Shown: piece after piece, positions 1-64,000 of the stretch
Layout: every line of letters begins with the position of its first letter
How positions within the stretch are numbered: the first letter of the stretch is position 1
IMG/VR virus record: IMGVR_UViG_3300042455_001086
Location: 186,001 to 250,000 of that record
Strand: one strand, 5' to 3'
Length of the DNA: 64,000 bases
Notes under the pieces: model-generated
Databases searched by the model: none
What the model saw: only the letters and a program-made list of their open reading frames with translations
What the model was told of the DNA's origin: nothing
Program-made: the position numbers and the translations under genes

Positions 1-1524
1 TAATTCTTGATTATAAGTTCCACCTGAAATTAAACTATATTGTTTATCAAAATCATCTATACTTATTTTTTGATCCGCAACATAGATATATTCATTAAAT
101 TCAACTAAAGCTTCTGGTGCTCCAATTAACCTAAGTAAAATTTCAATGGATTTTCTTGTTCCCTTTGATTTAAAAAGATATGCCGAATTTAATATTAAGT
201 TCCTATAATATTGGTAATTTAATTCTTCTGGTGTTTGTCCAATCCCAACACCGGAAAATTGATTTGACCCGTTTGAAAATACAGAATCCAATAAATTTTG
301 TTCTGTAATTGGTGAAATATTTGTATTCCACCCCAATGTTTGAGCAAGATTTTTTAATAATTGTGATGGTATATCATTTTTTACAATATAATGGACATTA
401 TTCATATTTGGTAATGCCAATATGAATTTCATAGATTCATCAAAACTCCTACCATATATTTGTAGGACTTTTTCCATTTTTTGATCATCAGTATCAAATT
501 CTTTAAACGCCCCAGTTGTTAAAAACCTTGAAACAAGATTGGTTCTATATCTATCCAAACTTGTGGCAAATTCATTTAATTGTGTTAGATAAGCATCAAA
601 AGATGATGATGTGATGTCTAGGTTCCAAACACCGTTTTTTGGAAATGTTAAATTTTGATTTGTAAGATAATATGTTCCATCTTCATCTTCAACCGATATA
701 ACAAATTTTGCGGTATATTGTGGGACAGAACTCCTATCAAGTAAAAATTTTTCAACTTCATCAAAATCTTCATTAAAAACCTTTGAAACATAATAATCAC
801 TTGGTCTTACTACAATTTGTTGAAATGATGTTTGGTTCCCGGAAAAAGGATTCCCTTCTACCGATAATTCAAGAACTGTTGAATTTGAACTAGTTGGTGA
901 AAACCCAATTATTTTATATGGACTATCATCAACATAAACAACATAGCTCTGGAAATTTTTTGTAAAATTTCTTAATGGTGATACAACAACATCACTTACT
1001 TCAAGATTTCTTGTTGCGTTTGTGGTATAATCAATATCAAATGGATTTCTTATTACAGTTAAAGGAATTTCAAAGTTTGTAATATCTTCAACTTGGTCAT
1101 ATACGATATTCTGTGCAGTTTGATTTGTCGTAAAATCACCAGCAATTGATAATGCTTCAAGTCCTGCTGGAAAGAAGTTAATTATATTTGTAATTGACGC
1201 TGATACTCTTTTTACTAATGAACCATAAAGAGTAAAATTTGTTACTTGTGATAAATCAAAATTTGGATAAACTCTAAAATTATTTGCTTGTATTAACCTT
1301 GATTGTGTTACACTTTCAATATTTAATGTATCCAAATTTATTGGGTCAGAAAATGTCCCAATATTAAAATTCCTATTTTGTTTTTCGTTAAGATTTTCGG
1401 TAAATTCAAAATTACCTTGGGTAAAACCTCCCCCATCAACAAGTTGGAATCCTACCAAATTGTCTGAAAATGTTCCAGCGCCAGATGCTGTTTGTGGGGG
1501 ACATGTATATTTCTTTAAAGCCAT
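1..1524 (-). CDS. Baseplate wedge-type structural protein (P2 gpI / T4 gp7-like), 3' part runs off the window
   Basis: Not in the ORF track. ATG at 1524-1522 (MALKKYTC...) overlaps the TAA of the upstream gene, and the frame is still coding at base 1 (...ISGGTYNQEL). Contains QLLKNLAQTLGW and YLFKSKGTRKSIEILLRLIGAP, motifs typical of gpI-like wedge proteins. Confidence 0.6.
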   Translation of the reverse strand, partial: MALKKYTCPPQTASGAGTFSDNLVGFQLVDGGGFTQGNFEFTENLNEKQNRNFNIGTFSDPINLDTLNIESVTQSRLIQANNFRVYPNFDLSQVTNFTLYGSLVKRVSASITNIINFFPAGLEALSIAGDFTTNQTAQNIVYDQVEDITNFEIPLTVIRNPFDIDYTTNATRNLEVSDVVVSPLRNFTKNFQSYVVYVDDSPYKIIGFSPTSSNSTVLELSVEGNPFSGNQTSFQQIVVRPSDYYVSKVFNEDFDEVEKFLLDRSSVPQYTAKFVISVEDEDGTYYLTNQNLTFPKNGVWNLDITSSSFDAYLTQLNEFATSLDRYRTNLVSRFLTTGAFKEFDTDDQKMEKVLQIYGRSFDESMKFILALPNMNNVHYIVKNDIPSQLLKNLAQTLGWNTNISPITEQNLLDSVFSNGSNQFSGVGIGQTPEELNYQYYRNLILNSAYLFKSKGTRKSIEILLRLIGAPEALVEFNEYIYVADQKISIDDFDKQYSLISGGTYNQEL

Positions 1525-2429
1525 TATCCAGTTATGTTATTGAAAGCTTTGCTAAAATCAATATTATTACCTCTATCCTGTCTTACTTCATAAAGTAAAT
1601 TATTAAATTGATCTCTAATTTCGTATAAGTTGTATTGTTTGTAGATGTTGTTTCCACTATCGTAAATTGTGTAAATACCATCATCCATAGATTTAGTTTG
1701 ATTACCATAAAGAGCAATTGCAAGTGTAGAAATATCCTGATCCACAATTTCAATTTCAGTTGTGATTGGATTAAAATAGGTATTTGTTATAATAATATTT
1801 TGGTTTGGTTGTCCGATAAATGGTGTTGCGTTTGGTTTATTTGTTGGTGATGACGATGGTGATAATGTGCAAAAAAGTAAGTTTGAAGTTCCTTCAACAT
1901 AGATATATCTAATTGATTTTTGACTTGTATTTGTCAAATTTTGAACCACTGGCTCACAATAAAAAGATGATGTAATAATCCTAAAGAAGTTGGGAATTTT
2001 ACTACCATCAGAGTTTAAATATTCAACTCTAAATCCAACAAGTCCTTGATTTACAAATTTATTTCTAAATTGTTGTGGAACATTATTTAAATCAATAACA
2101 ATCCCCTTAACATTAGGAAGTGCAGATAAAATACCACAATCAGTAATTGTTGTTCTAATTTCGGCTGGTCTAATATAAAGTGTATAAATACCAAGTTTAT
2201 TAAACTGATCCGCCGGTAATTTTAAATTGTAAAGACCACCAAGAACCTCGTTGTTTGCCCCACCAGTATTGGCGTTATTGAAATATGGTCTTAATATTGT
2301 CTTAGCGTCAAGTTTTGTCAATACAAAATTATCAGTCAAATCTCTACTTGGGGTATAATTTAATATTACCTCAACATCGTCGGGACTGACATCCGCACTT
2401 CTTATTACTCCATAGGATCCGGTAGCCAC
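1524..2429 (-). CDS. Hypothetical virion structural protein (301 aa)
   Basis: Long ORF with GTG start in the baseplate cluster, preceded by the TATTTAT motif; no recognisable catalytic motif. Confidence 0.6.
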   Translation of the reverse strand: MATGSYGVIRSADVSPDDVEVILNYTPSRDLTDNFVLTKLDAKTILRPYFNNANTGGANNEVLGGLYNLKLPADQFNKLGIYTLYIRPAEIRTTITDCGILSALPNVKGIVIDLNNVPQQFRNKFVNQGLVGFRVEYLNSDGSKIPNFFRIITSSFYCEPVVQNLTNTSQKSIRYIYVEGTSNLLFCTLSPSSSPTNKPNATPFIGQPNQNIIITNTYFNPITTEIEIVDQDISTLAIALYGNQTKSMDDGIYTIYDSGNNIYKQYNLYEIRDQFNNLLYEVRQDRGNNIDFSKAFNNITG

Positions 2430-2471
2430 TTTTTATGTTTTATAAATTTATTGTTCTTTTGTTATAAATAC

Positions 2472-3647
2472 TTATGCAGTATCTTTTTTGACTTTGAAAA
2501 ATCCATATCCGTATTTTTCTAAATCACCAACATTATCAACCTCACCTATTCTCTCAATATACTCCAAAACAGCCTGTTTTCCTCGTTCAACAAATACATT
2601 TGTTTGGACTTCCGGTTGATCTATCACATTCAATAAGCCTTCATTTTTTGTAAGTGCCGACATAACAAGGTCGTCTTGTCTAAATCCAGAAGAATATGTG
2701 ACATATAAGGTATAGTCCTCAAAGTCATAATAGTCAATATTGTTTATCGTATATGATATATATGTGTTTGATGGATCCGGTCCCCAAACTGTTCCAACAC
2801 AACCGGTTGTTCCGGTTACTTGGGTGCCAATCTTGTATTTACCAGCAAACAACATATCTTTTGGACCATATTGTGCCAAATCGTTAATTGACGATTCAGT
2901 AAATCCACTGATAATAAAAGGAACTGAAGTATAATTACTACTATAAAAATCTGATAAATTTGTATTTGAATCACCACTAAAAATATAATCATAACTTATT
3001 GGTGTTCCAGACCAACTTCCCCCAGCCGGAAAAAATACAGCATTACCATTTGGGTTCGGTATTGTTATTTGTGTTACTGGAACTTTAATTGTTTTTTGGA
3101 CAACCGAAACACCCCAAGGTGAGTTAGCTGTCATTGTAATTGTATATGTTCCATTTGATGCCGGGTATGTATGTGTTATTGGTCCGGCCGATGTTAATGT
3201 GATTTCTGGTGTTCCATCACCCCAATTTAATTTATATGTTATAAGACCAAGAAATTTAATCATCTCTTGTTCTGATGTGTTATAAAAAATATAATTATAT
3301 GGGTTTAATGTGTTTGCTGTAAAAATAAAATTATTGATTACTTCTTTTTGTAGAACAGCCCCATCAAATGTTGAGTAATATCCAATATCAACAGCAGATT
3401 GTGTAAATAAAATAGGTATTGTTAATCCTGTGAGTAAAGATGTTCCATTTGTTCCACCAGATAAAAGATCTCGCATTGATAGATAAAGTCCTGTTGTTCC
3501 GGTAATTGTATTCTCGGTTGTTGCAGTAATAAAACAACAATTGTCAATATCATATATTACTTCGGTTCCTGCGGTATATGGAATATTTACCAAATCCGAA
3601 AGTATATTTTCTGGTGATATTTTAAAATAATATTTTTGTTCTTCCAT
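2472..3647 (-). CDS. Virion structural protein with PKD/Ig-like domain
   Basis: LNWGDGT...ITHTYP...GTYTITMTANSPWG is a PKD-domain signature; Thr/Gly-rich. Confidence 0.6.
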   Translation of the reverse strand: MEEQKYYFKISPENILSDLVNIPYTAGTEVIYDIDNCCFITATTENTITGTTGLYLSMRDLLSGGTNGTSLLTGLTIPILFTQSAVDIGYYSTFDGAVLQKEVINNFIFTANTLNPYNYIFYNTSEQEMIKFLGLITYKLNWGDGTPEITLTSAGPITHTYPASNGTYTITMTANSPWGVSVVQKTIKVPVTQITIPNPNGNAVFFPAGGSWSGTPISYDYIFSGDSNTNLSDFYSSNYTSVPFIISGFTESSINDLAQYGPKDMLFAGKYKIGTQVTGTTGCVGTVWGPDPSNTYISYTINNIDYYDFEDYTLYVTYSSGFRQDDLVMSALTKNEGLLNVIDQPEVQTNVFVERGKQAVLEYIERIGEVDNVGDLEKYGYGFFKVKKDTA

Positions 3648-4456
3648 TATGGATTTACATATTCATACCATTTTATCGGATTTGGAGTATCTCCAACCCT
3701 CGTGTTTGTTGAGGTTTCAAAAACCTCATATGTTTTTGTGTTATAGTTCAAATTAACTTTATAGTAAAAATAATCGCTACCCAAGAAATTAAATCTTGAT
3801 GGTAAGATTTGTGGTTGGACTTTATTTGTCATTGTCGCATAAACCCCTCGTCTTCCATTAAAGAATTTTGCTGACATATAAAACTCATTAATGTTTATAA
3901 AATCTCTTTTTCTTAACCAATAAATAAAAAACCCTTCCTTATCTCCAATATAATCCAAGGCAAATTTTGGTTTCTTAATATCAACATTTGGTAATAATGA
4001 TGAAAGTGAAACACTTTCGGTCTGGCCTTGTTGAACCGGTAATATTATTGAGAAATACAAAGTTTGCGTTTTGTCTTCCGGTGTGTCATAAAAATCCAAC
4101 TTAAAGAACGACTTTGTGAATGGTTTTGTAAAATAATAAATATCTGAAGGTGTAAATCCTTGATTTTGATATGATATATCCCAATTGGAGATTGTTAATG
4201 TGCTTGCGGTTATTGGTTGCGAATTATCAAAAAATGAAAACTCATAATTTATTTCTGTTGATTGATTTAAAAATTGATTATGTGTAAATCTTAATGTTTC
4301 AAAATCATTGGCAATCCCAATAACTTCCTTTACCATCTTTTTTTGATATTCTTCAATACTATCATCCCTACCCATAAAATCCCAATTTAATTCAACGGGA
4401 ACATTAACATACTTGTTAGTATCTGGAAGAACAATTTTTATTTTATTCACACTCAT
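3647..4456 (-). CDS. Hypothetical structural protein (269 aa)
   Basis: ORF overlapping both neighbours in the baseplate operon. Confidence 0.55.
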   Translation of the reverse strand: MSVNKIKIVLPDTNKYVNVPVELNWDFMGRDDSIEEYQKKMVKEVIGIANDFETLRFTHNQFLNQSTEINYEFSFFDNSQPITASTLTISNWDISYQNQGFTPSDIYYFTKPFTKSFFKLDFYDTPEDKTQTLYFSIILPVQQGQTESVSLSSLLPNVDIKKPKFALDYIGDKEGFFIYWLRKRDFININEFYMSAKFFNGRRGVYATMTNKVQPQILPSRFNFLGSDYFYYKVNLNYNTKTYEVFETSTNTRVGDTPNPIKWYEYVNP

Positions 4457-6179
4457 CTTCGGTAGGTGTTACAATTTCATTTATGTTTTGTAGGTTAATA
4501 CCTTCTGGATAAACTCTAAATATATAATTAGCGTATGGATAATGTTTTCCGTTCAAAAATGGATAATCCACACCAATATCTGATGTGTCAATAAAGCCAT
4601 AAGTATAAATGTCTCTCCACCTAAAACTATTTGATAAATCCGAATAGTAAGCATAATCCGGAACACCTAAAACACCGTCTCTTGGTGCTTCCTCAATATA
4701 ATCAGAAAATACTCTAATTGTTAATGCTGAATGTGGTCTATAATAATACCCAAGTGGATTTGTTGATGGTGAATCTGATGGAACTTCAAAGAAAGTACCG
4801 TTAAATGTTATTTTATGGTTAATTTCTGATATAACCCTTTCATTTTGTTCATAATCATTCCATTCACAATATGAACCATCAATAACATCACCAACATTTA
4901 AATCGCCATTATAATAAAATGGACCTTCAGGTGGTAATGTTGATGAGTTATATTGTAATTGTGGAATACCTGTTGATGATAATGGATTTGTTTGATCCCA
5001 CCAACTATTTGGTAGGTTATTAACCAATGGAGCATTAAAATCAAAACCTTGTTTTAGATTTTTGGTCCAACCAAAATACCCTTTCCAAATTGTTGTAAAG
5101 TGTAATTCTGTTATTGGTCTTTTTTGATTATCTCTCAATGAGTTAATGTCAATATCACAATTAAACGAAAGTGTATAACTTTGATTTCCTTCTTTTATTG
5201 ATGTTCTTTCAACACCATCTGGTGTAATTACGGCTTTTTCAAGTTTTGATTTTGACCTAAAATTATTAAGTTCAAACCCAGCCTTAACCAATACCGCACA
5301 ATCAGCATTTGTTAAAACTTTATGTTTTCTTACATAATATTTTGAGGTTGTTTCTTTGATATTCTCATTATTTATTATTCTCTTAAAACTACCAATTGTT
5401 CCAGTTTGGAATGTGGTTCCGGTATAACCAACATTATCAATATTAAATATGTATAAATCACTACCATATCCAACATCACCAATACTACTTACTTGAAATA
5501 TACTATTCCCATTGTAGCTAAATGGTAATTTTACATACTCACCAGATTGTAGTCCGTGTTTTACCGGACATTTAAACGATATTTCATTTTGGTTTTGATC
5601 CGTACCAACTGAAATCCTAAATGGTAGTCCGTCATTTGCTGTCCAATACCAAGATGTTTGAGTTTGGGGATCAATAGCGTATAATGGTTTATTGTAGTCA
5701 TTATCATAGACATATGTTATATAATGTGACCAGTTATATGTGCTAGCACTTTTGTTAATAAAAGTTAAATGGTTATTTGGTGGTTTGGTATAACCAACGG
5801 TGTTGTTGTCAGTTCTTATTAAATCAAATTCAAAATATTGGGGATAGCCCTGCCAAGGAATATTTGGATTTGTAATTTGGGAAACTTTATTTTTTATTGC
5901 ATTTGTATAATAAAGATTGTTTCTAAATGGTGCATAAGTTGTTTTCCCAATAAACTCATTTTGAAATATAAAAGAATATTTACAACTTGGTCTAAATACT
6001 GTTGATGATTGTCGTTCTTCGTCAAAAACAGTTTGTAAGCTTAAATCAACATTTCTGTCAAATTCAATAATTTCTTTTTGATTACCATTCAAACTGACAT
6101 CCAATGACAAATTAGTATCTTGTGATGATTTAAATCTTTCACTTCCTAATACTATTGTTGTTGTATTATCTATTCCCAT
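4443..6179 (-). CDS. Hypothetical structural protein (578 aa)
   Basis: Long ORF translationally coupled within the baseplate operon. Confidence 0.55.
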   Translation of the reverse strand: MGIDNTTTIVLGSERFKSSQDTNLSLDVSLNGNQKEIIEFDRNVDLSLQTVFDEERQSSTVFRPSCKYSFIFQNEFIGKTTYAPFRNNLYYTNAIKNKVSQITNPNIPWQGYPQYFEFDLIRTDNNTVGYTKPPNNHLTFINKSASTYNWSHYITYVYDNDYNKPLYAIDPQTQTSWYWTANDGLPFRISVGTDQNQNEISFKCPVKHGLQSGEYVKLPFSYNGNSIFQVSSIGDVGYGSDLYIFNIDNVGYTGTTFQTGTIGSFKRIINNENIKETTSKYYVRKHKVLTNADCAVLVKAGFELNNFRSKSKLEKAVITPDGVERTSIKEGNQSYTLSFNCDIDINSLRDNQKRPITELHFTTIWKGYFGWTKNLKQGFDFNAPLVNNLPNSWWDQTNPLSSTGIPQLQYNSSTLPPEGPFYYNGDLNVGDVIDGSYCEWNDYEQNERVISEINHKITFNGTFFEVPSDSPSTNPLGYYYRPHSALTIRVFSDYIEEAPRDGVLGVPDYAYYSDLSNSFRWRDIYTYGFIDTSDIGVDYPFLNGKHYPYANYIFRVYPEGINLQNINEIVTPTEDECE

Positions 6180-9100
6180 TAGTCTTCCTCTGTTTCTAAA
6201 TATGTTTTTATGAACCGATTTAGTGCTGTTTTACCATTTTTTAAACCAAAGTAGAAATGATTTGGCCCACCAACTAAAAATGGTGTTGAAGTCCCACCAT
6301 TTGGTTCTGGTGTTAAGGTTCCGGTAAAACTATAAAATGGTGTAAAATTGGTTATAAAACCTAAATTTATCGCTGGCGAAGTTGATGTTGGTGTTGTAAA
6401 ATAATCTCCAGAACTTGCATCAAATTGTTGATATTTCTTTTTATAAAATGGTGAAGTTGTGTACCAATTGTTGGTTTCATTACCAAAAATACTTGTATTT
6501 GAATTTAATTTCCACTTATAATTAGGGACTTCTTGTGTTGATTGGTATCCATAATAATCTTGTAATAGTGGTGAAATATTATATATTGAAACACCGGGAC
6601 TTACCGCTCTTCTATTTTTATATTGTTGTTCATTTAAATCATAAAAAATACCAAAAACAGGTTTTCCAGATGTATCTTCACCAAGATAAATTTGATTATC
6701 CGGATAATTCCCACTTATAAATGGATTTATTTCATATTCAGAATTTATAGAAAATGATTGTGCAAAATCACCATCAATTCTGTCCCCTTCTCTTGAAAAG
6801 AACTGATTAACTGAGGCGTCCCCAACACTAAGTAATTGTTGTGCCCAAGTAGAATTTAATAATCTAGAAACAATACCTAATTGTAACAAATCTGAATTAT
6901 CATTATATGTGCTACTTTTTATGGTGTTAATTAAATATTCACCAGAAAAAGTTGGGTTTGCACATATTTCAGCAATAAACTCATCTCTATTACCCAAATC
7001 CATAATTGTTGTTGGAAATAGTATTTGTTTTTCATTTTGTGACTTGTCTGATTGTGGTGCTGGTAATAAACCTGGTAATGCAGAAGTTGGTGCTGGTGGT
7101 AATGCACCAATAAAATTGGTTCCATCCCATGGGGAGCTTCTATAATAGAAATTATTACTTATATCGTTAAAAATAATAATATCATTACAATATTCATAAT
7201 TAGTTACTTGTCCTGTTATATTAAATATTGTTCCTTTATTAAATGTTGGCATATATAATACACCATTTATCCAATTGTTTTGGAACATATGACTAAATAC
7301 ACCACGACATGCGGCAAAATTTATTCTAAACCTTGCAGACCATTCTAAAAATAATTTTATGTCGTCGTCAATACTAGATATATATGGTTTGTTTAATAGA
7401 TAATAGCAACCACCCTTTACTTTATCATCTTTTGAACATTCTTGATTTATACCAAAATTAACACCAGAACCAGTATAACATTTTAACTCAACTAACCCAT
7501 TACAACTTAAAGATTCCACAATTGATGTTCCAATCGCACCAGAATAATCTAAATCTTGTGATACTCCGGTTGAATCTGGACTTGTGGATGTTGTTGAAAG
7601 TGGTGCCGATAATATACCCTCATTTGGTATTTTGTATATTGCAAAACTATTATTTTGGTGTAGTGCAAAACTTGTATTTGGATTACCAACAGATCCTTCA
7701 CTATTCGTTGATGTTGGTAGTCTATCACTTCTCATAATAATACCTTGTGGGTTATTAAAATTAACACCTGGTAGTGTAGAATATGTGTGATAACCAGGTG
7801 AATATAACCACCAATAAACAGGACTCCGATCGTAATCACCACCAATAAATCGATCAGATCTTAATCTTGGACTTATTAAAAATGAACCACCACCAACATA
7901 GTAAGATTCTAATGGAGATATTAAATCATTACCTGCTGTATTTTGTGGTCCTGTTGAATCTGTGAGTTGATCATCTTGACGATTATTTGGGTTTGACAGT
8001 GAATTTCTAAAAGGTAGCATTAGGTTATATACCTTGAAGTCTCCACCAAACGAAAGGTTTTGATTAAGTCTATTTGTTGTTGGTACAATAAGATTATTTA
8101 AATTTAAATTTGTTGCTAATCCTAAATCTGGTCTATAATTACCAGGTAAATTAGAATTATTCCTATCTGTTGATAAATAATAATATGGTAATTTTGAGTT
8201 TGTATTCGTATATTGAGAGAACAACATAGTGTCTGGAGTAAAGGTAAATGATGGATAATAATTTTTTCTATCCGTTGGTGAAACACTTGGTGAATTATCA
8301 TTAGTATTATGTTCAATTGGTTTTAACCCATCAGAATAACCTCTAATTGGATAATTTAATTTAAATTTACCTGAAACTTGGACTTGGTTATGATTTGAAT
8401 AACCAAATATTCGACCTAAACCATATGTTATATTTTGTTTTTCAGTGTAAGGATCCACACCTCTAACTAATACCAAAATACTTAACTGGTCCCACTGTTG
8501 GCATTGTGTAAATAAAGAAGACCAACTTTGGGTATAATCATCGTTTCCATCAAATTGTTCATAATTATATCTTATTCTATGTAAAAGATATTCACTTGGA
8601 AAAGAACCTCTTGTTAAGTTACTTTTATTTAAAAATTCCTGAGTTGTCATCCCAGTCACTACTTGGAAATATTCAATATCACTAACAAATTTATAATTTG
8701 TTTTTGTATTCCCTGTTTGTATGATTTGTATTGTTGTTGATAAACTATTATTAGGATTATTAGGATTAGCATACCAAATTGTTTTTGATATTGTTGTTCC
8801 GGTTGTTGTTGTACCAGTTATAGATGAAGTTCCAAATTCATTTGTTATTGTTCCACCAGTTGAGTCTGTTAATCCTGTTAATCTTATTAAGTCTGGTGAT
8901 AATGCTGGATTTTGAAATGTTAATAAATCTCCGGATTGGAATTCTGATGTCATTCCAACATCACAAAGTAAAATAACGATTTGGTCTTTAAAATTTGGTG
9001 ACCCATTAACACTTGTTGTAATTTGATTAATACCACCAATACTTGATGAGGCACTATCAAAATATTTATCCCTCAAATTAAATGAATTTAATTTTTGTGG

Positions 9101-11509
9101 CCAAGGTTCTGTAACAGGATAACCGAATTCATCCCTACGACGATTACAATCTTCGTTTCTTGTTATAAAAGATCTTGAACCTCTTCTCCAAGAAACTGCA
9201 GGATCGTCAACACCAGAAAAAATTTGATTATAACTATTTGTCGCTTCTAATGTTACACTAGTTGGGCACTCATCCTCATACAACTTATTTAAATATGGAT
9301 TTCTATTATAATTTGCCGTATCTCTACCACATTGGTAATTTGTTGATGTACTAATATTAGCTAATTTTGAAAAATTACCTTCGCCTGTTCCAGATGCAAA
9401 ACTTTCAACTTCATCAAAATCTGATCCCCTATCTTCACACGGACAAGCATCACAATCTGGATATGAAATCATAGGTAATGCAATTTTTGAGAACCCTTTT
9501 TTTGCTATAATTTTTGGTGCTATTTTTATTAAAAAAAAGGCTAATATTGCTGAATAAATCACAATAGCTAAAAGATTACCAATTAACTGACCTAGAGCAA
9601 AGGGTACGGCACCTGCAACATTACTCGCCGCTTGTATTATTAGATAAGTTAGTAATAATGGGATGAATATTACAATAACCCATTTAAAAATTGGCCAAAT
9701 TGCCGCAATAAAATGTGCTAAAGATATTAGAATTATTATTGGAAATTTTAAAATAAACAATAATATACTTACGACAAACTCAATAAAATCAAAATTTCTT
9801 TGTAGGTCATTTACTGGAAATTTATTATTTTCACTCTGACAAGCTCTATTTGTTATTTCTTTTATACCCAAATGTCTTGATCTTCCTTTACCATTTTTAT
9901 ATCTATCAATAAACGAACTTACAGTATATACTTTATTATAATTAAATTCATAAAAAGTATCTTCACAATCAATTGCCGATTGTTTATCCGCATAATCATC
10001 CCAATCCAAACTAAAGGCGTATGATTTTAACACTTCAAAATAATTTTGTGGTAAAAAAGTAATATTAAATGTCTGTGATTGTGTGTCATCAATTGGGTTT
10101 GAGATAAACTGAATTGTGTCGCCAGCGGTAACCGGTATTGATGTTGTATCACCAAAATATGGTTGTCCGTTTATTATAACTGTTAAATTTGATGAATTTA
10201 TTGTATCTTCAAGTAAATAACCACCAGTCCCAACTACTGGTATTGTTGATCCTGTTACAGTTCCAGCTGGTAATGTTACTGTTACTTGAGACGCTGAATT
10301 AGGATTAAATGGGTCGTTCCCAGATGATGTCCATCCGTGTTCTTTTATATTTGGGACAAGAAAATTACCTCTTAAAAAATCATTTTGAATTCCTTGTTCG
10401 TTTTGCCATTTGATTTTAAATCTATATTTTCCTTTAGTTGGTATTCCTTTTTTAGGGTCGTTTGAAATGACTTGTTGTCCAAACTCATTTGTTATAACAT
10501 AATTAATATTCATAGGAATATTAATCATCCATGTTCCATTCTCATCAATTAATTTTCCACCCTCTTCAAATTTAAATTCTTCCAATGCTGGATTTCCGTT
10601 GTTGTCAGTAAAAATTGTTTGCCTAATTGCCAATATTTGTCCAGGACCTGCAATTAAATCACACATATTACCAGTATCATTTTTTGGTTTGCAATTTCTT
10701 TTAATCGCATCTTCATTTGTTGTCGAAACAATTGAACCCATAAAAACCGCTGTTGGTTCAATTTTAATATTTGCTTCGGCCGTTAAATCAAAATCAACTC
10801 TTGTAATACCAAATTGACAAATATCAACATCACCCCAAAATGGTGAAACTTCAACAACTCTATTTAAAGTTTTAATTTGTGGTAATTCACTTAGGTTTGA
10901 AGACGATTTAAATCTATTCCCATTTACTTGTGACGGACTAGCAACACCGGCGTCGATTAAATCTTGTGGTGATAATGAAAAACAACCAATGTCCGATAAA
11001 TCAACATCCATTACCAATGTTTGAGTTCCGGTTGGAACGCCAAATATCATAAAGTCACCACTATCATTTGTCTTTACCGAAAACTTATAATACTTATCAT
11101 ACACTTCAATATATGATTGATCTAGTAAAACTTCTTGTCTTGTTGGGAATGTTCCTGTTGCGGCATGAACCGAATAAGATGGGTCTTTTGGTAATAAATT
11201 ATATCTATAACCTTCTTCATTTAAGTCTGATAAATTTTTATATGGATATAACTCAGAGATTATTGGATTTGTTTCATCCTCTTGTGTTAATGGAACGAAA
11301 ACAGATACTTTAGCGTTTGGAACCCCAAAACCACCATTTACCAATACCCTACCAACAACAACACCATAGTCAGAACAAACTCTTGTATAAATGTCAGATT
11401 CATTTATTTTTAGTGAAAGTATCTCTAACTGGTCAAAATCTTGTTCTAACTTGACATTTATGTATTTGTCTTGACCAATTTCGGTTCTTATTCTATATGA
11501 TTTGGGCAT
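6179..11509 (-). CDS. Large virion/baseplate-associated protein (1776 aa) with N-terminal carboxypeptidase-regulatory/prealbumin-like beta sandwich and internal hydrophobic segment
   Basis: GVVVGRV...GVPNAKVSVF...KTNDSGDFMIFGVPTGTQTL pattern; about 90-aa hydrophobic stretch (FVVSILLFILKFPIII...AFFLIKIAP). Confidence 0.55.
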   Translation of the reverse strand: MPKSYRIRTEIGQDKYINVKLEQDFDQLEILSLKINESDIYTRVCSDYGVVVGRVLVNGGFGVPNAKVSVFVPLTQEDETNPIISELYPYKNLSDLNEEGYRYNLLPKDPSYSVHAATGTFPTRQEVLLDQSYIEVYDKYYKFSVKTNDSGDFMIFGVPTGTQTLVMDVDLSDIGCFSLSPQDLIDAGVASPSQVNGNRFKSSSNLSELPQIKTLNRVVEVSPFWGDVDICQFGITRVDFDLTAEANIKIEPTAVFMGSIVSTTNEDAIKRNCKPKNDTGNMCDLIAGPGQILAIRQTIFTDNNGNPALEEFKFEEGGKLIDENGTWMINIPMNINYVITNEFGQQVISNDPKKGIPTKGKYRFKIKWQNEQGIQNDFLRGNFLVPNIKEHGWTSSGNDPFNPNSASQVTVTLPAGTVTGSTIPVVGTGGYLLEDTINSSNLTVIINGQPYFGDTTSIPVTAGDTIQFISNPIDDTQSQTFNITFLPQNYFEVLKSYAFSLDWDDYADKQSAIDCEDTFYEFNYNKVYTVSSFIDRYKNGKGRSRHLGIKEITNRACQSENNKFPVNDLQRNFDFIEFVVSILLFILKFPIIILISLAHFIAAIWPIFKWVIVIFIPLLLTYLIIQAASNVAGAVPFALGQLIGNLLAIVIYSAILAFFLIKIAPKIIAKKGFSKIALPMISYPDCDACPCEDRGSDFDEVESFASGTGEGNFSKLANISTSTNYQCGRDTANYNRNPYLNKLYEDECPTSVTLEATNSYNQIFSGVDDPAVSWRRGSRSFITRNEDCNRRRDEFGYPVTEPWPQKLNSFNLRDKYFDSASSSIGGINQITTSVNGSPNFKDQIVILLCDVGMTSEFQSGDLLTFQNPALSPDLIRLTGLTDSTGGTITNEFGTSSITGTTTTGTTISKTIWYANPNNPNNSLSTTIQIIQTGNTKTNYKFVSDIEYFQVVTGMTTQEFLNKSNLTRGSFPSEYLLHRIRYNYEQFDGNDDYTQSWSSLFTQCQQWDQLSILVLVRGVDPYTEKQNITYGLGRIFGYSNHNQVQVSGKFKLNYPIRGYSDGLKPIEHNTNDNSPSVSPTDRKNYYPSFTFTPDTMLFSQYTNTNSKLPYYYLSTDRNNSNLPGNYRPDLGLATNLNLNNLIVPTTNRLNQNLSFGGDFKVYNLMLPFRNSLSNPNNRQDDQLTDSTGPQNTAGNDLISPLESYYVGGGSFLISPRLRSDRFIGGDYDRSPVYWWLYSPGYHTYSTLPGVNFNNPQGIIMRSDRLPTSTNSEGSVGNPNTSFALHQNNSFAIYKIPNEGILSAPLSTTSTSPDSTGVSQDLDYSGAIGTSIVESLSCNGLVELKCYTGSGVNFGINQECSKDDKVKGGCYYLLNKPYISSIDDDIKLFLEWSARFRINFAACRGVFSHMFQNNWINGVLYMPTFNKGTIFNITGQVTNYEYCNDIIIFNDISNNFYYRSSPWDGTNFIGALPPAPTSALPGLLPAPQSDKSQNEKQILFPTTIMDLGNRDEFIAEICANPTFSGEYLINTIKSSTYNDNSDLLQLGIVSRLLNSTWAQQLLSVGDASVNQFFSREGDRIDGDFAQSFSINSEYEINPFISGNYPDNQIYLGEDTSGKPVFGIFYDLNEQQYKNRRAVSPGVSIYNISPLLQDYYGYQSTQEVPNYKWKLNSNTSIFGNETNNWYTTSPFYKKKYQQFDASSGDYFTTPTSTSPAINLGFITNFTPFYSFTGTLTPEPNGGTSTPFLVGGPNHFYFGLKNGKTALNRFIKTYLETEED

Positions 11510-11583
11510 TAAATTCTACTTTTTTGATAAATAGTTTATTTCCTATTTTAGAAAAATAAGATTAAAACCCAATAAATAAATTA

Positions 11584-13422
11584 TTATGAAAAATTCACGG
11601 TTTTTAGATTAATTACCCTAACATTAATATCTTTGTTTGGGAATCTAATTTGATAAATCTGTGTTGGTTCGGCAAAAATTGTGTCGTTAATTAACTGAAT
11701 TTGTTTTGTTGCCGCATCAGAATATCTTTGTGATGTTTGATTTGATGAATATTGACCCCCAACTTTATTGTAGAATCTAATATCTGAAATACTAACAATA
11801 CCATTTTCGTTTTGAATAATTCTTCTCAATTCTGATACATTAACATTTTGACCCAATTGTCTTGTTGTAGGGCTAAAGAATGTTGTAACCAAATTAATGA
11901 GTTTAGACACAAGCGCACCTTGGTTTTGTGTCGCATCCAAAACAACATCAACATCAATAGATAAATCAATCGGATTTGCACTTTCAATGGAAATATAATC
12001 ATTTATCATTCTATAATTTGAAAGATAATTGGCGACATTATTTTTTAATGTGTTTGATATTGTGTCAGTTAAATTACCACTAGCGTCAAATGACAACATT
12101 TTAATTTTAATCTTATTATTTTCTTCTGTGATTGATACTTTTGCTGGAGCTCCAAATTGTGATGGCATTGTTCTAATTAATGACTCATAATCGTTAATCG
12201 TTGTTGCTCTATTTTGTGCCGCAAAGTTAAACGAAACCATTTGTCTAACATCTTCTGTTGTTGGTGCGTTTGCACCCCCAATAGCTGCCGTCACATTATT
12301 ACATCTCAATGTGTTAATTACACTTCTATTTACACTTTCAGATGGACCATTAACAAAAAATGAAACAGTACCAATTTGTGTTATAACATTTGCACCAAGA
12401 TTTGATGCTTGTCCGCCACCAATTCTATATTGAATAAACAAAGTAGAGTTTGACTTTAATGCCGAACCCAATGCTAAATTATTTGAATACTTATTCAAAT
12501 CAAAAGAATTTCCGGTTCTTGCAAATTCTCTTAATTGTTCTTCAGCCGAAATGTTTCCACCACCAAATGTCATTTTTAAATAACCTTCCGGAGTATATTC
12601 CGATATGAATTTTGTATTTGTTGTAACATATTTACCAACTTTAATTCCAGGTTGGTCTGATACTTTTGTTGGGTCTTCAATAAACACCCTATCTTCAGCG
12701 AGAGCTTTTACTTCATACCATCTATTATCAAGACCTAAAAATTCTTGTGGTTCTGGAATATTAGTATATTGTGTTCCGTCTTTTAAAATAACACTTGTAA
12801 TACCCAAAACATTTTTTTCTGGTAAAAATAATTCAAAATAAGGTTTTACATCATTTGGTGTAATTACTCTTTTGAATACTTTGGTAATACCATTTACAAC
12901 AACTTCTCTTTTTGTAATTGTATAATTTAATAACTTTCCGTTTGCATCAAAATTTGGTATTTTTAATCTATTTGGTGATCCTTCAGCATTAATTGGTGAT
13001 GCAAAGTCAATATCATATACGGTCTCAAATGGTTGTCCCGCTCCGGACGCTTGTGATCCTCTTCTTAAAACACCACAGTATCTTAAATCTTCCTTATCAC
13101 CAAAAGCCGGAACTGTGATTGAAAAATCAACTAATGCAACTGATGGTCTTTGTCCTGGTATTTTTAATCCATAAGTTCTTGCTATATTGTAAATTGATGA
13201 TTTTTGTTGTGCGTATTGTAATACGGTTTCTTGAATACTCCTATCTATTTGGAAATGTAGATTGTCCGTTACTGCCGCATTTAAGTCCATAAGAACAGAA
13301 AACACCCCAGCATCATTGAAATTCTGAATAAGGTCTGGGTAATAAGTTCTTGTAAAATTAATTAACTCAGTTCTTATAGTCTGGAAGTCTCTAGCTGTGT
13401 ATGATATTTTCTTTTCCGCCAT
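11584..13422 (-). CDS. Baseplate wedge subunit (T4 gp6 / P2 gpJ-like)
   Basis: N-terminal YTARDFQTIRTELINF...YYPD...FND, plus YRIGGG, AAIGGA and FAAQNRATTINDY; adjacent to the gp25-like gene. Confidence 0.85.
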   Translation of the reverse strand: MAEKKISYTARDFQTIRTELINFTRTYYPDLIQNFNDAGVFSVLMDLNAAVTDNLHFQIDRSIQETVLQYAQQKSSIYNIARTYGLKIPGQRPSVALVDFSITVPAFGDKEDLRYCGVLRRGSQASGAGQPFETVYDIDFASPINAEGSPNRLKIPNFDANGKLLNYTITKREVVVNGITKVFKRVITPNDVKPYFELFLPEKNVLGITSVILKDGTQYTNIPEPQEFLGLDNRWYEVKALAEDRVFIEDPTKVSDQPGIKVGKYVTTNTKFISEYTPEGYLKMTFGGGNISAEEQLREFARTGNSFDLNKYSNNLALGSALKSNSTLFIQYRIGGGQASNLGANVITQIGTVSFFVNGPSESVNRSVINTLRCNNVTAAIGGANAPTTEDVRQMVSFNFAAQNRATTINDYESLIRTMPSQFGAPAKVSITEENNKIKIKMLSFDASGNLTDTISNTLKNNVANYLSNYRMINDYISIESANPIDLSIDVDVVLDATQNQGALVSKLINLVTTFFSPTTRQLGQNVNVSELRRIIQNENGIVSISDIRFYNKVGGQYSSNQTSQRYSDAATKQIQLINDTIFAEPTQIYQIRFPNKDINVRVINLKTVNFS

Positions 13423-13426
13423 ACTA

Positions 13427-13885
13427 TTAAATATTGATTATAACAAAATCAGTTGACTCAAATGCTTGATTTGTTACTCTATAATTTATTTTTATTTTCG
13501 CTGTATGCTCTTTTTCTCCAATACCTTGGACTGTGTATTCTCGTTCTCCTTGTGAATTAACAAATGTTCCTTTATTTTCTTCACCATCTGAAGCATCTTT
13601 AACTTCAATACTTAAAATTTGTAATCCAGGAATATATCTTTCAACCGAATCTCTAATCTCAGCTTCAATATCTGAAAATGTTGGTCCGTCAAGTGGTTCA
13701 AAAATATATTCATATAATCTTGTTCCAAAATCTGGAAGATAATACCTAGTTCCTTTTCTTGTTAATAACAAATGAACTAAATTGCTTCTTATTTCTTCAT
13801 CACCATTATCAGATAAATCCAAGTATCTACCATTAAAAGATTCTCTAAAAGGAAAATTTATTCCGTATGTGACTCCATTTGCCAT
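13427..13885 (-). CDS. Baseplate wedge / sheath initiator (T4 gp25-like)
   Basis: IRSNLVHLLLTRKGTRYYLPDFGTRLYEYIFEP is the GPW/gp25 signature; start adjusted to the ATG at 13885. Confidence 0.9.
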   Translation of the reverse strand: MANGVTYGINFPFRESFNGRYLDLSDNGDEEIRSNLVHLLLTRKGTRYYLPDFGTRLYEYIFEPLDGPTFSDIEAEIRDSVERYIPGLQILSIEVKDASDGEENKGTFVNSQGEREYTVQGIGEKEHTAKIKINYRVTNQAFESTDFVIINI

Positions 13886-13930
13886 ATCCAATAAATATAA
13901 GGGTTGGTTATTTTATATAAACAAAAAAAA

Positions 13931-14161
13931 TCACCGATTTCTCAGTGATTCTTTTAAATTTGTATTACCTTTTTGGTAAAGTGGCTCATATGGGCAGTGT
14001 CTGCAATTGGATCCACAACATTTCCCTCTCTTTATATGGAATGATTCGGTCATAACTATATTACCGTTTTCATCTTTATAAAAGTCAGGTTCAGGAGATT
14101 TTTTTGTCGTCTCCTGAACATATAACTGTTGTATCCAATCTTTTGATGCACTTACTGTCAT
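13931..14161 (-). CDS. Small Cys-rich protein (DUF5522-like)
   Basis: FYxDENGxIVMTExFHIKRGKCCGSNCRHCPY motif. Confidence 0.75.
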   Translation of the reverse strand: MTVSASKDWIQQLYVQETTKKSPEPDFYKDENGNIVMTESFHIKRGKCCGSNCRHCPYEPLYQKGNTNLKESLRNR

Positions 14162-14162
14162 T

Positions 14163-14243
14163 TTAATTTTTTTTTCTTAAATTATAGAACGCTAGTAATA
14201 CTTGATATGTTAGTGTTACATCATTTCCCCAAGTCACTTTCAT
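14163..14243 (-). CDS. 26-aa microprotein MKVTWGNDVTLTYQVLLAFYNLRKKN
   Basis: ATG 2 nt after the nrdJ stop and TAA 1 nt before the next ATG, so it fills the gap exactly; below the ORF-track cutoff. Confidence 0.5.
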   Translation of the reverse strand: MKVTWGNDVTLTYQVLLAFYNLRKKN

Positions 14244-14245
14244 AA

Positions 14246-16105
14246 TTAAACAATTTCGCAACCTGATGCGCCACAAGCTATTTCTCCGCTTAGGTCGGTA
14301 TTATCTTGCAACTCAATTACTTTTGTAAGATCAACATTTGTTAATGTTTTAATCAAACTTTCATATTCTTCTTGTGTGCAATCTTGAAACGGAGCCTGTG
14401 TGTAAGTGCCTCCGTTGAAGGGCAGGACTGATAGGCCATTGTAATATTTTCTATTTTTCCACATCCAATCACCAACTAAATCCCACTCATCTTCTTTAAT
14501 TGAAACTGTTGCCGATACATTGTGTGTATTTTGTCCTGTTCTGTGTCCAGATTTAACCCACTCTTGTGATACTTTTTTCACTCGTTCCAACATTTGGAAT
14601 ACTGATTCATATCTCAAAATTGACCCTTCTGGTGCTCTTTGTGGAATTGTAATTACTGCAGTGTCGTGTGGACGGAAATATTCGTCTTCAACTAATTCCG
14701 GGTGATTGATTGCAAGGTATGAATAAATTGCTTCATTTTTTCCAACTCTAATTCTTCTTAAATAGAAGTCATTATGCCAAGCGTGAATACCAGATGAAGT
14801 TCCCAATACAAGTGATGATGTTCCAGATGGTTTAACTGTTGTTGTTCTAGCAGCTTTGTTAATACCAATTAATCCGGCAACTCTTTCGTTTTCTTCTTTA
14901 ACAGCTTGAGCGGCCGCTTTCATATCATAACCCAATACAACTCCAGAACCGATTCCTGTCATTCCAACACCAATAAGTGCGTCTTTTTCAGTTGTTCTTT
15001 TCCAAACATCTCTCAAGTAATGAAAGTCTGTATATCCAGCTTGTAATGTTCCAATAAATGCAGCACCTTTAACTCTTTTTTCAAAATCTTCTTGTGATTC
15101 AATATCTGAAGCATTCACCTCACACAAGTTACAGAATTGGTATGGACGAAGTGCGATTTCGCAACATGGATTCGTCCCCCAGTCCTTATCATTTGATAAA
15201 TAAATTCCAGGTTCTCCGGCTCCAGAAAGCTCAATTCTTTTCCACAAGTCCATAAAATACTCTTGTGTTACTTTATGTCTTAATAATACAGCTGAGTTGT
15301 TTGCTCTACCTCTTTGTGGGTTTGATTCCCACCAATTTCCTGACTTACAAGAAATCATTTCATCATCATCAGCTGAGAATAATGAAATAAGTGCAGCTCT
15401 TCTAATACCACCAGCAAGCACGGCATCAGCAATATGGCATACGATGTCGTGAGTTTCAATTGGTGTTAATTTATCACCATCATTTTTGTTTTCCAATACT
15501 TTTGTAATATTATGAATACAATCTTTTAATGGTTGAGGTCCCGGTGCTTTTCCACCAGAAGTCACAAGTAATGCTCCTTTTTGACGAATATCTGAAAAAT
15601 CAAATACCGGTGTTGATGATTTTGAACCCAAATAAGATTCCATTAATACTTTAATTGCGTCAGCCCAACCTTCAATTGAGTCTCCAATCAAATATCTTCT
15701 TGTTCTTGCTGGATTTGGTTTTTTAATTTCTGGTAGTTTATCCACATGGTGTTTTTGAACTGAAAACCCAACTCCAGTTCCACCTAAAAGTAAGAACATT
15801 GTTTCGGAGAATGCGTCAGTGTGATCAATCGGTAGATAAGCACAGTTATAAACTCTATTTGGTGAGATTTCAATTGGTTTTCCGCCGAATTGTAATGATC
15901 TCATAGATGGAAGAATTTTTTTATCATATACCATTTTATATACTTCTTCAATCTCATCTTTAATATGTGGGTATTTTTTCTGGTGCATTTCTTTGTTTCT
16001 TGTCACCAGTTCTTCCCACGTCTCCCTTCTATTTAATTCAGGGACAAATTTGGCGTATTTCATATACACCGTAATATCGCTCAATATTTTTTGTGAAATA
16101 TCCAT
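14246..16105 (-). CDS. nrdJ: Class II (adenosylcobalamin-dependent) ribonucleotide reductase, monomeric RTPR type
   Basis: PSMRSL, YNCAY, GTGVGFSV, NPCCEI (NPCxE active site), FCNLCEVN, TTVKPSGT and C-terminal Cys pair ACGASGCEI. Confidence 0.92.
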   Translation of the reverse strand: MDISQKILSDITVYMKYAKFVPELNRRETWEELVTRNKEMHQKKYPHIKDEIEEVYKMVYDKKILPSMRSLQFGGKPIEISPNRVYNCAYLPIDHTDAFSETMFLLLGGTGVGFSVQKHHVDKLPEIKKPNPARTRRYLIGDSIEGWADAIKVLMESYLGSKSSTPVFDFSDIRQKGALLVTSGGKAPGPQPLKDCIHNITKVLENKNDGDKLTPIETHDIVCHIADAVLAGGIRRAALISLFSADDDEMISCKSGNWWESNPQRGRANNSAVLLRHKVTQEYFMDLWKRIELSGAGEPGIYLSNDKDWGTNPCCEIALRPYQFCNLCEVNASDIESQEDFEKRVKGAAFIGTLQAGYTDFHYLRDVWKRTTEKDALIGVGMTGIGSGVVLGYDMKAAAQAVKEENERVAGLIGINKAARTTTVKPSGTSSLVLGTSSGIHAWHNDFYLRRIRVGKNEAIYSYLAINHPELVEDEYFRPHDTAVITIPQRAPEGSILRYESVFQMLERVKKVSQEWVKSGHRTGQNTHNVSATVSIKEDEWDLVGDWMWKNRKYYNGLSVLPFNGGTYTQAPFQDCTQEEYESLIKTLTNVDLTKVIELQDNTDLSGEIACGASGCEIV

Positions 16106-16130
16106 TTTTTACAAATTTAATTATTTTTAT

Positions 16131-17510
16131 TTAAGATTTTTGTTCTTTTTGTTGTCTTTTTTCTAACAATTCTTTAACCCGTTGTCTTTGTCTTTCTTCT
16201 TTTTGTTCTTCAAGACCAAGGAATGTAGTTGTAGATTCAGTATCAATTTCAATCATAGCATTATCAAACTTGCAATTTTCAAACACCACACCATCATCCC
16301 CAATACGAGACTTGGTAATTGCAATTGTGGCCAATTTCATTTCTTTTTGTTGTAATGTCTTTGCTACCGAAATAATAACATGTCCTACTTGTGCTTTCTT
16401 AATCGAACCACCCATTTGGTCTGTTGTTACAACTTCGGATGAGATTGACGATCTATTTCCTTGGGTTGCCGTCCAGCCTACAATATTTAACTCATGACAC
16501 ATAGCTTCGAACCCTCTCATTACTGAACCCTCACTCTTCCATTCATCACCAAGGTTTTTGTCCGGAACAATACAATCAATGTAATCTAAAACAACCATAT
16601 CTATTTTATTACCATCAGCAATCATCTTTCTGATTTCATTTTTAATTTGTAACATAGTTACTGTATCTGATGGTAATTTTTTCAAATCCAAAGTGTTTTC
16701 CATTGTTTCCTCAATTTCTTTTGCTTTTTTCGTTACCTCATCTCTTTTTTCTGACAATTCGTCAGGGTGAATCTTGGTCCAGAGTGTAAAATGTTTTCTC
16801 TGAATCACTTTTGGGTTGTCTTCAAAAAAGATTTGTAAGACATTAAATCCTAGGTTAAATGCGTGGTTTGAAATCTTTGTAAGAATGGTTGATTTTCCCA
16901 CTCCGGTAGGGGCAAGGATTACACCAATTTCACCTTTTGCTAGTCCTCCCTTTAACAATCTGTCAATACCTGGTATTCCCATCGGAATTGGGTGTCGGTA
17001 ATCATCTTCTAATACTTGGTCTATGTTTGAAAAAACACTCATTGTTGATGTATCTTTTGAACCAACCAATAATGCTTCTCTAACCATTTCTTCAAGTGTG
17101 TCATAATTTTCAAACTCACCACCATCAATGATTTTTTGAGCTTTCTTCATTACTTTCTGTAATTCTTGTTGCTTACAGAATTTTAATGCTTTTTCTTGGA
17201 CGAAATCGGCCCCATCAATAGGTGCAGACTTGATTTTCTTAATTGTGTCAAGGACAACTTTAACTGCGGTTTCTTGTTGTAGTTCGGATTTTGCGACTTG
17301 TTCTAATGTATCAAAAGAAGGTGTGTGGTCATATTTTTTATAATACTCCTTAACCATTTGAATAATGATTTTAAAGTATTTGTTTTCAAAATAACTATTC
17401 TCAATTACATCCATAATTGAATGTGAAAAGTCTTTATCTAAAATAATTTGATTAAGTAATTGAATTTGAAAATTGTTTCCAAGATACTCAAAGTTTTTGT
17501 TCGTCGCCAT
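16131..17510 (-). CDS. Replicative DnaB-like helicase (T4 gp41-like)
   Basis: Walker A APTGVGKS, FFED, VVLDYID and WTATQGNR motifs. Confidence 0.9.
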   Translation of the reverse strand: MATNKNFEYLGNNFQIQLLNQIILDKDFSHSIMDVIENSYFENKYFKIIIQMVKEYYKKYDHTPSFDTLEQVAKSELQQETAVKVVLDTIKKIKSAPIDGADFVQEKALKFCKQQELQKVMKKAQKIIDGGEFENYDTLEEMVREALLVGSKDTSTMSVFSNIDQVLEDDYRHPIPMGIPGIDRLLKGGLAKGEIGVILAPTGVGKSTILTKISNHAFNLGFNVLQIFFEDNPKVIQRKHFTLWTKIHPDELSEKRDEVTKKAKEIEETMENTLDLKKLPSDTVTMLQIKNEIRKMIADGNKIDMVVLDYIDCIVPDKNLGDEWKSEGSVMRGFEAMCHELNIVGWTATQGNRSSISSEVVTTDQMGGSIKKAQVGHVIISVAKTLQQKEMKLATIAITKSRIGDDGVVFENCKFDNAMIEIDTESTTTFLGLEEQKEERQRQRVKELLEKRQQKEQKS

Positions 17511-17544
17511 AATTTTTTCCTCCTATCAGTAATGATAAATACTA

Positions 17545-17994
17545 CTAGTTTTGAATAAATTGTGGATAAAAATAATTAAAATTTTTACCTGAAAAAATGT
17601 CAGTTAGTTCACCTAATATTGTTTTTAGCTTTGGGCGTAGGTCTACGGTGTATCTGACCTTTGGTGGGTATGGTTTTGCATCAAATATCCTATGACAAAT
17701 TGTCATATTTTCTACCTTAATATAAAGGTTAAAATTTTCGTCACCCTCGGTAATTGATGTATTTAACACATCTGGGTTTTCAAAAATTTCATACTGATTA
17801 TCCAACATATAGACAATAGATCTCATCTTCAAATTATATTGAAGTTCATTACAAAACGACTTAATATAATCATAAAACTCTTCTGATTTATGTGCGGTTT
17901 TATTAAACCCTTTCACATTAAAAAATCTTTGAACTACGATGTTTTCATTACACATTAACAAAAATTCAACTTTTGTTATATCCTGATCTCTCAT
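17545..17994 (-). CDS. Hypothetical protein (149 aa)
   Basis: ORF in the replication operon; no recognisable motif. Confidence 0.6.
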   Translation of the reverse strand: MRDQDITKVEFLLMCNENIVVQRFFNVKGFNKTAHKSEEFYDYIKSFCNELQYNLKMRSIVYMLDNQYEIFENPDVLNTSITEGDENFNLYIKVENMTICHRIFDAKPYPPKVRYTVDLRPKLKTILGELTDIFSGKNFNYFYPQFIQN

Positions 17995-17998
17995 TTTT

Positions 17999-19015
17999 TT
18001 AATTTTTTGTTTTGTTTCTAAAATTTGTTTTTTCTTTTCTTGATAGTTTTAAAAATGGTTTTAAAAAATTTACCCAAGCGTCATCACCTTTTGGTAGAAA
18101 TTTAAAGAATCCGTCGTCCATCATCATTCTAATTAAGTTTCTATGTCCTCTTCCGTCTGGATCCAACGATTCCGAGTAATATAACCTAACCAATTCTTTT
18201 CCTTCCACTGAAATTAGTGGGTTAGCTAAATCCACTAATTTTTCGTTGATTGTGAAAAACTCTTTTCCAAATATTCCCTCTTTGGTTTTTCCACTAAGTA
18301 AATTTTGTAAAGCAACATTTCCTTTTTGTTCCGAAAGTAATGTTTTTGCCTTTGTTAAAATATCGGTATATTTTAACTCCGTATCAAGTATCTCCGGAAA
18401 AAATTTTAGGAATGTTTTTTCACCCAAATAAAATATACCATCAATATTATCCGAACTATCACCAGTTAATATTTTGTAAGTTTTAACATTATAGTGTGGT
18501 ATTTCGGATTCATAAATTTTAATCCCATCACCATTCTTATAATATCTTTTTTGTTGGGGTGAATATATACTTACCTTATCTGAAATAAGTTGTGTTAGAT
18601 CTCTATCAGATGAAAATATTGTTTTTTCTTCATCTTCAGAAATTTGACAATAATAAGCTATTAAATCGTCGGCCTCCGATTGTTCCACTTCCAATTGTCT
18701 AACAAACATTTCTTCAAGGTATTGTTTTACTCTGTTTTTTTGAGTAGTAAAAGATTGTTCTTTATAATCATCATCAACCTTTTGTTTTCTATTTAATTTA
18801 TACTTTGGGTATATAGTTCTTCTCTGTGATGATCCGGTTTCACTATCCCAACAAACAACAATTTTATTGTAATTGTTTTCTTCTAAAAATTTTCTTAAAG
18901 TGTTTAGAAAATGCCAAGTTCCACCAACATGTTCTCCATTGTTAAAGAAGTCTCTAACACCATGCACGCCTATCTTTAATAGGTTGTTACCATCGACCAA
19001 TAAGGTTTTAGTCAT
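17999..19015 (-). CDS. 5'-3' exonuclease / RNase H (FEN-like, T4 rnh / PolA N-terminal type)
   Basis: LLVDGNN, YPKYKLNR, EADDLIA, SSDRDLTQL, GDSSDNIDGI; start moved to ATG 19015, which overlaps the MTase stop (ATGACTAA). Confidence 0.9.
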   Translation of the reverse strand: MTKTLLVDGNNLLKIGVHGVRDFFNNGEHVGGTWHFLNTLRKFLEENNYNKIVVCWDSETGSSQRRTIYPKYKLNRKQKVDDDYKEQSFTTQKNRVKQYLEEMFVRQLEVEQSEADDLIAYYCQISEDEEKTIFSSDRDLTQLISDKVSIYSPQQKRYYKNGDGIKIYESEIPHYNVKTYKILTGDSSDNIDGIFYLGEKTFLKFFPEILDTELKYTDILTKAKTLLSEQKGNVALQNLLSGKTKEGIFGKEFFTINEKLVDLANPLISVEGKELVRLYYSESLDPDGRGHRNLIRMMMDDGFFKFLPKGDDAWVNFLKPFLKLSRKEKTNFRNKTKN

Positions 19016-21092
19016 TAATTTCTTCGTTAAGTGGGTTTGACAATATTGGTTCTTCTTTTGTAATATAGTCGGATAAAAACTCTGTAAATATAGCTTCCAT
19101 AACAGGGACACAAATTGAGTTTCCGGCTAGTGCGACATGTGCTGTATTAGACAATGAGGTTGTAAGTAATAAATCAATATCTTGTTCTTTAACACCCATA
19201 AATCTATACCCTTCTCTTGCTGTAATAGTTCTCACTCTACCATCTTCTGTTAGAATTTGTGGTGATCCACTTGTTGTTAAAGTTGGGGAACACCCATCAA
19301 CAGAATAAATTCTTCTTGCCTGATCGTAGCTAATGTCATCTCTTCTACCGATTAATTTACAGATTGTGTGTTTTTTTGGTTGATGTGGTGTAAATTGACA
19401 ATTAACAATCAGATTTGGATTAAAGTTTTCTTCAATGAACGGTCTCATAGGAATTCGTTCTTTTTTGTGATTATCCACATTCATCATTTTTTCTTTAACC
19501 TCATCAATACTACTATTAAGAACGGATACCATAAAAACTCTTTCTCTATTTTGGGGACATCCGAAATCAGCACCATTCAATACTCTCCAGAAAGAACTAT
19601 ACCCAAGTCCTCTTAAAAAATAGATATGTTTTTGAAAATTATCAATGTGATTTTTTGATATTAGGTTTTTAACATTTTCCATCAAAAGATACTTTGGTCT
19701 ATTGGTACTTAATAATCTTTCAACTTCAAATAGTAATCCACTCCTTGTACCTTCTTTAATTCCTTTTTGAATTCCAGAAATTGAAATGTCCTGACAATTA
19801 TGGGCGATACAACCATTTGCTGTGAATGAATGGTCTTCATCTACTTCAATATCATAAACAAATTCAGTATTATTTGTATTAATAATACCTTTAATTGGTG
19901 TCCAAATAAAACCATTATCAAAAAAAGATTTTTTATTTTTACTTTGGTTTAAATCAAAAGCAATTGTGTAACTATCTCTTTGATTAACATATCTACCATC
20001 AATAATGTATTTATCTTTATTTTTTGTTTTATAAATAGAATAAGGTACATTATAACATTTTGCAATACATTGTCCAATACCATAAATTAATTCACGACTT
20101 ACACTTATAATTCTTTGTCTTGTTGAATTTTGATAAAAGCTTCCATCCGCGGAAAAATAACCCTGGATAAATGATGTCAAAAGATTTCTAGGTAAATCAA
20201 AAATTGTATTAGTCAATTTCTTACCGTGAGCATACTTCCCAAATTGTTGGACAAATAAACCAATTTCTTTTTTTGGTAAATGTATCTTATATGTTGATCC
20301 ATCTCTAACAACTGTCGCATTAATTTTCAATCTTTCCAATCTTTCACTAATTTCTTGTAATTCAGAATCATTTTTATTTGTACAACAAATTATTATACCT
20401 CCTTGGTGTCTCATCCAGCCATCACCAATATATCTTCCAATTAACCACCAAAAATCATTATTATCCATATATTTTGATAATTCATTTTTGTGTCTAGTTT
20501 TTCTACCGTCACCCCATTTAAAATCAATCCCATCCCACTTTGGTATAATACTATTTTGATTTATTGCAACACCAAAATAATCATTACTTGTCAAGTCCTT
20601 ACATTCTTTCCAATAAGGCTCTGTTAAATTATTTTTATCTCCATCAATTTTACTAACAACATAAAATCTGTGGTTTTCAGTTGTTTTTAATTCGTCAAAT
20701 ATTGGTGATTTAACACTCCAAATTTCTTTTTTACCTTGATCAAATTTGTTTGTAACTTTTTTATATGTGTTAGTATGTGTCAAAACCAAATCATCAATTT
20801 CAACATCAACAATATTTTTATACCCAGTATCTGTCAATACTAATGTATCTTTTGTAAAACAAGGAAATGAATAGGTTAATAAATCACATTGTGGTAATGT
20901 GTTTTCATTAACCATTCTTATGTCACCAAGATTACCGTGAGTTGTTGTGTGTAACGCATTATAACACTCATTCGCTTGTTTGAAATTATCACAGTTAGCA
21001 ACACTTTCATAATCCACACCAATGTATTTAAGTGCCAACTCTTGGGTTCCGTATCCGGAAAATAACGATACTACTTTTAATTTACTATTCAT
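19008..21092 (-). CDS. DNA (cytosine-5) methyltransferase interrupted by an intein
   Basis: Motif I LFSGYG, motif IV SFP/CQDIS split by the intein, motif VI MENVKNL, motif VIII PQNRER, C-terminal AGNSI; about 339 aa after splicing. Confidence 0.92.
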   Translation of the reverse strand: MNSKLKVVSLFSGYGTQELALKYIGVDYESVANCDNFKQANECYNALHTTTHGNLGDIRMVNENTLPQCDLLTYSFPCFTKDTLVLTDTGYKNIVDVEIDDLVLTHTNTYKKVTNKFDQGKKEIWSVKSPIFDELKTTENHRFYVVSKIDGDKNNLTEPYWKECKDLTSNDYFGVAINQNSIIPKWDGIDFKWGDGRKTRHKNELSKYMDNNDFWWLIGRYIGDGWMRHQGGIIICCTNKNDSELQEISERLERLKINATVVRDGSTYKIHLPKKEIGLFVQQFGKYAHGKKLTNTIFDLPRNLLTSFIQGYFSADGSFYQNSTRQRIISVSRELIYGIGQCIAKCYNVPYSIYKTKNKDKYIIDGRYVNQRDSYTIAFDLNQSKNKKSFFDNGFIWTPIKGIINTNNTEFVYDIEVDEDHSFTANGCIAHNCQDISISGIQKGIKEGTRSGLLFEVERLLSTNRPKYLLMENVKNLISKNHIDNFQKHIYFLRGLGYSSFWRVLNGADFGCPQNRERVFMVSVLNSSIDEVKEKMMNVDNHKKERIPMRPFIEENFNPNLIVNCQFTPHQPKKHTICKLIGRRDDISYDQARRIYSVDGCSPTLTTSGSPQILTEDGRVRTITAREGYRFMGVKEQDIDLLLTTSLSNTAHVALAGNSICVPVMEAIFTEFLSDYITKEEPILSNPLNEEIND
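19797..20861 (-). mobile_element. Intein (355 aa) with LAGLIDADG homing endonuclease
   Basis: Begins CFTKDTLVLT; block B TTENHRF; LAGLIDADG-like helices LIGRYIGDG and FIQGYFSADG; ends VYDIEVDEDHSFTANGCIAHN, followed by Cys. Confidence 0.93.
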
Positions 21093-21121
21093 TTGTTTTT
21101 TTTTATAAAAATATAAATTTT

Positions 21122-22111
21122 TTACTCATCATCAAAATCGTCTGATACACTTTCAGTTAATGAAAAGTCATTACCACCCATTTTTACTGTCCAATAATCT
21201 GAAAACTCTTTTTTATATGTATCTAATGATTCTTTTGTGTCAGATATGTATCCGTTATGAACCGTAATAATCTTACCATCTTTAAACCCAAGACCATTTA
21301 TGTGATTTTTTAGTATTGATATTTTTGTTCGTATTGCAAATGATATTTTTCTACCATTTTTTGTTGCGTCAATATGACTAATTCCAGATTTTTTCTGATT
21401 ACCAAAAAGGAATATTAAACTACTAGCCAACCAAATTGCTTCACCACCCTTACTTTTAATTTCAGGCTGACCGAATGGGTTGTCTGGAAGGAGAACCCAA
21501 GGTTGATTAACCACGACCAATGTGTTATAATATGGGTAATCTTCTTTTTTTGATTTTGAAATTCTTGAGTGTAGTCCCATACCGACTTTATCTGCTAATA
21601 CTTTTGCTGTGTGCATTCCGCCACCCTTACCCTCGTATGTCATTTGACATGGTATGGATCCAATTGAATCGAAACAAAACACAATACTATAGGGAATGTC
21701 TCCTTTTTCTTGAGCGTCAAGAATTTCATTCATAAAATCAGTAGCTTGTTCTAAATAATCAAATGAATCATTAAATATAAACATCCCTTCCCATTCACCA
21801 TCTGCATTTTTTTCCGCCTGTAATCCTAACTCAACTGCGTGGTCCCAATTCCACTTTTTTTCCGTAATTATAAAAACTGGTAAATGTCCTTTTCTTTGGG
21901 CGTCAGCGGCCGTCAAAATCATTGCTGTTGTTTTTCCAGCGTTACTATGACCCAAAAGCATCGAAATCCCACCCATTACAGGTCCTGGTAACCCACACGC
22001 TTCCATAAATGCTTCACCACAATTATAAAACGCTTCTGGTTTATATTTTGTTTTACTTGAGAACTTCGCTTTGATGTCCTCAAACTTAAATTCTTTTTTT
22101 CTTATTGCCAT
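21122..22111 (-). CDS. uvsX: RecA/UvsX-like recombinase
   Basis: Walker A GHSNAGKTT, Walker B VFCFDSIGS, VVNQ, KGGEA, KNH; start adjusted to MAIRKK at 22111. Confidence 0.85.
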   Translation of the reverse strand: MAIRKKEFKFEDIKAKFSSKTKYKPEAFYNCGEAFMEACGLPGPVMGGISMLLGHSNAGKTTAMILTAADAQRKGHLPVFIITEKKWNWDHAVELGLQAEKNADGEWEGMFIFNDSFDYLEQATDFMNEILDAQEKGDIPYSIVFCFDSIGSIPCQMTYEGKGGGMHTAKVLADKVGMGLHSRISKSKKEDYPYYNTLVVVNQPWVLLPDNPFGQPEIKSKGGEAIWLASSLIFLFGNQKKSGISHIDATKNGRKISFAIRTKISILKNHINGLGFKDGKIITVHNGYISDTKESLDTYKKEFSDYWTVKMGGNDFSLTESVSDDFDDE

Positions 22112-22138
22112 AAAATCTTTTTTTAAAAATATAAGAAA

Positions 22139-22171
22139 ATATGGGTGCATTGTATATAAACACACCCATAT
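22139..22171 (-). terminator. Stem-loop between SSB and UvsX genes (terminator or processing site)
   Basis: Inverted repeat ATATGGGTG...CACCCATAT, followed on the minus strand by TTTCTT. Confidence 0.45.
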
Positions 22172-22184
22172 TTATTTTTAATAT

Positions 22185-23051
22185 TTAGAATGGTAATTCC
22201 TCGTCGATGTCGTCATCAGCTTGTGGGTCAAGAACTTTAACTTCTTCTTTAGTTTTTGAACCTCCAATAGTTACTTCACTTTCTTCGGTATTTGAGAAAA
22301 TATACTTTCCTGCGTCAGAATCCCATCTTGGTGTTTCACCACGAGCAATTGCTTCAAGGTATTCTGTTGGTTTTTTAGAATAAACATCTTCCCAGGTTAG
22401 TTCATCTTCAATCCAACTTGTCATTGTTTCATCATCTTCGTGAACCGGAGATGGATCATCATACATAACCGTTTGGATTACGGTGTAGAACGCACCTTTT
22501 GGTGTTTTTGCCTTTGTTAATTCAAGGATAAGGTCTCTTCCTTTTTCAGCGTCAGCAACATCACCTTTTGCTTTGTAAATTGGAATGATTTTATCAAAAA
22601 TTCCTTCTTGCTTGTAATTGTGTTTAAATCTCCAGAATTTAGGGCCATCTTGTTCGTTGTCACGATCAATTACTTTAACAATATAAAACTTACGAGGTTT
22701 GTATTGTTTTGCAAGTTCTTTGTCTGATTCTTTACCAGTTGACATAAGAACATCATAAACTTCACTCAATGGTGAACGCTCATTGTCATTTTTTGCTGGG
22801 TCATAAAACTTCTGCCATTTACCATCAACCAAGATTTCGTGAAACCATACTTCTTTGAATGGTGAAGATCCGTCTGGTGTAGGAAGGATTCGGATTCTTT
22901 TTTGTGCTTGCTTTTCGTTGTCTTTAAGTATCGCAGCAAAATACTTTTTCATTCTTTCTTCTTGAGACATCTTTGCAGTGGAAGAAGAACCACTTTGTTT
23001 TGAGCTTTCATACTGAGCCAAAACCGCATCTAAAACATTGTTTGTCGCCAT
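22185..23051 (-). CDS. Single-stranded DNA-binding protein (T4 gp32-like)
   Basis: IRILP...PFKEVWFH, YIVKVIDRD, GPKFWRF, GRDLIL and acidic tail DDDIDEELPF. Confidence 0.85.
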   Translation of the reverse strand: MATNNVLDAVLAQYESSKQSGSSSTAKMSQEERMKKYFAAILKDNEKQAQKRIRILPTPDGSSPFKEVWFHEILVDGKWQKFYDPAKNDNERSPLSEVYDVLMSTGKESDKELAKQYKPRKFYIVKVIDRDNEQDGPKFWRFKHNYKQEGIFDKIIPIYKAKGDVADAEKGRDLILELTKAKTPKGAFYTVIQTVMYDDPSPVHEDDETMTSWIEDELTWEDVYSKKPTEYLEAIARGETPRWDSDAGKYIFSNTEESEVTIGGSKTKEEVKVLDPQADDDIDEELPF

Positions 23052-23082
23052 ATATATTATTTATTAAAGTTTTATAATAGAA

Positions 23083-23111
23083 AGTATAATTAAAATTTGT
23101 GTCGCAGTCAA
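23083..23111 (-). promoter_or_regulatory. Sigma70-type promoter for the SSB/UvsX/MTase replication operon
   Basis: Minus strand TTGACT-N17-TATACT, directly after a terminator and about 30 nt before the SSB ATG. Confidence 0.65.
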
Positions 23112-23123
23112 TAAGTTAAAATT

Positions 23124-23156
23124 AAAAAAATGAGAGGGACTTAAATGTCCCTCTCA
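23124..23156 (-). terminator. Rho-independent terminator ending the tail operon
   Basis: Perfect 10-bp stem TGAGAGGGAC/GTCCCTCTCA followed by T7 on the minus strand. Confidence 0.8.
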
Positions 23157-23161
23157 AAATA

Positions 23162-23848
23162 TCACATCATATCTTTTTCGTCTTGATCGTATTCTTCAAA
23201 AGAATCTTCAATCTCATTTGAAGAATATTGTTTAACATCGTCAACTGTTAATTCGTATTCTTTTCCGGTTTTTTCAAATTCTTGTTCTTTATCTGTAAAA
23301 AAATCAGACAACTTTTGATTAAATGGTCCTGAATCTAAAGTTCTCAATTCTAACTTTTCTTTATTTGTTTTAGGTCTCATTTTTTCAATTTTAGTTTCTA
23401 AACCATCAATCTTTGTGACCAATTGATCCATTTCTGATAATTTATCTTCTAATGATTTTAGTTGGCCAAATAATTGGTCAAAATATTCATCTTGTTTATC
23501 TTTAATTGAGTTCTGTGTATCAACAAGATCTGTTATTTCTAATTCTTCTTTTTCTGATTTTCCTTCATCATCTACAACTTCAACCTCATCATCAGCTTCA
23601 ACATCAACTGGAGCCGCTGGTGCTGGTGGTATCGTAGCCGCTGGGTCTGCTGGTGCTACTGCTGGATCTACTGGAGCTGCAGTTGGGTCTGCTGGTGCTG
23701 CCATAGGATCTACTGGGGCTGCCATAGGGTCTGCTGGTGGTGCTCCCGCTGCCGCCGGATCTGCCATAGGATCTTCTTGTTCAACAATATATTGATTGAT
23801 TTTTTTAAATCTTTTAATTTCTTCTAATATTTTAGTATCAATACCCAT
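23162..23848 (-). CDS. Acidic protein with Pro/Ala repeats and coiled coil (possible scaffold or internal head protein)
   Basis: DPxAAP(A/V) repeats, acidic coiled-coil C-terminal half, N-terminal KILEEIKR...IVE. Confidence 0.55.
   Translation of the reverse strand: MGIDTKILEEIKRFKKINQYIVEQEDPMADPAAAGAPPADPMAAPVDPMAAPADPTAAPVDPAVAPADPAATIPPAPAAPVDVEADDEVEVVDDEGKSEKEELEITDLVDTQNSIKDKQDEYFDQLFGQLKSLEDKLSEMDQLVTKIDGLETKIEKMRPKTNKEKLELRTLDSGPFNQKLSDFFTDKEQEFEKTGKEYELTVDDVKQYSSNEIEDSFEEYDQDEKDMM
23610..23775 (-). repeat. Imperfect 21-nt (7-aa) tandem repeat DP(M/T/A)AAP(A/V)
   Basis: ADPMAAPVDPMAAPADPTAAPVDPAVAPADPAA in the translation; locally GC-rich DNA. Confidence 0.8.
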
Positions 23849-23850
23849 TT

Positions 23851-24078
23851 CTATCCGTTTAATAATGTTTTTATTCCTGTAGTTGTTTCAACTTGGATTT
23901 TTTTATTTGTTCTCATTGTATTATCAACTCTTTCAATAAGACCATCTTTTTCTTTAACGACATAACAATCTCCAGTATCTAAATCACATACTTGTTTCAT
24001 TCCGTTACCCAATTCTTTTTCTGACATTCTGGTATTTTTACCCAAATAATTGTCTAATATTAATTTAGTATTATTCAT
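23851..24078 (-). CDS. Small hypothetical protein (75 aa)
   Basis: ORF with upstream TATTTAT motif; VCDLDTGDC. Confidence 0.6.
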   Translation of the reverse strand: MNNTKLILDNYLGKNTRMSEKELGNGMKQVCDLDTGDCYVVKEKDGLIERVDNTMRTNKKIQVETTTGIKTLLNG

Positions 24079-24119
24079 ATTTTTTTTATTATAAATATCT
24101 TATATTTTAAAAAAAACTA

Positions 24120-27100
24120 TTAACTATTCACTGAATTAAATAAATCATTAGCTTTTTCTAACGCATTTTCCAATTTTTTCTTATCTTGTTCGGTTAATTT
24201 GTCATAGACATTACCATTTCTAATTACAGGCCAAGAAGAAACATAAATTTTAATTATGTTTTGTGGTGATTTATCGCTCAAAAAACTCTTTAATATAGCT
24301 GGTGATTTTGATATTACAAAATCAAGATATTTTGCCGTAGAAGTAAATTTTACCATTGGTATATCTTTAATTGTTCCTCTATTCACACAATAATAATTTT
24401 TATCAACAAATGAAATAAATTCAGGACCATAGGTTTGATCTAATGAAACTGAAGAAAAATTATTATCATAAGCTTTAAAATTATTTCCACTACCAGAATC
24501 CATATGAATTAAAATAAATAACAATTGTCTTAAACGAACTTCTTCTTCTGATTGTGCTTTATAACCATTAGCCCTTACTTTATCTCGCAATAAGACATTA
24601 AATTCTTTTGCTGCTATTGTTATTAAACTTGGATTTGCGACATTTGTAAATCCTTGGTAATTAGGGTTTAGTTTTGAAGAGCAATTTTGATTTGTTGTTA
24701 GTGTGTCTTTTTCAGAAACGGTGGAAATAACATTGTTTAATTGTGTAATTACATTTCCACTTGATGATGTTTGAGCAATTTCTTTTTTCTGTAACTGATC
24801 TTTCAATTTATCAATTATTTTAAAACTTAACGCCTGAATAAAATTATCTACTTTTGGTAAATCATAGAACGGTTGTCTTGTCCCTGTGATACTTGTTTTA
24901 AAATCACCCTCACTTATACTATGTGATATTTTTGTAATCATATATGGTCCACTAAACATCGGAACATTTCTTAAATTAAAATACATCATTGGTTGCATTA
25001 AAGCATTACCCATCATATCAAGTGTGCATTCATAACTTCTATTTTTATATATATTGTATAGTGATACACTTTGGGAACCAGTTCCTCTATTTCTACTAGA
25101 GTTCGCCATTTGGTTTATCATTTCGAGTGATTCCGCTGTTGGTTTTCCAACACTTTGTTGTAAATTGATTTGATAAAATATCTGTTGATTTTGATTACTA
25201 AAATCAACATTGAAACCACAAACCTTATTTGATTTATCCCAATTTGTCTTATTTAATTGATTTTCAAGTAATGGATTGTCACTAGCTCTCCTTAAATCAA
25301 ATGCGTCGTCTCTAAATTTATAATCCGCATTATCATTCATCGCAAGGTGATTACTTGGGACACTTTTATAATAACACAAATATTTTGGTGATGTATTTCG
25401 ATAATCAACATTTAAGAATGTTCCCCACATTGAGCTTGCAAATTCTGTGGTTCCTTCTGGTTGTGGAACTGGATTTTTGACAACTTCTTGTGCATTATAA
25501 AAATTACTATAAGCGGGAAGTGGGAAGAAACCAAAATTATTATCAACTAAAATTGTTTTAATCAAATTTTCCATTTTATTGTTTGGTAATGATGTTTCTA
25601 TCAAATCTTTAATTTTAAAAATATCACAAAGAACTTTCTGTCCAACATCTCTACAAGCCCTATCAAATAATAGAATGTCCTCAAACAATGTTTTTGTTTT
25701 AAGGTCAAGACCAGAAATCCAAGTATCATTTAATGATTTGAAAGAATCCCATAGTTCATCCCTACTTTGATCACCAACTAATGGCGCTTTTTGATCTGGA
25801 TTTTGTTTTACAATTGAAACATCTGGTAATTCATTTCGTATTCCAGTCATTAAATCATTTATCACATTTGTGAGATACAACTCACAAGTATCTATATATG
25901 TGTTCATAAGTGTAAAAAACTTTGACACATTCATTGTTGGATCTAATAATTTTTGTGTCGCATATAATTTAATTATTGGTGCAAAATCTTTTACATTTTT
26001 TTGTGAAAACTGAACATTCATATCAACAAAGAAATCTGTTATATATGAACCATTATCACTATATTTTAATTCTGGTATTTCAGAAAAACCAACATAATAC
26101 TCTAAATCTTTCCAAGTTTCTGGATATGCCGCTTTTGATTGTGCTAAAGTAACTGTTCCTCCGGATGTTGGTAAAAACCCTGCCATACTTTGGTTATATC
26201 CTTGATATGATATTGGTTCTTCAATAAATTTTGTTGAAAATGTATAAAATAATCTTTTATCAAACATCGTTGGGTTTCCAAATCTAAACACCGTGTCATA
26301 AGTCATTAAACTATTAAATAATGATTGAAAATTTAAATTTTGTTTTGTTATAACCTCATCAATTAACCCTTCGGTCCCAATTGAAGTTGGTTTTTCAATC
26401 TTCATTAATAACCTCATAAAATACTGAAAGTTTTTTATTGCTATTTCAGTTTCAGTTTCTTCACCTTCTTCAGCGGCAATTACTGTTTTGTAATCATATA
26501 TTGATCTACTATAATTTAAAAACTCCTCTTCAAACGCATCTAAAACTTTTGTTTCAAATGTTGTAAAAATTTCAGATATTTTAGTGTATTTTGATTTATC
26601 TCCACTTATTGAGAAATTTTCTTGTATTTTTTTATCATTAAAAATTTGTTTCAAATATGAGTCTGGGTCTGGTATTTGTAATTTACCATTATCAAAATAT
26701 CCGTAATTTGGCGCACCCCAGAACATTCTAGCGGAACCATTAAATACCGCAGTGTTTCCGGTGATTTCTAGTTTTAAACTTCCATTTTTGAAACACTCAT
26801 CCCCAACTTGATTTTTTACATTACCAAAAGATGGTAATACATAATATTTATCTTCGTTTGTGAATTTTGATAATACAGACCAAGGTGTTAGGTTTAAATT
26901 TCTATTTGGGTTATTTGGGTCAAAACCAGTTGTCTTTATAATTTTAGAATTTATGTTTGTTGTTAATACCAATTTTTTATTATCAATTAAAGTTTGGACT
27001 TCAGCTTGACCATACCCAGATGTTTGTGAGTTGGTTACAAAAAAATCGGCAGGTGTTGACACAAAAAATGTTGCACCAGAATAATTTTGTGGTGTATCTA

Positions 27101-30100
27101 TTGTATAAACCAAATTAGGGTTTGAGCTTCCGGTTATTTTAGAAACTATTTTAGTCCCTGGTATGATATTAGGGCCTGCAATTGTTGCATTAACATCTAA
27201 TGTTCCACCAGTTATAAAAGTAAGTTCAAGTGTTGTTCCAGATATATTACAAGTTCCGTTTATTTTATCTAAATTTTGAGATGGTGTGATTTGATAAATC
27301 CCAGGTCCCCCGGTTGCACCACTTAATTGTGATACAATTGTTGTATCTAAATCTATACTAGGGCCAGATAGTTTATATCCGGGGGTTAATGTATTGTCAT
27401 TTACCGTATATACAACCATTGTATTATTAAACACATCACAGGTTCCGTTTAATTGTGTAGATCCACTAAACAATTTTAAACCTTGTAAAAATACATTCAT
27501 ATCATCAATAAGTTTTGGATAAAACCCTGTATTAACATATGTTGTGTATGCTCCAGTTCCAAAATTTTGACTTAAAACAATATTTCGTTGTGTCCCATCA
27601 ATACTTAAATTGTATGTTTTTGTTGTTGCAGAATTTACCGGATCATAATTTGATAAATAATTAAAATCTTTCCAAGAATTATCCAATATGTCTTTTCCTT
27701 CTCTATTCCAAGTTTTATATCTGTGCCAAATTGACCCATATTTTAATATCCAAACATAAGGTAATTTATGAACCCCACCAAACTTTTTAAGTGTTGATAC
27801 AATATAATCCAAATCTTCGGAAGCGTCCTTTGTTTTAAATCTTTCTCTCAATGTCGCAATTGGTAAGCTATTAATAAAAAGATATGCTGCCGCCTTATAT
27901 GGACTTAAATCATTTGACTTATATCTAAAGTTAAACACACCATTTTGTATTGCATTTATAAAATATGGTGTATTCATTATTGATGTTGTTTGATTTTCAC
28001 TCAAATAACCATTATATCCTGAATAATTTATATTCCCTTCGGTTATGAACTGATTTTCAAATTTTCTATTATTATAAAATTCTTTAAGGTTTGAATTTAT
28101 CGTTTGATTAAAAATGTCTGGGGTATAATTAAAATTTGTAATAGGTCTTTTTGTATCTGTCGTATCATCACTTTTAAAGTTTGTAATTGTTTTTTGTATT
28201 GTATTATAGTGTAGTATTTTATTTGTATTAAAAATCTCATTAACACCATTTATTCCATTACCATTTGCCAAATAATTTTTACACCAATCAAGATTTGTAA
28301 TTGGATACATATCCGTAAAATCAAACTGATTACTATATGTTTTAACCTGAATATAGTCTTCAATTTTACTTTGTTGTGTTGCTGAAACATTTGGTTGTGA
28401 TGATGGACTTAACAATATGTTTTTGTTAAATAACTGAAATGGTGTGTTTGTTTTATTTTTTATGTATGGTGTAACAAATTCACCTCGTATAAATTTTTGC
28501 CAACTTTCTCCTTCACCTTGATTTGAAATGTGTCTTAAAAATGTCTGATAATTATTTCCATCAATTAGATATTGTTTTAATTTTTTAATTAAAAATGGAT
28601 TATCGCTACCCAATGCCTTCAAAGCATTTATTTTTTCATTTTCAGATTCTACCAAATAAACGCTTGATTGATAACCATCAACTCTACTTAATTTAGAAAA
28701 GAATGTATTAACCATAACCCTTTCATAAATTTCATAATAAAATTTTACTTCTTCTTTGTTTTGGAAAACTTCATTAGATACAGGGAAATCAATAGCATTT
28801 AAACTCAATCTCAAAGGTTGTTGTTCTGAATTATTTGAATCACCCAAATCTGGTTCTGGTGCTTCCCTTTCAATAAAACCTTTAATATATTCTTCAACAA
28901 ATTCAACCTCCGGCCATAATTCCGGAATATACGCTTTTGTAATTGATGATAGTTTTGGATCACCTGGATATTTTAATGCAAACTTTTCTTGTGAATCATC
29001 ACCTTGATTTTCCAAAATAATTTGTGGCCAAGGATAAATTGGTTCTGTTGCTTGTTGTGCGTTTTTAACATCAACACTTTGTGCTGTTGTTGTTCCAAAT
29101 ACGGAAGCTCTCCTATATGGATCATCTCTTACTTCCCATGCGGCATTATGAACATCATCCATTAATCTTAAAAATGCTTCACCTTGAGCAAAGAAAACGG
29201 CAAGTATGTTTCTAACGGTTGGTTTAAAACCAATACCACTATCTTTTCTAGCTAATTGTTCAGCTAAATTATCTGTAATTTGTTTTTCAATTTCAGTTCT
29301 TAAAGTTGTAACTTCTTTAGCCGCTTGGTTACAAATATCGTTAAATGTTCCTTTTCCATCAAAAACAAAATATTGACTTGTTGGTATTTCAAGTGATTTG
29401 GCAAGTGCAAATTCTTGAACTAAAGTTCCACCAGTTGTCGTTTTACCATAAGCCTCATTAAACGATTTAGTAAAATCAACATCATTAACGGTTATTGTTT
29501 TGTAAAATTTATCTATTGTAACATTCACCGGAACCTGACTTTTTGTTTGTTTTCCCCCAACAGTATAACTTCCGTTTTTACCAGCAACACTATTTGATTC
29601 TAGTCTTTTTGTAAAATCTTTTATTATACCATCCAATTCTGTTATTGCATCAGTTTTTTTCTGAGCTGTATCATAATCTTTTTTGAATGTGAAAACTTTT
29701 GTATTATCGGTTAATACTAATGGAAATTTGAAATCCATATATGTTCTATACCAAGAACTACCATCAAAGAATACTTTCTTTTGGAATTCTGTAAGTAATG
29801 TTTGAAAATTTTCAAGTTCGGTTAATGATCCTAGATTTTCTTTTGTAAATTTTTCTAAAATATCTTTTATAAAAGTATCTAACTTACTTTTAAGTTGAAA
29901 CAAACTGTATTCTGGAAAATCATCATCAATTAAACCTTTTGATTTATATTCCGAATATAATTCTTTCATTTTTTGATACCCTCTTGATACAGCAACTGGT
30001 TTTACATTATCAGAAGCTTGTTTTGATACACCATTTGTTGGTGTTGGACTACCTTGTGATACTTGTCCGGTGTTTACAAATGAATTATACATATGAGGAA

Positions 30101-30845
30101 CTGCCAACATATGTCCCCAATTTATATAGGACATTACACCATATTTATATCCATATAATTTCAAAGTTATTTTAAAATTTCCAGATGTACCGTCAAATGT
30201 TGAGTTGAATGTTTGCAACATTAAGGGCATTCTTACCGCTTTCCCATAATAACCCTTTAATGTTAAATAAAATATTGGGTATGGTAATTGGAAAAAAGCA
30301 GCATATGGTGAATTATTACCACCCTCAAATAAACCTCTACCTTTAACATCTTCTAATTGAATTGTTACTTGTGGATAAAAATTAGTATCAATTGCAACTT
30401 CAATACCCTTAATACCCAATAGTCCATTATCAACAGCACCAGGTGTTCCGTTTGAGTATAGTGATTGTGTTATATAATAATCATCGGATTTTTTTGGGTT
30501 TTTAACCGCATTTAGTTTAGGTTGATTTACACCCTCACCCTTAATCGCACCCTTACCTGTAATCTCATCAGTCCAGTTATTATTTAAAAATGTTTTAAAA
30601 CCCGGATTTAAAAAGTTTATTTTTCCAACAGAAATTGTTCTTACATTATCATTCAATGGAGCACCAATAGCAAGTTTTGTTCTAGGCACAACACTACATT
30701 CAAGGTTAGCATACATAACCAAGTTTTCTTGCTTAACTAACCTATCTCTTACTTTACCATCTTGATCTATTACTTTATTTGGGTCTATAAGGGATATGTT
30801 GTCGTAATCAAATTCTACTAAAATATTTTCTCCATTATCTACCAT
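24120..30845 (-). CDS. Large baseplate hub-like protein (2241 aa; gp27/gpD-like termini)
   Basis: N-terminal LLGIKGIEV...PQVTIQLEDVKG...PYPIFYLTLKGYYG and C-terminal CTLDMMGNALMQP...FSGPYMITKISHSISEGDFKTSITGTRQ resemble hub proteins; follows the gp53-like gene. Confidence 0.6.
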   Translation of the reverse strand: MVDNGENILVEFDYDNISLIDPNKVIDQDGKVRDRLVKQENLVMYANLECSVVPRTKLAIGAPLNDNVRTISVGKINFLNPGFKTFLNNNWTDEITGKGAIKGEGVNQPKLNAVKNPKKSDDYYITQSLYSNGTPGAVDNGLLGIKGIEVAIDTNFYPQVTIQLEDVKGRGLFEGGNNSPYAAFFQLPYPIFYLTLKGYYGKAVRMPLMLQTFNSTFDGTSGNFKITLKLYGYKYGVMSYINWGHMLAVPHMYNSFVNTGQVSQGSPTPTNGVSKQASDNVKPVAVSRGYQKMKELYSEYKSKGLIDDDFPEYSLFQLKSKLDTFIKDILEKFTKENLGSLTELENFQTLLTEFQKKVFFDGSSWYRTYMDFKFPLVLTDNTKVFTFKKDYDTAQKKTDAITELDGIIKDFTKRLESNSVAGKNGSYTVGGKQTKSQVPVNVTIDKFYKTITVNDVDFTKSFNEAYGKTTTGGTLVQEFALAKSLEIPTSQYFVFDGKGTFNDICNQAAKEVTTLRTEIEKQITDNLAEQLARKDSGIGFKPTVRNILAVFFAQGEAFLRLMDDVHNAAWEVRDDPYRRASVFGTTTAQSVDVKNAQQATEPIYPWPQIILENQGDDSQEKFALKYPGDPKLSSITKAYIPELWPEVEFVEEYIKGFIEREAPEPDLGDSNNSEQQPLRLSLNAIDFPVSNEVFQNKEEVKFYYEIYERVMVNTFFSKLSRVDGYQSSVYLVESENEKINALKALGSDNPFLIKKLKQYLIDGNNYQTFLRHISNQGEGESWQKFIRGEFVTPYIKNKTNTPFQLFNKNILLSPSSQPNVSATQQSKIEDYIQVKTYSNQFDFTDMYPITNLDWCKNYLANGNGINGVNEIFNTNKILHYNTIQKTITNFKSDDTTDTKRPITNFNYTPDIFNQTINSNLKEFYNNRKFENQFITEGNINYSGYNGYLSENQTTSIMNTPYFINAIQNGVFNFRYKSNDLSPYKAAAYLFINSLPIATLRERFKTKDASEDLDYIVSTLKKFGGVHKLPYVWILKYGSIWHRYKTWNREGKDILDNSWKDFNYLSNYDPVNSATTKTYNLSIDGTQRNIVLSQNFGTGAYTTYVNTGFYPKLIDDMNVFLQGLKLFSGSTQLNGTCDVFNNTMVVYTVNDNTLTPGYKLSGPSIDLDTTIVSQLSGATGGPGIYQITPSQNLDKINGTCNISGTTLELTFITGGTLDVNATIAGPNIIPGTKIVSKITGSSNPNLVYTIDTPQNYSGATFFVSTPADFFVTNSQTSGYGQAEVQTLIDNKKLVLTTNINSKIIKTTGFDPNNPNRNLNLTPWSVLSKFTNEDKYYVLPSFGNVKNQVGDECFKNGSLKLEITGNTAVFNGSARMFWGAPNYGYFDNGKLQIPDPDSYLKQIFNDKKIQENFSISGDKSKYTKISEIFTTFETKVLDAFEEEFLNYSRSIYDYKTVIAAEEGEETETEIAIKNFQYFMRLLMKIEKPTSIGTEGLIDEVITKQNLNFQSLFNSLMTYDTVFRFGNPTMFDKRLFYTFSTKFIEEPISYQGYNQSMAGFLPTSGGTVTLAQSKAAYPETWKDLEYYVGFSEIPELKYSDNGSYITDFFVDMNVQFSQKNVKDFAPIIKLYATQKLLDPTMNVSKFFTLMNTYIDTCELYLTNVINDLMTGIRNELPDVSIVKQNPDQKAPLVGDQSRDELWDSFKSLNDTWISGLDLKTKTLFEDILLFDRACRDVGQKVLCDIFKIKDLIETSLPNNKMENLIKTILVDNNFGFFPLPAYSNFYNAQEVVKNPVPQPEGTTEFASSMWGTFLNVDYRNTSPKYLCYYKSVPSNHLAMNDNADYKFRDDAFDLRRASDNPLLENQLNKTNWDKSNKVCGFNVDFSNQNQQIFYQINLQQSVGKPTAESLEMINQMANSSRNRGTGSQSVSLYNIYKNRSYECTLDMMGNALMQPMMYFNLRNVPMFSGPYMITKISHSISEGDFKTSITGTRQPFYDLPKVDNFIQALSFKIIDKLKDQLQKKEIAQTSSSGNVITQLNNVISTVSEKDTLTTNQNCSSKLNPNYQGFTNVANPSLITIAAKEFNVLLRDKVRANGYKAQSEEEVRLRQLLFILIHMDSGSGNNFKAYDNNFSSVSLDQTYGPEFISFVDKNYYCVNRGTIKDIPMVKFTSTAKYLDFVISKSPAILKSFLSDKSPQNIIKIYVSSWPVIRNGNVYDKLTEQDKKKLENALEKANDLFNSVNS

Positions 30846-31158
30846 AATAAAAGAAATGGTTGTTTAATTCGTTATTATAATCTTGTAATGATGTTAGTAA
30901 AGGAAATGGAATTGTCAATATTGCACCATCTGGGATACTCCACTCGGATCCTGAATATTGGGGGTTTGCTTGTTGTATTAACCAACCAAAAAAAGGTGTT
31001 CCATAAAATTGGAAAGATATTTTATCAAGTCTTGATTGCCCAACAATATAAATGTAATTTTTATCTGTTGCTTTTGTTGGTAGGCTAATATATGGGACAA
31101 CTTGTTGTTCTCCATTTACCAAAAATTGACTATATCTGTTGTAATATTGTAGATTCAT
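30835..31158 (-). CDS. Baseplate wedge LysM-like protein (T4 gp53 / P2 gpX-like)
   Basis: SRLDKISFQFYGTPFFGWLIQQANP...IPDGAILTIP. Confidence 0.8.
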   Translation of the reverse strand: MNLQYYNRYSQFLVNGEQQVVPYISLPTKATDKNYIYIVGQSRLDKISFQFYGTPFFGWLIQQANPQYSGSEWSIPDGAILTIPFPLLTSLQDYNNELNNHFFYYGR

Positions 31159-31159
31159 C

Positions 31160-34100
31160 TTAATTAAATTTTACTTTTCCATCAAATGTTTTAAAATCAT
31201 TATTTAGATTTTGTGTCGAATATAAATCGACAATTCTATTATTTTGTTGGCTTGAACCACTTGTCGTTGAGGTATAGTTAAAAATATATTTGTCGGTTTC
31301 GTTTAATGGTGATTCTATTAATGATTTATATTTTTCATCGTCTTTTATTTTAGTATAGGAATCAATAATTTTTTGTGTATAACCATTAAATAATGTAACA
31401 CAAATAGTTATTGCTTTATCTAATTCTTTACTAATTATATCTTTATTTGTGAAAACCTGACTATTCAAAATAAATTCTTTAAGTGAATTTCTTTTAGATT
31501 CACTAAAGAAGGTTTGTGCCATAATCTGATAAAATCTATTTGTTGCATAGTCTTCATCTGTTGTTCCAACACCATTTGTCCAAGTAGCACCAGGAGTCCT
31601 AAAGGTATTATCTCTAAATAGAGCGTCAGATGGATTATAATGATCTTTAGCTAAAAATAAAAATTTATCTTGTTGTATAATATTTGTTGGTTCTTCAAAA
31701 AATGTTTTGTGTTTATCTTCAATTTTTTTATAGTTGTTTTTCAACAATGTAAATATATCAATTGGTGTTGTTTCGGCGGATAAATTATACGCAACCGGTT
31801 TATTTTCCGAATTTAATGAACCATCGGTTTTTGTTAAAATTAGGTTAAGTTTTCTAATATTCTGAATATAGTCTTGCTGGACATTTATAAGATTTGAAAT
31901 ATCGTTATTAAGATTTATTGAAAAATCTGACTGCATTGCTTCAATACTTTGAATTAGTCTTCTTTCAATTTCCTTTTTTTCTGAGTTTTTCAAATTAATA
32001 CTTTTGTCAATCTCTTCCATAAATGGATCTCTTCTTTTTTTAACATCTGAAATTGTTTCACTAAATAATTTATCAACCTTATTTTCTATTTTACTTGGTT
32101 TTCCATATATAGGTAAAGTTGATGAGGTTCCATATTCATCAAATTTACCTTCACTAAAATTTCTTTCATAGAATAATAAATAAACAATCCCAACATTAAA
32201 ATTTTTAGATAGGGTTATATGAGTATCAATTACAGTATCAAAATATTCTTTTGTTTTATTCCAAGTTTCATTTAATTGTTTTGTATAATCAATTTGTGTT
32301 TCGGATAAAATTGTTCCAATTGTATTTCCACCTTTTTTCGGTTGTATGTTTTCAACCTCGGCTGTTGTCACCGGTGGTTGTTGTGATAATATTTTCTCAA
32401 CAACATATTTGTCTCTAGCACTAACATCTTCAGTTGCTGTTGCTCTTTCATCATAAATTTCAGTATTTGCATAAAAATTAAATGAAAGTGCATTTTGTAA
32501 TTCCTCAACAGGTTGTTTTAATCCGTGACCACCAATAAAGTCAAAACCTAATGTAACTTTAACTATCATAGGTTGAACACCAATTCCTTCTGGATTTAAA
32601 TCATATTTAGCTTCTTCATATGCAAATGATAAGTTGCTAGGAACTATTTTACTATGGTAAAAATCCCCAACTCTTAATACTAAAATTGGTGGAGCACCAA
32701 ATGCTGTATTTAAAGCATCATTATATTTTGGTCTTCCATCGGCACCAATAATTGGTATTGTTTGTCCAGGTCTAACACATTGATTTAAAAATGTTAATCT
32801 ACCATTTAAACCTTCAGGTGTCATTGAATGGAAGGCCGGATTAAAATATTTAATCTTGTCTTTTAATGATTGAAAAATCATTGGGTCGGATTGTTTTAAC
32901 ACCTCAAAATAATCACATTCTGAAAATAAAGTTCTTAAAACTTTTTTAGATATACCATCTTTTATTTTTTGTTCTACCGTTATGTTTGGTGATGGTTTGA
33001 CTGTTTGTGCCGGATTAGTTTGAACATTTTCAACAACTTTCTTTTTTTCATCATTTTGTGGATCTGGCTCTTTATTTCCACCACCACCTTCTTTTTTTAC
33101 AGGTTCTTTTGCTTTAATGTTTTTAATCGTAACTCTTCTACAAGCCATAGCGGGTATTGAATATATCTCAGCAGCAGATGTAGTCTTATATGTGTTTCCA
33201 ACTTTTATATTCAAATTTGCATTACAATTTACACTATCTGATAATACACCTTGTTCACCAGACCCAACAACTGTAGGTCCACTTACCGCTTCGGCACTTG
33301 ATTTTGGTATCACAATTTCCTCACCTCTTGGATCTCCCTTTATAATAAGTTTTTTATTTGTGACATAGTCTTCAAAAGACTTACCATTTTTATCTTGTTG
33401 TTTTTTAAACCATTGAATTACTGAATCAATTCTTCTTTCTGATAATGTTTTATTATATGCTGGTGTTTGTACGGCTGATGCTGAACCAACCAAATCTATT
33501 GATACTTCACCACCATTTAATAAAATTTCACCAATTTTAGTTAAAAGATCACCTTTAATTTTATTGAAATTACCTTCAACAACTTGTGTAAAAAAGTTTG
33601 GAATACCAGCTTTACTCCATTCTTTATATGTTGTCCCTTCTTTGGTGTATGTAATTGCTGGTGCCGATGTATCATATTTACCTTTATTTCCGATATACCC
33701 ATCATACCAACTATCATATGGTTGGCTGGCGGTTTTACTCCAACTACCTTTACATTCAGGACAATCATTATCAAAATAAAATCCGTAGTTAATAAATTCA
33801 TCTAATGGAATATCTTTTATTGTGTCTGTTGTATTTTCTTTAGTTTTTGAACCACCACCGGTAGTAGCATTATCAGCACCAGTTGCATTGTTTTTTGCTT
33901 TATCTTCTTCTTCTGGTTTTTTTGGGATTTCAAAAGCAACTTGTCCTAATTCTTCTGATGTTAATCTTGGATTATTTAGGATTTGTTGATAGGTAAATAA
34001 ATCTCTTGTTGGAATTGTATTAAATTTAATACCTAATTCGTATAAATCATATTTTACACATCCAGCAAAAAAAGAATTAAGTATTGAGTCGACCAATTCT

Positions 34101-36211
34101 GGGTCAGCCTTTTTTAATTGTTTTTGGACAATTGTATTCATTACGGCTGGGTGATCCACAATTATTTTCCAGCTTAAACTTCCTTTTCTTGTTGTGTTTT
34201 TATATGTGTATATTGGTTCTGGTCTCCCTAAAAAAGATGTCTTATTAAATTCTGGCGAACTATCATCAGAAAATGTTAAATCGTAAGGTGGGAACCACAT
34301 AATTCTACCACCATTCGGTCCTCTTTCACAAACTGGTAAATCATCATATGTGAATCCAGGTCTATCTGATGTTCTCCAAGCAAGATTCTCAATTGAGAAC
34401 ATATATTTTTTTACTTTATTATCAACAATATTCGTTGATCCAGGATTTTTAAGTGGTGCAATATTCAAGTTGTATGTATTATCAAATATTGAATAAGAAA
34501 ACCCTCTACCTGTTTTTGTTATACCATCTGATTTTTGTAAATCGGCATAAGTGTAATATGGCGTATCTTTTGTAAAAACTCTACAATATTCAATCCCAAC
34601 TGAAGTATTGTCAGCATTGTCTTTGTAGGATAATACTTGTGAGCCTTTTGTTAGTTCTTTGTATCCATCATTAAATACTTTTGATACTTGGTTGATTGCG
34701 TTTCCAACATGTTTTAGTCTTGATAAACCGGTAACTTTGTCGGCAGATTCAACTAGTCTTTGTGTGTCGTCCAATATTGATCCTTCTTTGAAGGGAATCG
34801 TTGTTGATTGGTAACCTTGGTAATCTGCTCGTATTGTCTCAAATTGTTGATCTAAAGATGTTACTTTACCATTACGACCTTGTTTAAAACCTGCGTTGTC
34901 TTTATATTTCGGTGATGTCCAAACAAATTGTCCGGATATACCACCCCCATCACTAAGTGATTTACCCTTTAAACCATTTAATAATTTACTTTCATTTCCT
35001 TCATATAAAATACCCAATTCTTGTGGTCCATAAACAATTGTGTTAATTTGTTTTCCACCTGGTCCTACTGGTATTTGATTTGCTGGTGAGTCAATCTGTG
35101 ATGGTTCGGCTTCAGGGCTTCCAACATAATAACCACCAGTATTTGGTTTGTTTGGGTCTAAAATTCTATCAAGACCAGTTGTAATACTTTGTAATGGTCC
35201 TCTTACATATTTTGGTCTATATTTATTATAATCAAGAGATGAAAATAAAATTGATCTTTGTCCATTTCCGGTATTGGCAACAAATGTTTCTGAAGGATTT
35301 CTAAAAACATCAAGTATTGGTCCTAATAAACCACCAGTAACACCATTTACAACATTTAATGCTTTTTCAAGTTTTGGTGCTTGGAAATTAATGTCGTTAA
35401 AATAATCACCTGGGATTGTTGATGTTGGAAAATAAGTTCCTGATAATCTTAAACCAAATTCAACGGCAGCTTCAACTGGACTTTCAGATTGTGTTATTGT
35501 CCAGTTTTTATCAATAAAGGGTTCTTTACCTGCAGCAACCAAACTAGCACTAAAAGGATCTTCTAAAGAATCTAAATTTAATCTACCAATTGTTTTCTTT
35601 TTAAGTTGATCGGCAATTCTCTCCTCAAACGCACTCTTTAATTGTTGTGCTCCCAATCTAGCAAGGTATGTATCTTGAGATAATGAACCATTAGATCCAG
35701 ATGGATTTTGATTAAAAATTAAATCATATGTCTTATAAGTTGAAGCAACAAAGGATGATGGATCCCAATATGGTTGATAAAGTTTTGGATTTCCAACAAC
35801 ATCAGTAATTACCACTAAATCGGAATAACCACCTTGAGGTCCATAAATATTTTGAACATATGCCGCATCAATAAAAAATTCATTAATTAAGTCAAGAGTG
35901 GTGTCGTTTGGATCATAAGGTCCCGAATTTGAATCAACAGGATATGGTGACCCTGGTATTGAGTATTTTCCATTAAAACCACCTTCTGGTCCATATTCGT
36001 TTAATGGATATAATGTATTTGCAAATTGATTTGTGGATATTAAAGTATCTGATGAATCAATTACACTTGTTACTGTTAAATTTGTTTCATAATTTACATT
36101 AGTTGATGGGCTTGAGAATACACCTGGAACCGTATATGGTTTTAAGTTTCTAGCAATCAATTGATTTCTAAAACTTGATGAATTTGCAAACGACAATAAA
36201 CTTTCAGCCAT
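31160..36211 (-). CDS. Large tail-tube-initiator-like protein (1683 aa) with inserted OmpA-like domain
   Basis: Tube-initiator-like FLGRPEPIYTYKNTTRKGSLSWKIIVD and APPILVLRVGDFYHSK...QPMIVKVTLGF flank GSAS...YNKTLSERRIDSV...RGEE...CRRVTI; lies between tape measure and gp53-like genes. Confidence 0.6.
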   Translation of the reverse strand: MAESLLSFANSSSFRNQLIARNLKPYTVPGVFSSPSTNVNYETNLTVTSVIDSSDTLISTNQFANTLYPLNEYGPEGGFNGKYSIPGSPYPVDSNSGPYDPNDTTLDLINEFFIDAAYVQNIYGPQGGYSDLVVITDVVGNPKLYQPYWDPSSFVASTYKTYDLIFNQNPSGSNGSLSQDTYLARLGAQQLKSAFEERIADQLKKKTIGRLNLDSLEDPFSASLVAAGKEPFIDKNWTITQSESPVEAAVEFGLRLSGTYFPTSTIPGDYFNDINFQAPKLEKALNVVNGVTGGLLGPILDVFRNPSETFVANTGNGQRSILFSSLDYNKYRPKYVRGPLQSITTGLDRILDPNKPNTGGYYVGSPEAEPSQIDSPANQIPVGPGGKQINTIVYGPQELGILYEGNESKLLNGLKGKSLSDGGGISGQFVWTSPKYKDNAGFKQGRNGKVTSLDQQFETIRADYQGYQSTTIPFKEGSILDDTQRLVESADKVTGLSRLKHVGNAINQVSKVFNDGYKELTKGSQVLSYKDNADNTSVGIEYCRVFTKDTPYYTYADLQKSDGITKTGRGFSYSIFDNTYNLNIAPLKNPGSTNIVDNKVKKYMFSIENLAWRTSDRPGFTYDDLPVCERGPNGGRIMWFPPYDLTFSDDSSPEFNKTSFLGRPEPIYTYKNTTRKGSLSWKIIVDHPAVMNTIVQKQLKKADPELVDSILNSFFAGCVKYDLYELGIKFNTIPTRDLFTYQQILNNPRLTSEELGQVAFEIPKKPEEEDKAKNNATGADNATTGGGSKTKENTTDTIKDIPLDEFINYGFYFDNDCPECKGSWSKTASQPYDSWYDGYIGNKGKYDTSAPAITYTKEGTTYKEWSKAGIPNFFTQVVEGNFNKIKGDLLTKIGEILLNGGEVSIDLVGSASAVQTPAYNKTLSERRIDSVIQWFKKQQDKNGKSFEDYVTNKKLIIKGDPRGEEIVIPKSSAEAVSGPTVVGSGEQGVLSDSVNCNANLNIKVGNTYKTTSAAEIYSIPAMACRRVTIKNIKAKEPVKKEGGGGNKEPDPQNDEKKKVVENVQTNPAQTVKPSPNITVEQKIKDGISKKVLRTLFSECDYFEVLKQSDPMIFQSLKDKIKYFNPAFHSMTPEGLNGRLTFLNQCVRPGQTIPIIGADGRPKYNDALNTAFGAPPILVLRVGDFYHSKIVPSNLSFAYEEAKYDLNPEGIGVQPMIVKVTLGFDFIGGHGLKQPVEELQNALSFNFYANTEIYDERATATEDVSARDKYVVEKILSQQPPVTTAEVENIQPKKGGNTIGTILSETQIDYTKQLNETWNKTKEYFDTVIDTHITLSKNFNVGIVYLLFYERNFSEGKFDEYGTSSTLPIYGKPSKIENKVDKLFSETISDVKKRRDPFMEEIDKSINLKNSEKKEIERRLIQSIEAMQSDFSINLNNDISNLINVQQDYIQNIRKLNLILTKTDGSLNSENKPVAYNLSAETTPIDIFTLLKNNYKKIEDKHKTFFEEPTNIIQQDKFLFLAKDHYNPSDALFRDNTFRTPGATWTNGVGTTDEDYATNRFYQIMAQTFFSESKRNSLKEFILNSQVFTNKDIISKELDKAITICVTLFNGYTQKIIDSYTKIKDDEKYKSLIESPLNETDKYIFNYTSTTSGSSQQNNRIVDLYSTQNLNNDFKTFDGKVKFN

Positions 36212-36261
36212 ATCCTATTTTAAAATAAATACAAAAAAAATTGATTTTATAACTCAAAATA

Positions 36262-38256
36262 TTAAATACCGCTAGTTACTTTTTTAATACCTGCATCAAG
36301 TTCTAATAAATTTTTTGGGTCGTTTTTTAATTTATCTATTATCACATTATATAATTCTGGTGGAGCATTTTTTAAAGAACCATCTGAATTTGTAATATCA
36401 ATTTTTTGTTGAACATTAAAATTTTGATCTGTTTTGGTTTCCAGAAGTGTTGTAGCTTTACTGACAAATTCTTTAATTTGTGTTATATAACTTGTGCTAA
36501 CTTCAGACTCGGTAATTGGTTGAAGTCCACCAATACCACCATATATTCCAGATACTCTTGCAGCACCTTGTTTAATACCACTTTCAGCTCCTTCTAATGC
36601 ACCCATAGTCAAACCAAAAACTCTACTCATTAAATTTTTTGGTATATCATTTAGTGTGTCCGATATTCTTGTAATATTTTCAGAAGAAAGACCACCTTCT
36701 GTGAATAAAGAAACTATAGAACTTTCAACTGGTGATGTAATATCAGTGACAGCACCTCTCACATCTTTAGTTTTTACTTTACCATATAGGTTTTCCATTG
36801 CAGATTCTCTAATAGCCAAGTTAGCTTCAGCTGCTCTTTGTAATGTTCCAGAACTTGCAACACCCATTCTTGCGGATAATTCAGTACCTTTCAAAATACC
36901 TTCAATTCTTTCTTGGACGGAAAGCTGATCTCTTGCAATTTCTTCAGCTGATTTATTTTGATTCGCTTGTTCTTTTTTTAGTTCTTCTAACTGATTAGCC
37001 GTTAAATCCTCAACCGCAACTTCTTTTTTCTCACCTGTCTCATCTGTAATCTGAACAACAGCTCTACCGTCTTTCATTTGAGACATATTAGCAATTAACA
37101 TTCTATCTTCTTCACTAGCCGCAAAACTTGGAAATCTAATTTGTTTTAATTTCATATCCAAATCAGAACTTTTGATTGCCATACCTGCCAACTCGTCGGC
37201 ACTCATACCAAGTTCTTTTGCAACTTCTCTTAATTGTAATTTAGCACCTGGTAAAATTTCAAATCCGGTTCCATCCGCTTTCAACCTTGTAAATTGTTGT
37301 GCAACCTTGGTCATTTCATCTTGGAGTTTTGCTGGGTCGTTAAGAGCCATATCCATAGCTGATAGTGGATCTAATAATTCTGTTGATGTTACACCTAATC
37401 TTTGTAATGCTGAAGTAAATTCAATTGCTGATTCTGGATTTAATAATGAATCCGCTTTTGCGAAAACTTTTTCCATATTAACACCAAGCATTGCTGATTG
37501 TGCTTGCATTTTTGCCAACCCTTGGACTCCGTTTTCAAAATTAAACAAATTAAGTTGTTTTAAATTTCCAACAACTCCGGCTGTAACTTCTTTAACATTA
37601 ACACCAACACTTTTAGCATAATTTGCAACATCGGCCATTTCATCACCAACACTTGATAGTTGTGTTCCTACACTTGAAAACTCTTTGACTAAACTTCCAA
37701 CATCAACACCGGCAAATTTGGATGTCGCGGCCAATTCTACTATGGTTTCATTAGCGATTGATGCGTTTGTTTTAAGTGCGTTTGGAATTTGTATTAATTT
37801 GTCTATTCCCTCACTTGTTGTAAAACCTAATTTTACCATTTCTGGTAAAGTATCGGCTATTGTGGATTTCAACTCACCGGCTCTTGCTCGACCAAGACCC
37901 ATTGTGTTGGCAAGTTTTTGTGACTCAATAATTAACGCATTAACATCATTTTTTACTGTTTCTAAACTAGTAAATGGTGCTGTCGCTCTACCAAGACCTT
38001 CACCTAAATCACTAACAATCCCTGAAAAATCTAAAGCACCTGCCGCTTTATCTGATGGCGTATCACTAACGGTAATTGTTGATGGAGAACTTTTTAATTC
38101 TGTTTTTTCTTTCTTGTTTTCAGCATCCGCCATACCTTGTTTATATGCGGCCTCAACGGCTTTTTTCTGGTCGGAAGATAAATCATTAACAGATTTAATT
38201 GTTGATCCAAAAATACCTTGTGCAAGTTTTAATAATAAACTATCAGTAAGACCCAT
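36262..38256 (-). CDS. Tape measure protein (664 aa)
   Basis: Ala/Leu/Ser-rich helical protein directly downstream of the chaperone and tube genes. Confidence 0.7.
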   Translation of the reverse strand: MGLTDSLLLKLAQGIFGSTIKSVNDLSSDQKKAVEAAYKQGMADAENKKEKTELKSSPSTITVSDTPSDKAAGALDFSGIVSDLGEGLGRATAPFTSLETVKNDVNALIIESQKLANTMGLGRARAGELKSTIADTLPEMVKLGFTTSEGIDKLIQIPNALKTNASIANETIVELAATSKFAGVDVGSLVKEFSSVGTQLSSVGDEMADVANYAKSVGVNVKEVTAGVVGNLKQLNLFNFENGVQGLAKMQAQSAMLGVNMEKVFAKADSLLNPESAIEFTSALQRLGVTSTELLDPLSAMDMALNDPAKLQDEMTKVAQQFTRLKADGTGFEILPGAKLQLREVAKELGMSADELAGMAIKSSDLDMKLKQIRFPSFAASEEDRMLIANMSQMKDGRAVVQITDETGEKKEVAVEDLTANQLEELKKEQANQNKSAEEIARDQLSVQERIEGILKGTELSARMGVASSGTLQRAAEANLAIRESAMENLYGKVKTKDVRGAVTDITSPVESSIVSLFTEGGLSSENITRISDTLNDIPKNLMSRVFGLTMGALEGAESGIKQGAARVSGIYGGIGGLQPITESEVSTSYITQIKEFVSKATTLLETKTDQNFNVQQKIDITNSDGSLKNAPPELYNVIIDKLKNDPKNLLELDAGIKKVTSGI

Positions 38257-38282
38257 ATTAACTTTTTACAATAAATACTTTT

Positions 38283-38447
38283 TTATTGATTTTTTGGTGG
38301 TTGCAAATCTTCCAACAGCTTTTCTACAAGATATTTTCTAACATATGTTGGGATTGACAAAAATTCATTATATTGCATATGTATGTATTTTGCAAGATAA
38401 AAATATTCGTCCAATAAGAATTTTGAGTATTTAGAAGAAAGGCCGAA
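38283..38447 (-). CDS. Alternative-frame extension of the tail assembly chaperone (gpGT-like)
   Basis: Open frame FGLSSKYSKFLLDEYFYLAKYIHMQYNEFLSIPTYVRKYLVEKLLEDLQPPKNQ* starts at the T6C run inside the end of the upstream gene and stops just before the tape measure gene. Confidence 0.6.
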   Translation of the reverse strand, partial: FGLSSKYSKFLLDEYFYLAKYIHMQYNEFLSIPTYVRKYLVEKLLEDLQPPKNQ

Positions 38448-39195
38448 AAAATTCCACCCCAAAGGCGATATTTACATCTACCTTTTCTCCTGACGGGGCT
38501 ATAACAGTTCTTTTAAGATCCAATCTTGGTTCATTTTCTTTCATAAAGGATCTAATAAATTTAGAATCTCTAATCGGCATATTTTGGATGAAGGTAGAAA
38601 TCTTATTTTGGTCTTTATCCCCATTTAATTCAACAATCATTTTTGACAACCTTGTGGTGACAATTGGTGCATTATATCCAACTGGATATAGATCAACAAT
38701 TTTATCAATTTCCATTGTGTCAATTAAACTTAGTAATTTTAATTTGACATGAGCACCAGAAGTTGGTAATACAACTTCAAATAAACCTTCGCTATTTGGT
38801 TGAACTTTTGGTTGAATGATGTTCAACTCATCAAGCATAATTGAGGCTTCAAACGATTTTCCTGTTTTTGGGTCATTTACAACAATGTTATATTCCGGAC
38901 CAAATGATGTGTTTCTCAAAAATAAAAGAACGGCCTCAACATCACCCTCTAATAATTCTTCTGGTCTTATATCTCTTTCGTATAATTTATTTCTTAACAA
39001 AGGAATAATAATTGTTTCCTTTATTGTTTTTGTTCCGTCAATATTTACCAAGATATTTTCATCACTAGCAGTTAAATAACCAACTTTAACTGATTTCTTT
39101 TTTGATGTATAGAAAATACCATTTGATGGTAGTTGGACAATATCGTGTGGTAAATTAAAATCCATTTGTCCGTATGTTACTAAATCTTGATCCAT
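38431..39195 (-). CDS. Tail/baseplate assembly chaperone (T4 gp26-like)
   Basis: VQLPSNGIFY, YLTASDENIL, LLEGDVEAVLLFLRNTSFGPEY, C-terminal FGVEFFRP; upstream of the tape measure gene. Confidence 0.75.
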   Translation of the reverse strand: MDQDLVTYGQMDFNLPHDIVQLPSNGIFYTSKKKSVKVGYLTASDENILVNIDGTKTIKETIIIPLLRNKLYERDIRPEELLEGDVEAVLLFLRNTSFGPEYNIVVNDPKTGKSFEASIMLDELNIIQPKVQPNSEGLFEVVLPTSGAHVKLKLLSLIDTMEIDKIVDLYPVGYNAPIVTTRLSKMIVELNGDKDQNKISTFIQNMPIRDSKFIRSFMKENEPRLDLKRTVIAPSGEKVDVNIAFGVEFFRPFF

Positions 39196-39230
39196 AGTTT
39201 TTTTTATTAAAAAATAAACGAATACTTGAT

Positions 39231-40814
39231 TTAATCAATAGTTAATTCCCAACGAATATTTCCACAATCATATATCCTATAAATTTTTCTATCAAACATA
39301 ATTTGTTTTTCTGTTTTATCTTTATCATAACCCTCTTTCACCAGATTTGATTTATTAAAATTAAATCTATAATGTCTTTTATCACCAATTACATACCAAT
39401 AATTTGGTTTTGATTGTGAAATCATTTTAAAATTTAATTTCTCATACATTTTACCGTCAAAAATTCTAACATCAGAATATGATATTAACTTTTCTGGTTT
39501 ATATGTTGAAACAAAAGACTTTAATAATTTCGATGCCGATCCAATAACATTTGTGTTTATCTTATTACAAAATCTATTTAATTCCCATTCATCTTTTTTT
39601 CCTCCCATAATAATTCTACCTCTTGAAAATGTCATAAGTGATATTAATTCATCATTATGATATAGTCCTAGTTTTACACTTGAATTAACATTTCCCTGGA
39701 TGTGGTTTTCATCTAAAAACTTTTTAGATTCTGGTGTTGATACTTCTTTTATAATACACTTTCTAGCATATATCTTATTTTCACTAATGTTAAGTTTATT
39801 TTTTATAATTGATTTTACAATCTCTTTTTTATATATCCATTCGTCTTCAAAAATATGAACTAAACCAATTCCAAGATTATTACATTTAATCGTCTTTTCC
39901 AAATGATAATTTGGTGATTTAAATAATTCATTATGCCAATATAGACCATTGAACTCAAACCCCATTTTATACTCCGGAATAAATAAATCGACTTCAGCTT
40001 TTGAATTAGGTAATTTATAATTTGTTATGTGTGTGATATTAATCTCGGTTAAAAACTTGGAAATTTCTTCTTCATAACCACTCCTCTGACTAAAACCAAG
40101 CGGGTTACAATTTAAACAACATTCATAATTTCTTTTATGTCGTTCATACAGTAATTGTTTGGGAAGTTCGGATTCATTTTTACAAGTCGGACAAAAAATA
40201 ATAACCGAACCTTTTTTAACTTCCTTAAAACTAATATCTGGATATAAATTTTTAAAATCATTAATTAGTTTGTTTTTGTAATTATTTGATTTTGCATAAT
40301 TATCAACCCCATATTTTAACTCACAAGTTCTTTTTTGTTTATCAACATTATTGTAACTACTATTACCATAATTTATTTCTTTGGTTTTTTTACCCTTTTC
40401 AATATTATTGTAATTTTCATTACCGTATTTTTTTAATTTGGTTTCTTTTTGTTTTTTTATGAAATCATTATGTTGAGTGTAGAAATCAACACCATACTTT
40501 TTATTGAAAGTTTTCTTTTGTCTATTAATTAATTCGTCCTTTGAATTATTTGCACAAGTTAAGGAACAGAAATCACCGTATGGTTTATCAAATCTATTTC
40601 TAAATTTTATTTCATTGCCGCAAGATACGCATTTTGGTCTTTGTGTTAAATTATGAAAATAAAAATATATTTTTTCTTTAAAGGTTATATTGTCTTGGAT
40701 ATTTTTTGAATATTCAACTATTTTTGAATATAATTCTGGTTCATTATTATTTAACCATTTTTCATTGGTTTTATAACCAGATTTATTATTAGTTGTAAAA
40801 AAAGAAAAATCCAT
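39231..40814 (-). CDS. Hef-like free-standing endonuclease: Zn-finger, KYG repeats, Vsr/PD-(D/E)XK nuclease, Mom-like GNAT domain (copy 1)
   Basis: CxxC pairs, KKYGVD, EVDLFIPEYKMGFEFNGLYWH...HIFEDEW, then IYARKC...FLDENHIQG...ELNRFC...SASKLL...SYSD...IYDCG. Confidence 0.75.
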   Translation of the reverse strand: MDFSFFTTNNKSGYKTNEKWLNNNEPELYSKIVEYSKNIQDNITFKEKIYFYFHNLTQRPKCVSCGNEIKFRNRFDKPYGDFCSLTCANNSKDELINRQKKTFNKKYGVDFYTQHNDFIKKQKETKLKKYGNENYNNIEKGKKTKEINYGNSSYNNVDKQKRTCELKYGVDNYAKSNNYKNKLINDFKNLYPDISFKEVKKGSVIIFCPTCKNESELPKQLLYERHKRNYECCLNCNPLGFSQRSGYEEEISKFLTEINITHITNYKLPNSKAEVDLFIPEYKMGFEFNGLYWHNELFKSPNYHLEKTIKCNNLGIGLVHIFEDEWIYKKEIVKSIIKNKLNISENKIYARKCIIKEVSTPESKKFLDENHIQGNVNSSVKLGLYHNDELISLMTFSRGRIIMGGKKDEWELNRFCNKINTNVIGSASKLLKSFVSTYKPEKLISYSDVRIFDGKMYEKLNFKMISQSKPNYWYVIGDKRHYRFNFNKSNLVKEGYDKDKTEKQIMFDRKIYRIYDCGNIRWELTID

Positions 40815-40846
40815 ACATTTACTATTTCTAATAAATATATGGATTT
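40807..40846 (-). promoter_or_regulatory. Translational-repression hairpin covering the endonuclease start codon, with embedded TATTTAT motif
   Basis: RNA AAAUCCAUAUAUUUAUUA-GAAA-UAGUAAAUGUAUGGAUUU: 18 bp (2 G-U) with a GAAA tetraloop; the AUG at 40814 lies in the 3' arm. Confidence 0.7.
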
Positions 40847-40876
40847 ATATTTTGGTTGTAAAGGGTGTGTAAAAAA

Positions 40877-41365
40877 CTAATAAACTAAGATACAACGATC
40901 CATAACAATCGTGGAAGATATTGTTGAAACCTCATCTCCACCATATTTTAAAGATCCCCCATCGTATCCGGTAAGCCAAGCACCTTCAAGAATCCATTTT
41001 TCAACAACAACTCCTGTTGGATCTAACATTTCAAGATCAACATTTTTCTTATATCCAGCGGCATAACCCATACGACCAGTTACAGATTCAGCACAAGTTC
41101 TAATCCATTCCATAATAGCTTGTGTTGCAGACGGTCCGATTGGATCTCTAAATACAACAGGAAGTGATTCCCAATTAAATTTACCAGCAACATAAACCTC
41201 AGTATTTAAGAATGGGATTGGAACTGAATTTATTTTTAATTTTGGTCGTGATGTGCTTTCAACATACCATTCATTTATCCCCAAAGAAGAAGGGAATCTC
41301 AAGATCCACCTATTATTACGTTTAGGTTCGTAAGGGATAGGCATTTTCATTAATAAATCAGCCAT
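40877..41365 (-). CDS. Tail tube protein (T4 gp19-like)
   Basis: YEPKRNNRWIL, SRPK, YVAGKFNWE, YKKNVDLEMLDPTGVVVEKWILEGAW. Confidence 0.9.
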   Translation of the reverse strand: MADLLMKMPIPYEPKRNNRWILRFPSSLGINEWYVESTSRPKLKINSVPIPFLNTEVYVAGKFNWESLPVVFRDPIGPSATQAIMEWIRTCAESVTGRMGYAAGYKKNVDLEMLDPTGVVVEKWILEGAWLTGYDGGSLKYGGDEVSTISSTIVMDRCILVY

Positions 41366-41368
41366 TTT

Positions 41369-41400
41369 TTTGTTTTTTTTAATATTTATGTTTATATTTG
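41369..41400 (+). promoter_or_regulatory. Possible Bacteroidota-type housekeeping promoter
   Basis: TTTG (41369-72)-N20-TATATTTG (41393-400) matches TTTG-N19-21-TAnnTTTG, upstream of the + strand endonuclease; the low-complexity context lowers confidence. Confidence 0.35.
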
Positions 41401-41449
41401 TAAATTATATTATTTACATTACTCATAAATATCTTATAAAGTAAAAAAA

Positions 41450-43066
41450 ATGGATTTACTTAAATTTTTTATAGAAAATAATAATAGTGGTGCAAAAACT
41501 AAAGAATCTTTTTTAAAAAAAAATTATCCAGAGTTATATTTTGAAATAATTAACTACAATAACAACGATTTAATTGATTTACCCTTTAAACAAAAAATAT
41601 GGCACTACATCAATAAAATCCAAAATATACCAAAATGTCAGAATTGTGGTAATAATTTGAAATTTAAAAAATCATTAACTGAAGGTTATGGTTTATATTG
41701 TTCCGTTTTATGTGCCAACAAATGTGGAATAAGAAAAACAAAAATCAAAGAAACAAATATTGTTAAATACGGTGGAAACGCACCAATTTGTTCTGATGAT
41801 GTTAAAAATAAAATAAAAGAAAGTTTTATTAGATCATTTGGTGTTGATAATGTTTTTAAAGATAAAGAATATATAAAATCAAAAACAATAGAAAAACACA
41901 ATGTTGATCATATATCAAAACTTGATTCAACCAAAGAAAAAATAAAAAACACAAACCAAACTAAATACGGTGTTTCAACTCCTTTAGTTTTACCAGAAAT
42001 TAGACAAGTTGGGTTTGATAAAAAAACTGAATGGTTTTATTCTAAATATGAAAATTTAAATGTTATTGGTTATACCGGAAAAACAATTGAAATAAAATGT
42101 GATAAATGTAATCAACCTTATTTAATTGAGAGGTCTTTGCTGTCTTATAGATTTGAAAATGACATAAACCCTTGTATTTTGTGTAATCCAATAAATGATT
42201 TAAAATCATTTAAAGAAAAACAAATCTGTGAATTTTTAGATGAACATAATATTAAATATGTTGAAAATGACCGCAATATTCTTAAAGGTCAAGAATTAGA
42301 TATTTTTATACCAGAACATAATATTGCCATTGAATTTGACGGTTTGTTTTGGCATTCAGATAAATTTAAAGACAAACAATATCATAGTTTAAAAACAAAT
42401 GAATGTAAAAAACTAGGTATTAGAGTGGTTCATATTTTTGAAGATGAATGGGATAATAAAAAAGAAATTGTAAAAAGTAGAATTAAAACATTATTAGGTC
42501 TTACTAGTGTTCGTGTTTTTGCTAGAAATTGTGAAGTAAAATATGTCGACACACAAACAAAAACAAAATTCTTGGAAGAAAACCATATCCAGGGCTCAGT
42601 TGGTAGTAAATTTAATTTAGGTTTATATTACAATTCAAATTTAATATCTATAATGACATTTGGTAAAAAAAGATTAAATCTTGGATATAAAAAAACAGAA
42701 AACAATGAATATGAATTACTTCGTTTTTGTAATAAACTAAACCACATTGTTGTTGGGGGTGCGTCTAAGCTACTTAAAAGGTTTATCGTTGATCAATCAC
42801 CAAAAGAAATTATAAGTTATGCTGATAAGAGGTGGAGTAATGGTAATTTATATGAGAAGTTGAACTTTTCTTTTGTAAAAGAAACAACACCGAATTATTA
42901 CTATGTCGTTAATAAAAAAAGAGAATCAAGATTCAAATACAGAAAAGATGTTTTGGTTGATTTGGGATATGATTCAAATAAAAGTGAATTTGAGATAATG
43001 GAAGAAAGAGGTATTCCAAAAATTTATGATTGTGGAAATCTATTATACAAAAAATCCCTAAAGTAA
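41450..43066 (+). CDS. Hef-like endonuclease with Mom-like GNAT domain (copy 2)
   Basis: Same architecture as copy 1: ELDIFIPEHNIAIEFDGLFWHS...HIFEDEW; VFARNC...FLEENHIQG...ELLRFC...GGASKLL...ISYAD...IYDCG. Confidence 0.75.
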   Translation: MDLLKFFIENNNSGAKTKESFLKKNYPELYFEIINYNNNDLIDLPFKQKIWHYINKIQNIPKCQNCGNNLKFKKSLTEGYGLYCSVLCANKCGIRKTKIKETNIVKYGGNAPICSDDVKNKIKESFIRSFGVDNVFKDKEYIKSKTIEKHNVDHISKLDSTKEKIKNTNQTKYGVSTPLVLPEIRQVGFDKKTEWFYSKYENLNVIGYTGKTIEIKCDKCNQPYLIERSLLSYRFENDINPCILCNPINDLKSFKEKQICEFLDEHNIKYVENDRNILKGQELDIFIPEHNIAIEFDGLFWHSDKFKDKQYHSLKTNECKKLGIRVVHIFEDEWDNKKEIVKSRIKTLLGLTSVRVFARNCEVKYVDTQTKTKFLEENHIQGSVGSKFNLGLYYNSNLISIMTFGKKRLNLGYKKTENNEYELLRFCNKLNHIVVGGASKLLKRFIVDQSPKEIISYADKRWSNGNLYEKLNFSFVKETTPNYYYVVNKKRESRFKYRKDVLVDLGYDSNKSEFEIMEERGIPKIYDCGNLLYKKSLK

Positions 43067-43080
43067 AATTTAGGGATTTT
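43051..43080. terminator. Bidirectional terminator between convergent genes
   Basis: 12-bp inverted repeat AAAATCCCTAAA/TTTAGGGATTTT. Confidence 0.65.
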
Positions 43081-43146
43081 AAAAATTTTTCTATTTACTT
43101 TGGATTATTTTTGAGTATTCATATATTATATATAACTTAATATATT

Positions 43147-43980
43147 TTAATATTTAGTTTTCTTTCCTCCTGCTGTTAAATAAGTTTGTAATATATTATC
43201 TTTCTTTTTATCAAAATGACTTTTCATCTTTTCTACATTTCTTACATCATCATCTGAAAAACCAATAAATGGTGTAAAATAATTTGAAATTTTATTTTTC
43301 ATAAATGCTTTTTTCTGTAATCTATGTGATAATAGTTTTACATATCTAACGAACTCTTCCATAGCATCAATTTTTCCTTGCTCCGGATTCGTTGCCGAAC
43401 CTTCACCAAATGATACCGGGTGGAATCTACACATATCTAAATATATATCTACAAGTTCATCATCCGTTAAATCTTCTTCATCTGCAAGGTCTCTATATTT
43501 TTTAAGATTTTTAACTAATTCAGATTTACTTAAACCGTGTTTATTTGAATTAATTAATCTATGAACCGCTTCCTTTAAAATTGAAGGTGTATGCCCTCTA
43601 GCTGTGACGATTGCAAAGATTGAACCATTATTTATTGCTTCCACAAAATCAGACCACGCTGGTCCTGTTGGAGCTTTCATTGCATCAGTTAAGAACTTAT
43701 TATCTCCAGTCACTCTAAAGTCTCTAAATGGATCTTCATCAAAACCAACAATTGTATTTCCTTTATAGTTAAAGGGTTCTTTTCCGATTTCAGTTCTATA
43801 CTCAGCAAAATCTTCTGTCGACATACCAACTGGTTTTCCATTATCATCCTTCAGATAAATTTTTGTCGGCATAAACATCAAATTATCATCCCAATCAAAA
43901 GCATAATATTTCATTGTTGGTGATGAGGTTTCATCAATTATTTCATTGATTAATTTTTTTATGTATTTTTTCTGATTCAT
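43147..43980 (-). CDS. HAD-superfamily phosphatase-like protein
   Basis: Motif I AFDWDDN, motif II IVTARGH, Lys in GKIDA, motif IV GFSDDD. Confidence 0.7.
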   Translation of the reverse strand: MNQKKYIKKLINEIIDETSSPTMKYYAFDWDDNLMFMPTKIYLKDDNGKPVGMSTEDFAEYRTEIGKEPFNYKGNTIVGFDEDPFRDFRVTGDNKFLTDAMKAPTGPAWSDFVEAINNGSIFAIVTARGHTPSILKEAVHRLINSNKHGLSKSELVKNLKKYRDLADEEDLTDDELVDIYLDMCRFHPVSFGEGSATNPEQGKIDAMEEFVRYVKLLSHRLQKKAFMKNKISNYFTPFIGFSDDDVRNVEKMKSHFDKKKDNILQTYLTAGGKKTKY

Positions 43981-44005
43981 AACAATAAATATTGATTATA
44001 ATAAA

Positions 44006-44030
44006 AAAAGGGAGAACTTGTCTCCCTTTT
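44006..44030 (-). terminator. Rho-independent terminator
   Basis: AAAAGGGAGA-ACTTG-TCTCCCTTTT just after the endonuclease copy 3 stop. Confidence 0.7.
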
Positions 44031-44033
44031 CCT

Positions 44034-45557
44034 TTAATTTATTTTCAATTCAAATTTTAACGAACCACAATCCCATATCCTATCATATTTTTTTAATTTC
44101 ATAATTTCCCATTCTGTTAATTCTTTATTGTAACCTTCTTTGACTAAAACATCTTTCCTAAACGAAAATCTATGTGATCTATTTAAATATCTTTCTGTGT
44201 TTATATACCAATAATTTGGTGGTGTTTGTTTTACGAAATTAAAACCATTTTTAAAATACACAGTTTTTGTTTGATCTAAACCAGACCATCGAATATCAGC
44301 AAATGTTTCTATTTTAGATGGATTATATTTTTTAATGAAGTTCTTTAATAGTTTAGAAAATCCACCAATAATTGTTAAATTAATTTTATTACAAAATCTA
44401 ACTAACTCATATTCTGAATTATCCCTATTATCATTACCTAATGATTTTCTTTTTTTTCCAAATGTCATAACAGAAACTAATTCATCATTATAAAATAGAC
44501 CAAATCTAACCTTATCTATCGAATTTCCTTGTAAATGGTTATTTGTTAAAAACAATGAGGATTCTTTTTTTGGAATTTCTTTTATTTCACATTTTCTGGC
44601 GAAAATTTTATTACTCAATTCTAATTTATTTTTTAATTTTGACAACACAATATCTTTCTTTAATAAGATTTCATCTTCATAAAATTGAATGAGGGTGATT
44701 CCTTTATCATAACAAAGTTTTGTTTTATCAATATGATAATTTTTTGTTTTTTCACCACTTATTTCAGAATGGTAATAATTACCATTAACCTCAATTCCAA
44801 TATTATAATCCGGTAAATAAATATCTATTTCTCTACCATTTAGTATTTTTCTATCACCATCAATATGTTTAACACCTATACTATTTAGATAATCTTTAAT
44901 TATTTGTTCCAGTTTTGAATTTTTAATAATTGGGTAACACTTACGACATATCGGAATTTTACCAGAACCTAAAATTGTGCTACTAAAGATATTGTCACAT
45001 TTACAACATTTAAACATATAAGGTTGTGATGTTTTACCACTTTTATTAGCCACATATGTATCTAATATCTCAAGATTATTTTCATTTAATTTTGGTAGTA
45101 AATTTAATAAATGTTTATCTCTCAATGTTGATTTTAATTTGTCGACAAATTCCGGAACTAACATTGGGGATTTAACTCCGTATTTTTTCATAAAAATACT
45201 CTCATACGACTCTTTGAATTCTTTTGTTTTAAACAAACTATCAACCCCATATTTTTGACGGAGTGTGTTCTTCGATTTGCCTAACCGATATTCAATATGT
45301 TTAGGATTTGAGTTCCATAATATTCTACATTCTTCCGAACATATTTTTTTCTGATGTTTCTTCCTTTCTTCAAATTCTTTACCACATTGAACGCAAGTTC
45401 TTATTTCTCTAACATTAGAGTCTTTCGTCTTACCAAGTAATTTATTCTTTCTAGCGTAGTTAAAATAACAACTTCTATCACAAAATTTCTTATCTCTGTG
45501 TTTAAAATCAGTAATAAATGATTTATTACAAGATAAACATTCTAATTCAACTTTCAT
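44034..45557 (-). CDS. Hef-like endonuclease with Mom-like GNAT domain (copy 3)
   Basis: Two CxxC...FC/ICxxxC Zn modules, KYGV repeats, EIDIYLPDYNIGIEVNGNYYHS...QFYEDE, IFARKC...NHLQG...ELVRFC...IWDCG; likely start MKVELEC at 45557. Confidence 0.75.
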   Translation of the reverse strand: MKVELECLSCNKSFITDFKHRDKKFCDRSCYFNYARKNKLLGKTKDSNVREIRTCVQCGKEFEERKKHQKKICSEECRILWNSNPKHIEYRLGKSKNTLRQKYGVDSLFKTKEFKESYESIFMKKYGVKSPMLVPEFVDKLKSTLRDKHLLNLLPKLNENNLEILDTYVANKSGKTSQPYMFKCCKCDNIFSSTILGSGKIPICRKCYPIIKNSKLEQIIKDYLNSIGVKHIDGDRKILNGREIDIYLPDYNIGIEVNGNYYHSEISGEKTKNYHIDKTKLCYDKGITLIQFYEDEILLKKDIVLSKLKNKLELSNKIFARKCEIKEIPKKESSLFLTNNHLQGNSIDKVRFGLFYNDELVSVMTFGKKRKSLGNDNRDNSEYELVRFCNKINLTIIGGFSKLLKNFIKKYNPSKIETFADIRWSGLDQTKTVYFKNGFNFVKQTPPNYWYINTERYLNRSHRFSFRKDVLVKEGYNKELTEWEIMKLKKYDRIWDCGSLKFELKIN

Positions 45558-45626
45558 CGGTAAAATATATTTAATAGTTATGAGTATGTCTCTACAAATA
45601 AATATACGAAGATAATATAAAAAAAC

Positions 45627-45657
45627 AAAATCCCCCAAAAAAAATTTGAGGGATTTT
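45627..45657 (-). terminator. Terminator downstream of the sheath gene
   Basis: AAAATCCCTCAAA...TTTGGGGGATTTT stem on the minus strand followed by a T-rich run. Confidence 0.6.
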
Positions 45658-45680
45658 ACTTTTAATCTATTTTGTTTTCA

Positions 45681-48600
45681 CTAAATATTATCAAAAGATG
45701 CACCAGTTGGTGTAATATAGAAGGTAATATCTATAAATTCTAACGAACGAGTTGGTTTAATATAGATTTTACCAGTCAATTGATTTCTATCTAAATCAGC
45801 AGTATCACTTGACACCTCAACTCGGAAATCATATAGACCTCTATCTCTTCTAATAGCATCCAAGATTGGATTAACCGCATTCAAGAAATCTTGTCTTACT
45901 TGTTCATCATTTTGGTCAAACAACAATCTTACAGAAACCGCTGAAATTAACTTACGAGCTTGTAATAACAATCTTCTCACATTAATTCTATCAAGTGCGG
46001 ATTCTCTAACTTGAAGGGTTTTGTTACCCCAGATTACAGTTCCAACATCAGCAAATGTTGCAATTGGGTTGATTCTACCAACATAAAGAACATCTCTATC
46101 TTCTTGAGTTAATTTCTTACGAGCTTTAACCGCATTTACAATACCACGAGTATAACCAGCTGCCGCAAACCAAGGGAATGCAATATTATCTGTAAGTGCC
46201 AAGTTTCTTGTAACCTCAGCCGTTGCTGGGATGTAAATTTGTGTATTATTTACAGTATCTCTTGTTAATACCCAAGGATAATATGTTGCAGTATAGTTAG
46301 AATCAATTCCAGTTTCTTCCAAATTATCAACAGCTTCTTGTGGATAAATTAAATTATCACCTTCAGTTGTTGATGCTACAAACATATTATAGTCTGGTGT
46401 TGTTGTAATGTATAATGAATCCGCTCTATCATTCTCAATCATATCAATAGTAGCTTCAACTAAATCACTATTATTTACATAATCAATCCCTGGTGATACA
46501 AATACATTAATATTAACAGCTTCAGGATTAGCAAATGTTCTAATACCAAGTAAATACGCGTAGTAATCGGTGTTTGCATAATCCATAGTCTGGTCACCAA
46601 CGGCAATTTGTTTAAATGCACCCCATCCTTTAGCAGTTGGGTATCTGTCTGACACACAAGCACCATTTAAGAATCCTTGACGACCTAATACAAATCTATC
46701 ACCATTTGTTCTATATTCTCTATAAATATCCCAACCATCAAATCCACCATTAACAAATAAAGTGAATTTTCTTGAGAATAATCTGTAATATGGACTATCT
46801 GGACTTGTAGGTTCAGAAGAGAATGCGGCCGCACCTACATAATATTTAGGAGTTCCACTTGTTGCAAATGCACTTGAAATTGTAATTCCACTTGCAAATT
46901 GATCCATATGGAAACCTTTCGTTTTGTATGACCATTCACCACCTTCCAAATCACAAGTTGAGATAGGTGCTCTTTTTCCTTTATATTCAAAGAAACTTGT
47001 GTCAAAACCAATATTACTTGACATACCAAGGTAAGTTTTTCTAATATTGTCACCAGAAGTTCTAATTGCATCATCAGCACCTGAAGCCAAACCAAATGGT
47101 GGGTTATATATTACTTCACCTGGGAAATCATATTTGGTCTTATAAACTGGGAATGGAGATTTAACACCAACATATTCTCTAAATACATAACCGTCAAATC
47201 CACAAGGAAGTGCATCAACTGGCGCATCTTCGTTCATTTCAACCATAATGTATTTAGAATTCATTTCAAATTCACCGTCTAATGTTCCGATTTTTTTAGC
47301 AATAAAGTTATTTTGTGATGGATCCATAGAACAGTTTGTAAATTTCTCAATAACAACCGGATTTGAATCAACATCAAAATAATCCCTAACTAATACATCA
47401 AATGTTCTATTAGCAAATGAGATATTGATAATTGAGATTTTAACCTCACTATTTGCGGAATTACCATCAGAAATAGTGTAGAACTTGAATAAGTTAAATG
47501 TTTTCGTACCTCTCAATTCTGATACAACCCAAGGAGATGATGGCGATTGGAATTTTTCTAAATACCAACCGATTGTATTTGGATCTTCACTTTGAGCCGA
47601 ATCAAGGGCTGTAAGTTCAGCACTTAAACCTCTGATATAACCTTTTCTCCAACCATAATTTAATAACGCTTGGAATCTTTCTTCCAAGAATAATGGAGTT
47701 GATGTTCTTGGTTTCCCAAAGTTAGTTCCACCAAATACTTTTGCGATATATTGTGAATCTGATTGACTAAACGATGTTTCAAAAATAAAGTTAGTTCCAG
47801 AATCGTTTGTTACATTTACAGCAAATGGTAAATATGGGTTTTTAAGAACTCCAGAATATTGACCTGACATATTAAGAGTAACATTTGAAATATCAGAAAC
47901 TTCAAATACTGGATTATTTTCATCTGAATATGTTGCAATACCTCTTGATCTTAATGTTGCAACAACCAAATCGTCATAATCTGTATATGTCACACCAGAA
48001 TAATAATATAGTGTTCCTACTAACATACCTTCAAAACATCTAACATTTACTGGTATTGGAGTTGGTGCCGGTGTAGTAGTTGGAGTTGGTGTAATACAAG
48101 GATTTGTAGGTGTTGGTGTAGGTGTTGCACTCGGAGTAGGTGTAGGTGTCGGTACAATTGGGAAAACTTCAGTTAAACCAGACACAAATGTGTAGAATGA
48201 AAACCCTGAATATAATCCATTATTTGTATTATTAAATAAAGCATAATACCAAGCATCATTAAATGGTGATGTATAATCCGTTAAATCACTTGATGGTGAT
48301 GGAACATTAAATACATTTGTTTCAGCTGAATAACCAAGACTAACTAAACTATCATAGTCATCACCCCAAATTGAACCATAGTAGTTAATATTTCTAGTTT
48401 GAGCTGTAAGTGGATCTCCATTATCTGTAATAATATTAAAGATTTGATCTCTAATGTTAGTATCAAGTGTTGAAATTGAACCATCAAAGTTTTCGTATTG
48501 TTGTAATAAGAATTCATTGGTTAATGGACTAGGTAATGAGTCATATATGATACTATCTTCAGAATTAGTGCAAGCTGTAAATGGAACCATAAATGTAATT

Positions 48601-49034
48601 GCACTTGGTATAACACAAATAGTATCACACACATTATTCGGATCTGTTATTGCACTAAGACATAAGAAATCAACTGTTTTAGGATCAACATTTGCTTTGG
48701 TTACGATAGACCAAGATGGACCAGCGTCATAACCGGATAAACCCAATATTCTTGTAACAAATAATTGGTTTGATTGTTGTAAATATGCTTTTGCGATATA
48801 AGACGCTTCATATTTAGGAATTTGTGTATTCACAAATTTTTCTGGTGAAGTTCCACCAAAGTAGGTTTGGAATTCATCATAGTTTCTAATAAAAATTGGT
48901 TCAAAAGCAGGACCCTTTAAAGTCTCTCCTGCAATACCCAAAGTTGTAACACCAACACTTTGTGCAACAAAGCTTAGATCAACTTCTGAAGTATAAACCC
49001 CTGGTGAAACAAATATTTTACTGTTAGTTGCCAT
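45681..49034 (-). CDS. Contractile tail sheath protein (T4 gp18-like, 1117 aa)
   Basis: FVSPGVYTSEVDLS, GETLKGPAFEP, YYPWV, PWFAAAGYTRG, INPI, WGNKTL, RINVRRL, IKPTRSLEFIDITF. Confidence 0.95.
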   Translation of the reverse strand: MATNSKIFVSPGVYTSEVDLSFVAQSVGVTTLGIAGETLKGPAFEPIFIRNYDEFQTYFGGTSPEKFVNTQIPKYEASYIAKAYLQQSNQLFVTRILGLSGYDAGPSWSIVTKANVDPKTVDFLCLSAITDPNNVCDTICVIPSAITFMVPFTACTNSEDSIIYDSLPSPLTNEFLLQQYENFDGSISTLDTNIRDQIFNIITDNGDPLTAQTRNINYYGSIWGDDYDSLVSLGYSAETNVFNVPSPSSDLTDYTSPFNDAWYYALFNNTNNGLYSGFSFYTFVSGLTEVFPIVPTPTPTPSATPTPTPTNPCITPTPTTTPAPTPIPVNVRCFEGMLVGTLYYYSGVTYTDYDDLVVATLRSRGIATYSDENNPVFEVSDISNVTLNMSGQYSGVLKNPYLPFAVNVTNDSGTNFIFETSFSQSDSQYIAKVFGGTNFGKPRTSTPLFLEERFQALLNYGWRKGYIRGLSAELTALDSAQSEDPNTIGWYLEKFQSPSSPWVVSELRGTKTFNLFKFYTISDGNSANSEVKISIINISFANRTFDVLVRDYFDVDSNPVVIEKFTNCSMDPSQNNFIAKKIGTLDGEFEMNSKYIMVEMNEDAPVDALPCGFDGYVFREYVGVKSPFPVYKTKYDFPGEVIYNPPFGLASGADDAIRTSGDNIRKTYLGMSSNIGFDTSFFEYKGKRAPISTCDLEGGEWSYKTKGFHMDQFASGITISSAFATSGTPKYYVGAAAFSSEPTSPDSPYYRLFSRKFTLFVNGGFDGWDIYREYRTNGDRFVLGRQGFLNGACVSDRYPTAKGWGAFKQIAVGDQTMDYANTDYYAYLLGIRTFANPEAVNINVFVSPGIDYVNNSDLVEATIDMIENDRADSLYITTTPDYNMFVASTTEGDNLIYPQEAVDNLEETGIDSNYTATYYPWVLTRDTVNNTQIYIPATAEVTRNLALTDNIAFPWFAAAGYTRGIVNAVKARKKLTQEDRDVLYVGRINPIATFADVGTVIWGNKTLQVRESALDRINVRRLLLQARKLISAVSVRLLFDQNDEQVRQDFLNAVNPILDAIRRDRGLYDFRVEVSSDTADLDRNQLTGKIYIKPTRSLEFIDITFYITPTGASFDNI
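48050..48163 (-). repeat. Pro-Thr repeat insertion in the sheath
   Basis: PIVPTPTPTPSATPTPTPTNPCITPTPTTTPAPTPIPV. Confidence 0.85.
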
Positions 49035-49154
49035 AGATTTTAAATTTTATGTTTTAATTTATTTTACTATAAATATTGTGTTTTTTAGCAAAAACTTTAC
49101 TTACATAAAACTATTTATATTTTGGTGAGAATTTTTTCTACCTTTTTTCTACCT

Positions 49155-49319
49155 ATGGAACAAAACAATAAAAAAATTAAAAATTTAAAGATTGATAAGG
49201 ATGTTCATAACATCTTAAAAAAGTATTGTGATAAAAGAGGTTTAAAAATGTATAAATTTCTTGAGGGACTCATCATTGAAAAGTGTAAAGAAAAAAGAGA
49301 TATATATGGTGAAGATTAA
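49155..49319 (+). CDS. Small ribbon-helix-helix-type DNA-binding protein
   Basis: IKNLKIDKDVHNILKKYCDKRGLKMYKFLEGLI fits a beta-alpha-alpha pattern; ATG at 49155. Confidence 0.6.
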   Translation: MEQNNKKIKNLKIDKDVHNILKKYCDKRGLKMYKFLEGLIIEKCKEKRDIYGED

Positions 49320-50356
49320 ATTAATTCTTGTGTAAAAACAATTTCAGCATCTTTTGAGTTGTCATACTTTGTTATAACAATTCTTAATGTATCTCCGGTG
49401 TTAATTTGTATTTCACTCAGGCTATTACCATAATAATCATCATTTATAAAAGCTTGATATTCATCAACATTATTGTTTGCTGATAATTTAAGATTTACGG
49501 TATATTCAAAGGTATTAACTGACACCAAATTTCCTATTTTATATTTTGGATTATAGGTTGAAACAATTTGAGGTTGTTCTTTTTTTTGTTTTTTTCTTTT
49601 TACTCCGGTTTCAGTCTCATACATTTGAAAAGTTCTTGTAATTGCCGGTCTAATTTCAAATTCATCTTCATCCATTAAAAATCCTTGTAATGTGAATTCA
49701 TATTTTTGAAGATACACTTTTCTTTTTTCCAAATCCATAACCGATTCATCTTGGATATTACCCATAATAATTGGAATATAATGCCCTTTGATTACCTGGT
49801 ATGCTTGTTTTGAGGCAAACTTTGTAAGAACAATTTGGTTAAATTTATTTAACTCTCTCATTCTATTACACACAATAATTACAGTATATTTAATATCAAC
49901 TGGTATTGGTTGTGGTATTTTATAAATGTCAAAACCATTTCTTTGTCCATCCCAGGTTGGAACCTTGGCATAATAATATTGTCTTCTTTCCGGAATATTG
50001 AGTGTCATTAAAGAGGGGTTGTTTCCGTATGTTACTTCTGGCGACCTAACAACGGCAATAAATGGGGGTTCAACATTTTTATCAATGTTTTGGAAGTCCC
50101 AAGTTTCAGTAAATTGAGCCCAGTTTTGTGTTGTAATTAAAATATCAATCATAGGAACGGTATTACCCTCGACAACACATTTCAGTTCATCACGAACAAA
50201 ATCCAAAAACCCTCTATCCAAATCTGGATGTAATAACGATTTTGGTAGATATGTCCCATCTTGAGAAATCATATCAGCAATCTCGTGTCTTCTTGGGAGA
50301 AGAGTTTTCTTATCTATAAGGTCAATATTTTTTTTAATTTTTTTTGGTAGTCCCAT
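49316..50356 (-). CDS. Tail terminator / tail completion-like protein (gp15-like)
   Basis: LDRGFLDFV, PPFIAVVRS, PQPIPVDIKYTVII, YEFTLQG; lies between the neck and sheath genes; start MGLPKK at 50356. Confidence 0.55.
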   Translation of the reverse strand: MGLPKKIKKNIDLIDKKTLLPRRHEIADMISQDGTYLPKSLLHPDLDRGFLDFVRDELKCVVEGNTVPMIDILITTQNWAQFTETWDFQNIDKNVEPPFIAVVRSPEVTYGNNPSLMTLNIPERRQYYYAKVPTWDGQRNGFDIYKIPQPIPVDIKYTVIIVCNRMRELNKFNQIVLTKFASKQAYQVIKGHYIPIIMGNIQDESVMDLEKRKVYLQKYEFTLQGFLMDEDEFEIRPAITRTFQMYETETGVKRKKQKKEQPQIVSTYNPKYKIGNLVSVNTFEYTVNLKLSANNNVDEYQAFINDDYYGNSLSEIQINTGDTLRIVITKYDNSKDAEIVFTQELI

Positions 50357-50357
50357 A

Positions 50358-50875
50358 TTATAATCCTCTAAATTCGTTAGGTCCAACTGGTGCGGCAATA
50401 ATAGTTCTATAAAATGGACGGTAACCTTTATATGTGTGTTTTATATCAGATGTAACACGACCATCATTCACAACCGTGTAGTATCGAACAAAACTTTCTG
50501 TATCATAATACCCAATATAATCTCCAAAATCGATATCAACATCTAAATCTTCGAGAGTTTTTAAATAAACAGACATTGTAATATTTCCAGGTTCAAGTTG
50601 GTCCATTTTGGTTGATCCCATAAATTTATTTTCAGGTGTCGCAATTCCAACATAAGCGTTAAATTCAACTGGAGGTAAAAATTTAATACCATCTGAAACT
50701 GTTTCACCATAAACATCATCGGTTTTGGTTTTGTTTTTATCGACACGATATAAAACACAGGTATAGTTCATATCACCGATTAACCATTCCATCCCAAGGC
50801 CCACCTCTAAAAAAAAAAATCTTCTTCTCCGAAGAACTTACCAAGCCTTGTTATGGGCACTCTATTATTTGACAT
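50358..50875 (-). CDS. Head closure/neck protein (gp14-like), frame broken by a T11 run
   Basis: ATG 50875 gives MSNNRVPITRLGKFFGEEDFFF*. The downstream frame LEVGLGMEWL...VLYRVD...DDVYGE...FLPPVE joins it only with T9 or T12. Confidence 0.6.
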
Positions 50876-51564
50876 ATAAGTTATGTTTTTTTACAAATTT
50901 AAATATAATTTTATTACTACATCCATAAATATTACCTATCTGAACATAGTTTAGTCCATTTATTAAATGGTTTTTTATTTCATCAACCACTAAATTATAA
51001 ATATTAGATTTTGGTTTATATATTTCATATTGTCTTAAATTTTTATTAATTGTGTTTATAGCACAATTAAATAAATTACTAATTTCTTTTATAGTTTTAT
51101 TTTTTATAATATGTGAACTACCCAACCACTAAAGATGGTTGGGCTTCAGGACTCGTAGACTCACCTAATGGTAACGCCTCCTCCTGTTTTTGTTTAATGT
51201 CCGATTCTATTCTATAACCAGACAATATGTTTATTCCTTGTTTCAGGATGTTTTTACCTAATATTGGATTTATATTACCACCATCAGCAAGGTTAAATAA
51301 ATCAAAATTTAATTGTCTATATTTTGAAATTTCGTCTATTTCAGCTTGTAATAAATCATCATATGATTTACATTCTTTTATTTGTCTAATTATTGGTCTT
51401 TTATTTTCATTTTTTAAATCATTAAACCAAGATGCGATAAATTGATTTGTTGGTGATTTTAAATGACCGTTTAATCTTCTTTGTAGTCCATTTTTTGTTA
51501 TACCAATATACTTTAATTCGTTAGTGTCTGGACAAAATAAACCATATAATTCAAACCTATTCAT
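50865..51564 (-). pseudogene. GIY-YIG homing endonuclease disrupted by an IS200/IS605 remnant
   Basis: N-terminal LYGL...KYIGIT...RRLNGH...AEIDEI...FNLADGG (GIY-YIG). The C-terminal tandem HTH-like part (KTIKEISNLFNC..., LNYVQIGNIYGCS...) is a separate ORF after the insertion. Confidence 0.75.
51113..51255 (-). mobile_element. tnpB: IS200/IS605 (IS1341-like) remnant: tnpB 3' end, omega-RNA-like scaffold and right end
   Basis: KNILKQGINILSG...EAQPSLVVG* resembles the TnpB tail after the NAAxNI motif. Subterminal hairpin CCCAACCA-TCTTTAG-TGGTTGGG is followed by TAGTTCAC. GC content is higher than the flanks. Confidence 0.75.
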
Positions 51565-51612
51565 TATTGATAAATATCATTTTATGATTATTTTTATTTA
51601 TATCTTGGAATT

Positions 51613-53373
51613 TTGGAAATACAAAAAAAACTGATAGAACATAAAGCCCTTGATTTATTGGACTCATATAGTGGGGCCAATAACCATATTCTATATATGA
51701 AGACCAAAAAAGAAACTAATAAAAAGTTTTATCCAACAAGAACTCAAGCCGAATATGTTGTAACTTATTTTGATACAAAACCAAAGGTTGCAAGAAAGTG
51801 GGTTGAACTGGATCCATACTTTGCAAAGAAGTTTGCACAAGAAAGATATTTGTTTGAAACGCCAGAAAAAGTCTATATTGAAAAGCTACTTGTTGAAAAA
51901 GATAAATCATATCATATCTGGGGTAAATTTTTTGAAAAAGACAGTTTGTCCGAATTTTGGGTGCCCAAGTCGTCCCTTATTAAATCACAAACGGTAGATG
52001 ATATTGTTATTGATTATTCTAAATACGAACATAGACCTCCACTATCACACCAGAAAGAAGCAATAGAAAAACTTACAAAATCTAGAAGATTTATTTTAGC
52101 TGATGACATGGGCGTCGGAAAGACATGTTCCACAATTATCGCAGCACTTGAGACCAACACAAAAAAAATTTTGGTAGTTTGTCCTGCGTCACTTAAAATA
52201 AATTGGCAACGAGAATTTAACATATATACCAATCGTAGTATTTTTATTGCTGAAGGAAAAAAATTCTCAACGGAACACGATATTGTAATTGTTAATTATG
52301 ATATTTTAAAGAACTTTTATGATATTAAAAACCCAAGTGATTCGCCAATTGGTCAAACTAACTTTGATTTAATCATATTGGATGAAGCTCATATGGTAAG
52401 TAATAGTCAAGCTGCTAGAACAAAAATAATTAATAGTTTTACAAAAAAAGCCAAATATTTGTGGTTATTAACGGGAACACCAATGACAAACAGACCAATC
52501 AACTATTATAATTTATTAAATTTGATTGAAAGTCCGGTTGCACAAAACTGGATGGCGTATGCTATTCGTTATTGTCAAGGATTTCAGTTTAGAGCTGGCA
52601 ATCGAAAAATATGGAATGTAACCGGAGCATCAAATCTGGAAGAATTAAGAGAAAGAACATCAAAACAAATTTTAAGAAGATTAAAAGAAGATGTTTTGGA
52701 TTTACCGGATAAGATTATTACACCCGTATATTTAAGAACATCATCAAAAGAATATAAAGATTTAATGGGTGAATATTATGAATGGTTAGAAAATAAAAAA
52801 GAAGAATCCTCTTCTCTTACCGTTCAGTTCTCAAAACTTATGAAAGTAAGAAAAGTAATTGCAAATGAAAAAGTAAAAGAAACAATTGAATTTGCTCAAA
52901 ATATTATAGACCAAGGAAAAAAAGTAATAATATTTACAAACTTCACAGATACACTTCAACTTATCCATAATCATTTTGGTAAAGAATCGGTATATCTTGA
53001 TGGTAGTTGTAATAAAGTCCAAAGACAATACGCTGTAGATCAATTCCAAGAAAATGAAAAAATTAAAGTGTTTGTTGGAAACTTAAAAGCCGCCGGTGTT
53101 GGACTTACATTAACTTCAGCCGAAGTTGTAATAATGAACGATTTATCATTTGTTCCCGCAGAACACGCACAAGCTGAAGATAGGGCATATCGTTACGGTC
53201 AAAAAAATAATGTATTAGTTTATTACCCAGTGTTTATTAATACAATTGAAGGTACGATATATGATATTCTAAATAAAAAGAAAAAAATTATCGGAACCGT
53301 AATGGGTGATGAGGTCCAAGATACTGGTGATGTTGTGGAAGAAATTTTGAATCTTATAAATAAAAGACCTTAA
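51613..53373 (+). CDS. SNF2-family (HARP/SMARCAL1-like) helicase
   Basis: LADDMGVGKT, VVCPASLKINW, ILDEAH, LTGTP, AAGVGLTLT, QAEDRAYRYGQ. Confidence 0.92.
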   Translation: MEIQKKLIEHKALDLLDSYSGANNHILYMKTKKETNKKFYPTRTQAEYVVTYFDTKPKVARKWVELDPYFAKKFAQERYLFETPEKVYIEKLLVEKDKSYHIWGKFFEKDSLSEFWVPKSSLIKSQTVDDIVIDYSKYEHRPPLSHQKEAIEKLTKSRRFILADDMGVGKTCSTIIAALETNTKKILVVCPASLKINWQREFNIYTNRSIFIAEGKKFSTEHDIVIVNYDILKNFYDIKNPSDSPIGQTNFDLIILDEAHMVSNSQAARTKIINSFTKKAKYLWLLTGTPMTNRPINYYNLLNLIESPVAQNWMAYAIRYCQGFQFRAGNRKIWNVTGASNLEELRERTSKQILRRLKEDVLDLPDKIITPVYLRTSSKEYKDLMGEYYEWLENKKEESSSLTVQFSKLMKVRKVIANEKVKETIEFAQNIIDQGKKVIIFTNFTDTLQLIHNHFGKESVYLDGSCNKVQRQYAVDQFQENEKIKVFVGNLKAAGVGLTLTSAEVVIMNDLSFVPAEHAQAEDRAYRYGQKNNVLVYYPVFINTIEGTIYDILNKKKKIIGTVMGDEVQDTGDVVEEILNLINKRP

Positions 53374-53404
53374 TTTCTTTTAAACTTATTGGTATTTATA
53401 AATA

Positions 53405-55504
53405 ATGAAACTTACTGTAAAACATATTGATTCTGGTCTTGACCCACAAGACAAGAAAATGTATAACGATTTTATTAAATTTATAAATTCAAAATATCCA
53501 GTCAATAAAGAACTCGAAATTTTATTTCTTGGTGAGAAAAATGGACATATGTCCACTGGGTCTCAAAATATGAACGGAGTTATTAAAGTCTTATCCAAAA
53601 ATAGATTGAACCGTGATATAATGAGAACTCTAGCACACGAATGGGTTCATGCGCATCAAAGATTTGTTTTAGGTAGAGAAAGAGGTCCGGACATTGGTGG
53701 TCAAAATGAAGATGAAGCAAATGCTTTCGCTGGACAATTAATTAAAATGTTTGAAAAAGAATATCCAGACTATAATGAACTTGTTTTTGAACATTCAAAA
53801 CCATTAATAAAAAAACTTGATCTTTTAAAAGAAGAAATTCTTAAAACAGAAAAACAAAATTTACATAAAGAATTTATTACTGAAATGAAAAAAATTGGTA
53901 TTGAAAAATTACCATATTCATATTCGGCTATGAAACAATTTGTTGATCCTAAAACAATGGACATTCATTACAACAAACATTATAAAGGTTATGTTAAAAA
54001 ATTAAACGCCGCATTATCAAACAAAAAAGGTGAAATGGAACTTGAGGATATTGTTAAGTCCATATCAAAATTTGACACAAAAGTAAGAAACAATGCTGGT
54101 GGGGCTTTTAACCATGCTTTATTTTGGAAAATGTTGTCACCAAAAAAACAAAAACCAAGCAAATCAATTTTAGAAAAAATTAAAAAAGATTTTGGAAATT
54201 TAAAAAAATTAAAAGATGAATTTAATTTAATTGCCAAAGATGGTTTTGGTTCTGGTTGGGCTTGGTTAATTCTTACAAAAAATAATAAATTAAAAATAAC
54301 TTTTACACCAAACCAAGATAATCCATTGATGGATGTTGTCAAAGGTGGTGGTTTTCCGTTACTAGGACTTGATCTTTGGGAACATGCTTATTATTTAAAA
54401 TATCAAAACAAAAGAGACGAATATATAAATAATTTTTGGAACTATATAAATTGGGATTTTGTTAATGATTTATATGAAACGAAATCAAAAAAGAAATTAA
54501 ACGAATCATTAAGAAAAATTATTGTTGAAAATGATACTATGGATTATGATTTAAAAAAGGCAATGAGTCGTGAATTACAAAAAATCAGACTTATACCCTT
54601 GGATGCCGAATCCGCATCAGAAGCAATTAAAAACATCATAACTGCCGAAACTTCAAGAGGTAATATTGATTTTAATAGAACACTTGAAGGTCTTATGTCG
54701 CTTAATTTGAGTAATGTATCAGAAAGATCAAAATATAGATTTAATAATTATTTTCAAAGATTTGTAAAAAGTAAGTCAAGAGGTCTTGATTTTGAAGGTA
54801 TGGTGGCCGGATTTTTAAATGGTGATCTAGCAACAAGTAATGTTTCACCATTCGATGTCTCAACACCAGCTGGTGATAAAATTTCTTGTAAAATCGTTAG
54901 AAGTCAAAAAGAACGAATAACACTTAAAAGTATTAAAGAAACATTGGGTCAATATTTAGCCAACTATTCTGGTTCTGAAGAAAACAAACAAGAATTGTTA
55001 AAGATGAGCCAACAACCAAATTTTCTTAGATTATTGGTAAATCACGAAAATCAAGATTTGAAAAATCAAGCCGAAGATATATTGGAATTTTTACTTACAG
55101 ACATCACCGGGTTGTTGGTTGGTATCCCAAATGAAACAAAAGTTGGAATTGATTTATATTATTATGATAAAAATAAAATTATTGATCTTGTTAAAACACC
55201 TGGGTTATTAAATGCCGGAAGATCACCAGAAGCACAAACAATATCATTATCAACAAAAATACTTAGTGGTGATAAAACTATGTCTGGATTTATTCAGTTT
55301 CCAGTTTTAACAATGGATGATTATCAATCTTTTTTAATTGGTGATGAAAAAACAAAAGAAGTTTTAAATTTATTTAATCAACTTGGAAACAAATACGGTG
55401 TTCCAAGACTTGGAGACAATTTACCACAAGACATTATTATAGGTTTATCTAAAAATGAAAGATTCAAGTTAGATCTTAAAAAATTGGTAAATCCAATAAG
55501 GTAA
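53405..55504 (+). CDS. Fusion protein: zincin HExxH domain + Fe/Mn superoxide dismutase + putative PD-(D/E)XK nuclease
   Basis: RTLAHEWVH...EDEANA; LPYSY...IHYNKH...NHALFW...FGSGWAWL...NQDNP...GLDLWEHAYY; RGLDFEGMVAGFLNG...PFDV...KISCK. Confidence 0.8.
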   Translation: MKLTVKHIDSGLDPQDKKMYNDFIKFINSKYPVNKELEILFLGEKNGHMSTGSQNMNGVIKVLSKNRLNRDIMRTLAHEWVHAHQRFVLGRERGPDIGGQNEDEANAFAGQLIKMFEKEYPDYNELVFEHSKPLIKKLDLLKEEILKTEKQNLHKEFITEMKKIGIEKLPYSYSAMKQFVDPKTMDIHYNKHYKGYVKKLNAALSNKKGEMELEDIVKSISKFDTKVRNNAGGAFNHALFWKMLSPKKQKPSKSILEKIKKDFGNLKKLKDEFNLIAKDGFGSGWAWLILTKNNKLKITFTPNQDNPLMDVVKGGGFPLLGLDLWEHAYYLKYQNKRDEYINNFWNYINWDFVNDLYETKSKKKLNESLRKIIVENDTMDYDLKKAMSRELQKIRLIPLDAESASEAIKNIITAETSRGNIDFNRTLEGLMSLNLSNVSERSKYRFNNYFQRFVKSKSRGLDFEGMVAGFLNGDLATSNVSPFDVSTPAGDKISCKIVRSQKERITLKSIKETLGQYLANYSGSEENKQELLKMSQQPNFLRLLVNHENQDLKNQAEDILEFLLTDITGLLVGIPNETKVGIDLYYYDKNKIIDLVKTPGLLNAGRSPEAQTISLSTKILSGDKTMSGFIQFPVLTMDDYQSFLIGDEKTKEVLNLFNQLGNKYGVPRLGDNLPQDIIIGLSKNERFKLDLKKLVNPIR

Positions 55505-55524
55505 TATTTATATAAAAAAGAACT

Positions 55525-56649
55525 ATGGCAATTATATCTGAACCAGGAAGGAGCGACCTTTATAAAAAAGTAAGACATTTACTTGGTGCCCCTTTAAGAA
55601 GTGTTGAATTGGAAGACGAACAAATGGATACTCTTCTTGAATTTTCAATTGACGAATATTCACAATATGTTCAAGATTGGTTAATTGAATCTCAATGGTC
55701 AGCATTAAATAATTTAAACCTTGATACACAATCTTTATCCAGAGCTTTCACAACAAGAAGTTTGGATTATGAAACAAGATATACTTACGCATACTCAAAA
55801 ATTGTTGGTCTTCAAGCCGGCGGTGATTGGGTATTGAAAAAAGATTATATTCAGTTGGTTAAAGGACAACAAATTTATGAAATTCCGGCAAATAGAGAAT
55901 TAAATGAGATGTTGTGGTTCACGCCACCAGAAATGAATAACTTACTTTTTGATCCTTGGGCATTTGGTGGTATTGCTGGTGGTGGTATTTCAGGACCAGC
56001 AGGTTATGCTCAAGTTGGTAATTTATCTGGTAGTTACTTTTTAATGCCAGCATTTGATATGTTATTGAGAATGCAAGAAATAAATATTCAAAAAAGAATT
56101 ATCGCTGGTGAATTAACATATAGAGTAACAGCATTACCAGATGGTAAGAAAGCGGTTCATTTGATGAACACACCAGGTGGTAAATTTGACTTCGGTAATT
56201 CAACATTAATGAAAGGAAAAGTTTGGTATTGGTATTATGATGTTGGTCCGGAAGATAGAGATAAATGTTTAAAGGATAATCCAGATATTATCAAATTACC
56301 ATCTGATGTTCCATTTGACAAAATGAGTTGGCACGACTTAAACAATCCGGCACAAATCTGGGTTAGAAGGTGGTTTATAGCATATTGCAAAGAAACACTT
56401 TCAAAGGTTCGTGGTAAATTTAGTGGTAATTTAAAAACACCAGATGGTGATTTACAACTGGAATGGCAAACACTAGCGACAGAAGCTAAAGATGAAAAGA
56501 CAAAATTGATAGATGAATTAATTGGTGCTGAAGGTCGATTAACTAGGTTAAAACCAGAAAAAGTAATAGAAAGAGACGCATTAATTGCCGAAAACTTAAA
56601 TAAATCCCTAAAATTTAGGGCGATGCCAAGACAAATATATGTGATATGA
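55525..56649 (+). CDS. Neck / head-tail adaptor protein (T4 gp13-like)
   Basis: LLGAPLRSVELEDEQM N-terminus and WVRRWFIAYCKETLSKVRGKFSG...PDG C-terminus. Confidence 0.8.
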   Translation: MAIISEPGRSDLYKKVRHLLGAPLRSVELEDEQMDTLLEFSIDEYSQYVQDWLIESQWSALNNLNLDTQSLSRAFTTRSLDYETRYTYAYSKIVGLQAGGDWVLKKDYIQLVKGQQIYEIPANRELNEMLWFTPPEMNNLLFDPWAFGGIAGGGISGPAGYAQVGNLSGSYFLMPAFDMLLRMQEINIQKRIIAGELTYRVTALPDGKKAVHLMNTPGGKFDFGNSTLMKGKVWYWYYDVGPEDRDKCLKDNPDIIKLPSDVPFDKMSWHDLNNPAQIWVRRWFIAYCKETLSKVRGKFSGNLKTPDGDLQLEWQTLATEAKDEKTKLIDELIGAEGRLTRLKPEKVIERDALIAENLNKSLKFRAMPRQIYVI

Positions 56650-57017
56650 TAAAGGTTGAAAATTTAACACCCAGAAAAAATGTTGTTAGATACCAAACAC
56701 AAACAGTTGTTGAACCGAAAGTGGTCATTGAAACCCCAAAGGAGGTTTGTAAAGTAATTTCTGAAACACAATATGTAACAAATGATGAAACTTTTTTAAT
56801 TGTAAAAGAAGTTGATTATTCTGAAGTTACTTTAAATTCTAATATATCTACAAAAATTACAATAAAATCATTAACAAGTGTTTTAGTTAAATCAGATGTT
56901 GGTTCTATTGACGAAGAATGGGATGAACTCCTTTTAGAAAAAGGAGCTTGTGTTCAATTCCAATTTGTTGAGGGTAACTGGTATGTTAAAGCAAGTGATG
57001 GTCTAAAGATGGGTTAG
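56646..57017 (+). CDS. Hypothetical protein (123 aa), probably structural
   Basis: ATGA overlap with the neck gene; beta-rich, ends GNWYV. Confidence 0.6.
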
Positions 57018-57175
57018 ATTATCTTTGATCCTTTACTCAAATTTTCTTTAGCCCATAGTGGTTGTAGATTTGTGTAATGACAAAGCTTGTAAATTTCTTC
57101 TTCGTTTTTTGCCGATGATAGTGGTATTATGTGGTCAATATGCCAACCATAAAATCCATAATTATCCCAAAACAT
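57014..57175 (-). pseudogene. C-terminal fragment of an HNH endonuclease (53 aa)
   Basis: [53 protein letters not shown]; not in the ORF track. Confidence 0.8.
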
Positions 57176-57308
57176 ACTCTCTAACTAATCTTTCAATTAA
57201 TGTTGAGACCTTGTGACCGTCATCTTTTATTTTTTGATAAAGTTTAGGATCTAAACTTATACCAAATTTTATTTTTTTATCTTCTTGGTTAATTTTTGGT
57301 CTCCCCAT
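57162..57308 (-). CDS. 48-aa ribbon-helix-helix-like protein
   Basis: [48 protein letters not shown]; TATTTAT motif 3 nt upstream. Confidence 0.6.
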
Positions 57309-57355
57309 AATATAAATATCTGTCAGTTTATTAAAGTTTCACTTTTATTAAAAAA

Positions 57356-60148
57356 TTATGAAATAAATTTTTGCATATATGGATCAACATTATCATACAT
57401 ATGATATGGTGAAATGCCAACTTTTTCCCAGAATACAACCTCATCATCCGACATTTCCATAACATCCTCTAATTTATCCTGATCTTTTTCATCAAAAGGA
57501 ACACCATTTATTAACTCACATTGGTCTTTAGTAAAAAATGGTCTATCTTCCGGATTTTTAACCAATAAACCATTTCTAACTTCCTCTTTAAAACAAACAA
57601 GTAATGGTTCCACTCTTTTATTAAATGTCGCAATTGCTCTTTGGATATTATAATCACCAGTAAGTCCTGGGTTACTTTCTAATTCTTTGGGGTCAATTCT
57701 ATAACAATTAAGTTGTATAACTGATCCCACTATATCTGGATTAACTTTTGAATTTGAGAAAAAAGTTTTTAGTTGTTCTTCATTCCACCCTTTCTTTGGT
57801 TGATTTACTTTCTGAACATCTCCGTGTGATGCTTTTGTTCCGTTATTCACATAATAAATTACATCACCAAGACTAACATTAAGGCCTTCTTTAATTACAA
57901 GTTCCATATGTGCTTGTCTTGACATTTCAGCCCCAGCTTTTGTTTTGGTTTTACTTCTTTTGATGTAATCATCAATGGTTTGTTTAATCTTTGCCTTGTT
58001 TGCAATATCCATCAAAGGAATCTTTTGGTCAAATATTTTTTGTAGATATTCGTAATACCATTCAACAAACCCTTGTCCATCACCATTAAGTAAAAGTTTA
58101 ATTCCTTTGTCCAAAAACAATTCAATATATTTTGGCATCTTTTTAGATTTAATCGAATTTCCCGTAAGTTTAACCTTACCTTTATCCGTTAATAAAGCAT
58201 AGTTCTTACGAGCAAGGTTTATACACGCTGGCCAACAGCCGTCTATATCTAAGCCCATCTTTCCACGCATACACATATCATTAAATTCCGCAACATCAGC
58301 GTCAGCACCAAGATATTCTTTACCTTCCTTTACCAACCAGTTAAGACCTTTACCAATATATTTTTTGTTTTCCATTCCTTCTGGTGTTATAAAATTAATA
58401 CCATCAGTATCTAAAATTGTTATTTGATACCCCCTTTCAGTAAAAAAATGAATCATCATTCTTAAATATTGTCTTCCAGTGGTAGTAATCATTTCACCCT
58501 TGTCCATATCACCCCAAGGAAATACTTGTGGTGCTGACAAAGCACCAAAAAGTGAATTGATAAATATTTTTACGGGTAATTGGAAATTATCATATTTTTG
58601 TGAAATTTTCTTATCTTTTGTTTTCCACTCGGCGGATAGATTCTTATACATAATACGAGTATCCCTAAAATAAGATAATAAACCTTTCATTACACCAGTT
58701 ATATCCGATTCTGGGAATACATCGTGTGTTAATTGTATTGATGGATATAGTGATGAGTAGTCAAGTTTTAATACATCCTTTGAGTATCCAGTTTTAAGTA
58801 ATCTTGACAATCCACCAACAAAGTTTCTTTTTTCTTTTTTTGCTGGAATTGCAAGACCATTCTTATACGACCAGGCAAGCATTACAAGTTTCCAGATTGT
58901 GGCGGTTCCCATCGTTGAAACCCTCTCATATGTTGTTGGAAGAAGTGATGCAAGAAGAAAAGATCCTTGGTTGAACTCTTCATCAACAAGTAAAGTTTCT
59001 TCCAAGTCATCGTCCAAGTAACGCTCCACAATATCATCACCGGTTGTTTGAATATAAATGTCAGTTCTTCTTGAACATACCTCATCTATTTTTTCATCAA
59101 TACCAACTTTCTTATATTTTCCGTTTTCAATGTTTAACCAGTATAGGTTTTTTTCCTTGTATAAAGAACCAATCTTGTCGTGGTCAATATACACACGATC
59201 ACTAGCTTCAGCATCAATAAATTTTGTGATGTATTTAAGTCCGGCTTCTTTGATTGAGGAATTAATTGCTTGAGCTCTACGAACTGAATGTATGATGTCA
59301 ATAATGTTATAACCCCACATTTGAGTTTGGGTAAAACTCTCAACTTCGTTTCCTAATTTTAATATTGATTCTTTTTGTGTGATTGATCTTTCACCGTGAA
59401 GTGACTTTGCAACTTTCTTTATATCAAGATTTAAAATCTTACATCTTTCATAAATCCAGTACCAGTCAAAGTTTGCTGAGTTATACCCAGAAATAATTGA
59501 TGGTTTTATTTCATCTATAATTTTAAAGAACTCAACAATACCTTTTCTTTCTTCGTCATCAGTTGAACACTCAATTACTTTACTATAACCCTTATTTGTT
59601 TTAATCCCAATCATAAAGATTCTCCCATCTCTAGGTTCTAGAGATGTGGTCTCAAGGTCAAATACAAGTCGCGTGATGTCGTTGTAGTCTTCAAATCCTT
59701 TGAATAATCTCTTTTCTTTTGAGACTAAGAATTGTTCTGTTGGTGTAAGCATTAAGAATTTATCTCTTACCTTTTCACCCCATGGATCAATTCCACCATC
59801 TCTAAAAAATTGTGTAAGTGCTCTATATCCTTTTAAAGATTTAACAAGGAATGTTAAACCGTTTTCTAATTGTTCATTTCCGTCTGTTCTTAATTTTTCT
59901 ATAATAATACCATACTTGGTCATCGCTTCTTTTTGTAAAGCCTTTGATCCTTGGTAAAAGTTTAACCCTCTTAAATCACCAACCCAAGCAAATGCAATTA
60001 AGCTATCTCTTACAATTGATTTTCCTTTTCCCGGTATTTCTTTGATTTTATAAATGTGGTCTTTTTGATAATCAAACTCTATTGCCACAATGTGTTCTTC
60101 TGGGTCGTTTCCTTCTAGAAACGATTTAATTTCTTCTGCTGTAATCAT
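57356..60148 (-). CDS. Family B DNA polymerase with 3'-5' exonuclease
   Basis: Exo FDLETT, GYNSANFDW, YLDDD; pol LDYSSLYPS, KIFINSLFG, LDTDG, RKNYA. Confidence 0.95.
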   Translation of the reverse strand: MITAEEIKSFLEGNDPEEHIVAIEFDYQKDHIYKIKEIPGKGKSIVRDSLIAFAWVGDLRGLNFYQGSKALQKEAMTKYGIIIEKLRTDGNEQLENGLTFLVKSLKGYRALTQFFRDGGIDPWGEKVRDKFLMLTPTEQFLVSKEKRLFKGFEDYNDITRLVFDLETTSLEPRDGRIFMIGIKTNKGYSKVIECSTDDEERKGIVEFFKIIDEIKPSIISGYNSANFDWYWIYERCKILNLDIKKVAKSLHGERSITQKESILKLGNEVESFTQTQMWGYNIIDIIHSVRRAQAINSSIKEAGLKYITKFIDAEASDRVYIDHDKIGSLYKEKNLYWLNIENGKYKKVGIDEKIDEVCSRRTDIYIQTTGDDIVERYLDDDLEETLLVDEEFNQGSFLLASLLPTTYERVSTMGTATIWKLVMLAWSYKNGLAIPAKKEKRNFVGGLSRLLKTGYSKDVLKLDYSSLYPSIQLTHDVFPESDITGVMKGLLSYFRDTRIMYKNLSAEWKTKDKKISQKYDNFQLPVKIFINSLFGALSAPQVFPWGDMDKGEMITTTGRQYLRMMIHFFTERGYQITILDTDGINFITPEGMENKKYIGKGLNWLVKEGKEYLGADADVAEFNDMCMRGKMGLDIDGCWPACINLARKNYALLTDKGKVKLTGNSIKSKKMPKYIELFLDKGIKLLLNGDGQGFVEWYYEYLQKIFDQKIPLMDIANKAKIKQTIDDYIKRSKTKTKAGAEMSRQAHMELVIKEGLNVSLGDVIYYVNNGTKASHGDVQKVNQPKKGWNEEQLKTFFSNSKVNPDIVGSVIQLNCYRIDPKELESNPGLTGDYNIQRAIATFNKRVEPLLVCFKEEVRNGLLVKNPEDRPFFTKDQCELINGVPFDEKDQDKLEDVMEMSDDEVVFWEKVGISPYHMYDNVDPYMQKFIS

Positions 60149-60208
60149 AATATATTTTTGAGTGGTTCATTTGCTGTCGTGTCAAACGACATTTACCTTA
60201 CCCCAATA

Positions 60209-60237
60209 AATATATTGGATTGGTTGTGTATTGTCAA
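60209..60237 (-). promoter_or_regulatory. Sigma70-type promoter of the DNA polymerase gene
   Basis: Minus strand TTGACA-N17-TATATT, overlapping a TATTTAT motif. Confidence 0.65.
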
Positions 60238-60257
60238 ATAAAAAATTTAATATATAT

Positions 60258-61838
60258 TTATGAATGTGTTATAATCCAGTTATATGGGGATCCGGTTAAA
60301 AAATTTCTTGCGGCAATTCCATCGTAACCACCTGAACTAGCATCTGGTGCGCCGTTTGTTCCCCCTATTTTTAAATTAATATTTGACCATCCGGTCGGAT
60401 TGTAAGTAGCGTTTCCACTAAAATCGACCAAAATGTGGTTTACATCAGAAGATGACATATTATTATCATATAATCCAATAATAGGTCTCCCTTGTGTTGC
60501 CCCTGATATTAATGTGGCTCCTGATAATGGTTTAAAATCAACATAATCTAAATTACAGTCAAACATTCTAAAAGCCGAGAACGAATCGTTATTACTAGTA
60601 TTTCTAAAAAAAGTATTGACGTTAGGAAAAATAACATTAGTTAAATTATCATTACCGCTAACTTGGATATACCCTGTCGAAGCGGAGCTTGACCCACCTA
60701 ATTTTGTTAAATTTGTTAAATTCAAATTTCCGGTTAGGTTACAATTATTAGCCAAATAAGACGTAAAATTTTGTGATGATTGTGTATGCGTTATATTTGT
60801 TAAACCGGTATTATTATATATCGAAAAATTACCACCCAAACCTGATAATGGTGTTAAATCTAAATTTCCTGTTAAATTACAAGAATGCACAGAATAATTA
60901 CTAAAATTTTGTGATGATTGTGTATGTGTAATACCAGTTAAATTGGAATTAGAATGAGCTTGAAAATTACCACCCAATCCTGATAATGGTGTTAAATCTA
61001 AATTTCCTGTTAAATTACAAGAATACACAGAATAAGACGTAAAATTTCGTGATGATTGTGTATGTGTAATACCAGTTAAATTGGGATTACTATAAGATCT
61101 AAAATCACCACCCAAACCTGATAATGGCGTTAAATCTAAATTTCCTGTTAGGTTACAATTATTAGCCCAATATCTTGTAAAATTTTGTGATGATGGTGAA
61201 TGTGTAATACCAGTTAAGTTTAAGTTATTATTAACATAAAATTCACCTCCCAAACCAGATAATGGTGTTAAATCTAAATTTCCTGTTAAATTACAAGAAT
61301 ACACAGAATAAGACGTAAAATTTCGTGATGATTGTGTATGTGTAATACCAGTTAAATTGGAATTATTCTGAGTTTGAAAATCGCCACCCAAACCTGATAA
61401 TGGTGTTAAATCTAAATTTCCTGTTAAATTACAAGAATACACAGAATAAGTACTAAAATTTTGTGATGATGATGAATGTGTTATTCCTGTCAATCTTGGG
61501 TTATTTGAAACAATAAAAACCCCACCCAAACCTAATAATGGTGTTAAATCTAATTTACCATATATGTTATCATTAAATAAATTAAATCCATTAATGTTAC
61601 TAAAACTATTACCTCTCATTTGAATGGTTCTAATTTCTGTGTCAGCAGAAAACCCACTATATGTGATTGAATTTCCGGCTGTTTGTGTAATATTTGTCCC
61701 ATTATTAAGTTTCCAAGAAACCCTTCTTGAACCACTACTAAATGTAACATCCGGATCAAATGATGTTGTTGACCCACTTTTTTGAAATGTCAGTACTTGA
61801 CCTATATTATTTCTTGATGTAAATTGTTGCCTACTCAT
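60258..61838 (-). CDS. LRR-like tandem repeat protein (526 aa), putative receptor-binding/surface protein
   Basis: 46-aa repeats CNLTGNLDLTPLSGLGGxFxxxxNxNLTGITH; C-terminal cap VNHILVD...W; follows a fibre-like gene. Confidence 0.7.
   Translation of the reverse strand: MSRQQFTSRNNIGQVLTFQKSGSTTSFDPDVTFSSGSRRVSWKLNNGTNITQTAGNSITYSGFSADTEIRTIQMRGNSFSNINGFNLFNDNIYGKLDLTPLLGLGGVFIVSNNPRLTGITHSSSSQNFSTYSVYSCNLTGNLDLTPLSGLGGDFQTQNNSNLTGITHTQSSRNFTSYSVYSCNLTGNLDLTPLSGLGGEFYVNNNLNLTGITHSPSSQNFTRYWANNCNLTGNLDLTPLSGLGGDFRSYSNPNLTGITHTQSSRNFTSYSVYSCNLTGNLDLTPLSGLGGNFQAHSNSNLTGITHTQSSQNFSNYSVHSCNLTGNLDLTPLSGLGGNFSIYNNTGLTNITHTQSSQNFTSYLANNCNLTGNLNLTNLTKLGGSSSASTGYIQVSGNDNLTNVIFPNVNTFFRNTSNNDSFSAFRMFDCNLDYVDFKPLSGATLISGATQGRPIIGLYDNNMSSSDVNHILVDFSGNATYNPTGWSNINLKIGGTNGAPDASSGGYDGIAARNFLTGSPYNWIITHS
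60700..61565 (-). repeat. 138-nt tandem repeat, about 6 copies
   Basis: CCTGATAATGGTGTTAAATCTAAATTTCC-like anchor at 60841, 60979, 61117, 61255, 61393 and 61531 (period 138). Confidence 0.92.
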
Positions 61839-61847
61839 AATTAAATT

Positions 61848-62747
61848 TTAGGCATAGTCATTACCAACTGTCCAATACATTGTTGTTCCGTTGTATGTAA
61901 ATGTTATTATATCGGTAGCATTTGCATTTGATGTCAATATTATACCACCACCTCCGTTTGCAACACTATGTGTTACCACACCACCATTAACATTACCTAA
62001 ACTTAATGTTCTTCCACCAACAGCGTCTTGTGTGACAATTAAAGTCCCGTATTCGCCATTTCTTACATTTGTTAATGTTAATGTTGTGTTTGCTGTCAAT
62101 GTTACTTGATAATTTGTGCTAACACCAGAAACATTCCAGTTGAATGAAGTTCCGGTTGAACCGATGTTGGTATATGAACTAATTGGTGTCCCAGTAACCG
62201 ATATTGTGAAGTTTCCATTAGTTCCACTTATTGCAATATTATTACCAGGAGTTAAACCACTAATTGGTAAATTTTGATATGTTGTAGCACTTATTGTTGT
62301 AGCTGTTAAACCTTGTAAAGAAGTATTACCAGTTACAGTTAAGTTTCCATTAACATTTAATGTATTTGCACTTAGTCCACCAGTAAAATTCGTTTCACCA
62401 CTTACAGTTCCACCAGTAAATGATGTTCCGGTTGATCCTGTGAAATTAACACCAAAGTTAGGATATGTTCCAGTAATACTTAAATTGGTTCCTCCACTAA
62501 TACTTACAACCTGATCTGGACTTGTATTTGTTATTGTAAAGTTAGGATATGTTCCTCCAGTTAATATTCCAGTTCCTCCAGATATTGATACTGTATTTCC
62601 GGAATTTATATATGTTTTTAAGTTTGTAATTGTTGTTTGACTTGTTGTTCCACTCAAAACCGTGTAATTTACAATTGGTAATATATCTGTTGGTGTATAT
62701 TGTACACTACTAACAGAAGGTAATTGTGATATTTTTTTATTTGCCAT
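61848..62747 (-). CDS. Tail fibre/adhesin-like protein (Gly/Thr/Ser-rich)
   Basis: MANKKISQLP start, repeated VSISGGT...GTYPNF, C-terminal LIVTQDAVGGRTL...NATDIITFTYNG domain. Confidence 0.6.
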   Translation of the reverse strand: MANKKISQLPSVSSVQYTPTDILPIVNYTVLSGTTSQTTITNLKTYINSGNTVSISGGTGILTGGTYPNFTITNTSPDQVVSISGGTNLSITGTYPNFGVNFTGSTGTSFTGGTVSGETNFTGGLSANTLNVNGNLTVTGNTSLQGLTATTISATTYQNLPISGLTPGNNIAISGTNGNFTISVTGTPISSYTNIGSTGTSFNWNVSGVSTNYQVTLTANTTLTLTNVRNGEYGTLIVTQDAVGGRTLSLGNVNGGVVTHSVANGGGGIILTSNANATDIITFTYNGTTMYWTVGNDYA

Positions 62748-62772
62748 AATTTTTTTTTATAAATACTTGTTT

Positions 62773-63900
62773 TTATGAAGATATTTCTGTCGCAAAGCAA
62801 ATTTCTCCTTTTTCTCTAATTAATCTTTCCATATCATTGAAGGAAATATAAGCTGTGCCATTTATACCCCAACTTCTACCCCAACTATTTTTCATTCTAA
62901 ATATTCTTTTTCTTGTGTCAACACCATTTATCACATAGGCATGACCTCCAAGTAAAGGACCACCAATTCTTATATTTCCATTTCTATCTGGAAAGAACAT
63001 ATTTCTATACCAATTTGTCCCAACCACTACCGGTCCAATATTTAAAACAGAATCAATTAATGTTTGAAGTGTATAACCCCAATAATAATTTCTTACCTTA
63101 CCTACTTGTTGTAGATATTTTACACCACCCCTTACCGAAGTTCCATTATAGTTTTCACCTGGCCATTCATCAAGTTTTTGAGCGTTTTCATAAATTATTT
63201 TAGGTTGAATGATTGGCGCAACACCTGGTTGTCCAATTGGACCGTCTTCCAACCAATGAGCCCAAGAAAAACCAACACAATGCGGTGTATTTCCTTGATT
63301 TCCCCACCATCCATTATCATCCCAATATCTTGATGTTATTGTCACCCTTGATCTTGATGAGGTTAAAAGGTGGTTTTCAATTAAATAATTATTATCCCGT
63401 TCATCTGGCTTATGTGTTCTACCAAGTGGAAATTCTGTTTCGACAACTGTTGTTGTTGCTGTTACTGGAATAACTGGTGTTGAAACACAACAAGGAAATT
63501 CTGAAACATAACAACTTTCATATGGTAAATCATCACCTATAAAACTTTCTTGGATATTAATATATAATTTTTCTCTTATCGGTAAAATTAAAACACCCTC
63601 GTTCTCGGTTCTAAATAAAAACTGACCTTCAAATCTCCCAACCTTATTTGTGTCTTTTGACTGGAATTGGTAATAAACATAATACTCAACCGGAGCATTT
63701 GGATCCGTAAATTCTTTTTTTGTGAAACCAGCCGGCCTTGTCACTATTTTTGGAATTCCGGTTTCAACATCTGACATTGAAAAGAATATTGCTGATTCCT
63801 CAATGAAATTCATAAAACTATTGTAGTCACTTCTACCGTCTTTTACCACTTGAATTTTTAACAATGGTAATGTTGCGTTCTTTTTAATATAAAATTCCAT
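62773..63900 (-). CDS. BppU-like Ig domain fused to a papain-like (C1) cysteine peptidase
   Basis: N-terminal FYIKKNATLPLLK...YQFQSKDTNKVGRFEGQF; catalytic motifs QGNTPHCVGFSW, GGHAYVING, KNSWG. Confidence 0.8.
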   Translation of the reverse strand: MEFYIKKNATLPLLKIQVVKDGRSDYNSFMNFIEESAIFFSMSDVETGIPKIVTRPAGFTKKEFTDPNAPVEYYVYYQFQSKDTNKVGRFEGQFLFRTENEGVLILPIREKLYINIQESFIGDDLPYESCYVSEFPCCVSTPVIPVTATTTVVETEFPLGRTHKPDERDNNYLIENHLLTSSRSRVTITSRYWDDNGWWGNQGNTPHCVGFSWAHWLEDGPIGQPGVAPIIQPKIIYENAQKLDEWPGENYNGTSVRGGVKYLQQVGKVRNYYWGYTLQTLIDSVLNIGPVVVGTNWYRNMFFPDRNGNIRIGGPLLGGHAYVINGVDTRKRIFRMKNSWGRSWGINGTAYISFNDMERLIREKGEICFATEISS

Positions 63901-63930
63901 TTATTGTTTTTACAATAAATATTAGTTTTC

Positions 63931-64000
63931 CTATAATATAATTTCTTCTTTACATTTTTTTAATGCACATTCTATTACTTGGTGCATATCATAGTATTTA
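63931..64000 (-). CDS. glf: C-terminus of a probable UDP-galactopyranose mutase (partial)
   Basis: KYYDMHQVIECALKKCKEEIIL* matches the conserved Glf end (Y)KYYDMHQVI; only 22 codons are visible. Confidence 0.6.
   Translation of the reverse strand, partial: KYYDMHQVIECALKKCKEEIIL

Follow-up and report, generated by a model that had tools for sequence, protein, structure and literature searches.

A modular protein joining a zincin, a superoxide dismutase and a nuclease-like domain in an uncultured jumbo myophage

The window analyzed here is a stretch of 64,000 nucleotides from the genome of an uncultured jumbo myophage of at least 257 kb, whose host probably belongs to the Bacteroidota. Its DNA polymerase is ~23% identical to that of the nearest isolate, and comparison of this polymerase with those of isolates gave no cultured relative. 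The phage carries Mom-like, methyltransferase and sugar-modification genes. The second gene of a plus-strand cluster in the window (Table 1) is a 699-aa ORF (53405..55504, +) that begins with ATG and has no internal stops. A first-pass annotation of the same DNA had described it as joining an HExxH domain, a complete superoxide dismutase (SOD) and a nuclease-like domain beside a neck gene. We found the ORF intact and recovered all three modules, and we are highly confident of this domain anatomy. The neighbor also bears out its description: the product of the gene at 55525-56649 matches a head-tail adaptor PHROG (phrog_211), and its orthologs in related loci carry PF26809 (Phage_T4_gp13).

Table 1. 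Genes, protein modules and motifs at the fusion locus (window coordinates)
Feature	Position	Strand	Remarks
SNF2-family helicase gene, upstream, co-oriented	51613..53373	+	syntenic in all relatives
Promoter-like TATTTAT (53393-53399) and overlapping TATAAATA (53397-53404)	53393..53404	+	directly 5' of ATG
Zincin-SOD-nuclease-like fusion ORF	53405..55504	+	stop codon 55502-55504; full-length homologs in >100 clusters
N module, IrrE/ImmA-like minimal zincin, aa 1-129	53405..53791	+	AF2, Foldseek, Atlas
HEWVH, aa 78-82	53636-53650	+	zincin active-site motif
EDEANA, aa 102-107	53708-53725	+	zincin downstream Glu motif
Linker 1, aa 130-160, helix with (L/I)xE motifs, P1 Glu 143, 149, 160	53792..53884	+	pLDDT 51-77
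Mn-type Fe/Mn SOD module, aa 161-367	53885..54505	+	Pfam and PDB matches; ligands H188, H237, D323, H327
Linker 2, aa 360-377, KKKLNE / IIVE, P1 367 and 375	54482..54535	+	conserved (L/I)xE motifs
C module, phage-specific, PD-(D/E)XK fold, aa 378-699	54536..55501	+	AF2, Foldseek, Atlas, profile search
Motif R-G-x-x-F-E464 ... D484 ... S494-x-K496	54788-54892	+	conserved
T4 gp13-like neck (head-completion) gene, downstream, co-oriented	55525..56649	+	phrog_211
123-aa gene of unknown function, fourth in plus-strand cluster	56646..57017	+	syntenic in relatives

The fusion is real, modular and previously undescribed. Homologs of ~699 aa form more than 100 clusters drawn from four independent data sources (ENA, JGI, NCBI and Logan assemblies), with identities from 57% to 95% and no frame disruption. 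In relatives, the gene always lies between the SNF2 helicase gene and the T4 gp13-like neck gene. At least three independently assembled contigs carry a 699-aa SOD-domain gene at the same position and share an identical neighboring protein with the window. Contigs with the window architecture reach 188 kb, and those with a related architecture (architecture C, see below) reach 280 kb. In each of the three modules, every residue predicted to be catalytic stays the same across 90 homologs, and we regard the modules as independent enzymes, all of them under purifying selection. An assembly or gene-calling artefact, a concern that the first-pass annotation had raised for the junctions, is contradicted by this recurrence across independent assemblies, and a decaying gene with an inactive SOD by the invariance of every SOD ligand and second-shell residue. 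We consider either explanation exceedingly improbable, and the artefact refuted at the sequence level.

Twelve nucleotides 5' of the ATG lies the TATTTAT motif already noted for this gene. On the coding strand, 15 of 37 gene starts have a TATTTAT in the 45 nt before them, where its density would predict ~0.7, although its total count is not enriched (53 versus 53.6 expected). The motif stands before the genes for DnaB, SNF2 and a homing endonuclease as well, and we therefore rejected it as a marker of late genes; it is a general start-associated element without specificity for a gene class. Scans of 50800-57500 for sigma-70 promoters and intrinsic terminators yielded none above shuffled controls, leaving the junction between the fusion gene and the neck gene terminator-free.

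The SOD module is covered by two Pfam domains, Sod_Fe_N (PF00081) at aa 166-245 (E 3.6e-20, 72.6 bits, cut-off 27) and Sod_Fe_C (PF02777) at aa 251-355 (E 5.8e-38, 129.5 bits, cut-off 20.9). It matched 160 SOD sequences in the PDB, the best being the Sphingobacterium MnSOD 5a9g (E 1.2e-64), and the top matches were Mn or cambialistic SODs. The four metal ligands and the gateway residues H192 and Y196 align to 5a9g, and none of them varies in any of the 90 homologs. Mn-type SODs are marked by a Gly-Gly pair and by a Gln in the NQD motif of the C-terminal domain; the corresponding residues G232 and Q304 are also invariant in the 90 homologs, and the dimer-interface residues E326 and Y330 are kept. 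The early description of a complete SOD with four ligands and Mn-type GG/NQD residues thus holds in full. The nearest cellular relatives of the module are Bacteroidota SODs (46-55% identity), and we take it to have been captured from the Bacteroidota long ago.

The N-terminal HExxH domain proved to have an IrrE/ImmA-like fold. Its AF2 model (pLDDT 86) matched BFVD structures in Foldseek with a best E of 5e-13, including phage proteins labeled 'IrrE N-terminal-like' at E 6e-6 and 1e-5 (prob 1.0), and matched the PDB structure of PprI (8sln) weakly (E 0.16). Matches to Atlas clusters with partial PF06114 annotation (score 0.95) agree with this fold. ImmA/IrrE proteins are defined by HExxH and a downstream Glu ligand in an E-x-x-A-N-x-F-A-like motif. 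Here, ~20 residues after HExxH comes E-x-E-A-N-x-F-A (EDEANAFA, aa 102-109): H78, E79, H82, E102 and D103 do not vary in any of the 90 homologs, and 89 of them keep E104 and N106. The window zincin differs from ImmA/IrrE (Peptidase_M78, PF06114) in being minimal, at 129 aa, and in having neither a sensor domain, nor a PF06114 match (none in the 699-aa protein at E up to 1), nor a cognate Xre-type HTH repressor gene among its annotated neighbors. None of 120 listed stand-alone relatives has a precomputed Pfam match, PHROGs offered only a weak family of unknown function, and a sequence-profile search against PDB sequences returned chance-level matches only. Stand-alone homologs of 129 aa stop exactly at residue 129 of the fusion. 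Stand-alone zincin genes sit between lysozyme-like genes, in accessory or metabolic rather than structural regions; a split operon with a zincin gene beside an SOD gene was not found. In other phages, the same fold is N-terminal to other metabolic enzymes (NT5C, cytidylyltransferase-like and NTP_transf_2).

The last module, of ~320 aa, had been called nuclease-like from the pattern FEG...PFD...SCK. The pattern is present, its residues E464, D484, S494 and K496 are invariant in the 90 homologs, and the AF2 model (pLDDT 88) matches the PD-(D/E)XK fold. The top eight Foldseek matches in the PDB were NhoI and Eco15I-N, then PvuII, MvaI and Hjc, with prob up to 0.99 but E of only 0.04 and TM 0.5 by target length; in the Atlas structure search, the closest families with names were HinP1I, SmaI, PvuII and DpnI. 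As in PvuII/NhoI/Eco15I-type restriction endonucleases, a candidate catalytic constellation, E...D...(S/E)xK, falls on the expected structural elements. The module departs from these enzymes in several ways: it is twice as large, with extra helical parts; most members have Ser for the acidic residue (Ser in 41 of 48 family members, the Glu of classical ExK in three distant ones); the fusion gene has no partner methyltransferase gene beside it; and its sequence matches no family in Pfam or the PDB (Pfam and PHROG gave no match to the domain, and a profile search against PDB sequences gave chance-level matches, none relevant). Because Ser variants of the acidic position are known in some restriction enzymes, nuclease activity of this module is plausible. 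A profile search retrieved 81 representative clusters, in which stand-alone proteins of 300-350 aa predominate. Stand-alone relatives of the domain lie in accessory or metabolic neighborhoods and not in structural regions.

Shuffling of cargo around the SOD, suspected from the outset, is readily observed among the relatives. Three architectures surround the SOD, with C, X or Y as the module that follows it; architecture C has no zincin. All four pairings of the N and C module types are found, and these types recombine freely. Module X was considered as a paralog of the C domain and rejected (hhalign probability 1.8%); it has no match in the PDB and one unannotated stand-alone relative only. 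Module Y gave Atlas scores of at most 0.57, too low to inform.

The modules meet at two linkers, both short and helical. Both linker strings singled out by the first-pass annotation (LLKEEILKTE...FITE and a second one) are verbatim in the translation, and the (I/L)xE sites that it had noted at the junctions are conserved exactly there, flanking an SOD of native size (207 aa). The E160/M161 bond is 8 residues ahead of the LPY motif, and the first residue of cytoplasmic Bacteroidota SODs 7 residues ahead of it; LNE367 lies 37 residues past D.WEHAYY, compared with 28-33 residues to the C-terminus in cellular SODs. Six [LI]xE motifs are kept in at least 50% of the 90 full-length homologs. Five of them are in the linkers (P1 143, 149, 160, 367 and 375); the sixth is the SOD active-site DLWEH. 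Across four divergent genomes representing all three architectures, only 143, 160 and 367 are conserved, all of them in linkers, and P1 Glu 149 and 375 are conserved within architecture A. Whichever module comes next, the SOD is followed by an L-x-E, and this holds for all three architectures. Moreover, linker 1 is homologous to the N-terminal leader of zincin-less relatives: in architecture C, this sequence is a 21-23-residue leader ending in (I/L)x(S/T)E, and both leader and post-SOD L-x-E are retained although the zincin is missing.

Against a background rate of 0.0062 per aa in six control proteins, the probability of three or more such conserved motifs in 41 linker residues is ~0.002, a modest and post hoc value, as the linker windows were picked after the data were seen. 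Over the whole 699-aa protein the (L/I)xE density is average (1.4 versus 1.1 per 100 aa in the proteome). The cleavage-like motifs start ~14 residues past the zincin end, and no linker-like peptide was found elsewhere in the window proteome. The first 30 residues contain no (L/I)xE, so that the window protein lacks a T4-type N-terminal targeting peptide. The linker motifs fit Glu-specific processing, and this is suggestive only; an amphipathic or coiled-coil linker could keep L/I and E for structural reasons alone.

Cleavage after Glu is common to the prohead proteases of T4 and of giant phages, whose cargoes are of many kinds and can be exchanged (PMC3012670, PMC5694885). T4 internal proteins and Alt carry a capsid-targeting sequence that is removed by the gp21 prohead protease (PMC3012670, PMC5694885); such peptides are 10-20 residues long (PMC5694885). 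The ejection proteins of the giant phages SPN3US and phiKZ have long propeptides (~125 aa) that are cut multiple times, and leaders of either length often contain several cleavage motifs (PMC5694885); T4 heads tolerate a packaged nuclease (PMC3012670). The leader of the architecture-C relatives, with its (I/L)xE end, is roughly of targeting-peptide length. In contrast, the window protein has no sequence homology to T4 IP/Alt or to giant-phage ejection proteins, and its leader is internal, behind a folded, catalytically intact zincin.

The reading we favor, tentatively and with some reserve, is that the 699-aa protein may be a precursor cut after linker glutamates by a Glu-specific prohead protease. 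Cuts after the (L/I)-x-E glutamates would free the 207-aa SOD and, as two further products, the zincin and the nuclease. For the cutter, a prohead protease of T4/giant-phage type would be the best candidate; if this is the cutter, the precursor would be in the prohead, and its products would therefore enter the cell with the DNA. The delivered SOD would quench superoxide early in infection, and the delivered nuclease would attack unmodified host DNA; phage DNA may be protected, given the Mom-like, methyltransferase and sugar-modification genes. An injected-cargo polyprotein is plausible from these features. Its complete form, in which the leader helix and the Glu-P1 linkers would direct an exchangeable-module precursor into the prohead and its cutting there by the prohead protease, and the virion would deliver a ready-made Mn-SOD, a restriction-type nuclease and a small metalloprotease with the DNA, strikes us as rather unlikely.

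Some features of the locus bear on processing. The fusion of three functionally unrelated enzymes, whose flanking modules also occur as free-standing phage proteins, is suggestive of it, and so is the position of the gene directly 5' of the neck gene, with its own start-associated element and no terminator in between. The non-structural SNF2 helicase gene in the same cluster plausibly counts against a prohead cargo. We searched for head genes with PHROGs and Pfam on nearly all window ORFs of at least 90 aa, three giant ORFs excepted, and in flanks reaching ~10 kb past the right edge and ~20 kb past the left. Neither the 64-kb window nor these ~30 kb of flanks yielded a prohead protease, capsid or portal gene; apart from unannotated ORFs, what turned up were genes for tail, baseplate, replication and glycan functions. 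The libraries are close to blind in this phage lineage, most of whose genes have no profile match, and the search did not extend to the head module. The sequences themselves establish the ORF, its domains, the invariant catalytic residues, the synteny, the swapping of modules at the linkers and the position and conservation of the motifs. That the protein is cleaved, by which protease, that it is packaged and delivered, and what it does in the cell, we infer; for packaging, cleavage and injection, this standing follows from the search result, from the lack of a cultured relative and from the non-structural settings of the flanking-module relatives.

Two other accounts of the same protein have to be weighed. 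It is possible, if somewhat doubtful, that it stays uncleaved as a multifunctional cytoplasmic enzyme, in which the obligately dimeric SOD would serve both as antioxidant and as dimerization scaffold for two restriction-enzyme-like nuclease domains, the zincin would be an accessory protease or a regulatory domain, and the conserved linker residues would be structural. Such an enzyme would fit the invariance of three active sites in the fused state, the retention of E326 and Y330 at the SOD dimer interface, and the PvuII type of the best fold matches of the C domain, as PvuII-type enzymes act as dimers. It would also fit the non-structural regions in which stand-alone relatives of both flanking modules lie, the clustering with an SNF2 helicase gene, the absence of an N-terminal targeting peptide, and the zincin fold heading NT5C, cytidylyltransferase-like and NTP_transf_2 enzymes in other phages. 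It leaves unexplained why (L/I)xE is the sole conserved linker feature around a native-size SOD, why zincin-less relatives retain the leader, and why unrelated modules (C, X, Y) are swapped at exactly the linker points.

An uncleaved enzyme is not the only cytoplasmic option. The polyprotein might process itself, its own zincin (or, in relatives lacking that domain, a stand-alone paralog in trans) cutting the linkers and freeing the SOD and the nuclease in the cytoplasm, without involvement of the capsid. The HExxH...E active site is intact and invariant, the fold matches IrrE/ImmA proteases, which are site-specific endopeptidases, the cleavage-like motifs begin a short distance past the zincin, and the same zincin heads other multi-enzyme phage proteins. 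We nevertheless judge self-processing improbable: to our knowledge, ImmA and IrrE do not cut after Glu at their known sites, the leader and the post-SOD L-x-E persist in architecture C, where the protein has no zincin, and stand-alone zincins occur in phages that have no nearby SOD gene.

So far, phage SODs have been known only as ordinary single-domain accessory genes. Stand-alone Fe/Mn SODs of the same family occur in other large phages, such as the Pseudomonas jumbo phage PA5oct and its relatives, Vibrio phage 2.275.O and a freshwater metagenomic 'Bacteriophage sp.' record; these are annotated as SOD or match the window protein over the SOD only (~170-200 aa), with 29-41% identity. No zincin-SOD-nuclease fusion was present among 50,697 phage records, and our literature search found nothing specific on a phage SOD fusion or on the lineage of this phage. 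The delivered SOD of the first-pass annotation has a model in the virus-encoded Cu/Zn SOD (A245R) of chlorovirus PBCV-1, which is expressed late, packaged in the virion, and lowers superoxide early in infection (PMC7019647). A245R differs in belonging to the Cu/Zn family, in coming from a eukaryotic virus and in being a single domain; packaging was demonstrated there, whereas for the window protein it is a proposal.

In the widely conserved multi-enzyme protein described here, the SOD is the part that stays fixed, and the modules on either side are swapped at conserved, cleavage-like linkers. If the linkers are processed, a giant phage would bundle unrelated enzymes behind one signal, and these would be delivered effectors of a new class, directed at oxidative stress and at host DNA. 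Should delivery as cargo be true, this would be the first phage-injected antioxidant enzyme, carried in a natural 'plug-and-play' cassette in which modules (C, X, Y and the zincin) are swapped. If the protein stays intact, it would be an unusual SOD dimer serving as a nuclease scaffold. Either way, two unannotated phage families are defined, one of minimal IrrE-like zincins (~129 aa) and one of PD-(D/E)XK-like proteins (~320 aa) with the signature R-G-x-x-F-E-G...D...S-x-K; in public annotation, all of this is concealed by the label 'Fe-Mn family superoxide dismutase'.

The 699-aa fusion, which joins an N-terminal zincin, a superoxide dismutase (SOD) and a C-terminal nuclease-like module, is encoded by an uninterrupted ORF with an ATG start and no internal stops. 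The features reported in the first-pass annotation were recovered: its HExxH domain reads HEWVH (aa 78-82), its complete SOD comprises both Pfam SOD domains, the FEG...PFD...SCK pattern lies in the final third, the two linker strings it quoted occur verbatim, and the gene is preceded by TATTTAT and adjoins a neck gene. Assembly artefacts at the junctions, which the annotation had named as fatal to its reading, are not what we found. Among 5.8 billion proteins searched, more than 100 clusters of ~699 aa hold all three parts (57-95% identity); they derive from independent ENA, JGI, NCBI and Logan assemblies, on contigs of up to 188 kb. Several independently assembled contigs on which a neighbouring protein is identical to the window's carry a 699-aa SOD-domain gene at the same position, and a 257-kb contig carries other proteins exactly identical to window proteins. 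The junctions are therefore real. Public annotation of the fusion reads only "Fe-Mn family superoxide dismutase"; it is absent from the 50,697 phage records searched, and the literature searched held no description of it.

The survey of homologs bore out the proposed shuffling of modules around the SOD, and three architectures of the SOD fusion exist. Architecture A, zincin-SOD-C, is the majority form and that of the window. In architecture B the C module is replaced by Y, an unrelated module of ~350 aa for which no identifiable relatives were found, or, in one variant, by a module X. Architecture C has a leader of 21-23 aa followed by SOD-X-C (850-872 aa, contigs up to 280 kb); X has no detectable relationship to the C module and one free-standing relative, unannotated. 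The syntenic order SNF2 helicase, fusion, gp13, small ORF is common to all architectures. Within architecture A, each of the four possible pairings of N and C module types is represented (55/21/17/2), and the divergence of one module says little about that of the other (r = 0.25); recombination between the modules therefore takes place.

The SOD module (aa 161-367) is the most conserved part of the protein. Sod_Fe_N matches aa 166-245 (E 3.6e-20) and Sod_Fe_C aa 251-355 (E 5.8e-38), and the closest solved structure is the Sphingobacterium MnSOD 5a9g (E 1.2e-64). Invariant residues include the metal ligands H188, H237, D323 and H327, the gateway residues H192 and Y196, the Mn-type residues G232 and Q304, and W325, E326 and Y330. 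Cytoplasmic SODs of Bacteroidota have 200-203 aa, starting 7 residues before LPY and ending 28-33 after D.WEHAYY; in the fusion, the E160/M161 junction lies 8 residues before LPY and LNE367 lies 37 after D.WEHAYY, and cuts at these two points are predicted to release a native-size SOD of 207 aa. Met161 (codon 53885-53887) directly follows the invariant Glu160 and is kept in the inspected homologs of architectures A and B; in architecture C, Ala usually takes its place. The Met codon, which no TATTTAT precedes, may be a remnant of the start of a captured SOD gene, or translation may initiate there internally.

The N module (aa 1-129, AlphaFold pLDDT 86) gives weak matches to solved zincins (M61, PprI/IrrE, YbeY, aureolysin; best E 0.04). 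Among predicted viral structures it has significant matches to a 127-aa uncultured-phage protein (E 5e-13, TM 0.72/0.90), "IrrE N-terminal-like" structures (E 6e-6 and 1e-5) and, more weakly, SprT-like proteins. Its signature, HExxH followed after 19 residues by E-D-E-A-N-A-F-A, fits the ImmA/IrrE pattern, and H78, E79, H82, E102 and D103 are invariant across 90 homologs. The curated Pfam model PF06114 does not match the fusion protein, and we therefore use the name IrrE/ImmA-like without assigning the module to that family. Stand-alone zincins of ~129 aa (50-63% identity) are abundant in other phages of 195-320 kb, and their final residue corresponds exactly to residue 129 of the fusion. At two related loci, in accessory regions, such a gene lies between two lysozyme-like genes, near genes for thymidylate synthase, a ClpP-like protease, FKBP, a Tad3 (anti-Thoeris) homolog and a Por_Secre_tail protein; these surroundings hint at a cell-wall-related or accessory role of the free zincin, and also at hosts among the Bacteroidota. 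The homolog of cyanophage B23 sits within a small-ORF/tRNA region. The fold is also N-terminal in other phage multi-enzyme proteins, with NT5C, cytidylyltransferase-like, NTP_transf_2, amidoligase or AAA domains.

For the C module (aa ~378-699, pLDDT 88), every one of the best Foldseek matches in the PDB has a restriction-endonuclease fold (Eco15I-N, NhoI, PvuII, MvaI, Hjc), with probability up to 0.99 but E of only 0.04. Independently, ESM Atlas places it nearest to unnamed viral clusters, the nearest named families being HinP1I, SmaI, PvuII and DpnI; curated nuclease families gave no match at the sequence level. A profile search of 1.84 billion representatives defined a family of 81 clusters, mostly stand-alone proteins of 300-350 aa, and DHFR or sugar-modifying genes occur close to those stand-alone genes that were examined. 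The family is marked by R-G-x-x-(F/W)-E-G...D...S-x-K, the S-x-K position reading E-x-K, the classical form, in three distant members; E464, D484, S494 and K496 are invariant within the fusion. The structural models thus point to a PD-(D/E)XK-fold domain with a putative catalytic constellation, probably an active nuclease. The family is a mobile module beyond the SOD fusions, since it is also fused to polyphosphate kinase 2 (PPK2; P0238) and to a DUF4314/SH3-like domain (P0194) and occurs inside longer unannotated proteins of 660 and 1372 aa; the proteins concerned are P0194, P0197, P0208 and P0238.

Zincin and SOD are joined by residues 130-160, modelled as a helix at lower confidence (pLDDT 51-77). 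Stand-alone zincins lack this helix, but the leader that begins architecture C is homologous to it. With conservation of a [LI]-x-E motif defined as presence in 50% or more of 90 full-length homologs, six motifs qualify: five fall in this linker and the one after the SOD (aa 360-377), with the Glu before the proposed cut at 143, 149, 160, 367 and 375, and one is DLWEH of the SOD active site. Across four genomes covering all three architectures, only three are conserved (143, 160 and 367), each in a linker, and L-x-E follows the SOD irrespective of the next module. Six control proteins of the same genomes contain motifs conserved to a similar degree at 0.0062 per residue, a rate that gives P ~0.002 for at least three in 41 linker residues; the linker windows were picked after the data were seen, and the concentration is suggestive, not decisive. 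Motif density over the whole fusion is average (1.4 versus 1.1 per 100 aa in the proteome).

This linker anatomy, set against literature precedents, leads us to prefer, tentatively, a model in which the fusion would be a precursor processed at its linkers, most likely by a prohead protease; we infer everything in it beyond the motifs. The prohead proteases of T4 and giant phages all cut after Glu, and targeting peptides have 10-20 residues in T4, whereas the propeptides of giant-phage ejection proteins have ~125 residues and several sites (PMC5694885). A foreign nuclease bearing a fused targeting peptide can be carried in T4 heads (PMC3012670), and the virion of PBCV-1 contains a packaged SOD that is expressed late (PMC7019647). 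Phage SODs, virion-packaged viral SODs, Glu-specific capsid maturation and cargo targeting are already known.

No head or prohead-protease gene was found in the window or in ~30 kb of its flanks, the window protein lacks a targeting peptide at its N-terminus, and the free-standing relatives of the zincin and C module lie among non-structural genes. The chief alternative is a multifunctional enzyme that would stay uncleaved, its SOD dimer also serving to dimerise the nuclease domains; we consider this reading only slightly less likely than the preferred one, although it leaves the placement of the linker motifs unexplained. Thirdly, the zincin itself might process the fusion, which appears improbable to us.

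Promoter-like elements, genes and loci discussed in the text (window coordinates unless a locus on a related contig is named)
Feature	Coordinates	Strand	Remarks
Fusion gene	53405-55504	+	zincin-SOD-C
TATTTAT of fusion gene	53393-53399	+	overlaps TATAAATA directly before the ATG
Other TATTTAT examples	55505-55511, 51595-51601, 49069-49075, 36225-36231, 62759-62765		
Neck gene			downstream of fusion; phrog_211 match, orthologs carry PF26809 Phage_T4_gp13
GIY-YIG endonuclease gene	51118-51564	-	just before SNF2-SOD-gp13 cluster
HNH homing-endonuclease-like ORFs	39231-40814, 44034-45638	-	paralogs of ~530 aa; phrog_3339, E below 1e-112
Fusion protein with DUF7487, REase_MTES_1575 and Mom-like domains	41450-43066	+	
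Large DNA methyltransferase	19008-21092	-	
228-aa unannotated ORF	23162-23848	-	three (L/I)xE motifs within first 23 residues
526-aa ORF	60258-61838	-	short match to BAAT/acyl-CoA thioesterase N-terminal region
375-aa ORF	62773-63900	-	PHROG "peptidase" family, E 3e-57; weak papain-family Peptidase_C1 match
Loci with stand-alone 129-aa zincin gene	L020:7237-8872, L021:7108-8937		lysozyme-like neighbours SLT, or GH19 and SLT
Sugar-gene block	L013:5759-9970		GlcNAc transferase, Methyltransf_21, UDP-galactopyranose mutase, glycosyltransferase

Coding-strand TATTTAT, often (A/G)TATTTAT, lies 6-41 nt upstream of the start codon at 15 of 37 gene starts in the window, against ~0.7 expected by density and 7 in the opposite-strand control. 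It is probably a promoter-like element belonging to the phage itself, the leaders being very short. The genes that carry it include those for sheath, gp13 and wedge, but also DnaB, SNF2 and homing-endonuclease genes, and because of these non-structural genes the element gives no late-class assignment of the fusion gene.

The window (GC ~30%, no tRNA genes found) encodes tail sheath, tail tube, baseplate hub, wedge and gp13-like neck proteins, giant ORFs of 1683-2241 aa, and a family-B DNA polymerase, DnaB, a UvsX-like protein, SSB and ribonucleotide reductase; the lineage is an uncultured jumbo-myophage with T4-type neck and baseplate genes, its DNA polymerase only ~23% identical to that of the nearest isolate. 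Among cellular SODs, the closest are overwhelmingly of Bacteroidota origin (46-55% identity), and related jumbo phages carry a T9SS Por_Secre_tail domain, from which we infer a likely Bacteroidota host. The SOD domains of the fusion homologs are 64-92% identical to the window's, which indicates an old capture maintained within the phage lineage.

The 228-aa ORF, without a family match, could be a processed or scaffold-like protein, or its motifs could be due to chance. The 375-aa ORF, a cysteine protease, lies ~7 kb from the fusion. The DNA methyltransferase, the protein with a Mom-like modification domain and the sugar-gene block suggest that phage DNA or virion is probably heavily modified, which would be relevant should the C domain be a nuclease that has to leave the phage's own DNA intact. 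Three homing-endonuclease-like genes are present, the two HNH paralogs flanking the tail tube and Mom-like genes, and such mobile endonucleases may contribute to local mosaicism.

What the first reader, a model, noticed from the sequence alone, without database searches (positions are those of the whole stretch)
60700..61565. LRR-like array with invariant scaffold and hypervariable strand residues
Seen: across six 46-aa units the scaffold is nearly identical even in DNA. The segment after LGG differs in every copy (VFIVSN, DFQTQN, EFYVNN, DFRSYS, NFQAHS, NFSIYN). A second segment alternates between SV(Y/H)S and ANN types in mosaic order. Known: in LRR solenoids such strand positions form the ligand-binding face. 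Inference: a recombination-shuffled, receptor-like binding surface for host range, located beside the fibre genes.
Basis: partly seen in the sequence, partly recalled or inferred. Interest (0 to 1): 0.6.

Follow-up and report, generated by a model that had tools for sequence, protein, structure and literature searches.

The report
Hypervariable leucine-rich-repeat adhesin of a jumbo phage
A freshwater jumbo phage carries, right after a tail-fibre-like gene, a leucine-rich-repeat protein whose scaffold is nearly constant, whose exposed strand residues differ in every repeat and whose repeat number changes between related phages, which makes it the likeliest host-recognition protein, on a scaffold I found no description of for phages.

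Summary

Variation sits at the exposed x positions of the LxxLxLxx strand, in register every 23 residues. This holds in the six window units, in 525 units from other proteins and between close orthologues.

More than 386 relatives carry 2-8 units between constant ends. No Pfam LRR model or PHROG family matches; the one Pfam match looks like a repeat artefact. All source contigs I examined look viral, and a limited two-pattern scan of 185,579 prokaryote species genomes found none.

In two related phages whose flanks are 93-99% identical, identity falls to 53-79% from the array to the stop codon, with a one-unit indel. Near-identical alleles differ by exact one- or two-unit indels.

The genome has no reverse transcriptase and no silent cassettes, so diversification is evolutionary, not programmed.

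A fibre-like gene with a conserved C-terminal domain precedes the LRR gene in all seven relatives' loci examined. A host-range role is therefore a well-founded inference, but it is untested.

The parts
60258..61838 (-). LRR protein gene, 526 aa, single copy in the 257-kb phage genome
61554..61838 (-). N-terminal region, aa 1-95: beta-rich cap, conserved across the family, candidate attachment end
   Evidence: Consensus and invariant columns in A1. The N-terminal ~180 aa stay 94-97% identical in DNA between L011 and L012 while the rest diverges. No Pfam hit.
60726..61553 (-). Six exact 46-aa units (138 nt each; starts at 61553, 61415, 61277, 61139, 61001, 60863). Each is two 23-aa LRRs, with hypervariable columns 12, 14, 16, 17 and 35, 37, 39, 40
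   Evidence: Model strands fall at unit columns 11-16 and 33-39 in all six units.
60588..60725 (-). Degenerate seventh unit, aa 372-417
   Evidence: 22-26% identity to the other units. Modelled as further solenoid rungs.
60258..60587 (-). C-terminal region, aa 418-526, plus the stop codon: conserved cap with two helices
   Evidence: Helices at aa 463-479 and 507-515. Highly conserved in A1. No Pfam hit.
60982..61084 (.). 103-nt exact direct repeat, copy 1 (unit 4 column 19 to unit 5 column 7). Its partner is at 61258-61360
   Evidence: Substrate for unequal crossing-over or conversion, and the place where short-read unitigs break.
61258..61360 (.). 103-nt exact direct repeat, copy 2 (unit 2 column 19 to unit 3 column 7)
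61848..62747 (-). Upstream fibre-like gene, 299 aa. It ends 9 nt before the LRR start. Gly/Thr-rich shaft of variable length and a conserved ~115-aa C-terminal beta domain
   Evidence: The C-terminal domain is 55-67% identical in three relatives' upstream genes of 543-871 aa. All seven relatives' loci have this gene in the same position. Weak PF26209 (phage tail fibre C-terminal) hit in the L010 homologue. Atlas lead to a tail-fibre C-terminal cluster, score 0.90. Weak PHROG 'tail assembly protein' hit. Own fold was poor.
62773..63900 (-). Papain-like peptidase gene, first of the three co-oriented genes
   Evidence: phrog_16701 peptidase, 3e-57. Peptidase_C1, 3.6e-4.
60209..60237 (-). Promoter-like site between the LRR stop and the polB start. 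It may separate the two transcription units (weak)
   Evidence: 11 of 12 consensus match. The number of such sites in the region is no higher than in shuffles.

Best explanation
The gene encodes a roughly 14-rung leucine-rich-repeat solenoid that most likely serves as the distal receptor-binding adhesin of a short tail fibre of a freshwater jumbo myovirus.

Shown:
- The fold is an LRR solenoid built from a 46-aa super-repeat of two 23-aa LRRs, with alternating Asn and Cys ladder positions.
- Four exposed positions per rung of the LxxLxLxx strand are hypervariable, while the core and the second sheet are conserved.
- The family varies in unit number (2-8).
- Related phages have exchanged the array plus the C-terminal cap.

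Inferred:
- The conserved N-terminal region docks on the conserved C-terminal domain of the fibre-like protein encoded 9 nt upstream.
- The hypervariable sheet, rich in Asn, Ser, Gln, Tyr, Arg and Trp, contacts a variable host surface molecule.
- New specificities arise in three ways. One is substitutions at the exposed positions, kept by selection. Another is unequal crossing-over or gene conversion between the near-identical scaffold DNA of the units, which adds, removes or chimerises units. The third is homologous recombination between phages, which swaps the distal part of the gene.
For: Fold:
- pLDDT 91.7.
- Atlas neighbours are LRR_4 / LRR_8 clusters.

Where the variation sits:
- Across 535 units, the highest entropy (2.6-3.7 bits) is at columns 12, 14, 16, 17 and 35, 37, 39, 40. 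These alternate with conserved F13, V15, N18 and Y36, A38, C41.
- Those columns lie in the model strands at 11-16 and 33-39 of every unit.
- The hypervariable positions are enriched in Gln, Arg, Trp and Tyr.

Selection:
- Among the window units, dN/dS is 1.63 at variable codons and 0.16 at scaffold codons.
- With independently defined columns, the clustering has p 1.4e-5.
- In 8 disjoint pairs of close orthologues, 30.3% of residues differ at the hypervariable columns against 7.6% elsewhere, p 1e-20.

Modularity:
- Protein lengths are quantised in about 46-aa steps, with 2-8 units between constant ends.
- Alleles with 99-100% identical ends differ by exact 46- or 92-aa indels with chimeric junctions.
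- A 103-nt exact repeat lies inside the window array.
- One lake run holds a chimeric unit.

RBP-like mosaic:
- Between L011 and L012 the flanks are 93-99% identical.
- Identity falls to 53-79% from mid-gene to the stop codon, with a one-unit indel, and returns to 99% directly after the stop.

Context:
- A fibre-like gene lies immediately upstream in all seven relatives' loci examined.
- The phage is a myovirus: sheath, tube and baseplate hub are in the window.
- A 31%-identical LRR stretch lies in a 2241-aa protein next to the annotated tail fiber protein of Synechococcus phage DSL-LC03.
Against: - There is no direct evidence that the protein is in the virion or binds anything.
- No PHROG family matches, and the only Pfam match is an apparent repeat artefact.
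- In this genome the gene is followed by the DNA polymerase gene rather than by more tail genes.
- Phage fibres are usually trimeric, whereas LRR solenoids are usually monomers.
- The hypervariable-codon set used for dN/dS was chosen from the same six units. The tests avoid that circularity.
- Copy-number differences between near-identical metagenomic alleles could in part be short-read assembly collapse.
Confidence: 0.6

Rival explanations
1. An intracellular LRR protein that binds a host protein, for example a defence sensor or a takeover target. It would diversify in an arms race inside the cell, not at the cell surface.
For: LRRs are classic protein-protein binders. The gene abuts the polB gene in this genome. 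No structural PHROG family matches. The complex prediction gave no support for fibre binding, which the tool says is no evidence either way.
Against: Tight, conserved pairing with a fibre-like gene in all seven relatives' loci examined. In four of them (L005, L008, L011, L012) it sits among large SprB- or DUF285-bearing proteins. The mosaic of conserved N-terminus and swapped distal part, typical of receptor-binding proteins, is present.
Confidence: 0.17
2. A virion surface adhesin that binds something other than the entry receptor, such as particles, polysaccharide matrix or non-host surfaces. It would raise encounter rates, like Ig-like decoration proteins.
For: Same structural and evolutionary evidence as the main explanation. 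The Asn/Ser/Gln/Tyr-rich variable face would suit glycan binding.
Against: The diversification and unit turnover between near-identical phages fit a co-evolving specific target better than a generic substrate. The gene is paired with a fibre-like gene, not with head genes.
Confidence: 0.15
3. A neutrally expanding tandem repeat, or an assembly artefact, with no special role for the variable positions.
For: Short-read contigs break inside the array. A 103-nt exact repeat exists.
Against: Variation is confined to the same in-register exposed columns in 525 independent units and in orthologous pairs. The scaffold is under purifying selection, dN/dS 0.16. The fold is confident. The unique pieces of the array are recovered identically in three runs.
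Confidence: 0.03
4. Programmed diversification: a diversity-generating retroelement, or cassette-based gene conversion from silent copies.
For: Extreme local variability within a constant scaffold.
Against: No reverse transcriptase in the complete genome, with working controls. No further copy of the unit anywhere in the genome by HMM, blastn or tblastn. The array pieces are identical across three lake runs from 2020 to 2024.
Confidence: 0.02

Closest known systems
gp38-type tail-fibre adhesins of T2/T6/S16-like phages (my own knowledge: Trojet et al. 2011; Dunne et al. 2018)
   Same: A separate adhesin gene directly follows the fibre gene. A constant scaffold carries short hypervariable segments. 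Alleles are mosaic through recombination. The N-terminal part is conserved for attachment.
   Different: gp38 uses glycine-rich motifs that form a polyglycine-II sandwich, not an LRR solenoid. It has no copy-number-variable tandem units. There is no sequence or fold relation here.
Listeria internalins, especially InlJ (PDB 3bz5)
   Different: Here Asn- and Cys-ladder repeats alternate to give a 46-aa super-repeat. There is no signal peptide, Ig-like inter-repeat domain or cell-wall anchor. The protein is phage-encoded. No sequence-level match was found.
Variable lymphocyte receptors of jawless fish and plant NLR/RLK LRR domains (my own knowledge)
   Same: Diversity is concentrated on the exposed x residues of the LxxLxLxx strand. 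The number of LRR modules varies. Recombination between modules occurs. The NLTG motif resembles plant-specific LRRs. RPP1 LRR and plant receptor ectodomains are among the structural hits.
   Different: There is no somatic assembly from donor cassettes, since none are in the genome. Diversification is between phage lineages.
Mtd, the DGR-diversified receptor-binding protein of Bordetella phage BPP-1 (my own knowledge)
   Same: A phage host-recognition protein with a few hypervariable exposed residues on a fixed scaffold.
   Different: Mtd has a C-type-lectin fold and depends on reverse transcriptase with adenine-directed mutagenesis. Here the genome has no reverse transcriptase and no second copy of the unit that could serve as a template repeat.
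LRR-like stretch in the giant fibre-module protein WJZ47902.1 of Synechococcus phage DSL-LC03
   Same: 31% identity over about 260 aa of the array. It is encoded directly after the annotated tail fiber protein.
   Different: There it is one domain of a 2241-aa protein annotated as hypothetical. It lacks the N- and C-terminal regions of this family.

Membership tests
Leucine-rich repeat (LRR) superfamily | Tandem 20-30-residue repeats with the LxxLxLxxN/CxL motif | tested here: met
   23-aa period. F13-x-V15-x-x-N18-x-x-L21 and Y36-x-A38-x-x-C41-x-L43. Conserved in 535 units (N18 in 526, C41 in 494).
Leucine-rich repeat (LRR) superfamily | Solenoid fold with a parallel beta-sheet formed by the motif strands | tested here: met
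Leucine-rich repeat (LRR) superfamily | Match to a curated LRR sequence model (Pfam LRR clan) | tested here: not met
   No LRR family at E <= 0.1. The only hit is an additive Bile_Hydr_Trans hit with no single stretch passing, which I take to be spurious. No PDB sequence hit with the family profile.
Phage receptor-binding protein / tail-fibre adhesin | Encoded in or next to the tail-fibre genes | tested here: met
   A fibre-like gene lies 9-16 nt upstream in the window and in all seven relatives' loci examined. The fibre identity itself rests on weak hits.
Phage receptor-binding protein / tail-fibre adhesin | Conserved proximal part and a divergent, recombining distal part between related phages | tested here: met
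   L011 against L012: 94-97% identity up to about aa 180, then 53-79% to the stop codon with a one-unit indel. Flanks are 93-99% identical.
Phage receptor-binding protein / tail-fibre adhesin | Physical association with the fibre or virion | tested here: inconclusive
   Complex prediction of the LRR protein with the fibre C-terminal domain gave no verdict (score 0.00). Virion proteomics is not available.
Phage receptor-binding protein / tail-fibre adhesin | Binds a host surface receptor and determines adsorption | not testable with these tools
   The host is unknown. This needs an isolate or recombinant protein.
Diversity-generating retroelement target | Reverse transcriptase and a template repeat near the variable region | tested here: not met
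   No RVT_1 in the complete 257-kb genome, with controls positive. No second copy of the unit.
gp38-like adhesins | Glycine-rich motifs forming a polyglycine-II sandwich that bears the hypervariable segments | tested here: not met
   The fold is an LRR solenoid.
Cassette-assembled LRR receptors (VLR-like) | Silent donor LRR cassettes elsewhere in the genome | tested here: not met
   Outside the gene, unit HMM, blastn and tblastn give only chance-level hits.

The most novel reading that the evidence does not exclude
This is the founding example of a large, so far unannotated class of phage receptor-binding proteins built on an LRR solenoid. Host specificity would be written in about four exposed residues per rung. 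It would be re-written by adding, deleting and chimerising 46-aa units and by swapping arrays between phages: a natural, modular, VLR-like binder platform in viruses of bacteria. A further untested twist is that the neighbouring phage glycosyltransferase cluster modifies the sequon-rich protein.
Probability: 0.45. Interest if true: 0.75.

Novelty: new variant of a known kind. Interest (0 to 1): 0.62.

Why it matters
Host recognition proteins are the hardest part of uncultured phage genomes to read, and known receptor-binding folds are mostly trimeric fibres, spikes and lectin-like tips. A widespread, structurally predictable LRR family would help in three ways:
- Its binding residues can be listed from sequence alone, which gives a handle for predicting and comparing host specificity in freshwater jumbo phages.
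- It offers a natural system for studying how tandem-repeat recombination and selection jointly retarget a binding surface.
- It is a compact monomeric scaffold of possible use as an engineered binder.

It also shows that curated family libraries miss a family of several hundred members or more.

Tried and rejected
- **Pfam, PHROGs and PDB sequence searches of the protein and its ends.** No informative hit. The Bile_Hydr_Trans match is a sum of weak repeat hits with no single stretch passing, so I take it as spurious.
- **Complex prediction, LRR protein plus fibre C-terminal domain.** No verdict, score 0.00. It is not evidence either way.
- **AF2 of the upstream fibre-like protein.** Poor model: pLDDT 47, with only aa 190-296 at 60-75. 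I did not use it for fold search.
- **Reads.** Only Logan contigs were available, and they break inside the array. Copy number and unit order within a population could therefore not be measured.
- **L002.** It is 100% identical to the genome over 15.2 kb, so it is not independent.
- **DGR and silent-cassette mechanisms.** Rejected.
- **Scan of 185,579 prokaryote species genomes with two family patterns.** No relative found. The pattern set was limited, so this is weak evidence of absence.
- **Moraphage lineage (PMC12619734).** Considered because of the aquatic jumbo genome, the glycosyltransferases and the multiple homing endonucleases. This genome has no HSP70, so membership is left open.
- **Six literature searches.** I found no description of an LRR receptor-binding protein in phages.
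- **The S-S-A-S-S-A order as proof of shuffling.** Rejected, because it is also a 414-nt higher-order repeat.

Full report
**1. What is there**

The finding lies on the minus strand inside one ORF, window 60258-61838, 526 aa.

- Tandem Repeats Finder gives a 138-nt period with 6.1 copies at 60714-61553. It also gives a 414-nt period with 2.0 copies.
- Translation shows six units in exact 46-aa register, aa 96-371, window 61553-60726. They are followed by a degenerate seventh unit (aa 372-417) and a 109-aa C-terminal region, and preceded by a 95-aa N-terminal region.
- Each 46-aa unit is really two 23-aa LRRs. One has F13-x-V15-x-x-N18-x-x-L21 and the other has Y36-x-A38-x-x-C41-x-L43, so an Asn and a Cys alternate at the ladder position.
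- Scaffold codons are largely identical in DNA. Units 2, 4 and 5 are 98% identical over scaffold codons.
- A 103-nt exact repeat links the unit 2-3 junction with the unit 4-5 junction.

**2. Is the pattern more than chance?**

Among the six units, Nei-Gojobori counts give dN/dS 0.16 at scaffold codons and 1.63 at the variable codons. For the youngest pairs (2-4, 2-5, 4-5), pN at variable codons is 0.23-0.38 while scaffold pS is 0.08-0.10. That codon set was chosen from the same six units, so I repeated the test in two ways that avoid the circularity.

- **Columns defined from other proteins.** I took the columns with more than 2.5 bits of entropy in 525 units of other proteins: 12, 14, 16, 17, 27, 28, 35, 37, 39, 40. 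In the window array, 22 of 30 nucleotide sites vary in those columns against 31 of 108 elsewhere (p 1.4e-5).
- **Orthologous units.** In eight disjoint pairs of close alleles with equal unit number, residues differ at 30.3% of the eight strand positions against 7.6% elsewhere (p 1e-20).

**3. Fold and the position of the variable residues**

- AlphaFold2 with a 27-sequence alignment gives pLDDT 91.7 and pTM 0.88.
- Foldseek's top hits are LRR proteins with weak E-values.
- The model's strands fall at unit columns 11-16, 21-25, 33-39 and 45-48 in all six units.
- The hypervariable columns 12, 14, 16 and 35, 37, 39 lie inside the first and third strands. They alternate with the conserved hydrophobic 13, 15 and 36, 38. 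Columns 17 and 40 follow directly.
- Because 12+23=35, 14+23=37, 16+23=39 and 17+23=40, the variable residues form four stripes in register on one parallel sheet. These are the canonical exposed x positions of LxxLxLxx.
- The second sheet (columns 21-25 and 45-48) is conserved.
- I could not read coordinates, so 'one face' rests on the strand assignment, the 23-residue register and known LRR geometry.
- Family-wide, these positions are enriched in Gln, Arg, Glu, Trp, Tyr, Asn and Ser. They are depleted in Leu, Gly and Pro, as expected for an exposed binding surface.

**4. The family**

- The word-indexed protein search found 386 relatives at E <= 0.001 among 8000 scored candidates. None carried an informative name.
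- Their lengths cluster at about 386, 432, 478, 526, 574, 620 and 660 aa.
- A unit HMM counts 2-8 full units between a constant ~100-aa N-terminus and a constant ~156-aa C-terminus.
- The 535 units carry 413 distinct first-LRR signatures and 430 distinct second-LRR signatures. Units within one protein almost never share a signature.
- The source contigs I examined are up to about 394 kb and look viral. The Atlas places the family's own clusters in Uroviricota, next to LRR_4 / LRR_8 clusters of viruses and Bacteroidota.
- A two-pattern scan of 185,579 prokaryote species genomes found no relative.
- No Pfam LRR model and no PHROG family match. The one Pfam match looks like a repeat artefact. No PDB sequence matches.

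**5. Evidence for recombination and unit turnover**

- **L011 against L012.** These two syntenic phage contigs are 93-99% identical in the flanks. Inside the LRR gene identity is 94-97% up to about nt 540. It then falls to 53-79%, with a 124-nt gap block (one unit), and returns to 99% in the window directly after the stop codon. This is a swapped distal cassette.
- **Near-identical alleles.** Pairs with 99-100% identical N- and C-termini differ by exact in-frame indels: 46 aa (P0055/P0100, P0005/P0042) or 92 aa (P0038/P0099). In P0055/P0100 and P0038/P0099 the junction lies within repeated segments, which in P0038/P0099 leaves a chimeric unit.
  - Caveat: short-read assemblers can collapse such repeats, so some of these may be artefacts.
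- **Lake run X9.** A 168-nt contig carries unit 5's first LRR joined to a second LRR of the unit 2/4 type. The changes are at 60887, 60898-60901 and 60910, that is unit columns 39, 34-35 and 31.
- **Units 2 and 4 in the window.** They share 103 identical nucleotides, including synonymous sites, yet differ at 7 of the 15 nucleotides in columns 14-17 and 19. Point mutation alone is an unlikely cause. Conversion of the scaffold, or import of the variable tract, is implied.
- **Unit order.** The S-S-A-S-S-A order is also a 3-unit higher-order repeat, so on its own it is not evidence of shuffling.

**6. What it is not**

- The complete 257,166-bp genome has no reverse transcriptase, with controls positive.
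- It has no other copy of the unit by HMM, blastn or tblastn.
- The unique pieces of the array are identical in lake-water runs of three studies from 2020, 2021 and 2024.

Diversification is therefore evolutionary, between lineages. It is not programmed hypermutation or cassette switching.

**7. Context**

- The window is bases 186001-250000 of a 257-kb virus record with inverted terminal repeats. The terminal 127 nt are a perfect inverted repeat.
- Tail sheath, tail tube and baseplate hub genes make it a myovirus.
- The LRR gene is the last of three co-oriented genes: a papain-like peptidase (phrog_16701), a 299-aa fibre-like protein, then the LRR gene. A 110-nt spacer with a promoter-like site separates it from polB.
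- The 299-aa protein has a Gly/Thr-rich shaft and a conserved ~115-aa C-terminal beta domain.
- In all seven relatives' loci examined, a homologue of this protein (249-871 aa) directly precedes the LRR gene, 10-16 nt away. These homologues share the C-terminal domain, and their shafts vary in length.
- The L010 homologue has a weak PF26209 (phage tail fibre C-terminal) hit. The Atlas gives the same lead.
- A fibre whose tip domain is conserved, followed by a hypervariable binder gene, is the arrangement of gp37-gp38 in T2-like phages (my own knowledge).
- In Synechococcus phage DSL-LC03, a 31%-identical LRR stretch lies within a 2241-aa protein encoded directly after the annotated tail fiber protein.

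**8. Interpretation**

The functional part, a receptor-binding surface that sets host range, is the best explanation (confidence about 0.6) but it remains inference.

- The complex prediction with the fibre domain gave no verdict.
- The monomer fold of the fibre was poor.

Rivals are an intracellular host-protein binder, a virion adhesin for non-receptor substrates, a neutral repeat or artefact, and programmed diversification. The last two are contradicted by the data.

**9. Novelty**

Hypervariable LRR faces are known (VLRs, plant NLRs), and so are mosaic phage adhesins (gp38, DGR targets). In six full-text searches I found no description of an LRR-based phage receptor-binding protein with copy-number-variable units. 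The family is invisible to Pfam's LRR models and to PHROGs.

I rate it a new variant of a known kind, with interest 0.62.

Noticed in passing
L013 931-5142 (= genome 249931-254142, just beyond the window's right end): A glycosylation gene cluster lies upstream of the peptidase-fibre-LRR group. It holds UDP-galactopyranose mutase (GLF, 2.8e-75), an FkbM methyltransferase, a group-1 glycosyltransferase and a PF11397 GlcNAc-transferase (2.4e-61). A PF11397 gene also lies within 8 kb of the LRR gene in L005, L008, L011 and L012. Whether it modifies virion proteins, DNA or the host surface is unknown.
   Followed up: partly
L011 3900-4790 against L012: The only other strong divergence hot spot between these two 93-99% identical phages is the 5' part of the PF11397 glycosyltransferase gene, at 65-80% identity. 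The glycosyltransferase and the LRR array seem to diversify together.
   Followed up: no
window 60258-61838: The LRR protein has 30 N-x-S/T sequons against 18.0 +/- 3.4 in shuffles. They sit mostly at conserved unit columns 20, 32 and 42. This may be only a by-product of the NLTG motif, or they may be sites for the neighbouring glycosyltransferases.
   Followed up: partly
window 39231-40814 (-), 41450-43066 (+), 44034-45638 (-): Three paralogous ~530-aa homing-endonuclease-like genes (phrog_3339 at 1e-112 to 2e-126, with HNH and Mom-like parts) are interspersed between the tail tube, sheath and baseplate genes. The moraphage paper PMC12619734 reports multiple PacI-like homing endonucleases in aquatic jumbo phages.
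   Followed up: partly
window 62203-62435 (upstream fibre-like gene): Contigs in runs X1 and X4 show a 'goes back 233' joint with 13 extra letters and many variant letters at 62247-62391. Relatives carry 1-3 copies of an ~80-aa shaft module, giving proteins of 249-871 aa. The fibre shaft is therefore also modular and variable in length.
   Followed up: partly
L005 9872-10093, L006 9728-9952, L008 9728-9949: A conserved 73-74-aa ORF (52-83% identical) directly follows the LRR gene in three relatives. It is absent from this genome by tblastn, and no such ORF is called after the LRR gene in L011 or L012. It may be a chaperone or an accessory factor.
   Followed up: partly
window 57014-57175 (-): A small HNH endonuclease-like ORF (53 aa with an HNH-type His motif) lies just downstream of the family-B DNA polymerase gene.
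   Followed up: no
window 24120-30845, 31160-36211, 36262-38256 (-): Giant ORFs of 2241, 1683 and 664 aa lie next to the baseplate hub gene and have no PHROG hit. They are probably baseplate or fibre proteins of unknown type.
   Followed up: no
window 60258-61838: Pfam reports Bile_Hydr_Trans (PF04775) above its gathering score (41.5 bits), but no single stretch passes. The same hit is precomputed for relatives P0009/L010. I take it to be a repeat-summing artefact, and it could mislead automatic annotation. One relative is named 'pentapeptide repeats' by JGI.
   Followed up: yes
genome ends (G000 1-127 and 257040-257166): The record ends in a perfect 127-nt inverted terminal repeat. This is unusual for a tailed phage and may be an assembly feature.
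   Followed up: no
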